Origin: Mytilus trossulus
Lineage: Eukaryota
Assembly (NCBI RefSeq): GCF_036588685.1
Contig: NC_086380.1
Coordinates: 12,648,001-12,712,000, forward strand
DNA length: 64,000 nt
Direction of reading: 5' to 3'
Below are positions 1-64,000 of this stretch, piece by piece (position 1 is the first letter of the stretch; each line of letters starts with the position of its first letter). Below the pieces are notes generated by a model. That model saw nothing but the letters and a program-made list of their open reading frames with translations, did no database searches and had not been told where the DNA came from. A program made the position numbers and the translations under genes.

Positions 1-129
1 ACATGACAATATTTGATAAGGTTTTGTTAAAGGAAAACAAATTATTTGACTTGCATATTATTTTCAATAAAATTATTATTACAATGTTTCTTGAATAAAT
101 CCAAATTGCGACAATTTTTTTATTTCGAG

Positions 130-895
130 TGTTAAATTATTCCATACTTTTTTTTAAAACAAATTGTATTTGATTTTGGAATAAAAAGATCATTATTAGA
201 AACAGATCGTAAGTTATGGTGTTGCACACTATCAATATTTAGCATTGCTTACTAATCAGTTGTTAGTCCATTTACAATTTAATACATTAGAATTGATTGT
301 TGGTGTTTTATTCTTATGGTAAAAAATTGCCATTTTAAAGATGAAAACATGAAATTATATGGAATAGATATATCACATTCCAGTATAATTCTTGCTACTA
401 TTTTTTGAAGTTTAATGATTCTATCTGAATCTTTTTGTAATAAATTTCTCCAAACTGAACTACAGTAGTCTATATACGGTAGAATATATGCATTATAAAA
501 TAGTTTCCTTGTGTGTATTGGCAAATATAATTTGATTCTATATAAAAGTGATATTTTAGATGAAATAATTTCGCATATACGATCAACTTAAATTTTTATC
601 AATTTTTCAATTCCAAGTAATTTGAAGGAATGGACATTCTCAATAAATGTTTCGTTGACGGTAATACATAAGTCTGATAGTTGTGTAAGTTTTGGTTTTA
701 AACCCAATTTCATACAATTTGTTTTTTGTGCATTGATATACATACTGTTATTAATTGTTACATCAAGATTGTATCGCATTAAAATCATTTTGCAATATGT
801 TGTTTATTTTTTCAATGTTTTTATCATGAAAATGCAATGTTGAAACATCAGCATATAAATCCATGTTGGATTGTTTAATATGAAGTGGTAAATCA
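130..895 (-). mobile_element. Degenerate non-LTR retrotransposon (L2/CR1-group) RT C-terminal fragment
   Basis: Minus-strand frames give HLPLHIKQSNMDLYAD (YADD region), INAQKTNCMKLG, IENVHSFKLLGIE and RKLFYNAYILPYIDYCSSVW...LQKIVARIIL, with frameshifts and stops. Ends approximate. Confidence 0.8.
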
Positions 896-1181
896 CTTAA
901 TATATAACAAATAACAGGCAAAGAGAAAAGTCATTCATTTTAAACAACATTTGTTTTCGTAATGCATCAAGTCTTTCATTTTAATATAACCAAATAGTCA
1001 ATTAGTCAATTAGTTATGATACGTAATGTAACAAACACACATGTTAACGTTATGATTAGTCGTGTTAGTCATGCCTATTTGAATTGTTTAACAATTTTAA
1101 ATCTTGTATGATAAATAATGGCTTGTTTTTAAGAAGTTACATGTAACAGAAGATTAATAAAGCCATTAACATTTGTTGTAG

Positions 1182-2047
1182 GATTAGAAAATGAAGTACG
1201 AATAGTGATGATTGGGAAGACCGGATGTGGTAAAAGTGCAACCGGTAATACCATTCTCCAGAAAGAAGCTTTTCTCTCATTATCAAGTTGTTCATCGTGT
1301 ACAAAAAACTGCAGACGCGGCGAAAACATTTACGATACAGGGAGCAAAAAATACAATCTTGTTGTTGTAGATACTCCAGGATTATATGACACTAACACTA
1401 AGATGACAAACGAAGAGGTATCTAAAGAAATCGTCAAGTGCGTCGGAATTAGCTCCCCAGGTCCTCATGCTATTGTATTTGTTGTATCTCTTGCAGGTCG
1501 ATTCACGGAAGAGGAAGCCGCAACATCAATGCATTTCACCAAACTGTTTGGAGAAAAACTGATGGATTATATGATCATTATTTTTAGCTATGGAGATAAC
1601 ATCGACAAGGAAAATTCTATTGAAAAAAGATTAGCAGAGGCACCTGCTCCTCTCAAACTTCTCCTAAAAAAATGTGGAAACAGGTGTGTGGTTTTCAATA
1701 ATAAACTGGCATCAAAAGATAAAAAGAAGAAACAATTAAAGGTATTAATAGATGTTGTTGAAAAAATGATCGAAAACAATGGTAGGTCGTTTTATACTGA
1801 CAAAATGTTCAAGGAGGCTGAGGAAGAACTTCAAAAGGCAATGGAAAAACTGAAAGCCGAAAATGAAAAATTACAGGCGGTTGATCTCCGTAAAACTGTA
1901 CGAAATGAAGTAGAGGAGGAAGGCAGTATGTTATCAAACATTGGTCAATGTATATTAACCGTTGGGCAAGGAGTGGCAGCAGCAGCAATAGAGGCCACAG
2001 GGGTTCCTCGCCTGGTGAATGGTATTGCCAGCTGGTTAGGGCAGTAG
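1182..2047 (+). CDS. GIMAP: GIMAP/AIG1-family GTPase, terminal coding exon (copy 1); upstream exon not seen in window
   Basis: Acceptor ttgttgtag|GA at 1181/1182, then LENEVRIVMIGKTGCGKS (G1), DTPG (G3), PGPHAIVFV..RFTEEE conserved box, FNN, and a coiled-coil C-terminus. Intact to TAG at 2047. Confidence 0.95.
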
Positions 2048-2894
2048 TATTGAACCAAGTTTTTAAAATTATCATGTCACATCAATCTCTCTTTATCATG
2101 TGTATGGTGACGTAAGTCGATAATAGTGCATTTTATGTTTTATCTTGGAAATCATTCGTAAAACTTCCTCACTCTGTCTTTCTGTTTTTGTCAGTAGTGT
2201 TATAAGACATGCTATGTTAATAGTGCTTATTAGAAAATATAACATTTTAACATATATAAGGATTTTTCTTTAACCCATTATGGTATGGTAGCAAAGTGTT
2301 CTTTTCCATCCACATCTGCTACGTTTGTGGACATTCTCTTTTCCTTTATAATATACTATAAGGTTAAGCTGACAATCTGTCGAAACTGTAATGTGAACAC
2401 GCAAAACAAGTTTGACCCCGCTGCATTTTTGCACCAGTTTGAGTTAGCGGCCTCTGGCTTTTGTTTATCTTGAATATTTTTTTTATTTTTCTTCACTTAT
2501 ATGATTTGCGTATGACGTACATTCTCACTGAACTAGTATACAATTGTATTAAGTGGATAGAAGAGAACTACCTCCGGTTGTGGGATTTTCTCGCTGCGTT
2601 GAAGACCAATTGGTATTCTTCGGCTGTTAAATGCTCTTTGGTCGGGTTGTTTCTTTGACAAATTCTCTATTTCATTCTCATTTATTAATGTTAACGTGAA
2701 CTATAACCAACATCTTAAAAACTAAATTGTATCATCGTTATATACCATATATAAAAACAGTTAATTCAACATATGAAGACCATTTTGTTCCCTTGCAAAT
2801 GATTTTAAACAAGTATCTTATTACCTCTGTCGGATATTTACAAGGCATTTATTTATGATCTTAATCACTAAGATAGCTTCATGATACTGTCTCT

Positions 2895-3860
2895 TGACAT
2901 CAGTTCCATTTGAAATAACGGAACATGTCACTATGAAGCACATCGTGAACCATCTTGACAAGTATACTATACTTGTGGACTTCCAACATGTCTTAAGACG
3001 CAACAGATCCCGTGACTCGCTGCTAGTAATAACAGCAGAGGATATAACTGGAAATCTGGACAACAACCAACAGGTAGATATTCTTATATTTAACTATAGA
3101 AAAGCATTCCACACTGTACCTCTCCAGTGTTTGTTGATAAAACTTCCATTACATGGTTTCAACGGATAAATACTTGCCTAGTTAGAAGCATGGTTGACTC
3201 AAAGAGAACAACAAGTCACACTGTTAGGTTAAAGTTTAAGTACTACTCAAATGACATCCGGCGTACCACAATGAACAGTTTTATGACAATTGCTACTTCT
3301 CGTGTACATAAACGACATAGGGAACGACATAACATTAAGGATTCGCCTATTCGCAGATGATAGCTTACTTTACCAAGCGATATCAACAAAGGACGACTGC
3401 AAACATCAACAAAAAGATCTAGAGAAAATGGTAAATTGGACCAGAACTTGGAAAAATGTTGTGTCCATGCAAAAACAAAAAAAGAGACAAACCATTCATT
3501 TCAACTATAACATCAATGAACATATCCTAGAATCAGTCGCATCAAAACCGCACTTAAGAGCTGAACTTACAAACACAATTTCACGGGAAAACAAGTTAAC
3601 AAAGTTGTCATTAATGGACAGAGCAGAATAAGCTCCATACGACGAAATGTTAGATCCTATTCAGAAGAAGTCAAGAAACAGGCCTATCTTGTCCTTGTCC
3701 GACCTCACCTTGCATACTCCGTCAGTGCATAGTACCCTCACCCACAAAAACATATATTAAACAAGATTGCGATGGTCCAGCACCGTGCATCACGCATTAT
3801 CAAACACAACTACTCAAGGGAGCATTGAACAGTTAAACATTTTTAGAAGAATTTAATTTG
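2895..3860 (+). mobile_element. Degenerate LINE reverse-transcriptase fragment (CR1/Jockey-group)
   Basis: Broken frames with QVDILIFNYRKAFHTVP, LVYINDI...IRLFADDSLLY and YLVLVRPHLAYSVSA; several frameshifts. Confidence 0.85.
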
Positions 3861-5548
3861 ACATCAAAAGAATTTACATATATTGTCTTTTATCAAATAC
3901 AATATGCTTTGCAAGGTAGATTGTCGCATTCAGCTGAAACAAGTGAGCAAATATGAACGCTCACAAAACATGATTGAGAATTACCTAGTATGATTAAGAT
4001 ATAGGACAGAGATATTGCCTTGCACCTGACTTCATACGGGTTCCTAGAGAATTTCTGCAAATTTTACAAATGGAAGTTCCAATTATGGACGGACACCAAA
4101 CACTTACAAGGCCTGTTATACAGCAGGACGTTTTAAGTCAGAGGGATGACCACATGTCTATGCCTTAGTCCTAGTCAACCGCTCGGATGCATTTTGTGTT
4201 GACAAGAACTACATGTGCGTGGTACACAAATATCAACAAAACTTTGACGTGAATGGCGTCCCATAAATTAAATTTGAGGATGTTTAATTTGTAGATAAAA
4301 TTCAATAAACATTCATCTATTGTATGATCCCTAAACTATTGATAAAGTCTTATCATCATTTTCTTATAGATGCTTTGCCTACACTTCCAGAGCCTCTTAT
4401 AGCATATTCATTTTTTTCTTTGATTTACTCAGTCTTGTGTTACATATGTTTTTATTTGAAAACTTATTTGTTTTTCTACGGGCTTTTTTTGTATAGGTGT
4501 GGTCGTTTTATTTGACTTATGAGTTTTAGATATTCCCTTCTTGTAGGATTTGTTATAAAGCTGTGTTATATCTATATATTTAATGTACCAACATTCTCAT
4601 TCCACTTATCTGAATCACTCCTCAAAGAAAAGGACGAGCACCATTATCAACTTTTAAGAATATTTAATACAAATTCTCATCGAAGATACCGGTCAAAGCA
4701 TTATATAAATATTTACCGTTAAGGCTGCATTCTTATAATCCTTATAATTTGGAATTGAAAACTAATGACTATGTATGATGTCTTCACTTTAAATACATTA
4801 GATTATATCTGATATATAATTTAATTTTCGATAAATGATGTGTATATCAGTTGTTATTGGCTTTGACCTAGCTTGAAGGTAAATAACTGCGAGTACTCTT
4901 GGATAAGGGTACTTTGTGGTTTAAGTCTGTTATGTTTTCTATCTATCTCTCTCTCTCTGTTTGTTTGTTTTCTGTCTGATAAGTCAATCCTTTATAACCG
5001 ATTTTTATTTTTTGTTTATATGTTGTGTTATTACACTACTAGAATGGGTTTAAAGAAGGGTTATACACCGCTAACGTGTTCAACTAAGCCCAATCTGCAT
5101 GTGCCTCCAAAGTCCATAGTAGTAAGCCTGTAATTTCGACGTTGTCGTTTAATATTACTATCGTATTTGTTTTCCGTTTATTTTAATCATACATCAGGCT
5201 GTTATTTTTCTCATTTGATGTTGTTTTCTTCTGGTATATTAATAGCTAGTTGTGTGTATGGGGTGTCCTTAAGCTTAAAGCCACGCGGTGATCTGTTTTA
5301 GGTCATCTTTATGTCATTTAGTTTTGGGTGGATATTTGTCACACTTGTAATAATACTAAGGACATCCAATACCAATTTGAAATAACTGATAAGGGTTTAT
5401 ACAAAACGTAGTAAGGAAGCTATCATTTGATTTTTAAAGGATTCAAGGATTAAAAATGTTGTACTTTATTTATTTTATGTAAATTATAATCTCTGAACTT
5501 GTAATTCGCATTTTGTTGAAAACCTCGATGTGATACACAAATTAAGTA

Positions 5549-5699
5549 TCAAGTTTCCAAGGTAGAAGCCATTTTGCGAGAATCTTCAGTATCCGATATG
5601 TATTTGGTTTCCCCGAACCACCATGACGGATAAATTAACAAAGGGTTGATGGCAACAGCTTTCAAATCATTTGGGTAAAATAGTTTCTTCCATTCTTCC
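5549..5699 (-). CDS. GT25 copy 1 terminal exon (EEWKKLF...ISDTEDSRKMASTLET*)
   Basis: T-rich acceptor, YISDTE motif as in COLGALT, TGA at 5551-5549. Confidence 0.9.
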
Positions 5700-8600
5700 C
5701 TGAAAAAAAAGGATTTTGTTCGATAAATTGATAATTAATTCATATAAATTTTAGACTAAGATGCACGATAATTATGTAGTTGTTATTGGATTTTAACCAG
5801 CTGACCGTCACTACAAGTACTCTCAGGTCTGTATTTTTTCTGTAGGGATGCATACTTAAGTACTCCTACACGTCCACTCTATGTTTTTGTTAGATGTATT
5901 TTTATTTGTATCCATCTTACGAGTTAAGACTTTTTCAACTGATTTTTTAAAGTTAGTTCATATGCTTTTCTGTTACACTACTGTCACAAGTTTGAGGAGG
6001 GTTGGTGTTTCAAATGATTTTAAACCCGCAATACTGTGTGTATTCCTTTCCCAGGTCAGGCACCTGTAATTCATTGGATGTTGTTTGTTTTGGTGTAATA
6101 TGTTTGTTGATAATTTTGTGAATGAGGCCGTTGGTTTTCCGTTTGAAATATTTTACATTGGTCATTTCGGGCCTTTTATAGCTGACTATGAGATATGTGC
6201 TTAGTTTACATATATAGGTGTTAGTTATTCCTGTGTCATTTGGTCTCTTTTTGGATAGATGTCTCGTTGTACCATATATTCTTTCTATGTATATATAAGT
6301 ACATCTGACCCATTGACATCTCTACAACAGATATCATCCATCGGATTACCAGCGATGGTGATAATAGGCTGAAAATACATTCTGTATATATGATTCTTCT
6401 ACATAATAGCCCAACAATATAAGATCTGTAAATGTGCGGATTATCCTCATATAGACGAAACCAGCGCCTGGCATATAGAATTGAAAGCTTGGAATATGTG
6501 ATGAAGATGATGAACAACTGAGTCGATGTTTTTGATTGGTGGATGTCTTATACATGTTATATAAGGATATCACTATCAAATTAGTTCTTATTTTCGTGCT
6601 GACATGAGACATCATTGATACATGTATGTTGTTTTATTGTTCAATTGCTAAGTTTTACATTTTGAGTTATTCGATTCCTTCCTTCAGTTTTTGATTGCCT
6701 AAGCCGTATTTGGCATTTTCGGAATGTTTGGAATCCAAACAACCACCAACAACGAACAAAGATAATTAGTTCAAGAACGGGATTCATGTATAGCAAAAAA
6801 AAAATATCTACCAAATAATAGATATCAGTTATATCGATCACTCAATGTTTTGATAACGGTGAAACATAAAATTAAGAATGGAAAAGGGGAATGTGTCAAA
6901 GAGACAATAACCCGACCATAGAAAAAACAACAGGAGAAGGTGGTGCTTAAGATTCTTATTGAACATCCTGTGCATACTGTCGATCAATCAATTCAAATAA
7001 TGAGACTGTGCAAAGTCAATCAATGAAACCAATTAGCTTTCAAAACGGTTTTGATAAAAATATGATTAGCAGTAGACGTACATATGTTTTGAAGCTCAAA
7101 TTGGCAATGAAAACTGGGAATGTTTCAAAGATACAACAACACGACCAAAGAGCAGAAAACATCACAAGACAACAATGGGTCTTCAACACAGCAAGAAAAT
7201 TCAGCACCTGAAGGCGGGAATTGGCTTGCTTCTAGATAAAATGTACACTAGTTATACACTAGTTGAGCGACAATGCGCGTCGCACTACGTCTAAAAAGAA
7301 AATATTTCATTCGTATCACAATAATCACATCATAGCTTCTTTGTTCATATAACACTAACCTCATCATAGATACCAGGATTGAGTTTTTTACGCAGACGCG
7401 CGGGTCGTCTACAAAAGATGTAGTCTCATATGTAACGCTCGTATACAAAAGTTTAAAAAGTCAAAACAGAACGAACGAAGTCAAGGAGAACTTTGATGAC
7501 CCAAACAATTTTATTAAGTTTCGCCAGAAGAAGCTAAGTTTATGTACTAGTATTACTGTGGTAGAAAATCATACGTATTTCAAAAATGCAAAGTTAAGTA
7601 AAATGTTGATTTATGACTATGACCATTCAAAAATGCTGGTCAATACTTGTTATTATTAAAGTTCTTAATTATAATCATGGTACCTTTGAAAACTACTTAC
7701 ATTGGATGTCTATTGTACATAAGTGGTATCAACTCGTCGGTTGGAACTAGTTTGTGTAATGGTTTTTGCTTCAGTATCTTTTTTGCACCTTTTCTTGTGA
7801 TTGCATACGCTAACGCCCAATAGGAAAAATCTGGCCACATCGCAAAATGCGTTCCATCCACATATTTATCAGCAGTTGCATTCATGGGCTTGCGTCCCAA
7901 AAATCTACAACAAATCAATTATCTAGTATACAGAAGAAAAAAAATCGACCATACTAACACATTTTTTCAATTTGGTTTTATGTATTATGGAAGGTCGAAT
8001 TTAATGACGCAAATTATCTTCGTTTGTGTAGATATAGTTACGTCGATCTACTGTCACTTGGGTAACACATTTACACTCACAATAAAATTTCTAGATAGAA
8101 AATGCAATCGAAAAACTATATTGTTTGCAATTCATTTCTGACAACAGACTATGATGTTTAATGATGAAAATACATTTCAAGATATGGCAGCTGTCGTCAT
8201 TTTAGATATCTATCGACAACCCAATGTATCATGTTTTGTTATCGAAACGAAACAATGCTGATGCATTCAAACATTTATCTTTCGTGACGAAAGATACGTG
8301 AACAAATTATATTTTGATTTTTTCGTTTCACTTTCAATCCCTACTTTCCCTACATTTGTGGGTCTGACACCATTCACCGATTTTCTTAGTCCTTTTTATA
8401 AGATGCTTTCATAGCTTTTGAGTTAATACTTTTAGTCATACACTCTACCGAAACATCATTTTTGTATTTTAAAAAATTATAAAAATTGGATTTTGGTTTG
8501 AATTGGGTTTCATCTTGAATGATCACATTATGGACATCAAATAAAGAAATGAAACTTATAGAACATGTGCTTAATTTATATCTTGCTAATTGTCGTCTAA

Positions 8601-11600
8601 AGCCATATGTGTATGTGAAAAATCTACAGTGTCACGAATTATTCTAGTTTTTGAAACAGTACAAATAATCGTAGAAAAGACTATTGTGTCAACACATGAC
8701 TGCTGTCTACCAGACTTATATGCAATGTTATGCAAATGCAGGACACAAAACGACCACCATCACTGATATTAACTCAGAGTCTGTTTTATCTTTTCAAAGG
8801 TCAAGTTTTCTTACTTGGTACGCCTAACGTGCGTATAGTATACACAAGACGCTTATCCTTTGAGTAGTAAACACTGAGTTTCAAAATTGTTTTAATTTTT
8901 CGGTTTAACTCAGATTAAAGGTTCTTTGTAGGCTTGACAGAAGAGAAAACAACGTACAAAATCTGTAGAATCCCCGAAAGTTGGTATCCATGAAAATAGA
9001 AGTAGATTTTATTTCGTTGAATCAATAATACTTACAAAAGATCCCAATCAGGCACAAACTCTTCTATATCAGCAAACGACCTTGACAATTGTTTGCGAAA
9101 CATAGGAACGAATTGTGCATCATCTTCTAGTATCAGAACTCTTTGGTAATTCTTCACTATCATCTATAAATATAAAATAAAAATCAGAATAGTAATGTAA
9201 CTTTCCAATTTCTAAATCGATGTATCGTTTTGGAAATGTACTAATGTTTTCAATACATGCTGTAAATGAGTGTAATTAGAAAAAAAATGATTTGCATATT
9301 TGTTCCCTTATTTTAAAATCAAATTTTGAATGATCAACAACAATTGATGAAAAAACCTAATATTGAAAATAATTTATCAAATGTAAGCTAAGAATTCTAT
9401 ACACCAGATTTGCATATAAATAAAGGAAACAGAACTATACCGCTCTTCAATAGTTATATTTCATTCAAACAAACAAAAAATCCCGGCAAGATACTAAAAC
9501 TGAGGGGAAACAATTAACTAAAAGTGTACAAAAGGTCAACAGAAACTCTGAACTACATGAAAGACGACAGACGAAACAATGCATGGCTTCGTACTCATGG
9601 ACACGAAAAAAGACTTATTTTCGGATATGTTCCTTACATCGTAACTACAATCTACTTCCCTTTCATGAATGTGACCCTTATGAGTTTGACCGTCCCTCTG
9701 GTATCTTTCGTCCTTCTTATGTAAGAGAAGTAACTTTAAATTGAGTTAAAATGCAAAGATTTATGTAACTACACAGAGACAAAATAATGGTGTTCTACTA
9801 ATGGCGTCTTTTTACATAACACATGTGACCTTTATTGATGGTTTCCCAATACACATGTCATGCAAATAATTTGTAATAAGTAGCTTTCTTTGATAATGTG
9901 TTGATATGATTTTGAAGTTTTGAAAAAAAATAAAAAAAGGCCAGCACTTACAGATTTAATAATTTCGAAAGAAAGCCAAACGTACGCAATCTTTCAGACG
10001 AAGACTTCAATGTAATATATGTAAAAGCAAATATTCATACCAAGCAAACGCAAAATATATTTTAACTTACATCTTCCAATACATAATAATGACTTAGTAC
10101 ACATCCAATTTCACCATACGTCATATTCCTACAATGGAAAATATAAAACACGAATAAAAAGTTAAGGCATGCAAACCTGTTCTAAAACACAGCTGTATGT
10201 AATGTCTGTCGAGTATCAATCTTTTTCTCGAAAGGTGAGAAACTATCAAAAAGATCAGACTCCGTGTCATTAAAATCAATAGCAGACAAATACGTTCCAG
10301 ATTTTTTTGCATGAATACAGGTGATCGAACACACACAGTCTTCCTAAACATAATTTGAACTTCTATAATATACTGTATATATCACCGCTAATAGAAAAAT
10401 GGTTGCCATTTGGACAAATATAATTATCGCTATTTTGTGCATTTTCCTTTGATTTTTTTTGTGATAATTTTTCATATCATGCTACTCGCTGGAGATGGAA
10501 AATAATCGCTAGAAACAAAGGATGCACGTTGCTTTACTAATGAAATTAACATGAAATTGACAACGTCGTCATAGGTAAAATAGCGATAAGCATATTATCA
10601 TTGGTATCGGCTCAAGCGAGAAAATCAATCTCGTTAAGATGATTAACGACAATCTATATAATTCTATACCATGCGTACGGTATCTGATGACGCACATTTC
10701 TAAAGTAATCGTCCAATACCTAAGTCCTATCTCAACATCAAGTGTGACACATTATTTATATTGAAACACTTAAAACTGTTGTACTGAATGCGATTTGCAT
10801 GTTGGATCTATTTCTATAATGACATTTAGGTAGTATGCAGACCAGTCTAACTGTTTTTAATGCTTCATTTCAATTTATCTGCAAAATGACGAGTTCTTTT
10901 TTTGTGACGTTATCGAGCATGGTCGCCGTTTTCCCTTTGGTCACAAGAGATATTTCAAAGGAACGCAAGACTATTTGACATCATCAAATAAATTTGACTT
11001 TTTGAAGAACTGAGTATGCTGAGATCAAACGAACTTCGCTGCAATTCTCTCTAGGATACAAACTTCGTGAAACTTTTTTTATAAACATCTGTTCCTATGT
11101 TTATCAACTTGATACTATTAAAGTCTGTATAATATTATATACCTTACCTATTTTGATATATATCTGAATAGCCTTGTAATATTTGTACTCCAAGTTTGTC
11201 AAGTTTTTCAGGATTCAAATTTCTATTGATTATAAAAAAGAAATGTTATATCGTATATGCATATTGTGCTGTTTGCTGTTGATATACTAATAGCTTGTGT
11301 TTTGTTAATCTGGATCAAAATGATGTACAGTTAAACCACATGCAATTAAGAGTTTTTCGTTATGGTTTAAATTCGAATTTTCTGCAAGGTGAAATGAATA
11401 TAGTTTGTTTTCTTAATATGCTATAAAAAATGTGTGCTCTTGGTAAATTAAGTGAATTCATACATCTTTTTTTAATGAAGTCATCAGTTAATCATATTAT
11501 AATTCTTTTTTTAAATAGAAATGCTTTACATCCTTAAAACAAAGATTCACAAAAACATATAAAAAAGAAGGACATGTCGGTTGAAAAATATTTATTTTTG

Positions 11601-13670
11601 GTAAGTTTCTTCCCTATACATAATAAAGAAAATCCCTGTTTGGAGTTTTTTTTATTTAATCGATCAGTTAAGCATCTTATAATTCTATTTTTAAAAAGAA
11701 ATGTTTTTACATCCTTAAAACAAAGATTAAAAAAAATAGAAAAAGAGGACTTGTCAGTTGATAATTGTTTTGGGTTAAATTTCATTCCTGTAAATAACTA
11801 AGAACAATCCCGGTTTAGAATGAATAATAGATTGATAACATCAGTATTTAAGGCTCCAATATCATCAGCGTTACAAAGGTACAGGTCAATCTAAAAGTTA
11901 CTTAAGTATTAAGTATGAAAGTTAGGACAGCTTATATCTTAGCAAAAAGACTGTTATATATATAAAAAGGTGTGGTAGGAGTGCCAAATCTCCATGCTTG
12001 GTTTTTTTTAAACGACATCAATTGGAATGATAACTAGAGTAGGAAATTTGTCATGATTTGATTCATAGTTCAATTACTTCTAATCTCATCATTTCAAAAT
12101 GAATATAAGAAGTATATATCACTGGTTCTACACATAGGTAAACAAAATTTTAAATTGTCAAAAAATAAGACTAGGGAAAATAAGTAAATATAAATATATG
12201 GCACAATTAATTTCAAATATGTATTAGGCCGCTTATTTAAGATATATTTATCGAATTTGGAAGTTTTCAAAGCCGCTCGAGGGTTAATTTCATAATAATT
12301 TGGTTTTTTATTTGTTTATAAACAAAACGAGATAAGTTATGATTACCAATGCTAGGTGAGACATCTATCAATAAGAGTTGAAATAGTGTTGATATATTAC
12401 CACTAACTATGTTGCGACGTCGAATATCAGGTATAATGCATACTTATATTGCAGTATATTTCAAACAGATTATTCCTTAAAAAAATGTGGCACGATAAAA
12501 CTAATTGCATCTTAAAGTTAAAAAAAAAGCGATGGTAAAATTGTAATGAAATTTAAGAATAGATTCACAATTTGTTCACGATCATTAACTAATGGATACT
12601 TAGTTCCCTACCGTCCATCAACAGCCTGAAAGTATGTAAAGTCCAGTCTCATTTCATCGGCTGCCTTCTCCAATCTTTGTCGTCTTTCTAATCTTCTTTT
12701 TAAATGCACAATATAAATCTAAGGTGAATGAGAAGGCAAAATTTAAGATAAAAATTATATTAATAAAAATACAAAACTCCGATTAAAATTCTAAATTGAA
12801 AATCCCTGGGCAAATGTCGGTATCAGAGCTCACGCACATCAAACAAATCGATAACAACTTCATATTTCTGACTCAGTATAGGCATTTCTTATGTAGAAAA
12901 TGGTGGATTACACCTACTTTTATAGCTAGCTTAACCTCTCAGTTGTAAGACAGTTACATAAAATATTGAAACGTGCTTCATTGAATGATTAAAGCCTTGT
13001 TGCAATTTTAATGTCAGAGAAAAGACTTATTTAAAAAAAAACGGAAATTAAAGGGACAATAAAGAATTGTATGTCCAATATTAATCAAAAGCATCAGAAC
13101 AAAAGCAAAACGACAAAAAATAACTTCAAAAACTATAATCTGATCAATACAAGCCCATGATTTATTATATTTTGAAAAACGAAAAGAAATTGTTTTACTA
13201 CAAGTATAAGAAAAACATACATATTTAATGGGCCATGACATATAAACCCTACCAGACATACATGTCACCTTAAAATCATTCAAAACACCAACTGTACGTA
13301 TTACAAATGGTATAAGGTAACTTAAGTATGTCCAATATACCATGACAATGAGGCCAATGCCAGTTTATACATGCCAAACAGAACAAAGAGTTACTAAAAC
13401 ATAAAACTTAACATTAACCAAAGAAACACGACAAAAAGCTCGAGGTTAAAGACATGTTGTCTCTTTAGCAATCATACCACATCTTCTTTTTTGTATGTTC
13501 ACGACATATTTTTCATTGATAAAACATTGTTTAATCTTCGAAGTCATATTTTTATTTTAAATGACGCGCTTTTACGAAAATCTAAAGAACAAATTATGGT
13601 TCAACTTTACAAACCTTGTCAAACATCATAGTATCTGGTTTGAAAGCATGTCTCGATTCTGGCGGGAAAT
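5549..13670 (-). CDS. Glycosyltransferase family 25 gene (similar to the procollagen galactosyltransferase COLGALT C-terminal domain), copy 1; 5' exon(s) not located
   Basis: Seven GT-AG exons with consistent phases: 13670-13615, 12718-12612, 11222-11148, 10128-10071, 9163-9036, 7904-7701, 5699-5549. They join to DFPPESRHAFKPDTMMFDKIYIVHLKRRLERRQRL...AVDGR...GEIGCVLSHY...VLILEDDA...DWDLLFLGRK...YWALAYAITRKGAKK...PTDELIP...YISDTEDSRKMASTLET*. Confidence 0.92.
7701..7904 (-). CDS. GT25 copy 1 exon (FLGRKPM...YNRHP)
   Basis: 204 bp, tgtag acceptor, gtaagt donor; overlaps ORF 7697..7918. Confidence 0.92.
9036..9163 (-). CDS. GT25 copy 1 exon (MIVKNYQRVLILEDDA...PDWDL)
   Basis: LEDD metal-binding motif; 128 bp; gtaagt donor. 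Confidence 0.92.
10071..10128 (-). CDS. GT25 copy 1 exon (NMTYGEIGCVLSHYYVLED)
   Basis: GEIGCxLSH GT25 signature; 58 bp; gtaagt donor. Confidence 0.92.
11148..11222 (-). CDS. GT25 copy 1 exon (NLNPEKLDKLGVQILQGYSDIYQNR)
   Basis: 75 bp, phase 2-2, aatag acceptor and gtaagg donor. Confidence 0.88.
11484..11820. repeat. Degenerate ~180-bp tandem repeat (2 units) in a GT25 intron
   Basis: tcagtta...ttataattct...tttacatccttaaaacaaagatt...ggac recurs near 11484 and 11664. Confidence 0.75.
12612..12718 (-). CDS. GT25 copy 1 exon (IYIVHLKRRLERRQRL...AVDGR)
   Basis: GT25 N-terminal motif, AG/GT boundaries, 107 bp. Confidence 0.9.
13615..13670 (-). CDS. GT25 copy 1 exon (FPPESRHAFKPDTMMFDK)
   Basis: Polypyrimidine tract + tttcag acceptor, gtttgt donor; resembles the COLGALT PDKMGFDE segment; phase 0 into the next exon. 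Confidence 0.8.
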
Positions 13671-15269
13671 CTGAAATTAAAAAAAAAAATTCAATTGTTG
13701 TCAGCAAACACATCTTGTTTAATTTTCGACTCAAATTATGAAAAATTCTCAAATTAATTGAAACAACAGTTTCATGTTTCATTAGTATTTTAAATAAGAC
13801 TGTTGTCCTGAAGACAATACTAGTAAGTAAAAGAAAGACAAGCTCAGTAGTAAGATCATCTGTTTTAACAATAGTATGACTTATTTCAAAACAGATGCTA
13901 GAAGAATGGGTTACACTTCTATTTGGACAATTTGAGTATAATACCAAAAATGAATATAATGGAGATTGTTAATCATAATTCCGAGTTATGTTAGATGGAA
14001 TGATATAAATTGTCCCGCGGATATTTAATAGTTAGTTTTGGTTAGCAACATCCTTCGATTTTCACAAAACATAACATTGCAATTTCTCAACAGCAACATA
14101 GATTTATTTTATGAAATATGCAAAATTATTGATTTTTTTTTGTGTGTTTATATTTGACTTATAATGTATACTCTAATATTCAGTTTCTAATAGGAGTTGA
14201 CACCATGAATTATAATTGATAATAGCATTTTGATAAATAAAGTATTAAACTTTAAATTAATCGATAGACAAAAAATGCAACCTCTAGAATAGACATGCTA
14301 GCTTTGTCGATTCAAGTGTCAGTGATTATTTCTTTCCAAGACAAAACGCGAGTCTGAAGTAAAAATCTACAGGCCAGTATTATAACATTTTTTTTAAAAC
14401 AAATATATATGATCTTTTAATGTCCTTTCTATGGTGATAATATCTTTATTCGTTTTAAAACATCTCATAGAGAATATGCATTTAACAAACATGTTCACAG
14501 CACAATTGCATCAGTTAACAGTCAATGATTAACGGAATGAAGATATCGACGATTACATCATCAACAGTGTTATATTGAATTTAAAATGTATTAGGAGAAT
14601 AATGAAAGAGAGAAAAAAGATACAAAAGGACAAATAATGAAAACAGTGATTTTTTAAGTGAGAGTATATAGTGCGAATTATCTACTGTCCGATAATTTAA
14701 TTTATTCTAGTACATCTCGTTCAAACAAACTTGAATCAATCCAAAACAGAGGTGTAAGGACATAGAAAATAGGCTTTAAAAAATACAAATACACAAAAAA
14801 ACATGTAATCTAGTTTTAAAAGTACCAATCTAAAACGCCTTTACTGAAAATAAAAAAGTGGAAAATGAATGTGAGACACTGCCTTTTTTGAAGAAATCTG
14901 ATAATGAAAATAATTAATAAAATGATCGTAGAAAATGATTACCCAGAGAAAACTGTGATTATGAACTGTATGCACCATTACAGAAGCCGATGTAGCCAAA
15001 ACGTATATTTGAACTTATTATTCAAGAAGACCAAAACTTGTAAAACTATTGTCTTTCCGTAATATACTAGTAGGGGAATTCGGCAAAATAAAGCTGTAAT
15101 TGATGACTGTATTGTATATTGTTTTGTGTTAATCTTTGACTCGTAACTGATGCTATTGTGCTGCGAACATGTTTGTTTCAGGGTGTTTTTCACAATCAAC
15201 ACTCAGGCTCAGTATAAGGTAAAGAAGAACTTTGTCCAAACTTCATGGAAATTTGTCAAATATGGACAG

Positions 15270-15600
15270 AAGCTTATGCGCGTTGATTTTGTTGAACAAG
15301 GAATACTGTTTTCATAAAAATTGCTAAGACAGGGCTATGCATCATTTAAATTAAGGTCATCACTCAAGAAATTTTACGATCGCCATCATGAGCTGATTGG
15401 CCATTAAGATAAAAGTGTGTCTAATATCATATCTGATATTCTTCCTCAGTCATAATAACCTTCCATCATTACTGAACTGAATAAAGAAGTAACATGAGGA
15501 GTGCCGTATACGGTGCAGGAAATGCTTACCATTCCGGAGTACCTAATTTCACTCCCGGTTTTTAGTGGAGTTCGTGTTGTTTCTTAATCATTATTTATAA
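15270..15600 (+). mobile_element. Penelope-like element, RT C-terminal/3' fragment
   Basis: KLLRQGYASFKLRSSLKKFYDRHHELI resembles the PLE thumb-region motif; degenerate. Confidence 0.65.
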
Positions 15601-16113
15601 CTGTTGATGTAAATGTCCTTTGGGTTTGTGAGTCTTTGTTTTCTCAGTGCTTTTGATTGTTACTGTCTCATAACCAATATACAGGTTCCAGTGCAAAATT
15701 TAGGGAATATTTTCTTTTTTCTTTTTCCATATTTAACCGAAAAACGGACCATTTTATAAGTAATCATGTTTTTAAGTCGGGGATTTAAGTTGAAATTTGT
15801 TGCACATCGACTACATTGTCAAACCTTCGTTTATAAAAGCTATAACAGAAGCTTCTAAATGATTCATAAAAAATGTCTGAAGCAAACCTTTTTAAATATA
15901 TTTTCTTCATTTTTAGTATTTTTAAAACGATTCCGTTTGTTACAGTTATTATTTACAGTCGGCCATGGGTTACCTTGTTTTGACAAAACAAAATTTGCTA
16001 CCTTCTTAGAATTTTTATGAAACTTGAACAGAAGCTTGTGTTCAAGACCAAGAAAGAGCATCCAAAAAAACTGTTTGATTATTATTGAAATTCCACATAT
16101 ACGCCTTTTGTAA

Positions 16114-16387
16114 GGTGGTACCTAACATTACAGGGAGATCACTCCGTGAAATCAGCTAAACGTTTTAATTACGTTGTGTTGTAAAAGGAATTATTATTAT
16201 TCTCAATGATCAAAATAAGTGTTTGTCAAACTGCTATATAACCAGTGTAATTTTTCTGATAAAGCGGTTGTTTCAAATCTTTTGAATTTTTTATATTTTT
16301 GTCAAAGGTTCAAAGTAAAGACTTTGTCAAAATTTTAAGAAAATTAAACGAGCCAAATTAATTTTAGTTAAAGTGTTGGGTACCACC
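16114..16387. mobile_element. MITE with GGTGGTACC TIRs (Kolobok-like)
   Basis: ggtggtacctaaca ... tgttgggtaccacc, flanked by gtaa / ttaa. Confidence 0.75.
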
Positions 16388-16629
16388 TTAAGTCAGAATT
16401 ACACGTAAACATTGACAGCAGCAATCGCAGGCGAGACACATGGTTCCGCTGAACCACTTATGAATCATTTAATATATTAAACTAGTGTCATATCCAAATT
16501 TTCCGTTAAATATACGTGACCTGTTGATCTGCACAACTGTACAATTGTATTTTAAATGCTAATAATTGTCAATAAGACCTCCGATATATGGTTTAAAATT
16601 TGTTTATTATGTTTCTGCAAACTTATTAC

Positions 16630-19600
16630 CATTTTTATATCTTCTACGGCTTTCCAGAGAATATCCCCAGTATTTAAATGCACGTTATTTACAAAGTATT
16701 CATCATTTTTAAACGCAATTTAAGGCAGAAATAGAACACAAAAAAGAAGAGGGGAGGAACCATGTGTAATTCCAAATGCCAAAAAAATCTAAGGCTCTCT
16801 CTTTGTAGTGATAGACATTTCTGAATTTTTTCCAACAATGCAAATTGTTTTGCATACAGTGAATTTATTCATATAATTCTATCATTCATAATTCAACTAT
16901 TTTTGGTGATACATTCGGTGCGGAACTTTCTCTATCAGTAAGACTGACCCTGTGGTTGTTAAAAACTCATTACGTTTGCCTGACGCGCGTAAATAGAGAG
17001 TTATCACCACAGTACTATTATAAGCTTAAGGATTAGTTCTAATAGCTTTCCCACCCGTACGATTTGGTACTATCCCTTTTCCACTCATTTCCTGAAAGAT
17101 TAGTTTTCACCGCTGTTCCACTCAGTGCAAACAAAATCAAGGTTGCTAAATACAGTACCATACTTTTGTACAAAGACAAATTCCAGTTCCTAACACTTTC
17201 CTTGAACACTTAAGACGTTTACACTAATCTAAACAAAAATAGTTTGTCAATAGTATAAATTTAAAACCGAAAAAGTTCAGGTGTATTAAAACACCTGTGT
17301 TATTAAAATAAAAAATACATGATGTAGTAAAAATATAACAACATTCAATTGATCTTCAAAGTTCAAAAGTTTACAAATCAACGAACCTTTTGAATTTGAT
17401 TTAGTTCATGTTATCTAAACCTATCTTTGAAATATTATTTGTTGCAAGTTAACATGCACAGTTCTTAAACTTATTAGTTAAAATTTAATCTTTAAAGTAA
17501 AAAGTGTAAATGATGGAAAGAGTCATAATATTTTCAAAAAGGTCTTTCTAAATTTGTCTGACATATTTCTCAATTCTTAAACAACATACAGAATTAGTAG
17601 AAAAGAAAGAAAATCTTGCAGCTGTATATCAATTCAATACACATAAGGTTGTAAGAAAATGATACTTTGGAGGTAGAAAAGGTTAGTCAGCCTCAAATGA
17701 GCAATGTGCATGTGGTATTGTATCGATCGTGTTTTTTTATATTCTTCCATTTAGTAATTTTATTTACAGGTGTTTATGTATTTATCTAAGATAGCGTTTA
17801 ATATTTGGCGTTTCAGCATTTATCATGAGTGTGAACCCTTTAAAAGGTGAAAAAAGCACGTCATACGTTTCATGCGTTTGCAACACTTTCCGGGATTTAC
17901 CATCACCAAGAACGCTCAAACCCGAGTATTTGAAAGCAAATGATGTATATAGTCGGAAATTTTGAAAGGTTATAAAAATAGTAGAATCCATATAAGGCCA
18001 GCTTTATAATAGTGGAGTTGAAACCTTAGTTTCTATATAATTGAAAAAATAATGTATGCGTTTTTGTCATATTATAGGATGATAGTTTGTGCAAAATGCA
18101 GTGAACGAGATAACTATAGTTGTTAATGACTGTGTCATTTTGGTCTTTTGTGGATAGTTGTCTCATTGGCAATCATTCTACATCTTCTTCTTTATAGAAA
18201 CATTATGTTTCTTATGTTCAACGATAACAAAAGGTCTGCGTAAGTCCACATTACCCTCGATAAAGTCTTTCATTGATTTTTGTGATGGATTATGCATGTT
18301 TCCCTTTTTCAATTTATATTGGAGCTCTGTAATTTTGTTGATTCTTTTTTTCATATTTGGAATTGGCATGTTACCTAGTACTTCATGGAGAGTGCGGGCG
18401 CCATCATCCAATCGATTTGCATGATCAATTAAAAATCAAAAACAATATACATCTTAAAAAATACTACGATTTGTTTTCAAGTAATAACTCACTATTATTT
18501 GACAGGAGCTATCTGACAAACTAAACTGAGATGCTCATTCATGATTCTATTGCAATGCTTGTTCACCCGTCAGCTATTCTGTCATGATAATTGTTCACGA
18601 TATACCCAATGACATTGATTTGATTATACATGTAGCAACAACTCATGCAATAAATAAAGGAGAATGACAATTTCATAGTATTTCTAACAATCCAGATAGA
18701 CACTATACAAACATTCTGAAAGTAGAAAACATAAGTACGCTGAGCCTCAGTCTTGTCTTTATTAGCGACCTAAAAAAATCAAACAACCGACAAACCCGAC
18801 AACTATTTACAAATTTATCTTCATACGTTTGACTGGAAATGGTAACTTAAATGTTGTTGTTTTTTATGTATTTCATATTTTACAGACTATATATGGTTGC
18901 CAATTACATTATATATTATTCATAAGAGAAAACTAAAATGATGAAGGAAAAAAATTGCGCGCAACCGTGACCTATATTTGTTAATTTCTGTATTATTGTT
19001 ATTTTGTAGGCAGTTGTCTCACTGTCAATGAAACCCTATCTTCTTTGTTATAATAGATTATCATTAAATGAAAATTAAATTCATTTATTGAAATGACATA
19101 ACCATGTATTGAGACTCGACAAATCGAGTCGTCCTTTGCTCTTAGTTTGCCAATTTGAGCATGTGATAGTCGAGTAGTAAAAGTTCGTGCAACTTAACGG
19201 TCACTTTTACCTTGAAAACCGAATGAAGAGGACGTCATAACAAAAAAAAATCTACATACACTATCAAGTTAAGTTAGTTTTAATTAGTTTATTTAAGAAT
19301 TCATATTTTGAATTTAATTCGGATATAAAGATTTCATTTATGTTTTTTTTTGTAATAATTAATTTAACTTATTACTGCGTCAAATTTAATATGCGTCTGG
19401 GCCACGGGGTATTGGAAAATTTTAAATGTATAATTTTTAATAGTACAAGCATTACCTAAATATGTACAATTTCACATTTTATTTTATTCTTGATGCAAAA
19501 TATTAAAGTGTACCTGCTTTAATTTGTAGAGACAGGTAGGTGCATGTTTACAGGTTAAGTTTACTATAAATAATTTATATATTTGAAATGTCACAACAGA

Positions 19601-21083
19601 AAACTCCTGATAAACCTGTACCGGTAAGAAATAATTTAGAAAAGAGACAATTTCAGGAATTGATTTATTAGTTTGAGCTTAAATGATTCAGTTTTTAGAT
19701 ATGAATAAAAATGAATACTGAAGTCGATGCATTTAAAAACTGTTATAAAAAAAAATCAAGAGACAAAATACTTATTATGTGATGTTAGTAAGTACATGTA
19801 CTTCAATTTTTAACATGTTTTGTTTATACGAAGAAATAGGAATTGGCGCACACGAGTGCCCGATTTTAAGGCAACCACCAGAGAGACGACGCGGATGGAG
19901 AAACCGTGTAGTTGCTGCACTAGAAATTCAAGATATGAGGTCATTTGTTGGTGAAGTACAAGCACTACTTTCTCTACAAATCCAGGCTCCGGTGCCAATT
20001 GAAAGACAACCTGCCTTTTAAGATTCCGTAACACCAGCACTGAACGTACAAGTGCCATTTGCGCAAGCTGAAATACCAGCTCATTTGCCAATGCTTAATT
20101 GAAATGGTGAGATAAATAATGATCCTATGCTTATACCCAATCAATCAGAATTTATCGATTTGTCATTACTTCTCCATCAATTTGTTTTAAATTGACAGAC
20201 CTCAAAATTTTATAAGTAATGATAATACAGCCGGTTCATTTGAAATCACATCAAACAAAATCAGCATTGAGACATGGACTGATGCATTTATAAATTGTAT
20301 GAAAATATTAATTCAACGTTTTCCAAGTTTAGCTAGTGAATTGACTGCTCAATCATTAGGGGGACCCAAGTGTCTTTTAAGAAGATTTATTGTTATGACC
20401 GGAAATTAAGATTAAGAATGGCAAACAATCCTACAAGATCTTGGTCTTCCATTGATGGCATTTTATGATACATCGTCATAGCTAATGGGGAACCGGAGGG
20501 TAATACGTTTACTATAGTATGGTATTCGTCTTTTGTCAATTCTATTGTTATGATTAAAAGGTTGGGTTGAAATGTTGAAATTAGAAAAAAAGGACATAAC
20601 ATCCGCCTTCAGATTGTTAAAAATTTATTCAGGGGACTTGATCTATTAGGGTTTAAACTTAATGAATAACATTTCATAGATAAATCATTGCCTTTTTGGT
20701 ACTCAGAATCAAATTGCTTATTCGAAACATTTTTAACTTTTATTCAATGGGCTGTCATTAATGAGTCCAATTCAAATAATCTTGATCATTATATGGATGA
20801 TTTTTTTTTGCCAGTAAAAGCAACAGCGAGGACTGTAAAAATCTGAAGAATAGTTTTGATAGAGTATGTTGTCGTCCTGGAGTACCAATTGCTCATGAAA
20901 AATCAGAAGGTCCAACAACAAAGCTTAGTTATTTAGGTTTTATTTATAGACACAGCAACAAATGCTACTACAAATTTCGGAGGACAAATTCAAAGATCGA
21001 AAATAATGTCATAAAATTGTGAAACTATAGTCAAATAGACAAAATGATCTCTCTTCTTTAAAATGCATGATTGATAAGGAAAC
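16630..21083. repeat. Tandem duplication unit 1 (~4.45 kb)
   Basis: Near-identical to 21083-28795 once the BEL insertion is removed; catttt microhomology at the junctions. Confidence 0.95.
19800..21030 (+). mobile_element. Degenerate DIRS/Ngaro retroelement relic (gag + RT fragments)
   Basis: IETWTDAFINCMKILIQRFP (gag-like); IDKSLPF, NNLDHYMDDFFF and GVPIAHEKSEGPTTKLSYLGF (YR-element RT); many disruptions. Confidence 0.75.
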
Positions 21084-21528
21084 ATTTTTTATATCTTCTA
21101 CGGCTTTCCAGAGAATATCCCCAGTATTTAAATGCACGTTATTTACAAAGTATTCATCATGTTTAAACGCAATTTAAGGTAAAAATAGAATACAAAAATG
21201 AAGAGGGGAGGAACCATGTGTAATTCCAAATGCCAAAAAAATCTAAGGCTCTCTTTCGTAGTGGTAGACATTTCTGAATTTTTTCCAACAATGCAAATTG
21301 TTTTGCATACAGTGAATTTATTCATATAATTCTATCATTCATAATTCAACTATTTTTGGTGATTCATTCGGTGCGGAACTTTCTCTATCAGTAAGACTGA
21401 CCCTGTGGTTGTTAAAAACTCATTACGTTTGCCTGACGCGCGTATATAGAGAGTTCTCACCACAGTACTATTATAAGCTTAAGGATTAATTCTAATAGCT
21501 TTCCCACCCGTACGATTTGGTATTATCC

Positions 21529-21683
21529 TGTTGAGAAACCCACGAACATTAGCGTGACGTCCTGCGGACGTCGGTAAGGAACTTTAGTTGTAACGTCATT
21601 TCCTTTGTTGTTGTTACTTTATACATGAATGTGGCTTATGCAATACAAATATACACCTTAGAACTTTTGTTTCCTTCACGATA
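21529..21683 (+). repeat. 5' LTR of BEL/Pao element
   Basis: TGTTGAGAAACC...CACGATA; 6 differences from the 3' LTR by eye. Confidence 0.95.
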
Positions 21684-21707
21684 TTATGGTGCCGTGACTG
21701 CTGGAAA

Positions 21708-23745
21708 ATGTCAACAAAGTTAAAAGGAACACGTTCGGGACACAGGAGCGCTCTCACAAGGCTTTGGCGGAGATTTGACGATGTGAAATCAATCGAAGAG
21801 TTCGACAGAGATGAACTTTCAACCATTTTGGATTTGATCATTGATAAGCAAAGATTTTTGTCAGACTTGAACAATCAAATTATTAGTGAATTATCGGAAG
21901 AGGAACTTGAAGCGGAAATTTCTGATTCAGATGAGTATTCTATAACTTTAGAGACAAAAATACGCAAAATGCGTAAATTTTTAGAACCAACCGCCCGAAG
22001 CTATTCACTCCCAGTAACAGATAGTTCACTTAACCCCTTAGCTCAGAGCTTTGATGTCAATAGAAACCAAACAGCATCGTTCAATTCACAACTCATGTAC
22101 GCTCCTCATATGTCAAACAGCAACAACCAATTTCACAAATTACCAAAGTTAGAACTTTCTAAATTCGACGGCAACATTCTAAATTGGCAATATTCTGGGA
22201 ATCTTACGACACAGCAATTCATAGTAATCCCTCATTTACAGACGCCCAGAAATTCAACTATTTGAAAACACTACTTCAAAACGAGGCTTTGACTACAGTT
22301 TCGGGTTTTACGCTTACAAATTTAAACTACAGTAAAGCAATAGATTTGTTACACCAGCGATTTGGACAGACTCAAAAAATCACGCACACGTACATGCAGA
22401 CTTTGTTAGCTCTACCCGCACCCGATAGTACAGTACAGTCATGCCGCAGATTTTATGATAAGTCAGAAACGCTCATAAGAGGACTAGAATCACTAGGTCA
22501 AAGTCAGGAATCATATGGTGCATTACTTATACCTATTATGCTCAACAAATTACCAAGTAGAATTAAGGAGAATATTACCCTTGAACATGGTTCAATACAG
22601 TGGTCGCTTGATGAACTCATACAATGCTTATTCAATGAGATAAGTATATTAGAAGCCGGACAAAGAGTTAATTTAGAATCAGATGAAACATTGCATAGCA
22701 CAGTATACCTTGCTAAAACTGACACAAAGAATTACAACAATAACAATAACAGAAAGCAACCGAGAATTGAGGTAGCCGTTCACACGCGGAAACCATGTAT
22801 TTATTGCGGTGAGTCTCATAGCCCTAATACATGTATGAAAATTGTTGACCAAAAAGCCCGTCTAGAAATCCTTAAACAAAAGAAAGCTTGTTTTAATTGT
22901 CTTGGCAACCACCGAGTTACAGATTGTAAGTCTAAAGGAACTTGTAAACAATGTGGACGAAAACATCATACCAATATTTGTTTAAATAAGAGTCAGTCTT
23001 CGTTTTCTAGCAACAGTATTTCGAATCATAACAATAAAGATAATAAACCCGCTTCATCAGATAAGCAAGATATAGCCGAAACCGCATCAACAATGCACTG
23101 TACTACATATTCACAAGTACTTCTCAAGACTGCGATAGCTATGGTGCACTCAAACGCGCAAATCAGTATGGATGCAAACATACTATTCGACGAAGGGGCT
23201 CAGCGCTCATTTATTACAAAAAGTCTAGCGGAGCAACTAGAACTAAAACAAAACAGAACAGAAGCCATATCAATTTCTGGATTTGGAGGAGGTAACGGAT
23301 CAGTACGCCGTTTGAAAACCGCTGACATATTTGTACTCACGGAAGACGGAAGCCGTATTCAGCTGAATATACTCATTGTTCCTGAAATAGCTTCACCGAT
23401 ACGGATACATACTACCGAGACAACTACATGTAACTTACCATACTTGCGCGGATTAAAACTGGCACACCCGCTTTCAGGACATGACGTTTTTCTCATTAAA
23501 TTTATTGATAGGCGCTGACCATGATTGGGATTTCATTGAAGATCAGATAATACGAGGCAACGGTCCAACTGCAGTCAAGTCAAGAATAGGGTATTTGCTA
23601 TCCGGCCCGACACAGAAATCAACAGAAGTAACTACTTCAATGATGAACATTTGAATTAGACACAAAGAAGAGGAATATGATTTAGAAAACTTCTGGAAAA
23701 TCGAGTCATTAGGAATAACGCCTCAGAATAAGGAAAAATCAAACG
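21708..23745 (+). pseudogene. BEL/Pao gag-protease region (frameshifted)
   Basis: KLPKLELSKFDGN (DUF1759-type gag), three Cys/His knuckles (CIYCGESHSPNTC, CFNCLGNHRVTDC, CKQCGRKHHTNIC), and aspartic protease LFDEGAQRSF. Confidence 0.9.
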
Positions 23746-24466
23746 CAGAATTTGGAACCACATGGAAATTCATACCAAAACGTGCCCCATGGTACGGCGG
23801 ATTTTGGGAAAGACTGGTTGGACTAACTAAAAAATGTCTAAAAAGATTATTGGACGCGCATGTATAGATTTACCTCTGTTACAGACATTAGTGGTGGAAA
23901 TTGAAGCTAACCTTAACAATAGACCGCTTACCTATATATCGTCGGACATTGCCGATCCAGAGCCGCTTACCCCGTCGCATCTATTGTATGAAAGACAAAT
24001 TAAATCTTTCCCGTATCCGTTATATACAGATGAAACAGACAGTTATAGTGCCGATTTAACAACCAATCACGAAACTATGAATGATCAAGCGAAAAGGAGA
24101 TTCCGTCTAATTGAACAATTTTTAGCAAGATGGAAACACGAGTATTTGACCTCCTTACGTGAATTTCACCGAGTGTCTGGAAATAACAATCAAAGTGTAA
24201 AACAAGGAGATGTAGTCCAGATATATGATGATAATTCTCCACGTACGACGTGGAAACTCGGTGTAATTGAAGAACTTACCTACGGAAACGATAACCTTGT
24301 GCGATCTGCGACGGTCCGAACATCTAACTCTAAACTAAACAGACCAATTGTCAAGTTATATCCTTTGAAGATTTGTGAATCCGACTCAATTACTACACAG
24401 ACGCATAGATATCAGCGAAGAGCCAAGACAGATGCCGTAGAGAAAATCAGAGAGTGTTTAAAGTGA
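23745..24466 (+). pseudogene. BEL/Pao integrase C-terminal half
   Basis: WKFIPKRAPWYGGFWERLVG, EIEANLNNRPLT, PLTPSHLL, RWKHEYL, RPIVKLYPL. Confidence 0.9.
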
Positions 24467-24642
24467 CTTTTTTCAATTATATTCAAGTGAAGTGACAGTA
24501 AATTTAAATTATTTAATTTATATGAGACATTAATTTTAAAGGAAATATTTCATTTCATTTATTTGTAAAAGTTCATTCAGTTCTAGAACAATTCATTTAA
24601 TTTATTCAGTATATTTGAGACACTTTCTGCGGCCCCGGAGAA

Positions 24643-24797
24643 TGTTGAGAAACCCACGAACTTTAGCGTGACGTTCTGCGGACGTCGGTAAGGAACTTTA
24701 ATTGTAGCGTCATTTCTTTTGTTGTTGTTACTTTATACATGAATGTGGCTTATGCAATACAAAAATACACCTTAGAACTTTTGTTTCCTTCACGATA
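24643..24797 (+). repeat. 3' LTR of BEL/Pao element
   Basis: Direct repeat of 21529-21683, followed by TSD TATCC. Confidence 0.95.
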
Positions 24798-27519
24798 TAT
24801 CCCTTTTCCACTCATTACCTGAGAGATTAGTTTTCACCGCTGTTCCGCTCAGTGCAAACAAAATCAAGGTTGCTAAATACAGTACCATACTTTTGTACAA
24901 AGACAAATTCCAGTTCCTAACACTTTTCTTGAACACTTAAGACGTTAACACTAATCTAAACAAAAATAGTTTGTCAATAGTATAAATTTAAAACCGAATA
25001 AAGTTCCGGTGTATTAAAACACCTGTGTTATTAAAATAAAAAAAACATGATGTAGTAAAAATATAACAACATTCAATTGATCTTCAAAGTTCAAAAGTTT
25101 ACAATTCAACGAACCTTTTGAATTTGATTTAGTTCATGTTATCTAAACCTATCTTTGAAATATTATTTGTTGCAAGTTAACATGCACAGTTCTTAAACTT
25201 ATTAGTTAAAATTTAATCTTTAAAGTAAAAAGTGTAAATGATGGAAAGAGTCATAATATTTTCAAAAAGGTCTTTCCAAATTTGTCTGACATATTTTCGC
25301 AATTCTTAAACAACATACAGAATTAGTAGAAAAGAAAGAAAATCTTACAGCTGTATATCAATTCAATACACATAAGGTTGTAAGAAAATGATACTTTGGA
25401 GGTAGAAAAGGTTAGTCAGCCTCAAATGAGCAATGTGCATGTGGTATTGTATCGATCGTGTTTTTTTATATTCTTCCATTTAGTAATTTTATTTACAGGT
25501 GTTTATGTATTTATCTAAGATAGCGTTTAATATTTGGCGTTTAAGCATTTATTATGAGTGTGAACCCTTTAAAAGGTGAAAAAAGCACGTCATACGTTTC
25601 ATGCGTTTGCAACACTTTCCGGGATTTACCATCACCAAGAACGCTCGAATCCGAGTATTTGAAAGCAAATGATGTATATAGTCGGAAATTTTGAAAGGTT
25701 ATAAAAATAGTAGAATCCATATAAGGCCAGCTTTATTATAGTGGAGTTGAAACCTTAGTTTCTATATAATTGAAAAAATAATGTATGCGTTTTTGTCATA
25801 TTATAGGATGATAGTTTGTGCAAAATGCAGTGAACGAGATAACTATAGTTGTTAATGACTGTGTCATTTTGGTCTTTTGTGAATAGTTGTCTCATTGGCA
25901 ATCATTCTACATCTTCTTCTTTATAGAAACATTATGTTTCTTATGTTTAACGATAACAAAAGGTCTGCGTAAGTCCACATTACCCTCGATAAAGTCTTTC
26001 ATTGATTTTTGTTATGGATTATGCATATTTCCCTTTTTCAATTTATATTGGAGCTCTGTAATTTTGTTGATTCTTTTTTTCATATTTGGAATTGACATGT
26101 TACCTAGTACTTCATGGACAGTGCGGGCGCCATCATCCAATCGATTTGCAAGATCAATCAAAAATCAAAAACAATATACATCTTAAAAAATACTACGATT
26201 TGTTTTCAAGTAATAACTCACTATTATTTGACGGGAGCTATCTGACAAACTAAACTGAGATGCTCATTCATGATTCTATTGCAATGCTTGTTCACCCGTC
26301 AGCTATTCTGTCATGATAATTGTTCACGATATACCCAATGACATTGATTTGATTATACATGTAGCAACAACTCATGCAATAAATAAAGGAGACAATTTCA
26401 TAGTATTTCTAACAATCCAGATAGACACTATACAAACATTCTGAAAGTAGAAAACATAAGTACGCTGAGCCTCAGTCTTGTCTTTACTAGCGACCTAAAA
26501 CAATCAAACAACCGACAAACCCGACAACTATTTACAAATTTATCTTCATACGTTTGACTGGAAATGGTAACTTAAATGTTGTTTTTTTATGTATTTCATA
26601 TTTTACAGACTATATATGGTTGCCAATTACATTATATATTATTCATAAGAGAAAACTAAAATGATGAAGGAAAAAAATTGCGCCCAACCGTGACCTATAT
26701 TTGTTAATTTCTGTATTATTGTTATTTTGTAGGCAGTTGTCTCACTGTCAATGAAACCCTATCTTCTTTGTTATAATAGATTATCATTAAATGAAAATTA
26801 AATTCATTTATTGAAATGACATAACCATGTATTGAGACTCGACAAATCGAGTCGTCCTTTGCTCTTATTTTGCCAATTTGAGCATGTGATAGTCGAGTAG
26901 TAAAAGTTCGTGCAACTTAACGGTCACTTTTACCTTGAAAACCGAATGAAGAGGACGTCAAAACAAAAACAAATCTACATACACTATCAAGATAAGTTAG
27001 TTTTAATTAGTTTATTTAAGAATTCATATTTTGAATTTAATTCGGATTTAAAGATTTCATTTATGTTTGTTTTTGTAATAATTAAATTAACTTATTACTG
27101 CGTCAAATTTAATATGCGTCTGGGCCACGGGGTATTGGAAAATTTTAAATGTATAATTTTTAATATTACAAGCATTACCTAAATATGTACAATTTCACAT
27201 TTTATTTTATTCTTGATGCAAAATATTAAAGTGTACATGCTATAATTTGTAGAGACAGGTAGGTGCATGTTTACAGGTTAAGTTAACTATAAATAATTTA
27301 TATATTTGAAATGTCACAACAGAAAACTCCTGATAAACCTGTACCGGTAAGAAATAATTTAGAAAAGAGACAATTTCAGGAATTGATTTATTAATTTGAG
27401 CTCAAATGATTCAGTTTTTAGATGTGAATAATTATGAATACTGAAGTTGATGCATTTAAAAACTGTTATAAAAAAAAATCAAGAGACAAAATACTTATTA
27501 TGTGATGTTAGTAATTACT

Positions 27520-28740
27520 TCAATTTTTAACATGTTTTGTTTATACGAAGAAATAGGAATTGGCGCACACGAGTGCCCGATTTTAAGGCAACCACCAGAG
27601 AGACGACGCGGAAGGAGAAACCGTGTAGTTGCTGCACTAGAAATTCAAGATATGGGGTCATTTGTTGGTGAAGTACAAGCACTACTTTCTCTACAAATCC
27701 AGGCTCCGGTGCCAATTGAAAGCCAACCTGCCTTTTAAGGTTCCGTAACACCAGCACTGAACTTACAAGTGCCATTTGCGCAAGCTGAAATACCAGCTCA
27801 TTTACCAATGCTTAATCGAAATGGTGAGATAAATAATGATCCTATGCTTATACCTAATCAATCAGAATTTATCGATTTGTCATTACTTCTCCATCAATTT
27901 GTTTTAAATTGACAGACCTCAAAATGTTATAAGTTATGATAATACAGCCGGTTCATTTGAAATCACATCAAACAAAAACAGCATTGAGACATGGACTGAT
28001 GCATTTATAAATTGTATGAAAATATTAATTCAACGTTTTCCAAGTTTAGCTAGTGAATTGACTGCTCAATCGTTAGGGGGACCCAAGTGTCTTTTAAGCA
28101 GATTTATTGTTATGACCGGAAATTTAGATTAAGAATGGCAAACAATCCTACAAGATCTTGGTCTTCCATTGATGGCATTTTATGATACATCGTCATAGCT
28201 AATGGGGAACCGGAGGGTAATACGTTTACTATAGTATGGTATTCGTCTTTTGTCAATTCTATTGTTATGATTAAAAGATTGGGTTTAAATGTTGAAATTA
28301 GAAAAAAGGAGATAACATCCGCCTTCAGATTGTTAAAAATTTATTCAGGGGACTTGATCTATTAGGGTTTAAACTTAATGAATATCATTTCATAGATAAA
28401 TCATTGCCTTTTTGGTACTCAGAATCAAATTGCTTATTCGAAACATTTTTAACTTTTATTCAATGGGCTGTCATTAATGAGTCCAATTCAAATAATCTTG
28501 ATCATTATATGGATGATTTTTTTTGCCAGTAAAAGCAACAGCGAGGACTGTAAAAATCTGAAGAATAGTTTTGATAGAGTATGTTGTCGTCCTGGAGTAC
28601 CAATTGCTCATGAAAAATCAGAAGGTCCAACAACAAAGCTTAGTTATTTAGGTTTTATTTATAGACACAGCAACAAATGCTACTACAAATTTCGGAGGAC
28701 AAATTCAAAGATCGAAAATAAAATTGTGAAACTATAGTCA
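27520..28740 (+). mobile_element. Duplicated copy of the DIRS/Ngaro relic
   Basis: Same motifs as 19800-21030, within duplication unit 2. Confidence 0.75.
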
Positions 28741-30077
28741 AATAGACAAAATGATATCTCTTCTTTAAAATGCATTATTGATAAGGAAACATTTTCTTTT
28801 TAATTTTGATGTGATGCAAGAAATTTTTAATCTCAAAATATGATAAAGATTCTTAAATAGAAAGTCATTTAATTTTAATTTTAATACACTGAAGAATTTT
28901 TAAGAAGGTTGGGTAGCAATTTGAATGGAGAAAACATAATTTTATTAATAAAACATCTTCGCTCTATGCATTTATTGCCAAAGGGTAGCTATTTGAATTT
29001 AACCAATTTTACAAGTTTTCAAACGAAAGTTTAATTTGGAAATATATTTATATATTCTGCTGTAGCGATATTAGCAGGGTTGATTTTTTTACTTCGGTAT
29101 AACCTCAATTTTCTTTGTAATATGTATGCTAGTAGTTACATAAAAAAAATAAAAAATTTGGGGGGGGGGGTCTTTATAGTTTGCTGTTCGGTGTAATCCA
29201 ATGCTCCGTGTTGAAGACCGTACTTAGGCCAATGATGGTTTACTTTCACAAAAAGTGCCTCAGATGGAGAGTTGTCTTATTAGTTCTCACACAACATCTT
29301 CTGATATTATTCTGCCCATTATAAGTCAATGATATGTTCTTATTATTCAAGAATATTACTTTGCAAAAACCTGAAAGGAGATACATTTTAATATATACAG
29401 CTTCCTCTATTAATAACTGTTTTTTCTTCCAATCTTAAATAAGAAATAAAATAAAACAAATGTTTGCGTTATTACAATATTTGCATCCTTTTCAGGAGCC
29501 CTTGAGATCATTTCCACATTTTTGATGAGGTTCGAGATGCTTAGTCTTCAGTTTTGTATGTTTTGCCTTTGTGCTATTGTGTTTTTTTTCTTTTTTAGCC
29601 ATGGCGTTGTCAATTTATTTTCGATTTATAAGTTTCACTGTCCCTTTGGTATCTTTTGGCACTCGTTTGTACCAATTATGACGTAGAAGACGATCAAAAC
29701 AAAAAACAACGAACTTTGTTGTTAACGCTCTACTCAAGCCTTGATATTTTACATCGGAGTGGAATGACATTGATGTTGAAGGTAAACATCATCATCTTGG
29801 ACAGGTTTAATTACCTAATCATCGTGTATTTTTCTTTAGAAAATATGACTAGAAACTAAGGGTGCACGTGACGTTGTCGATGTTAACATCAGCGACGTCA
29901 TAAACAAAATAGCGATCGGTACAGGTTCAATGGTGAATTAAACTTGAGGATCTAAGTTCTTTTAAAAAGAAAATGAGTCAATAGATGACGATTATTAATT
30001 CATATCTCCCCTCCTGATTTGTGAATCTTCAAGCTGAAAAAACATATTTTTGGGGGATCTATATTAATATAATATAA

Positions 30078-32063
30078 CACTGGCGTCAACGTGATGATCG
30101 TAACTGCAATTACGATCATCCCAATATGGCATACACAAATATAGGGATATTTTAGAAGGCTGATTTCTCTACTTTAACAGCTTATTTTCAGATTTGTTTT
30201 ATATCAAGAAAAATCTTTATAAGCATTGCCGTTGAACGTGTTTTTCATAAATAATAGAAAAACAACCAGAAGAACGAAAATCGAGATTCAAAAAAACACG
30301 ATGATAATCGTAACTTTGTCTAAAGATGATCGTAACTTTGACTTGTTTTTATAAAAAGACGATCGTAACTCAAAATTGCGAATGTTTCTTTCCGATAAAT
30401 GATATTTAGCAGTCACGATAAAAGATATATTATTTCAAAATCAAACAAAGAATAAATGAAAATCGCTATTCTGAAAAGAAATGATATGAGGGGAATTAGC
30501 AGACTTGCAAATGCAAATGTCCTCAATATTATTTTCTTATGAGTTATTTAGTTAATATTCAAAATAGATTTACGTGGATATGAAGTTGATATAAATATCA
30601 TTCTCATGATACAGTTTAAGAATACAGGCCAACACTTTCACTAATTAAAGTAAACGAGGGCATGAAGTTACATTATTTTGATGACTTTCTATCGGTTTTA
30701 AATTGTTGCCTGGTCTTGGTTTTTCTAATCAAACTATGACTATTTAAAACTGATAGACTACAGGGGCGGACTACGAGGGAGGGTCAAGGTGCTCGCATCA
30801 CCTTTTTGTGTGGGAAATTTGGTTGATTGTAAAGGGAATCTATGAAGCATGACTGTAGCGTACCTACTCTTAGACAGCCAGTCCCAAATCCCTTTTTCAA
30901 ATCTCTGGCTAGGCCACTGAACTACTGTGGCCTATAAAAGTTGGAAAAGTTGAAATTGATGGTATACACGTTCATATTAGATTTTTCAAGCTACAAATTC
31001 TTACATTTATACGGTATATTACATGTACTATTGAAGTTGGTCGAATAAGTTGTGTTAAGCAAAACATATCAATAAGGGATCTACCATTTGATATTTATAA
31101 GGCGGGATGAAATTTGGAAAAGGGCAGAACAGGAGATTTTAGGGAAAAAAGGCCGGATGAACATATTGGCCAAACAAAAAGTTAGGATGACAATTTATGC
31201 CAAAAAATCAGGATGAAAAAAACAGGACCGAATAGAGTTAAAAAAAACACGGATAGAGAGTTCAAAATAAAAATGCAGGACAAAATTATTCATCCTAGCC
31301 CATCCCCCAAATAAAAACAAATTGTAGCTCTCTTTATTGACGGTTTCATTGTTGTTAATGTTTTTTATTCAACAGATATGATTTCACTTCTTAATGCTTT
31401 ATTTTTTCAACCTCTCCCTTAAAAATCGTAAATCTGTTGATAAAAGAAACTATAAAGTCTGAATTCCCCAAAATTACAAGATCCTCGAAAGGTACTAACT
31501 GGTCATTAATATGAACTGTCCAATACCTTATTTATATAAAACATATGAAATCAATATAAAGTTGTTAAACCCCAATGCATTTAAATATTGAACTAGATAA
31601 ATTAGAAATCTCTCGAAGTCGTTACCATATGTGCATTTACAAATATGACTTTACCCTCCCCTCAGTGATCGTTCCTTATTATCATCTCATTATCAGCTGA
31701 TAACGTACATTTTTTCGCATACAAGACAGCTTATTTGTTCATATTTATCAGAAAATGCTTCGTGGGAGCAGACAGTTACGATCATCGTAAGTACAAGTTA
31801 CGATCATCGTTGATAAAAATAAATAAAAGTTACGATCATCATCGTGATTTTTTGAATCGCGATTTTCATTCTTCGTGTTGCTTTTCAATTCTGTCCGAAA
31901 AATATTTCAATGGCAATGCTTATAAAGATGTTTCTTGAAATAATATAAATCTGAAAATAAGCTGTTACAGTAGAGGAATAAGCCTTCTAAAATATCCCTA
32001 TATTTCTGTCCGCCATATTGGGATGATCGAACTGCAGTTACGATCATCACGTTGACACCAGTG
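30078..32063. mobile_element. Non-autonomous TIR/foldback element with CACTG termini and ~350-bp inverted arms
   Basis: cactggcgtcaacgtgatgatcgtaactgca ... tgcagttacgatcatcacgttgacaccagtg; repeated gatcgtaact subterminal motifs; smaller MITE-like pieces inside. Confidence 0.85.
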
Positions 32064-33464
32064 ATATACGAAGTCCTGAGAGTTTCTGAATGAACTTGAT
32101 TGAAAGAGAACATAAGAAATTATAAATAAAATCGTTACGTTAGTCATGATTCAATTAACACATCGAATGTTTTAATCACGGTATCATTTATAATCAACTA
32201 TATCATGTATATGGATGATAATTTCTTTTCAGGGAAACAAAAAAACTGACTGAATATTTCATTTAAACGATTAACTCGAGCTTTCTACAGTAAAAACCGA
32301 ACGAGTTATCATACTGTAATTGATATGTAGTCTATGGTTCGATATTGTTGTATTGAATATATTTCAAATTTGCGTGACAACCAGTACAATAGAACGGTGA
32401 AATGGATGAATAATTCTCGTTGCGTTTATATCTGTTAATTATTCATGCGATTGACAGACGCGTATTTATGTTTCAAAAATGTAAACATTATAATTCAGTA
32501 ACAAAAGAAACAATAACAAGCCAATTTCAACCTTAAGGCAGACATATTTATAATCTATTCTGGTAAGTTTTGCAAAATGTTTTGTATTATAAGTTATCCA
32601 AAATTATCCTGTATGCTTTAAAAAGAATGCAAAAGTTATCATTTAGATAGAAATATCGAATTTTAATCTTAATATTGGGCTGTCGGGCTTGTATTTGACA
32701 TACGTAGTCAACTCGGTACCAGCATTCATGACAAACCAGAAGATTTCATTTTCGAAATTTAAAATTTCTCCTCCCCTGTAGCAGTAGTATCTCAAATGCC
32801 TCTGCATATGTGATCTGAAACTCATTGTACTGTTTATACAATTTTGGTGATATCCTTATGGTGTGAATCTTTGTTTGTATATGCCTTCTTTGAGTTTTTA
32901 TTCTACAGTTTTTTTTATTCTTGTCTTTCATGTTTGCTAGAGCACTTTGTCGATGAAAAGCCGACGTTTTCTTTAGACACAGTTGTTTGTTTTACATTTT
33001 TATAGTGATTAAGACTATAACACAATATTGACCGCTGTTCCCAAATTTGTTAAATGTTTGTTTAACGTCTGTGATTATTATCTCACACATTGTTGTCAAA
33101 ATGAAATTAAATTTCATGCGTCGTCAAGCATACAAGTGAGAGGTATAGCTAGCTGTAAAAACACATGGTATCCACCATTTGTAGCTTTATGCATGATAAA
33201 TGCAAACAAGATATATATTTTAAGCTCCATAATTTTCAAATCCCATCTTTTGATAAAAGAGTAAAATAAAACTTCAAGAAAAAGAACTTTGGGATACGCA
33301 TTTATTTGACTATTCAACAAGTCGCGCTGATTAAAATGCCTTTTTTTTCTATCAACAACACATTTGGTGAATGCTGTTTCTCATGTTTTCCACTTAACTT
33401 GAAATTATGGATACTACCAAAAAAAGAAGGTCCAATTTATTTGGTCATTTTTTTTTTTATTCGA

Positions 33465-33508
33465 GTGTCACTGATGAGTCTTTTGTAGCCGAAACGCACG
33501 TCTGGTGT
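33465..33508 (+). ncRNA. Type I hammerhead ribozyme (diverged)
   Basis: gtgtca CTGATGA gtct tttgt agcc GAAA cgcac GTC tggtgt; one stem II mismatch. Confidence 0.65.
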
Positions 33509-33766
33509 ATATACCACATTAAGACCTGGTATCTATGATGAGTTAATATTCAGTAGTCAGCACTTCGGTGTTAACATGAGTATCAATTATGTGGTCATTT
33601 TTATAAATTTCCTGTTTACAAAACTGTGAATTTATCGAAAAACTAATAATTTTCTTATCACAGGAATAGATTACCTAAGCCGTATTTGGCACATCTTTTT
33701 GAAATTTTGGATCCTCACTGCTCTTCAACTTCGTACTTGTTTGGCTTGTTAAGTATTTTGAAATGA

Positions 33767-33810
33767 GCGTCACTGATGAGTCTTATGTAGACGAAACGCG
33801 CGTCTTTCGT
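33767..33810 (+). ncRNA. Type I hammerhead ribozyme (stem I weakened)
   Basis: gcgtca CTGATGA gtct tatgt agac GAAA cgcgc GTC tttcgt. Confidence 0.7.
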
Positions 33811-34323
33811 ACTTCTTTGGCTTGATAAATATTTTGATATGATCGTAAATAATGAGTCTTACGAAGACAGAACGCGCGTCTGGCGTACTAAATTATAATC
33901 CTGGTACATTTGATAACTATTTACCCCACTGGGTGGATGCCACTGCTGGTGGAGGTTTTTTCCCCGAGGGTATCATCAGCCCAGTTGTCAACACTTATCT
34001 TTCTAGTGGCTGTCATTATATATTTATAACAGTTGGATTGTTAACGAATTAATATATCGTTCAGTCTATCATAGTGAGAGTTTAAGTTCTGTTTCTTTTG
34101 CTCTTTCGTGTTGTCAATCAGATTCTATTTCTCTCATTTGATCAATTCTTTGTGCTTTTGGCGTTTGCAACCTGAGGTTTGAAACTGTTCTTTTTAGATA
34201 GATTTTCCACCTCTTGCCATTTTTCATCTACTGTGTCACTTTCTTCCATGTTGTTACATTTTCTTTGTGGGAGTTGAAAGCGTTCTTCAGTTTTAATGTC
34301 ATGGTTAGTTTTCATGTGTCTAA

Positions 34324-35519
34324 GGCCGTGTCCACATTGACATAAACTCGGTGTTGTGTTAGTGAAACTCACACATGACTAAACATAATTACGTTCTCAT
34401 TGATTAAACTCAATGTTTACATGTAGTGTAAATCATGTTTTGTCTACATGCAGTCGATAGTCAATGTAGGCCTTGTGTAGGTTAAGTGTACACAAAACTA
34501 GGCATTCAGAACTTTTCCCATGTAAATTTAAAAAAGAAGCAATTTTTATATAAATTGATACTTATAACACTTTCTTATAAAGTGTTTTGCAGAAATATTT
34601 GTCAAAATTTGATATATTTATTTGTAATAAAAACACTTTACGTAGCCTTATTAACCCCTTATCAAGACAGACAAGATGTATCCATCATTATTGCCGAACA
34701 CATACTTCATTTGAAAAGGTCTTCCCGAATCGACTGAACGTACACCCTGACATTGATATTTGCCACTGGTCTTTTCTCAAACAACGATTCACTCATAAAT
34801 GTATTACTGAAAAATGGTGATGCTAATTGTTTGTTTGTTCAGTATCTCAGGTCCGTTAAAATATAGTTAGAAAAAAAACATAAACCCCTCCTTTGCTAAA
34901 TACTCCTTGGAGAAAAATACCATTTGAAACAAACAGAAAAGATAGAAATGTAGTGTAGTGACCCTTGACATCGCAATTCTATTTTTTCGTCTTGTCTGTA
35001 AGCAAGCTGATGCAGCCTACATTTTTAATGCGTAATCGAGACATCTTTAAACTACTTCAAATCATCCAAAATGGCTTTCTTAAAGGAGCAACCACTTTAT
35101 TTAAAAAAGTGGGGTTCTGAGTCAGAATTTTTTCTCGCTCGAAAGTTTATATTTATTTATTTTTCTATGGTACCAATTCAATAATTGACACTATTATGTA
35201 TGGGCAAACTATGGATTCAGAATATTTGTCTATTCTAATCATCGGTATGACACGAATTTTTTTCATCAAATTTTGGTAAAATCACCCTCCTGTTTTTTAA
35301 AGTAAAATGATCGTTCTATTACTGCTAGAAAAGTTGTTTGAAAATTTGAAGTAATGAACATTTAAATGGCATATAGTTTACAAGTGTGAACAAAACGTAT
35401 ATATAGGTAGCTAAACAAGGTGTATAGATGTGAACAAATTTAATGTGAAACTAGTGTACATTACATAAAATCAAATGTAAACATGTTTACTGTACACAGC
35501 CTTTGGTGTAAACACGGCC
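34324..35519 (+). mobile_element. ~1.2-kb non-autonomous DNA transposon (Harbinger-like TIRs), copy A
   Basis: Ends ggccgtgtccaca / tgtaaacacggcc; reverse-complement homolog at 41355-42432. Confidence 0.8.
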
Positions 35520-35574
35520 AACGATTTCCGGTGTGAAATATCTGTACCCTGCAATGATGATCTCATAAGTTTGA

Positions 35575-36250
35575 GTTTAATGTTTTATGTGACAAGATGA
35601 TGGTTAATACCCACAACATCACATCGTCTTACTTTCACATCTTGGATCTTCTCCATTTACCGTTCATTGCTATACAGTCATTCTGATTTTTATCGCTGCC
35701 TCCAGCTTATTGATCTCCCTATGTCGGAACAATGTTCCACATATTACAAGATTGTTCAGCCCACACAATTTACTAGATGTCTTTCGTTTTCGTTCATGAT
35801 TCTGCGGCCATGTATTCTCTCAAAACCTCTGTTATCTTGTCCCGCGTGAGCAATGAAATCTCTACTAAGGATTGTAAGGTTTTCTTGGGGGATATTTTCT
35901 ATCTTAGCTAGAGCTTTTTATAGAATTCCGTCTTTGTTTCTGTAGCAGCTTAATTTGTTTTAGAATAGACTTGGATGATTGATGTCTTTGTTCTTATTCG
36001 TTCATTGAATTGTACTCTATGAGTGATTTGGACGCTGATTTGTTGAGGATGATGGCAACTTTTTCTCGGAATTTGTCACCTGTTCTAATAGAGTATATTA
36101 TTGTATTCTCCTGTATTTGTCAATTTTTTCCAAACCCTGGCGATCTGCATTCACTTATACCTAGTATGTACAGGGTTATTTGTTAATGGATGGTTTTCTT
36201 TCCAATAGATATATACCTCTTTAGGCTTTCAAGTCTTGTCTATCCGTTGG
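35575..36250 (-). mobile_element. Degenerate RTE-type LINE AP-endonuclease fragment
   Basis: ILGISECRSPGFG, MNERI, NENERHLV, NNLVICGTLFRHREINK and NHHLV on the minus strand, with many stops. Confidence 0.7.
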
Positions 36251-36592
36251 TTTTGATTTCAGAGTTTTGTTTCCCTTATGTATATTGCCGTAACATAATA
36301 TTTCACCTATCGTTTAGGCATTTCAGCATGCCTTCTTTCTGCTTAACTGGGGCCTTGCTGCTCCGAGATTTTCAACAGACTCGCCCAATTTATGCAATCA
36401 GTTTTCGTGTGCTTCTACGAGGTGGCTATTTCTGAAGTCTATATAATTCATTTATGAGTGCATTTTCAACATCGAGAAAATTCTCAAACGTTAACGTCAA
36501 ACAATAAGAGATATATATAAAAGCTGTTTAATCCGGTAATGTTTTTCGTTGTTGTAGAAGTACTGCTGAATAGATATATAAAGGTTGTTGAA

Positions 36593-36623
36593 ATGGGGAA
36601 CAAACCATCGAGTTCCTTTGAAG
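36593..36623 (+). CDS. GIMAP: Predicted first coding exon of GIMAP copy 2 (MGNKPSSSFE-G)
   Basis: Acceptor gtttttcgttgttgtag at 36557, ATG at 36593 in an aaATGg context, donor GAAG|gtattt. Phase 1 matches the acceptor at 40426/40427. Confidence 0.7.
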
Positions 36624-37551
36624 GTATTTAAAATGATTTTTTTTTTATGAATACTTAAGGAAACGATTGAAGTATATTACGTATTCGATGTGTCTTTTGA
36701 AGATAAACGCCATTAGTTACATTTCAAATCAAATACTAACAATAATATTAAGCATGCAAGCAGAGAAAAGCCATTAGCCATTAACGATCGTTCAGATAAG
36801 TCGAAAGTCAATTTTACAGTAACGACATACATTCTTATTTACGTCAGGGAATATAATGCCTAAGTTAACAAGAGTATATACATATACACTGAAATATTGG
36901 CCTGCATTACTCATAAAAATAAAGCTTTACTTCAAGTATCACATAAATATAACAAGAACCAGGGAAATTATGGTAAGGTCACGTAGTCCAAACTGGAAAT
37001 TCACGTAAACTATACAATCATTCAATACACACAAAAAAGTTGACCTATTACTTATAGTTTCATAGAAACAGACTTATCCAGGAATGCTTAACTAGTGAAC
37101 AATTATTTGAGCGTCAGATGAACAATGAGACACAGAAAGAAAACCATACAATCCACCTTTACTTTGAATATAGCTGACCTATTGCATATATAGTATATAA
37201 GGAACAAACTTAAGATTGACCAATGCACTATGAAAATGAGGTCAGGGTCAGATGATAATTACCAAATAAATATTCCGTTTTATCATTCCATAAAACAAAA
37301 ATTGGTGACCTAGAGGTTATAGTTTAAGAAAAATTAACAAAACAATAAAAACGTAACACTTAGCAATGAACTGTGAAAATGACGTCAATGTCAAATAAAA
37401 CCTGCCAGACTGACATATAAAAAAGAGAAGATGTGATATAATTGTCAATGAGACAACTCACAACAAGAGACCAAATGACATAAAAATTAGCATAAATATG
37501 TCACCTACAGCCTATGAGCAAAGCCTTTATCGCATAATCAGCTATAAAAGG

Positions 37552-39599
37552 CTCTACAAAAGTCAATAAGTTGAAAAGACCAATTTTTTTCTGAATTTGC
37601 ATGAAGTTTTACTCGACATTCTTAATTTGTCTGAATACCTTTTTGAAATTCTTGACATATATGAATTTGTCTAATAAAGTTCTTGGTTTTTCTTGACAAG
37701 AGGCTTGACAGTATGAACTTTGTCTTGAAATTTCCCGACACTTCCTGTATAAGAAATCTGGATTAGTCTCGAACAAGTCTTGACTGTCTTAAATTTGTCT
37801 TGATCTGTCTTGACATATTCTTACTATTCTAAATAATGTCTGAAAATGTCTTGACACATTCTTGACAGTCTTAAAGCTGTATGAATATATCTCGACACAT
37901 TCTTGGCCGTCTTAATAATGTCTTGACACTATCTCAACAGTATACATTTCGCCTGAAACGTGTTGCTGTGATATAATCCCTTTTATAATAGCTTAACTAA
38001 ATTTTGAAGAATCAAGGATTAATTTTGTAAAGTAAGACACCATTTGGGTGTTACTAAGATGGTATACCCTGAACAATCCCCCATGTAGTTTAATTTTGAT
38101 TGAGTTTTATTAAACGCTTAGAATAATTAATTGTTTCACTTGGATATAAGTCGAAGTTACTGACTTACAGCAATTTGCTTTCCTAAAATAAGTGTCTTGT
38201 AAGCAGTTTTAAAATGTGACCATGTGTCTTTTTTAGACCCCACAATTCATCTTTTGGGTTTGTATGGCTACAGAAAGAGGTAAAAAGGGGGGTCGTTTAT
38301 GTCGAAGAATTTGTTCCCGTCTTGATTTAAAAACCTTATTCATTTTTCAGAACAACCCAAAAACATTTTTATTCGAATTTGAATATTGAATTTTAGAATC
38401 ATATATCAAAACTCCTGATTAGAAAAAAAATGTTAAGATCTATATTTTGCATGTCGGTTTGAGATCCATTTCCTAAGACCATTGATGGGACCGATTATGA
38501 ATACATTTTTTTATTATTATTCCTGGCATTGATTATAATTGTCTTTTAATCTTTGCGAATTATTCAATTTCTGTTCATGTTAAAATAATTAAATTCATAA
38601 TTTTGATGAAGAAAATCCATTTTAGTTCAAATTTTTTATATCAAAATGATGATTTACATTTTATCTATCAGCAAACTTTCCCAATTGTAGTGGAATTGTC
38701 AGTCAACTGATAAGTTGTATGACAGATTACAGGTAAAGCAGTCATTTTTATTTGACAGTTGCGTGTACTCTGGGGTGTGTAATACAAAATGTACCTTAAT
38801 TTTATGGGGAACATCATGTCCATGTGTAATACTTGATATATATTCCATACGATGACATTAAACAAAGTTTACTTCTGTTACATGAATGATATGCATATCA
38901 TCATGATTTTCTATTTATATTAACCACACTTTTGTACAATATTATTTACCATATTAACATTGAAAATTATGTATTTAGAATGAAATATGTCTACAGTATG
39001 ATAGGTTTTAATCATTTAATTTATCAGATTTAGGAATCAAAATTAATTTAAAACTCCACATTTAAATTATATCACTACACCTACATTTGAATTATTTTAT
39101 ACTTAAGATTTCATAGCCATATTTGCATTTGTTAAAATATTCATATACCCAAACTTTGAATTATTTTACATGCCAAACTTTTATTTTTGTTGTAAGAAGT
39201 GTAACTTGAAACAACCGTATATTATAAAAAGATAAATAAAGATTAAATTTAAATCATGTTTATTGATCATGATTTGTATATTTCAGAACTGTCAAGTAAA
39301 TTCAAGACACTATGAAAAATGTTCAGGATAGGTCATACCATACTGAGAAAAAATAAGAATATCGAGAATATGTCGAGAAATTTTAAGACAGTATTTATAT
39401 GTCAAGAATTTGTCAAGAAATTCTAAGATCATTCTGAGAATGTCGAGAAGATGTCGAGTAAATTTCACACAAAGTTAATATAAATGAGAATTTGTCAAGA
39501 AAAATTAAGACACGAGTCATACTTTTGGAGAATGCCAAGTAAAAGTTCATGCAAATTAAGACAAAACTGGTCTTTTCAGACTTATAGACTTTTGTAGTG
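37552..39599. mobile_element. CACTA/EnSpm-like non-autonomous element in the GIMAP copy 2 intron
   Basis: Ends ctctacaaaagtc / gacttttgtagtg, ~70-bp TIR similarity, 3-bp TSD AGG on both sides, many subterminal tcttgac/gtcaaga repeats. Confidence 0.88.
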
Positions 39600-40426
39600 A
39601 GGCCATGTTAATCGTAACTGTATTTCCAAATTAAGTTGACTTATAACACATGTACATATAAAGAATTTGAAAAAAACGTGATACACAAAAACTTAACCAC
39701 TGAACCATTAAAATGAGGTAAAAATAAAAAATGAATATGCGGTATGCCTCTCAATGATTCAACTCTCTACAAGATACCAAATGTCAAAGAAACTTATAAC
39801 TTTGGGTAGCTAAAAGGCCTTCAACAATGAACAAAACCCATACCGCATAGTCAAAGAAAAATACAAGCAGAAAAAAAGTTCTTACACAAGACACAACATA
39901 GAAAACTTAACACTATGCAACACGAACCTCGCCAAAAGCTAGAGTAGGTCTCAGGTTTTCGAAAGGGAGGCAGATATAATATTACCCTCTGGGAATCGTT
40001 TCCCATTTGTAATAAAGAAAGGAAAGAAGTGTTATTGACCTCGACACATAAAAAAAACCTTGAATCAGTAATTTGCTCTAACTGGTATTTTATAATAAAA
40101 AAAATCAATGTAAATAAATGCTAAGTCGAGCTTCAGTCCAATAATGAGTTTATAAGAGAGTCTCTCTTATAAATTTATTTGATTACATCCATATTAGAAA
40201 CCCTTAAAAATGAACAAAAAATGAAACGAATTCGTTTGGAAGAAACATGAACACTAAATAAGGTTAATATTGTAGACACCGTTTCGATGTAGTTATTTTA
40301 CATGCATTTAACATGTTAAAGATGTGAGGTAATAGGTTTCATTATCATTATCAAATGAGTATAAATGGTATAAAGTAAAACGTTGAATGTAATCAAAAAC
40401 TGATTAACGCATTTCACTGTTTGTAG

Positions 40427-41320
40427 GAATAGAAGATGAAATACGAATAGTAATGATAGGGAAAACTGGTTGTGGGAAAAGCGCGACAGGAAATAGCATT
40501 CTACGGAAAGAAGTTTTTAAGTCAGGAAATAATTTTTCATCATGTACTAGATACTGCACACGTGGTGAAAGTACATTCGACACAGGAATAAAACCTTACA
40601 AAATAATTGTTGTCGATACTCCAGGATTATTTGACACGAAATCAAAAGCCGATGATGTGAACAAGGAAATTGCTAAGTGCCTCGGAGTAAGCTCCCCTGG
40701 TCCGCATGTGATACTTTTTGTTATGTCCCTTGCAGTACGCTTCACACAAGAGGAGGAGAATACTGCTTTACACTTTACTAATCAGTTTGGAGAAAAACTC
40801 GTTGACTTCGTAATCATTCTTTTTAGTCATGGCGATACAATAAAAAAAAGACGACTCAATTGAACAAATGATTGCCGGTGCACCAAAACCTCTCAAAGAA
40901 CTCATTAAACAATGTGGAAGCAGGTACATGGTTTTCAATAATAATCTTAAATCTACTGATAAAATGAAGAAACAGTTAAAAACGTTGATGGAGATTGTTG
41001 AACAAACGATCGAAAGCAATGGTAAATCGTTTTACACAGACGAAATGTACAAGAAAGCCGAGGAAGAACTGCAAAAACGAATCGAAGAACTTGCAATAGA
41101 AAACGACAAAATGAAACCTGTCGATCTCAGGAAAACTGTTCGGGATGAAGTTGAAGAGAATGGCGACGTGCTGTCATTAATTCGTCAAGGCATATATGCT
41201 TTTGGAAAAGTAGTCGTAAAAAGCGCTGTAGATGCTACCGGAATTCCTGGTCTCATAAAAGGTCTAACTAAATACGTCATACAGGAGAAAACAAACGACC
41301 AAACTTCAAAACCATTATAA
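40427..41320 (+). CDS. GIMAP: GIMAP/AIG1 GTPase copy 2, terminal exon; +1 frameshift in an A8 run (40842-40849), so pseudogene or assembly error
   Basis: tttgtag|GA acceptor, IEDEIRIVMIGKTGCGKS, DTPG, PGPHVILFV, RFTQEE. Removing one A joins ORFs 40453..40863 and 40868..41320 colinearly with copy 1. Confidence 0.92.
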
Positions 41321-41354
41321 CTTTCTATATGTGAATTGAAACATTATAGACTTA

Positions 41355-42432
41355 GGCCGTGTTCACATTTAACGCTGTGTACAGTAAACATGTTTACATT
41401 TGGTAAAATGTAACGTACACTATATAGCTAGTTTCACATTAAATTTGTTCACATTTATACACCTTGTTTAGCTACCTGTTCATAAGTTTTGTTCACACTT
41501 GTAAACTATAAGTCATTTAAATGTTCATTACGTAGAATAGAATTCAAATTTTTGAACAACTTTTCTAGCGGTTAAGGAACGACTATTTGACTTTAAGAAA
41601 AGGGGGGTGATTTTACTAAAATTTTATTAAAAAAAATCGGGTCATACAGATGATTAAAATGAATAAATAGTCTGAATCCAAAGTTTCCCCATACATTACA
41701 GTGTCAAATATTGAATTGGTACCATAGAAAAATTAATAAATATAAACTTTTGCGCGAGAAAAAGTTCTGACTTAGAACACCCCCCCCCCCCATTTTGTTT
41801 TGAAGTAAAGATTTGAAGTAGTAAGGCGGCATCAGCGTGCTTACAGACGAAGAAAACGAATTGTGATGTTAAGGATCACTACATTTCTGTGTATTTCAAA
41901 TAATATTTTTTCTCTAATTAATATGTTGTTAAATGAGAGAGTGATGTTTTTTTTCTTTCTTTTTTTAAAGAATCTGAGATACTACACAAACAAACAATTA
42001 ACCTCACCCTTTTTCAGTAATGCTTTTATGAGTGAAGCGTTGTTTTAAGTAAACCCAGTGGCAAATTTTTCTTTCAGTGTGTACGTCCAGTCCATTCGGG
42101 AAGACTTTTTCAAATGAATTATGTGTTCGGCAATGATGATGGATGAGTCTTGTTCGTCTTGATAAGGGATGAATTAGGCTACATAAAGTGTTTTATAACA
42201 AATAAATATATCAAGTTTAGACAAATATTTCTGTAAAGAACTTTATTAAGTGTTATAAGTATCAAATTTATATAAAAAATGAGTTCTGAATGACTAGTTT
42301 TGTGTACTCTTTACCTATATGATTTACACTACTTGTAAACAGTGGGTTTTATCAATGGGAACGTAATTATGTTTAGTTTATGTGTGAGTTACACTAACAC
42401 AACATCGAGTTTAGGCCAATGTGAACACAGCC
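41355..42432 (-). mobile_element. Non-autonomous DNA transposon (Harbinger-like TIRs), copy B, inverted relative to copy A
   Basis: tta|ggccgtgttcacatt ... aatgtgaacacagcc|cta; internal sequence is the reverse complement of 34324-35519. Confidence 0.82.
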
Positions 42433-43810
42433 CTACAGTCACTAAATTACCACTCAAAGACATAAATCCTATTGAATATTTATTCGATTGTTTTGTTGTC
42501 AGCGCAAAAATTGTCATATTTTTGCAATTTAAAGTATTTTTTTGAAATCAGACAAAAAAATCATTTAGAATACTAAAACAAAAGTCTATTTACAAGCAAA
42601 TTGCTTATTTACAAATAAGGTGATGATAAATAAAATCATTTCAAATTTAACACTATTTTATATTTTACAACATAATCCAACTTCTTTTAAAGATGAAACA
42701 TTGTGTGTTATTGGAAATAAATCATACATTGTATTGCCATTGCAATGTGTCCTACGACAAAAGCAAGGTCAATACAATTAATAGAATTTAAGTCCTGTAC
42801 TTAAATTCAGTTATCACGGTGCGCTGTACTATTACATTGGTTGGTTATTAGTGAGTTTAAGAAAACTCAAATTTCATTGGTGGTTAGTGAACCATACAAT
42901 TTAACGTCACGATCCTTTTTTAATTCGGGTCCAACAGGAGAGGCTGCTTTTAAAATAACTTGTTGTTATCAGAGGAAAATTTTATTCAACAAAAAATTGT
43001 CAGGGAGTATTTTATGTTATATAATAATTTTTGAAAGGAATTGTTATAGCTGTACGCACATTAACGAGGATTCGTGCAATAAAAGACAATATTGACGTTA
43101 ATTATCCAAAAACAAAGATACATGTACATGTGTATGGCGACCACATGGCTGAAATTTATTATTCGTGTGTTGGTTTGCGAACTTGAGCCATGGCAAAATA
43201 TTCAGTTCGTTGATTGGGTCCATTATCAGGTGAAAGGAGAATGTCATCGCGGCTACACGCCCACATTAATGTGTTTCAATACTTAAATTTATAAGACGCG
43301 TCCTGGTCCGCATACTTAATTTAGTTATTGTTTATTTACACACTTAAATGGAATGTACCCATAATGCTTTGTATTGTTATTATATATGTAGTTCGTACTG
43401 AGTTCTATCACTTAAAAGCTGAAGCCAACTTTATACATTTTTTTCTGTACATGGTGTCAGATGTGGGAACGTGTGCATTACATGTATGCATATTATTTGC
43501 AAAACTTCTGTTCGAGGAACAAGAATCCACTTAATAATAAATACACTAGTCTCCGTTGTTACGCCTTCTATGAACGAGTTTCACCGGTGTACATGAGGTC
43601 AATTGGTACTTTTAAAATGTAAACAATAACATAAAGTCAAATAGTTATCGAATATTGGTGTTCCTGATGGATAATGGAGTACAGAGTTACATGAAATTCA
43701 CACAACCTTATTAATAGTACTGTCTTCTTTTAAATAATAAACCGGTCACAGCCTATTTAATTTAATTTAGCTATTTTGTGATACATGTACTGTACATCAG
43801 TATTATACTT

Positions 43811-44157
43811 TATAAAATTGAGAATGGAAATGGGGAATGTGTCAAAGAGACAACAACCCGACCAAAATAAAAAAAACACAACAGCAGAAGGTCACCAACA
43901 GGTCTTCAATGTAGCGAGAAATTCCCGCACCCGGAGGCGTCCTTCAGCTTGCCCCTAAACAAATATATACTAGTTCAGTGATAATGAACGCCATACTAAT
44001 TTCCAAATTGTACACAAGAAACTAAAATTTAAATAATAAAAGACTAACAAAGGCCAGAGGCTCCTGACTTGGGACAGGCGCAAAAATGCGGCGGGGTTAA
44101 ACATGTTTGTGAGATCTCAACCCTCCCCCTATACCTCTAACCAGTGTAGAAAAGTAA
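43811..44157 (+). repeat. Dispersed repeat inserted in the Ngaro 5' region
   Basis: ataaaattgagaatggaaatggggaatgtgtcaaagagacaac head; shorter copies near 6866 and 62985, and related reverse-strand pieces near 2400-2680. Confidence 0.7.
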
Positions 44158-44295
44158 AAGTTTTTTGTATATATATATTAATTACACATGTGTGATATTT
44201 TCTACTGGACATTTAATCAAGCAATAATCAATCTGGATTAACCGAATATTCAGAGTGTTTTTTGTTTTTAAATTCTAGTTATTCTTTTAGGAGTC

Positions 44296-45405
44296 ATGTC
44301 AGCACAGCTCGGGCGGTCAGCCAGGAAAAGGAAAAATTTGCCAATAGTGGCTGCTGCATCAGCAAGGAAAAAGGCTAACCAGAGAGTACCTGACACTATG
44401 TCAGTAACTGCACCACAGTTGCCTACAGTTGATACTGGTACACCATTCATACCCATTACTAGTTCTACTGGTACATGTACATACCCAATGTTGTTTTCAC
44501 AGACAGGGGCAGGCATATATACCAGTGCAAGTACAGGGCCAGTCGATTTGACGAGCACAGCTAATACCCTTTTATACTCAAGAGTACCACTACCAGACCA
44601 AAGAGTGTGCAACACTGTAACCAGTCAAGATCCTCCAGAACATTCCTTAGGTAATACTAATGGTGCCTCAAGTTTTACAATGCCATTTAGTACTTTTGAT
44701 CACCCTATTCAGATACCCAGCATGCATGCTAATATTGCTTTAAATGTTTCTCAAAGTATTAGAGAAAAAATTCAGAAAAGTGAATTTATTGATTTAGGCA
44801 TTTTGTTGATTAACAATACTCAGCAGGCTACACAAAAGCTTGTTTTTAGAGGGGGTGAATTTATTGTGCAAACAGAAAATATGCAAAACAAAATTGGGTC
44901 TATTGACCAATGGACATCAGCATTTATCATTTTTGTTAGTGTATATTGTACTGTGCATTCAGGTAGATTACAAGATTTACTTAAATACATGTCAGTTGTA
45001 CGTTTGGGTGCAAAAAGAAATCCAAATAATTTAGGTTGGAAGTTATATGATGAGCAATTTAGGTTGCGCAAAACACTGGATCCGGCAAGTTCATGGGCTA
45101 TAGTAGACCCAGAGCTTTGGTTATTATATATGGCTGATAGTATTGGCACACAAAATTTGGAAGTAGTTTCTTCTGGTTACAATACATTTTCTGCTAATAG
45201 AAATGTGAATAAAACGTCCAAGTGCTATGCCTTTAATTATAACGGCGAATGTTTCAATTCATTTTGTCAATATAGTCATGCATGTATACAATGTCATGGT
45301 GTTCACTCGGTTATAAACTGTCAATTCACACAAAATAATTTGCCTTCGCAAATAAGACCAAATCAACAGCCAGAACGACCCCAGCAGGGATACCAGAAGA
45401 TTTAA
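44296..45405 (+). CDS. Gag-like ORF of the Ngaro element (369 aa, uninterrupted)
   Basis: IDQWTSAFIIF, LLKYMSVVR, WKLYDEQFR, WAIVDPELWL and the Cys/His finger CYAFNYNGEC...CQYSHACIQCHGVHSVINC. Confidence 0.85.
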   Translation: MSAQLGRSARKRKNLPIVAAASARKKANQRVPDTMSVTAPQLPTVDTGTPFIPITSSTGTCTYPMLFSQTGAGIYTSASTGPVDLTSTANTLLYSRVPLPDQRVCNTVTSQDPPEHSLGNTNGASSFTMPFSTFDHPIQIPSMHANIALNVSQSIREKIQKSEFIDLGILLINNTQQATQKLVFRGGEFIVQTENMQNKIGSIDQWTSAFIIFVSVYCTVHSGRLQDLLKYMSVVRLGAKRNPNNLGWKLYDEQFRLRKTLDPASSWAIVDPELWLLYMADSIGTQNLEVVSSGYNTFSANRNVNKTSKCYAFNYNGECFNSFCQYSHACIQCHGVHSVINCQFTQNNLPSQIRPNQQPERPQQGYQKI

Positions 45406-47717
45406 ACATAAATTTCAAACTATAATTGGGTCCCTTATAGATACATTTGTAGTTCAGTTGCTCAAAGTACCTAAACAACATATCAAAGAGGTGTATTGGC
45501 CTTTAATGAGTTCAGAAAATTGTTTGGTTTATAAAATGTATGGCCAATACCTTTGTATGAATTGTGCAATTTTATAGCTTATTTGTTTCAAGCGTTACTC
45601 GCATTCCTCTATTAAGTGTTATTTAGCAGGGATAAGTTTTTTCAGTAGATTGAATGTCTTGGGCGATTTTAATCAAATTTATTATAAAAAATGATGGAGG
45701 GAGTTTACCGGTCAAGGCCAAAATTGGGGATTCAAGATTGCCTATTACCAAGAATTACTTCTATTTAAATTTGAATTCTATTGTTTATTTGTTCCTCCAG
45801 TTATGCAGTTAAGTTGTTTAAAGGTTGTTTTAAGATCCTCCAATCCTAAATTTCTAGTCGTACATGTAGGTGCTATGATTTAGGGAATATTAAAACTGAA
45901 AACTTTAAGAGAAAAGTTGATACAAGCTATGACCTTTATTTCAAAGGACTTGCCTGACACTAAAATTGTGTGGTCCCAAATGTTGCCTCGTTTAAACGGA
46001 GATATTCTAAAGTGTAGATACAGCCTATTACAGGGTTAATAAGACAGTAGCTAACTATATATTGGAATCTGGTGGTTATTGTTTAATATGCTATCCAGAC
46101 ATTTCTAGGACTGAAACATGTATAAATCTGATGGGGTGCATTTGTCTGTCATAGAAAATAACAATTTTTTTTTCAAGGTGGTCTTTAGTTTTTCATGCTA
46201 AAACCAATGGTCATGTTTTCCCCTCTACTGATATATAAGTATGAAATATGTTGTTTTGTTTTGTGTTTTTGTCTCAGTGTATAAATACAATATTGTTACC
46301 TAAGACAAACTTTGTATAATTGATCTTGTGTGTAAATTTTTACTGTAGATATATGCAGTTTTTTACGATTTATTGAGCAACTTTACTAGTACATTTAGTT
46401 ACATGTAACTTGAAAGTTTTCTTTGATTTTTTTGTGGATGTATTTGGCTCACAGCTTGGCAGCGAACCTCCATTATATGGCGAGTTACAATGAATCATTA
46501 TTCTGTTTCACTGTCAATCTGGCATAATTCGCTGCATCAAAAAACATTTTGTTTTATGAATAGGATCATTTACTACAGATCTAGATGAACAATGTAAGGC
46601 CTGTGTTCCCACGGTGATTTCCAAATTGTTTTAATCCTATCTTCAGTTACCATTATCTGTGGTAGTAATTTATATATATATATATATATGACAGTACGGT
46701 TGCCATAATCAGCAATATGCGGGTAACCTCTTTTTTCAGTTATAAACAACATGTATAAATTATGAGAATAATAATATTAAAGGCTGTGGCCAAATACTGC
46801 CAATTTGTTGTTTGGTCTTACTAAGCATCTGGGATAATAGAATTTAAGTCCTGTACTTAAATTCAGTTATCACGGTGCGCTGTACTATTACATTGGTTGG
46901 TTATAAGTGAGTTTAAGAAAACTCAAATTTCATTGGTGGTTAGTGAACCATACAAATTGACGTCACGATCCTTTTTTAATTCGGGTCCAACAGGAGAGGC
47001 TGCTTTTAAAATAACTTGTTGTTATCAGAGGAAAATTTTATTCAAAATCCCTCCCTCCTCCCAAAATGTATATTTATTGTAAAAAGAATGTATTAGAATA
47101 AGATACTGCCTGTGTTGTAATTTATAATTTCAGGTGATGTTTCAGTTGTCAATTGTTTGAACACCTATATGTATTTGGCCATTGGACAGACAGGACCTGT
47201 GAGGAAGTCTGATTGAAGTTATCGAACCTTCCAACAAAGACTTTGAATTTATTAGGCCTGTGATTTGCATAATTCGCTGCATCAAAAAACATTTTGTTTT
47301 ATGAATAGGATCATTTACTACAGATCTAGATGAACAATGTAAGGGTTTCGATCCATCACCTGTGTTCCCACGGTGATTTCCAAATTGTTTTAATCCTATC
47401 TTCAGTTACCATTATCTGTGGTAGTAATTTATATATATATATATATATATATATGACAGTACGGTTGCCATAATCAGCAATATGCGGGTAACCTCTTTTT
47501 TCAGTTATATACAAAATGTATAAATTATGAGAATAATAATATTAAAGGCTGTGGCCAAATACTGCCAATTTGTTGTTTGGTCTTACTAAGCATCTGGGAT
47601 AACCAAAACCTTGTTCAAACTATACTTTCCGTTTCCGTTGCCAGGTATACACTCTGGTTCAACTTCTTTTTCAGAAGATACCCCTTTACGAAACGGGCGT
47701 CTGGCATATATACTAAA

Positions 47718-48290
47718 GGAGTATGTTCGATAAGGTCCTAAAATGGCAACCCTTTTTAGGGTAAATTTCAAATTCGGATTTATCGACCAATATCATGATT
47801 AATTAAAGCTAACACATTGACTAGCTAGGATATAAACCATTTTGTTGAAAATTTTACGTTTCTGCGTTTCAGTATGACGTCACAAGTTGTACTCATATTG
47901 ATTTTTCACGAAAAAATCAATGAAAATGGTTAAATTTCCATAGATTATTCGACAGGAAACATAGAGCGCATACGTCGACAACAAAGATCTCTAAAAATAA
48001 TGTTTGTGAAGACATTTCACATGTCTTATTTGAATCTTAAGCTTGTCAACGCATGTGCTCTATGTTTCCTTGTCCTTTATTTGAAATCTAGCTGATTTTG
48101 TCAAATTTCACCAAAATCTCTTATCTTGACCTTTTTTGGATGTAAAAATCAACGTGTTAGAATTAAACTTAGACAAAAACAGTTTTGTTTAACTTTCTAA
48201 CATATCTTTAAGGCAACTTAAAACATGTATTGTCTTTTGACTATGAACTTTATAATTGGGGCCAAATATGGCCCTTACCGAACTTACTCG
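47718..48290. mobile_element. MITE (Kolobok-like) inserted in a hammerhead-repeat remnant
   Basis: TIR ggagtatgttcgataagg / ccttaccgaacttactcg. The flanks rejoin to atatactaaatttagtcctggtatctatgatga, seen uninterrupted at 59556-59588. Confidence 0.8.
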
Positions 48291-51200
48291 TTTAGTCCTG
48301 GTATCTATGATGAGTTTATTTACATGTTTTATATTCTAGTATGGTCAATACGGCACCTAGAAATAACACGCTAGTGTTTTCTACACAGAAAATCATTAAA
48401 AGGTTTTCTATATTTTGGTTTAACAATATTTAATTTTATGTAATTCATTGTCATCTTTCAAATGTTTTTTATTTTAAAATTTTTTTAATTATTTAACAAT
48501 TATTCTTTTATCACAGATATATCAAAATCATCCAGGGCATTGTTAGTTCTCGGTCTACAACCGTATTTCAATGGATTCTAACACGACTCGGAACTCATAG
48601 AAAAACAAATTTTGAATGGGGTATTTTCTAATTCCTCATTACGTTTAAAACCTTGAAAATTATTGGCGTTTTAATTTTAGTATGTTGTATAGGCTGTAAG
48701 CATAAAAGTGAATCACAACATATCATAAACACGATCATAAACCTGATATACTGAATATGTGTTTATCTTGACATCTTATTGAAGATCACGCTTCAAAAGT
48801 CTGTTAGAAAGTGAGTGCTCGTCAGTCTTTACATACTACTCTCAACTAGTGAGATTAAAAGGTGCTAAGACAGAAACGCAAACACTGGTGATGAACCACA
48901 TCGAACATCTGTTAGTAATACCTCCTTGCTGGGACATACACTATGAAGCAATACTCTAGTTTAACAAAAGATCTATATAAACATGATAAATTAAGTAAAA
49001 TGTTGCGATCGGCACTCAAATCAGAAATGCCGACAACTTTTTAAGTAGTTACAATTGTCCTTATTTTAACACTTTGACAAAAGGAGACAGGTTGACTTTT
49101 TATCAAAAACTAACCCAAGAAATTTGCGTTCATCAACAATTTTAATTGGGCTTCCGTACAATATAAAAAAAAAGATGCGGTATGATTGTCAATGAAACAA
49201 CTCTTCACAAAAAAACCAACGACACAGCAATTAACAACTATACACCGTACGGCCTTGAACAATGAACAAAGATAATACCACAAGTTCAGCTATAAAAGTC
49301 CATGAAATGACAAGTGGGAAACAATTCAAATCAAGAAACTAAAGTGAGTTTTAGAACAGGGTGCAATTTCCTTTTGTTACAGAAATTCATCCCAATCTTT
49401 TTTGAGGTAGAACATCTAAATCGATTTCCGAGTCCAATTTTTCGATTTTTCAAAAACACAGTTGAAATTGGCGTTCTATGTTTCTCATGATCATAGTTTT
49501 ACTTCTTTTTTACATTTTTAACGCACAATGCTGTTGATTTTAAGACTAGATAACAAAATGCCATGGGGAACAGTCATCTCTTGATCATACAAATCAGACA
49601 GTGATTATTTCCTCTTATATTTTAAAACGTGTCTGCTAGACAGAAAAGACGATATAAAGTTTGCCTTTCAAACCCATTTCAAAAGACCTTTCAGTGACAC
49701 TCGAATAAAAAAAAGTTAAAAAGGCCAAATGAAATATGCAGTTTAAGAGCATTGAGGAACAAAAATCCTAAAGGTTTTGCCAAATCTAGCTAAGGTAAGT
49801 GTCCTTTGAATTAAACATACATTTTATTACACCAACTTCTATTTACATTTTCATGCCTAGAATATACATTTTTACATTGTGGCATTACTTTGGCTACAGA
49901 GTTTTTTATAATATTTTGTTGAGGCACCAGAGTGACAACCGATTACCTATACACAATGGCTTTCACCTGACTTATGTTGACATAGTGTCATAAAACCCCT
50001 GGTAGTAAAACACGGTTACATCTCACCTACCATGGGGAGTGACCTAGGAAAACACTGGTATTACCAATGCGCCAGTTATTAGTGCCCCAACTATTGGCAG
50101 GTGTAGGCCTCCTCTCTATAAGATGAGGTGGAGGAGGTCCCAGAGTTACCCATCTGTAGACCCCACCTTTACCATTAAACACATTTTCCAAACCTGCACA
50201 TTGTAGAACTTTTCAGGCCAAGGGCAAGGGCCGAGTGAGATAATCCGCCAATCACTACCAGTTACCTTGGACCGCCTAAAGAGAGCCACAGTCAGCTACC
50301 AGATCTGACTGGGATTCTCACCTCCACAAAATTTTCATTATTGAATCATTGGAACAGTTGATTTTGTTGTGAGTAGGAAAGACTCAACCTTTTGTATATT
50401 ATTTAAGGAAACCTTATTCCTAGTTTGTGACAAATGAGTTCCAACTGTTCTGTATAAAGACACTTCACTTGCCCTATTGTTCTCATGTAATAAAGCTTTT
50501 CCCCCGTTTTCTATTACAAAGTTTTTAACCTATGAATTCACTCTTTTTCTTTTCTGTTCGATTATTGCACCCGCATTCAAGGGGGCAAAATGCCATTATC
50601 TGCGCTGTAGCATTGAAGACCAGATAATGATAACATTTTAAAATAAAGCTTTGTAACGTAGGATAGAACATTTTACATTTTTTATTAAACCCTTCCGTAT
50701 CCGTTCTAAATCTGTCAAATCATTAGCTTCACAGTGAATAATAATAAAATTAGGAGAAGGTAAAATAAATCTTTTTGCGTCCAAAGAGAGTCCAAATCTA
50801 TCATCTATAAACCAGGTTGCCTAATGCAGTATGTTGTTACACCTTTTGACCCCAGTGACAGGTTGTTCCTACCAAATGTCTTCGCCTCTACGTTGGCCAA
50901 ATGAACAAGGTAACTACCAGCAATCCATTAAATATTAGGACCTGTAAAAACCTGTAGGTTGTTAGCCTTTTGAAACTAGAAAAATTGTAACCTAATACAA
51001 TGTATAGCGAGAAAAAGCATATGACATCCATCTGCCTAATTTCATAATTACCTCCTCTGAGACCCCCTGCCTGGCTAGCTCCGTGGCTCCCCCCATTCTA
51101 ACTATGTGACCTAAAATGATCTTTACTTATATGAACAAAATATAAACTTTTTTCCAGAATACCACTGAATTGGTCTCTAGTTAAAAACATACCAGTATAA

Positions 51201-51920
51201 TGGATAAACAAATCTGTATTGTTACAGATAGGTCGTACCTTTAAATGAGTCGTTAATGAGTCGTAACGGACAGTATTTTTTTCCGCTCTCATGTATCAAC
51301 AAAGTTACAGACTTTCCCTTTTGGTCAGTTTTTGACCACCTTACTCTTAGCTCCCTGACTTTTCTCCTAACTAAAATATCAGAAATTGTTAAGTTGGAGA
51401 ATTTATATCAGACTTGGATTTTGAAGTAGGGATTTCCCCTACTCTTAGCAAACCAAAGAAGGCAACAGAAAAAAAACTGCTGAAAATAAAGCAGCTTCGA
51501 ATTTATTTTTACATACTTAATCCAAACAACTTATCATATTTTATAACAATTGCACTATAATTGGTGCTCTAACGTCATTACGTTCCCCCCCCCCCCTTGA
51601 ATTCTTTTTATACCTTCTAATGCCTTTCCAATTATAAAGAAATGTGTAGTATCCTGTATCTCTTGAATTTTATGATGGTATGAAACTCCTGATATATAAG
51701 ATAATATGCCCCCCCCCCCCAAAGACCATGTACTGACAAAAAAGCTATAAAATTAAACAAGTCATTGACCGGCACCAGCCAATCCTGTATCAATTTATAA
51801 TTATAATTATAAATAAAAAAGGATTACCTTAGCCGTATTTGGCACAACTTTTGGGAATTTTGGATCCTCAATGCTCTTCAACTTTGTACTTGTTTGGGTT
51901 TATAAATATTTTTGATTTGA

Positions 51921-51964
51921 GCGTCACTGATGAGTCTTATGTAGACGAAACGCGCGTCTGGCGT
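51921..51964 (+). ncRNA. Type I hammerhead ribozyme
   Basis: gcgtca-CTGATGA-gtct(tatgt)agac-GAAA-cgcgc-GTC^tggcgt; predicted cleavage after 51958; palindromic stem III. Confidence 0.92.
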
Positions 51965-52277
51965 ACGAAATTATAACCCTGGTACCTTTGATAACTATTC
52001 ACACCACTGGGTCGATGCCACTGCTGGTGGACGTTTCGTCCCCGAGGGTATCACCAGCCCAGTAGTCAACACTTCGGTGCTGACATGAATATCAATAATG
52101 TGGTCATTTTTATAAATTTCCTGTATACAAAACTTTGAACTTTTTGAAAAACTAAGGATTTTCTTATCCCAGGCATAGATTACCTTAGCTGTATTTGGCA
52201 CAACTTTTTTGGAATTTTGGATCCTCAATGCTCTTCAACTTTGTACTTGTTTGGGTTTATAAATATTTTTGATTTGA

Positions 52278-52321
52278 GCGTCACTGATGAGTCTTATGTA
52301 GACGAAACGCGCGTCTGGCGT
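52278..52321 (+). ncRNA. Type I hammerhead ribozyme
   Basis: Identical to 51921-51964. Confidence 0.92.
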
Positions 52322-52633
52322 ACGAAATTATAACCCTGGTACCTTTGATAACTATTCACACCACTGGGTCGATGCCACTGCTGGTGGACGTTTCGTCCCC
52401 GAGGGTATCACCAGCCCAGTAGTCAACACTTCGGTGCTGACATGAATATCAATAATGTGGTCATTTTTATAAATTTCCTGTATACAAAACTTTGAACTTT
52501 TTGAAAAACTAAGGATTTTCTTATCCCAGGCATAGATTACCTTAGCCGTATTTGGCACAACTTTTTGGAATTTTGGATCCTCAATGCTCTTCAACTTTGT
52601 ACTTGTTTGGGTTTATAAATATTTTTGATTTGA

Positions 52634-52677
52634 GCGTCACTGATGAGTCTTATGTAGACGAAACGCGCGTTTGGCGT
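52634..52677 (+). ncRNA. Type I hammerhead ribozyme (GUU cleavage triplet)
   Basis: Same core, with GTT in place of GTC (still NUH). Confidence 0.85.
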
Positions 52678-53512
52678 ACGAAATTATAACCCTGGTACCT
52701 TTGATAACTATATATAAGATGATCTAAAAGTACAAAGATTTGACAGAGCCAAATTGTATGATTTTTGTGTATTTTTGGACACACCTTGATTGAAAATAAA
52801 ATCAGCCACCTGACTCAAATGTTCCAGATCTATGTTGGAACTTTGTTGGCCACTGGTCTGCTTCTGGAGCTAGGCTTATGGAATTCCCCCACTGAGAACG
52901 AGAAAGACAACCGGCAATTAGGTTTTGTTTTGAAAGGATATAAATTGCCTTAACTAATTTATTATTTTTTTAAGTTCATTAAAACCATCGGTATTAATAA
53001 ATTCATAACTCTACTTGATTTGCTAGTTTTCATATTAATGATTTGAACAGCCGCTTGATTATCCACATAACAAAATAGGGTTCCCAGGACACAAGAGCAG
53101 CTACAACTGGAAACAACTCTAACAAGGTCGTATCTCTTGTGATTCCAGTCTCTACCCAATGTTTTGGCCATATGCCATGGACCCCCTAAACTGCAAAATA
53201 GATAATATATCCGCCTTTGGATCCCCCTGAACAACTCTTTTTTTTTTCATTTGAAACCCATACATTGTCTGTTATAACAGTGACACCATTGTATTGTTTT
53301 AAAAAGTCTAACCAAACTACTAAATCTGCTTTCATCTGCTTGTTTACTAAAATTTTGTAATATATTTTCTTATCCCGATTGTTGAATTTATGAGTCTGCG
53401 ACAGAAAGTGCGGCCTGGAGCAACTAACTTACAGTCAAAGTTCAGGTTCAAAGAAGGGATTGTATATCTTTAAGAGTTATTTTAGAACTGTCCAAGATAT
53501 CTCTGATTTTTT

Positions 53513-53712
53513 TTTATTATTCGTTGGATACCAATTTTCGTGGATTTCATGGGAACAGACGAACCACAAAATTAAATGATCAACGAATATCACATTGTCT
53601 ATAGGCTTGTTTGCAGATTTCTCTAAAACCGCGAAATTAAATATCAACGAACATGAAAATTTTCCTCAATCCACGAAAATTGGTACCCACGAAAATAAAT
53701 GAATCCACAGTA
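53513..53712. mobile_element. Small MITE inserted in the Ngaro RT
   Basis: Inverted ends ttattattcgttggataccaattttcgtggat / atccacgaaaattggtacccacgaaaataa; interrupts the RT frame. Confidence 0.7.
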
Positions 53713-54181
53713 CCAAGAAACATAAGTAATGTAGTCGGCAAAGTAGTCTTGTCACTAGCTAGAGGAATACATATTTTGTTGCATACCTCTTGGAATAACT
53801 TCAAAGTATTGCCAACTTTTGATGTTTGACTCGACTCGACAAAAAGAAAATCATCTAAATAATGAAAGATATCATCGTTTCCGCTTTTGGATAGGATAAA
53901 TCTTGAATAAGTCTGAAATTCCAATCCTTTTTTGACACTAGCCCCATTGGTGATACCTGAAGTGTGGGAAAAGGTGGGTATCTGAAAGGACCAGAAATGC
54001 GACCAACTTTAACTTTTGTCAATAAATTTTCATTAAAATGTTTGGGTAGCTGTAATGCACTGTTTAAATTGGAACACTCCCTTGGTTCCCTAGAGCCATA
54101 ATAATTAAATGAAAAACCGTATTTGAAACCAGATATAATTTGTGAGTAAAATTCTAAATAATTTTCTAAAACTGATACTTT

Positions 54182-54449
54182 TATACTTTCCTTTGCCAAC
54201 AAAGGTCTCGATGGCGTCAACTTCAGCAATATCCTTCATCATGAATTAGTTCAATCGAAAATAACTCCTTATTTCAAAGAACAGTCTGTACCAATCATTC
54301 CTTATACCTATATCAAACCTATTGCAACTAAAACTTTCAATTACAAACACGTTTTGAAGGATCTCGATATTGACGACTTCAAGTCTAAACCTCCTGATTG
54401 CACTTGTGCTAATTCCCGATTCACATATAATCTTGCTGGCCACGTTATA
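54182..54449 (+). mobile_element. Penelope-like element ORF fragment (N-terminal to RT)
   Basis: LSFANKGLDGVNFSNILHH...PIIPYTYIKPIATKTFNYKHVL...PPDCTCANSRFTYNLAGHVI, recognised from memory as a bivalve PLE segment. Confidence 0.6.
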
Positions 54450-54748
54450 ACATGTATCATTTGATTTTTAAAGGATTCAGGGTTTTAAAATGTTGTTCTT
54501 TATTTTATGTCCTGCCTTTTTATCTGTCACTCTATTTAGCCTTGCCTTTTCTAGTAGTTTATCTTGATCTCAATTAATACATTGTTATCCTACCTTGTTA
54601 GTAGCTACAGGTTACAATACAATTTTTCGAACTCCACTTAGTAAATAACAAAACATTGTAATTGGCAGACATATTTTATTGAAAACCTCGAGAAAATTAC
54701 AATGTGATCCACAAATAAAGTATCAGGTTTCCAAGGTAGAAGCAATTT

Positions 54749-57700
54749 ATAGTAAAGGTTGTAAATTGTAATGTTGTTATGTATGAATGAAAGTTACATG
54801 TACTTTAAACCGTAACTGGTAATCCTATAGTGTATTGTTTTTATTAATGAATGAAAGTTACATGCGTTTTATTGAGAATGAACAATGAATATAACAAACA
54901 TTAACATTAATTATATGGTTTAGGTCAGGCAGACCGAACAGAGAGAATTCTCTCTCTTTTTGTATTGTATTGTATATTTGATATGTTTTTCTGTATTTTG
55001 TTTCTACTTAGTTATATAATGTTCAACTACGTTAAGTGTATCACATATGAAATTAATAAGACTGTAAAGCCAAAACTAGATAATGGCTAATTATTGTATC
55101 AATTTAACTTCTCTTAATGTAAATGGCTTTGGAAACGATTTTAAACGCAAATCCATGTTTCTTTGGTTAAAAAAATTTCAAAGCGACATCATTTTCTTGC
55201 AAGAAACACACAGTACTGAATCGTATGAAACTATATGGAAAAGGGAATGGGGTGGAGATATTTATTTTTCGCACGGGGAAACGAACTCTAAAGGTGTTGC
55301 TATTTTGTTTAACAGCTCAACAGATTATATATTAAAGGAAAAAATTGCAGATGAAAACGGAAGGTATCTCATTCTAACTGTTGAAATTGAAAACACAGAT
55401 TTTGTTTTTGTGAATTATTATGCACCGACCAAAAACTTTGAAAATGACCAAATTGAATATATTGAAAAATTAAAAGTTTTATTAAATGAAAAGTTAGAAC
55501 AAAATCTCGTTTTGGGTGGAGATTTTAATACGATACTAAATCTATCTTTAGACAAAATGGGTGATTCAAAATATAACACACCTGTCAAATATACGAGTAA
55601 ATTAGAAGATTTTATAGAAGAATTTGACTTATGTGATATTTGGAGGACAAAAAATGTTGACTCTAGATTATATACTTGGCGTCAAAGAACCCCGCTTATA
55701 CAATGTCGCTTAGATTTTTGGTTGATATCGAATTTTTTGTCAAGCAGTGTTACAAAAACATCCATTGTTCCGTCTATAAAATCTGATCATAGTCTTATCA
55801 AGTTGACACTGTCAGGCGAAAACTTCAGTGAGAGAGGTCCCGGTTTCTGGAAATTCAACTCGGGTTTATTGACAGACAAAGATTATGTGGATATAGTCCA
55901 AAATACTTTATCAGAATGTGATGATAAATATCAAAATTTAGAAAATAAAAATTTAAAATGGGATACCATTAAAAGTGAAATAAGGGGCGCAACCGTCAAA
56001 TATTCCAAATATAAAAACATGAAATTGCGGGAAAGAGAGTCCAGTTTAAAAAAACGACAAGACGAAATTCAGAAAAATCTCTCTCGTACATATTTAGATA
56101 AAGATATAAATACACTTTTAATTGAATTAGATATTGTTAAAGAAAATTTAGAGCAAATAGTAAATAATCAAACAAGAGGGGCTATTATACGATCACATGC
56201 CGAGCACTGCGAAGGCAATGAAAGAAATTCAAAATATTTCTTATCATTAGAAAAACGTAATTATAAAAATAAATGTATTAACAAATTAGTTGTAAACGAC
56301 ATTGAAATATTGTCACAAGAAAAAATTCTAAACGAAGAGAGAAATTTCTACGAAAATCTGTACTCATCAAAAGAAGACCCTGATAAATATTCAGGTGATT
56401 CTAACTTTTTTGATTTAAATTTTATTCCTAAGCTAACAGATCTGGAAAAGGATATATGCGATGCAGATATTTCAGAATCTGAGTGCGTTAAAGTTTTAAA
56501 AACATTTAAAAATAATAAAAGCCCTGGTACAGATGGGCTTACCGCTGAGTTTTACAAATTTTTCTGGATTGATGTAAAAAAAATATGTTTTGGAAAGCTA
56601 TGAATATTCCTTCGAGACCGGAACCCTCTCAATAGACCAAAGACGGGGTATTTTGACTCTTATTCCAAAGAAAGATAAAGATAGAACACTCTTGTCGAAC
56701 TGGCGACCTCTTTCTCTCTTAAATTTTGATTACAAATTATTAGCCAAAGTTATTGCGGAAAGAATGAAATTATTTCTTCCGAAACTTATAGATCCGGATC
56801 AGACAGGATATGTGGCTGGTAGATATATTGGTGAAAATCTACGACTAATTGCTGATATTATATTGTTTACTACTTTAAAAAATTATCCAGGGCTTATATT
56901 ACTAGTCGATTTCGAAAAGGCGTTTGATACGCTAGAATGGAAATTTATTCAAAAAGCATTGGCTTGTTTTAATTTTGGTAGCAAGTTCCGGAAATGGGTC
57001 TTAACTTTATACTCAAATATATCTAGTCTTGTCGTTAATAATGGATTTAGTTCTAGTCCGTTCAAAATTGAGAGAGGTGTTCGACAAGGGTGTCCTTTGT
57101 CTCCTTTTTTATTTATTTTGGCCGTTGAACTGCTGGCAATAAATATTCGTAAGAACAACCATATATCAGGTATAAAAATTGGGGATACTGAAATAAAAAT
57201 TTCACAGTTGGCTGATGATACCACTTGTTTTTTGAAAGATGTATTTTCTGCGCAAATTTTATTAGATTCCTTTAATGATTTTGTGAAGTGTTCAGGGTTA
57301 AAAGTCAATTTTTCGAAAACCGAAGCAACATGGATTGGAAGAAATAAATTAAACAAAGAAGGTTCCCTTCCTATTAAATGGACAGATGGTTTTAAAACCT
57401 TAGGTTTAAAATTTAACGCTTTTGATGAAATGGTTTGTTCTAACTTAGATTCATGCATAGAAAAAATTTAATCAATTATTAAAATGTGGAGGATCAGAAA
57501 CCTTTCCTTGATCGGTAAAATCGTAATTCTTAAATCACTTGCAATATCGAAGCTTATTTATGTCATTTCATCTACACATGTACCAAGATCTTATGTAATT
57601 AAAATACAAAGGGACATTAATAACTTTTTATGGAATGATAGTACTCCGAAAGTTAAATCGGAAGTTATTCAAAAGTGTCCTAGCGAGGGGGGACTGAAAG

Positions 57701-59102
57701 CACCAAATTTTAAAGTACAGCTGTTATCCTTTCGTATCATGTGGGTAAAACGATTTTTGTCAGAACATGACTCTAAATGGAAACATGTTTCCAAAGCATT
57801 CTTCTCCCTTTTTGATTTAGAGGACTTATTTATGAGCAGATGTGAATTTGAGTTTTTAAATTTAAAAGCACCTCTTTTTTATATAGAAGTGCTATCTGCT
57901 TGGAAACGTTTCAAGGGTATTTTCATCCCGTTAAATGCATTTCATGTTAGAAAAGAATTTATTTGGTTCAATCCGTTTATCAAGGTTAACAGAACGAGTA
58001 TTTTTTTACAGATCTTGGTACACGAAAGGCATAAGGTTCATTAATGATATTGTAGATGATAAAGGCGAATTTTTGTCTCATGAGGCTATTAACAAAAAAT
58101 ATAATTTGAATGTTACTTTTGTAGACATTCTTTCTATTAAACTTGCTATACCACGTGACTGGAAAGATTTGTTATTACAACAACACATGTCACCTAAGAG
58201 CAACTCTTTTGGATTCGTTTTTGAGCATGAGAATAAAAAAATGCCTATTAGCAAATTATATACTAAAGATGTATATTCACTTTTTATCGATCGGGTAAGT
58301 GTTTCTCCTATTTCACAACAAAGGTGGGAAGAAAGTTTTAATATAGAAATTAGTGACGAAAAGTGGAACAATATTTATTCACTAGCTTTTAAATGTACTA
58401 TTGAAAGCAAACTACAAGCTTTTCAATATAAAGTGTTAAACAGAATAGTCTCACATAATTATCTCCTTGAAAAATATAAACTGTCTTTAACTAATGAGTG
58501 TGCCAGTTGTAAAGAAATAGAAACTATAGAGCATTATTTTTTTGAATGTATAGAAATAAAACGATTTTGGAGAGAATTTTCTAATTGGTGGCATTTAGTT
58601 TTTGGAGTAAAAATATTTTTTAATAAATACAGTGTCATTTTTGGTATATTGAATTCTGATAACTTAGTGTTAAACTATTGTATTTTACAGGCAAAGTATT
58701 ACATTCATTATGTTAAGTACACACAATTAGACAGATTGTTTATATCTGTGCAAGCTTTTCTCAAATTTTTTAAAAGACGTCTGGAGATATTAGAATATTT
58801 ATATCTTTCTAAAGACAAGCACGAGTCATTTGTCGACAGATGGGGGGAATTTATGGAAGTTATTAATTAAATTTTATTCTCGATATGATCATGTATATTT
58901 AATGTATTCCAAAGTATCTTTTACCTGTATCATATACCGATTATTCACATCATTTACTTGTATTTGTTTTTACTGTCTTATTCGTAAAATATCAATAGTA
59001 TGACTATGCCATATGTCAATCACTTATATATTGTAAAAATGTATGTATGTATGTATGCACTGTAGCTTGAACACCAAAAAGATCAATAAAAAATTTAAAA
59101 AA
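54749..59102 (+). mobile_element. Tx1/L1-clade LINE, 5'-truncated (ORF2 only), young insertion
   Basis: 16-bp TSD aaggtagaagcaattt at 54733-54748 and 59103-59118; AATAAA at 59085 and an A-rich tail; empty site visible in GT25 copy 1 near 5559. Confidence 0.95.
55083..58870 (+). pseudogene. LINE ORF2 (AP endonuclease, RT, C-terminal zinc finger) with 2 frameshifts and 1 stop
   Basis: SLNVNG, LQETH, GGDFN, SDH; KSPGTDG, DFEKAFD, GVRQGCPLSP, LADD; CASC...ETIEHYFFEC. +1 in A8 at 56576-83, TAA at 57469-71, +1 in T7 at 58001-07. Confidence 0.95.
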
Positions 59103-59511
59103 AAGGTAGAAGCAATTTTGCGAGCGTCTTCAGTATCCGATATGTATTTGGTCCCCCCAAACCACCAGGACGGATAAATTAGCAAAGGGTTGGTGGCAAC
59201 AGCTTTCAAATCATTTGGGTAAAATAGTTTCTTCCTTTCTTCCCTGAAAAAAATTCCCTGAGATTTTGATCTATAAATCAATAATAAATTCATATAAATT
59301 TTAGACTTAGATGCACGATATGTTTATACTTATATAGTTGTTATTGGCTTTTAGTTAGCTGACAGTAACTACAAGTACTCTCAGATCTGTATTTGGTCTT
59401 CTTTTTGTAGGGATGCATATGTTTTTGTTAAATGTATTTCTATTTGTATCCATCTTATGAGGTAAGACTTTTTAAAGATTTTTTAAAGTTAATTTTTATT
59501 TTGGGGTTCGA

Positions 59512-59555
59512 GCGTCACTGATGAGTCTTTTGAAGACGAAACGCGCGTCTGGCGT
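59512..59555 (+). ncRNA. Type I hammerhead ribozyme, second repeat subfamily
   Basis: gcgtca CTGATGA gtctt(ttg)aagac GAAA cgcgc GTC tggcgt; intact core and stems. Confidence 0.85.
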
Positions 59556-59592
59556 ATATACTAAATTTAGTCCTGGTATCTATGATGATATC

Positions 59593-59707
59593 ACAGTAGC
59601 ATGGGTTCGAATCCCGGCGAGGAAAGAACCAAAGATTTGCGAAAGCAAATTTACAGATCTAACATTGTTGGGTTGATGTTTCGACGAGTTGTATATATAT
59701 TAGACTC

Positions 59708-59750
<43 letters not shown>
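59593..59750 (+). mobile_element. Truncated tRNA-derived SINE-like fragment ending in (TA)n
   Basis: B-box GGTTCGAATCCC near 59603; (TA)n at 59709-59750; absent from duplication copy A. Confidence 0.6.
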
Positions 59751-59752
<2 letters not shown>

Positions 59753-62632
59753 TGTTAGTTATTCCTGTGTGATTTGGTCTCTTTTTGGAGAGTTGTCCCG
59801 TTGTACCACATATTATGTCTATGTATATATAAGTACATTTGACCCATTGACAACTCTACGACATATTTCATCCATCGGATCACCAGCGATGGCGATACAA
59901 GGCTGAAAATACATTATGTATATATGATTCTTCTTAATAACAGCTCAACAATATAAGATCTGTAATTGTGCGGAATATCCTCATATAGACGAAACCTGCG
60001 CCTGGCATGAACAATTAAATCTGTGATGAATGTTTACAACATCTGAGTTGATGTTTTTGATTGGTGGATGTCTTATATAAGGATATCACTACCCCAAAAG
60101 TATTCATTCTCGTGCTGACATGAGACATCATTAATATGTTGTTTTGTTGTTCAATTACTGAGTTTTACATTTTGATTTATTCTATCCCTCCTTCAGTTTT
60201 TGATTGCCTAAGCCGTATTTGGCTAGTGTTTTTCGGAATGTCCGGTATCTAAACAACCACCAACACCGCACAAAGACAACCAGTTCAAGAACGGGAGCAA
60301 TCAATGAAACCAATAAGCTTTCAACTCGTTTTATAAAAGAATATAATTAGCAGTTATATAGACATACATATGTTTTGAAGCTCAAATTGGCAATGAAAAC
60401 AGGAAATGTTTCAAAGATACAACAACACAACCAAAGAGCAGAAAACATCACATGACAACAATGAGTCTTCAACACAGCAAGAAAAATGGACGTCGCACTA
60501 CGTCTGTTTATATAAGAAAAATAATAATTTATTCGTATAACAATAAACTCATCATAGCTTCTTTGTTCATATAATAATAACTTCATCATAGATGCCAGGA
60601 TTGTTTTTTTTGTTACACAGATGCGCGTGTCGTCTACAAAAGATGTAGTCTCATCTGTAACGCTCGTATAAAAAAAAATGAAAAGTCAAAACAGAACGAA
60701 GTCAAAGAGAACATTGATGACCCAAACAATGTTATCAAGTGTCGCCAAAAGAAGCTAAGTTTATCTATTCCTGTGGTAGAAAATCATTCGTATTTCGAAA
60801 AATGCAAAGTTGAGTAAAATGTTAATTTATAACTATGACCATTTCAATAATGCTTGTCAATACTTGTCATTATTAAAGTTCTTAATTATAATCCTGGTAC
60901 ATTTGATAACTACTTACATTGGATGTCTATTGTACATAAGTGGTATCAACTCGTCGGTTGGAACAAGTTTGTGTAATGGTTTTTGCTTCAGTGTCTTTTT
61001 TTGCACCTTTTCTTGTGATTGCATACGCTGACGCCCAATAGGAAAAATCTGGCCACTTTGCAAAATGCGTTCCGTCCATATATTTATCAGCAGTTTCATG
61101 CATGGGCTTGCGTCCCAAAAATCTACAACAAATCAGTTGTTTAGTATACAGGAAAAAAATCGACCATACTAACACAGTTTTGCAATTTGGTTGTATGTAA
61201 TAGAGAAGGTCGAATGTAATGACGCAAATAATCTTCGTTTGTGTAAGGTAAAGTTACGTCGATCTACTGTCACTTGGGTAACACATTTACACTCACAATA
61301 AAATGTCTAGATAGAAAATGCAATCGAAAAACTATATTATTAGCAATTCATTTCTGACAACAGACTAAGATGTTTAATGATGATAATTCATTTCAAGATT
61401 TTGCAGCTGTCGACATTTTAGATATCTATCGACAACCCAATGTATAATTTTTTATCGAAACGAAACTATGCTGATGCATTCAAACATTTATTTTTTCGTA
61501 ACGAAAGATACGTGCACAAATTATGTTTTGATTTTTTCGTTTCCCTTTTAATCCCTACTTTCCCTACATTTTTAGGTCTAACACAATCCACCGATTCTCT
61601 TAGCCCTTTTAATAAGATGCTTTCATAGCTTTTGAGTTAATACTTTTAGTCACACACACTAGCGAAAAAATATACAAATTGAATTTTAGTTTCCATTGCG
61701 TTTCCTCTTCAATGATCTCATTGTGGACATCAAATAAAGAAATAAAACTTATAGAACATGTGTTAAATTTATATCTTGCTAATTGTCATCCTAAACCACA
61801 AGTGAAAAATCTACAGTGTCACGAATTATTCAAGTCTTTCAAACAGTAAAAATAATCGAAGAAAAGACTTTTGTGTCAACCCATGACTGCTGACTACCAG
61901 ACGTATGTTAATGTGGGACACAAAACATCCACCATCACAGGAATTGAATCATAGTTTGTTTTATCTCTTCAAAGGTCAAGTTTACTCACTTGGTACGCAT
62001 AACGTGCGTAACGAATACACAATACGCTTAGCCTTTGAGTAGTAAACACTGAGTTTCAAAATAATTTTTTTTCGGTTTAACTCAGACAAAGGGATCTTTG
62101 TAGGCTTTAACGAGAGAGAAAACTGTGCTAAATCTGTAGAATGAGGGCAAAAAGGTTTTCCTCAATCCACGAATATTGGAATTCATGAAAATAGAAGTAG
62201 ATTATATTTCGTTGACCTTGAATCAATAATACTCACAAAAGATCCCAATCAGGAACAAACTCTTCTATATCGGCAAACGACCTTGACAATTGTTTGCGAA
62301 ACATAGGAACGAATTGTGCATCATCTTCTAGTATCAAAACTCTTCGGTAATTCTTCACTATCATCTATGAATATATAAAATAAAAAGCAGAATAAAAAGC
62401 AGAATATTTTCCAATTTCTAAATCGATGTATCGTTTTGGTAATGTACTTATATTTTGAATACTCGCTGTAAATGAGTGTGTAATAAGAACCATTTTAATT
62501 GGCATATTTGTTCCCTTATTTTAAATGATTTTAAATTTGAATGATCAACACGAATTGTTGAAAAAAAATAATTTTGCAGAATCCTATATCAAATGTAAGC
62601 TAAGAACTCTAAACACCAGATTTGCATATAAA

Positions 62633-63846
62633 TAAGTGATATAGATACAACGGATAAGCGTTGATACCATGAGCCCGCAGGGCGAATGGTTTGTTTTTCA
62701 TGAATCAACGCTTCTTCATTGTATCTATAACTTAAACTATTGTGATAATGTCTTTTCAAAATTAAAGCCTATTCTCAATTAGAAGGTATTGTAAGTGAGT
62801 TTAAATAACCATGTGATCGTGACAAACGATGCATTACAGTAAATTATATATTACAATCTTAAATGGTTAAAACAATACACATACATGTTTTACAAAACAC
62901 GTCTGCCCACAAAGATTTACATTTATCAGGCATCTGACTATTATATGTTTTGACAAAATGAGACATATTTGATCTTATTTCTAATAAATTGAGAATGAAA
63001 ATGGTGAATGTGTCAAAGCCGGGAACAACAACTTGACAAAAATCATATATATCGTATATATAAAGCATGTATCCGTAATTTCTAACAAGATGTCTTATTT
63101 CTAGACACATCACGATTTTCTAGCAAAAGAATTTGCGTACAGAGTATAAACAGATAAAATCTTACTATATTGATTTATAAAACAAAAATGAACACTTATA
63201 ATGTAAACATTTTCGTTTGAAACATGTGGAATAGCTAACAATGATCCAATAATAAACGACCAAACTCGCTTTTATTAAACAAAATATCCACAATAACTTA
63301 AAAAACAAGAAACAAAACAGAAAAACTAGAGAATAGGGACAACAACAAAAAAAGACCAGGATTCGAACCTAAGCCGACAAGTTCTAACTCATTGAACATA
63401 ACCACGAAAACTTGCGGCTACCAACTCATACTATACAATTGCCTATTAATGTATATATAAAGGTACAATCCATGTGTGTCCGTTGTACCAATGTATATCA
63501 AATATTCATTTATATATATAAATTAGACAAATAAATGGTAACCAATTGGTAGCCGCGAGGTTATGTCGATATGTTGATGTTAGTGACACTTAAGAGAATT
63601 CATGGACGGGTTCGACTCCAAGTGCAGGCATATAGAAATCACAAAAATTAAAGGTAAGTTTTTAAAATAATTCCATTACTGAACAGAATTCAGTAAATTG
63701 GCCTTTTCAACCTTAATGTAATTAGGCACACAAAGGAAACAAAAGAATATAAAATGGTGAGTCAATTTCAGCGACGGATTAAGAAAGCGTTGATTCTAGA
63801 AAAAGAATCCACGGTAAATGAATAGGCTGACGTCACCACTATGGTT
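62633..63846. mobile_element. 1.2-kb insertion with a terminal hairpin and two divergent tRNA-like segments
   Basis: Absent from copy A (gcatataaa|taaaggaaac at ~9420); TAA at both junctions; inverted repeat at 62633-62734; A/B boxes at 63355-63424 (-) and 63546-63629 (+). Confidence 0.75.
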
Positions 63847-64000
63847 TAAAGGAAGCAGAACTATACCGCTCTCCAATAGTTATACTTCATTCAAACGAAC
63901 TAAAAATACCGGCAAGATACTAAAACCGAGGGGAAACCATTAACTATAAGTTTAAAAAATGTCAACAAAAACACTGAACTACATGAAAAGCAAACGACAA

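Follow-up and report, generated by a model that had tools for sequence, protein, structure and literature searches.

A tandem hammerhead retrozyme array in Mytilus trossulus with a candidate reverse-transcription start site 40 nt past the ribozyme cut

A tandem array of type I hammerheads

We analysed a 64,000-nucleotide stretch of the Mytilus trossulus genome (contig NC_086380.1, positions 12,648,001 to 12,712,000; hereafter the window), which carries a tandem repeat on its forward strand at 51822-52711. TRF, run on the 64-kb window, describes this array as 2.5 copies of a 357-nt period with 98% matches; it measures 890 bp (2.49 units of 357 nt) and has a G+C content of 39%. It contains three type I hammerheads, at 51921-51964, 52278-52321 and 52634-52677, whose CTGATGA cores begin at 51927, 52284 and 52640. 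Cleavage is predicted after C51958 and after C52315, in both cases at a GUC triplet, and the cut-to-cut monomer (51959-52315, 357 nt) is the predicted linear or circular RNA unit. The third hammerhead has the triplet GUU (ending at T52671), which is expected under the NUH rule to cleave less well.

All three hammerheads match the Rfam model Hammerhead_1 (RF00163), the first two with 33.0 bits (E = 1.5e-5) and the third with 29.1 bits (E = 2.9e-4). Because these scores fall slightly below the gathering score of the model, which is 34, a scan of the whole window at gathering level returned no match. A loose hammerhead core pattern occurs six times in the window; 30 windows simulated with a Markov model contained it 0.23 times on average. 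The first two units agree with the RF00163 consensus at every core nucleotide and throughout stem III, and depart from it in stem I and loop II. Stem III, 2 bp closed by a GCGC loop, is identical to the consensus; this is the form customary among invertebrate type I hammerheads, as opposed to the minimal one of Penelope elements.

An earlier note, made from the letters of this DNA, had described three cores spaced 357 and 356 nt apart in almost identical monomers, with cuts after 51958 and 52315, and had suggested a search with Rfam hammerhead models. We find the spacing, the cut positions and the likeness of the units (which differ by three substitutions and by slips in one T run) as it had given them, and the Rfam model recognizes the hammerhead in three of three units. 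Its reading of GTC in every core holds for hammerheads 1 and 2 and fails for the third, which has GTT; the very short palindromic stem III that it had singled out is there, in what proves to be the ordinary invertebrate form. The repeats had also been taken to be delimited by the hammerheads, but the array is not bounded by them: truncated on its 5' side, it opens with position 220 of the monomer and runs 40 nt beyond the third cleavage site. The word "recent" can be kept only in a relative sense, the units lying three substitutions apart while other retrozyme copies in the window are 71-90% alike. As the note had supposed, the minus-strand frames over the array appear incidental, an 86-codon one having no Pfam match.

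The insertion site

The array is framed by two copies of TATAA, at 51796-51800 and 52713-52717, which make up a candidate 5-bp target-site duplication, short and in an AT-rich context. Metazoan non-LTR retrozymes, if they have such a duplication, have one of more than 4 bp. Between the left copy and the repeat, at the 5' junction, lie 21 nt of A/T filler (51801-51821) that resemble the target repeats. A contig of the RNA run X15 follows the left flank to about 51800 and no further, which is what one would expect of a copy that is not interrupted. We found no homologue spanning the empty site in viral contigs.

The interrupted sequence is a degenerate DIRS-like retrotransposon on the minus strand (51561-54235), whose RT-like fragments at 53640-54235 match further RT-like fragments of the window (tblastx, E = 6e-7). 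Pfam returned no match on the flanks of the array; the frames on its two sides lead through the Atlas to Phage_int_SAM, with values of 0.94 (26% of members) and 0.88-0.89 (13-19%), and these recombinase N-terminal-like frames are in register across TATAA. We take these frames to be the recombinase gene of a DIRS-like element.

Relation to the described mussel retrozyme

Given its genus, its unit size and its two hammerhead sub-families, the array very likely belongs to the 350-390-bp retrozyme of mussels. M. galloprovincialis was reported to contain about 5000 hammerheads of type I, which fall into two similar families and lie within repeats of 350-390 bp (Cervera and de la Pena 2020, PMC7229834; clones MN642551-MN642576, Mg353; retrozyme DRtz_Mg353). 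According to the same report, the self-cleavage rate kobs is about 0.1/min, measured on one cloned genomic repeat; the circles are abundant on northerns of every tissue tested; the 353-nt monomer is ligated in vitro by RtcB, a tRNA-type ligase; and circles dominate the retrozyme RNA, the linear form making up from under 5% to 25%. Our array shares with this retrozyme a Mytilus host, a tandem arrangement, a type I hammerhead, a unit of 357 against 353 nt, two similar hammerhead families, a G+C content below 50% and high expression. It also displays general features of metazoan non-LTR retrozymes, namely a tandem unit within 150-450 bp and a type I hammerhead in each unit, and the assignment to this class in the earlier note agrees with ours. 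Retrozymes of this kind, and very probably this family itself, were described and tested in mussels in 2020 and are not new.

The note had further raised the possibility that the hammerheads act as dimers. This is conceivable in that the ACGCGCGU palindrome is predicted to form an 8-bp duplex between two units (-13.3 kcal/mol), whereas the published mussel ribozyme cleaves from a single cloned repeat.

The family is dispersed, with more than 10 related segments in the window and copies at five metagenome loci (L001-L005) that were obtained from a scan with the hammerhead pattern. In one DNA run, 62512 contig pieces match the monomer and its left flank. Eight short gene calls lie on other retrozyme copies and carry no domain, and the hammerhead pattern had no match in viral contigs. 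A full-text literature search with four 15-nt motifs of the array returned no retrozyme paper and one unrelated preprint. We also considered the share of the array's 31-mers found in 14 DNA runs under four organism labels (0.88-0.90) as a sign of a shared young sub-family, and set it aside because thousands of family copies can supply such words.

Transcription of the family

As a query we used one monomer with 97 nt of left flank (51725-52178), aligned at 90% likeness to four of 24 listed sequencing runs. The RNA reads come from two raw runs, X22 and X24, of a single study, perhaps of other animals or of another Mytilus species. The family accounts for 5219 of 8.71 M reads in the first and 9086 of 7.34 M in the second (0.06% and 0.12%). 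First mates are 5.8 and 9.6 times commoner on the minus strand which, assuming the usual stranded library, corresponds to the hammerhead sense, and at least 663 and at least 1589 such sense reads span head-to-tail joints. The retrozyme family is thus highly transcribed, mainly in the hammerhead sense and head to tail. RNA depth is unbroken across the cut site, which fits circles or uncut multimers alike, and we saw no pile-up of read ends in the RNA runs, at the cut site or elsewhere on the unit. Minus-sense reads over head-to-tail joints number 122 and 185, and may reflect antisense transcription or strand leak.

The copy at this locus is probably silent or a minor passenger in that RNA. Only 30 and 33 reads of the two runs are at least 99% alike to the array query. 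At the sites that are most diagnostic, the array's own letter is present in no more than 4-5% (X22) or 1-2% (X24) of sense reads, and over six diagnostic sites its letters range over 4-16% and 1-6%, respectively. The near-zero RNA depth on the left flank was not taken as proof of silence, because the flank itself occurs in many copies and the insertion may be absent from these animals. We also observed that one variant of the unit accounts for about 65-75% of sense reads in X24, for about 30-50% of those in X22 and for a smaller share in the DNA run; each animal may be dominated by few source loci or by amplified circles.

A common 3' end

The last 40 nt of the array, 52672-52711, lie past the last cut, and we regard their end as a candidate reverse-transcription start site. 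The 3' end can be made out in six family-1 copies that carry a hammerhead, and in four of them it falls at +40 to +42, counted from the cut: the array itself (at 52711), L003, L004 and L005. The remaining two end elsewhere, one at +116 (33996) and the other at +1 to +7 (33804-33811), where a 76-nt repeat follows. The count leaves out hammerhead-less fragments (49678-49799; L001, 2007-2079), very old copies, and L002, which runs off its contig and so has no visible 3' end. By a rough, post hoc estimate that assumes uniform ends, the chance that at least three of the five other copies end within the same 3 nt is about 6e-6. The 5' ends, by contrast with this fixed 3' end, vary from copy to copy (monomer positions 102, 158, about 175-193, and 220).

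The same end is visible in the reads. In RNA, 326 and 377 reads of the two raw runs, together with 14 contigs, exit the repeat at 51999, the homologous point of the query, and outside it their consensus agreement is 0.37-0.48, as expected from many separate insertions within host transcripts. Minus-sense depth halves at this position, from 510 to 243 and from 625 to 333. In the DNA run, position 51999 is absent from the best 6 of 1116 loose-end rows, and three joints, among those listed, exit from 51997-51999.

A second hammerhead sub-family behaves in the same way: six of its DNA copies, five of them independent (33502, 59549, 60620, 7395, L001 and L003, two of these lying within one duplicated segment), lose mutual similarity at the point homologous to +40. 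Likewise, six of seven matches among protein representatives diverge at the homologous point, directly after the same translated word; the matches that do so are spurious gene calls on retrozyme copies. We looked for a second recurrent 3' end, as would be left by a 30-40-bp tail between two RT start sites, and saw only the one. We found no mention of a fixed 3' end in the main text of PMC7229834 or its preprint, in the available text of the 2026 preprint on vertebrate retrozymes discussed below, or in passages of reviews, and literature searches brought up no further paper that describes it; supplements (e.g. Figs S4, S5 and S9 of PMC7229834) and curated repeat libraries may show it.

Several observations on individual copies accompany this analysis. 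The second sub-family has a 40-nt tail of its own (59518-59588, L001, L003), and several of its copies are only about 90 nt long; it contributes about 240 reads per RNA run, with loose ends at 51965. The segment 33453-33996 is a composite older copy, in which a sub-family-2 hammerhead and tail are followed by a family-1 unit that runs from position 102 to the cut site, and then by the 76-nt repeat with a decayed hammerhead, continuing to +116; the RT may have switched templates at the cleavage site, or one copy may have inserted into an older one. Two old retrozyme copies, 60573-60918 and 7356-7701, are inverted (71% and 65% alike), and beside them lie tail-like 35-nt pieces in the opposite orientation (60884-60918 and 7667-7701), an arrangement that recalls how Penelope-like insertions can be inverted and 5'-truncated. 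Both inverted copies sit in a duplicated segment, at about 5559-9562 and 59103-63988, whose two instances are 80-90% alike.

Predicted RNA structure

Beyond the +40 end, the monomer continues with an AC-rich stretch and then a G+C-rich hairpin, at +48 to +105 (52006-52063 in the array, and again in unit 2), which is a candidate signal for RT binding. Nowhere else in the unit is the fold more stable than in shuffled sequences; for the hairpin, z is -2.6 to -3.0, with 3-11 of 500 shuffles equally stable. Covariation among four copies lends it no support, one of 25 pairs showing a two-sided change.

The monomer as a whole had been a candidate for a highly self-paired RNA, which the folding does not support, with z of +0.92 for the linear form and +1.06 for the circle. 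In that the predicted circle is no more self-paired than shuffles, the array unit is unlike the M. galloprovincialis retrozyme. The hammerhead is mostly unformed in the predicted circle (stem I pair probability 0.07), and in this respect resembles some of the published mussel circles, in which it is not freely formed either (PMC7229834).

Candidates for an autonomous partner

According to a review of 2020 (PMC7761336), as far as its available text goes, retrozyme repeats show no motif that identifies their partner. One idea that we considered was that an autonomous ORF begins with the frame running over hammerhead and tail. Searches with this frame gave 8 and 7 matches: short predicted genes that lie on copies of the repeat, and a single repetitive protein that is unrelated. 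None of the proteins carrying the frame has an RT domain (0/8 and 0/7, i.e. 0/15). Two Naiad-type Penelope-like fragments occur in the window, at 54165-54497 and 15249-15440. The former matches the protein P0001 at 85%, and in full-length relatives, P0004 and P0014, a GIY-YIG domain precedes the RT. We rejected it as the retrozyme's own body, as it lies 1.45 kb away and is separate, and as four such Naiad-type proteins, used as queries, gave no match in any of the five metagenome loci. No RT or GIY-YIG frame recognizable with these queries adjoins hammerheads in the window or in those five loci. The Naiad clade was reported to be without hammerheads (PMC8557442).

How the array may have been made

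Which enzyme moves animal retrozymes, and whether the circles are copied, are questions raised in print. For one Penelope element, it was reported that AT-rich DNA is nicked and that reverse transcription begins within the element's RNA, in an AC-rich stem-loop that lies past the hammerhead (Frangieh et al. 2024, PMC11167929). Genomic copies end at the RT start sites, of whose 3' sequence about 55 nt are required, and hammerhead cleavage is dispensable in vitro (PMC11167929). The array resembles this element, the Poseidon Penelope-like element PAc of Anolis, in its fixed internal end past the hammerhead, its AT-rich target and its AC-rich start, and in that no reads end at the hammerhead cut (PMC11167929). 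There are also differences: PAc is autonomous and has two start sites, which lie 85-92 nt beyond the cut and are separated by the 30-40-nt "tail", whereas the mussel repeat has a single site at +40 and no ORF; and the requirement for RNA 3' of the start site is demonstrated for PAc, while the mussel hairpin is a prediction (PMC11167929). Vertebrate non-LTR retrozymes have moreover been argued to be non-autonomous derivatives of Penelope-like elements (Li, Clavereau, Pollet 2026, 10.64898/2026.07.22.740005). The Xenopus retrozymes of that preprint are, like ours, tandem type I hammerhead units, and are linked there to Penelope-like elements; the evidence given is co-occurrence and pLTR similarity, and we found no analysis of molluscs or of insertion ends in its available text (10.64898/2026.07.22.740005).

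A base-precise +40 end common to two sub-families, 5' truncation and an AT-rich target together amount to the insertion signature described for the Penelope element in 2024. These features of the mussel copies point to target-primed copying from a fixed point. From these observations, we consider it highly probable that a Mytilus hammerhead retrozyme inserted at this site, in what looks like a recent event. RNA of its family is made head to tail and is predicted to cleave itself into units of 357 bases, which would then circularise; the copying into this site was likely done by a Penelope-type RT starting 40 bases past the cut. In the pathway that we envisage, an endonuclease would nick an AT-rich target (TATAA at the site of the array), and the RT would start inside the RNA at +40, beside the AC-rich stretch and the G+C-rich hairpin. 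It may then cross the cleavage/ligation junction, circle the template about 2.5 times and drop off at a variable point, so that a single event would account both for units that are nearly identical and for ends that are fixed on the 3' side and variable on the 5' side. A start at +40 on a cut linear monomer would give only 40 nt, and the template must therefore be a circle or an uncut multimer; the data fit these two equally. Tentatively, as a proposal that we hold to be possible and somewhat short of probable, we suggest that mussel retrozymes carry a cis-signal by which Penelope-type initiation is set to exactly 40 nt beyond the cut, where the G+C-rich hairpin has its foot, and that the arrays are single rolling-circle cDNAs made on circular RNA. 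On this rolling-circle reading, a start at +40, being internal to the monomer, would oblige each full insertion to copy the cleavage junction as well. If the proposal is right, such arrays would be a direct genomic record of retrotransposition via circRNA, and would offer a 110-nt handle to fish out the missing autonomous RT. Either way, the +40 end makes the question of the partner enzyme testable with a short RNA; it is a small, testable addition to what is known of retrozyme movement, and a modest mechanistic lead.

The insert could instead have been copied from a linear, uncut multimeric transcript, cleavage and circles being a side product rather than a transposition intermediate, an explanation that we find plausible if rather doubtful. 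Internal initiation on such a multimer would yield the fixed +40 end equally, the continuous RNA depth over the cut site, with no piled ends, fits it, and a Penelope element, the one example tested, inserts as well when its hammerhead is mutated and uses mainly unprocessed RNA as substrate (PMC11167929). Against it stand the predominance of circles in mussel RNA, in which the linear form is the minor one (PMC7229834), and the letters themselves: at 8 of 9 sites checked, letters rare in the family RNA are common to the first two units, as from repeated passes over one template, although a homogeneous source array would match too. The shared differences, about 8-12 from the majority read letters, could be put down to a local DNA duplication (unequal crossing-over or slippage) of an older monomer, near-identity then being a matter of homogenisation rather than of recent retrotransposition. 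A 76-nt duplication does exist in another copy (33730-33889), and tandem growth by local amplification is favoured in the 2026 preprint (10.64898/2026.07.22.740005). We nevertheless think this origin unlikely, as the period is exactly one unit, the same head-to-tail joint occurs in hundreds of reads and in L002, the 3' end of the array is the family-wide +40 end, and the candidate target duplication frames the array as a whole.

More unlikely still, in our judgement, is that this is no independent retrozyme, the units being pseudo-LTRs that belong to an autonomous Penelope-like element with a coding part that has been lost or is located elsewhere. The geometry of the ends is that of Penelope elements (PMC8557442, PMC11167929), and Xenopus retrozymes resemble pLTRs, 24 of 57 families matching known elements (10.64898/2026.07.22.740005). 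The mussel data argue otherwise: the hammerheads of the window and of the five metagenome loci are not adjoined by an RT or GIY-YIG frame recognizable with the four Naiad-type queries, the flanks of the array are DIRS-like, the family RNA runs head to tail, and stem III has the canonical invertebrate form.

Other features of the window

A near-complete LINE lies on the plus strand at 55080-58867, with AP endonuclease, RT and zf-RVT domains spread over several long frames. The region 16632-28795 holds two 4.4-kb segments that are 97-98% identical and that we presume to be DIRS-like, each with an old inverted retrozyme piece; between them is a BEL/Pao-type fragment (21594-24463) with DUF1759 and DUF1758. 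An open frame of 377 codons at 44272-45402 has no Pfam match and looks to us like a DIRS gag-like ORF. Finally, the window contains two GIMAP/AIG1 GTPase genes, at 1133-2044 and 40408-41317, which are 72% alike at the DNA level and the second of which is split over two frames; the closest named relatives of the GIMAP-type gene are from M. galloprovincialis (90%), followed by other Mytilus proteins (60-71%).
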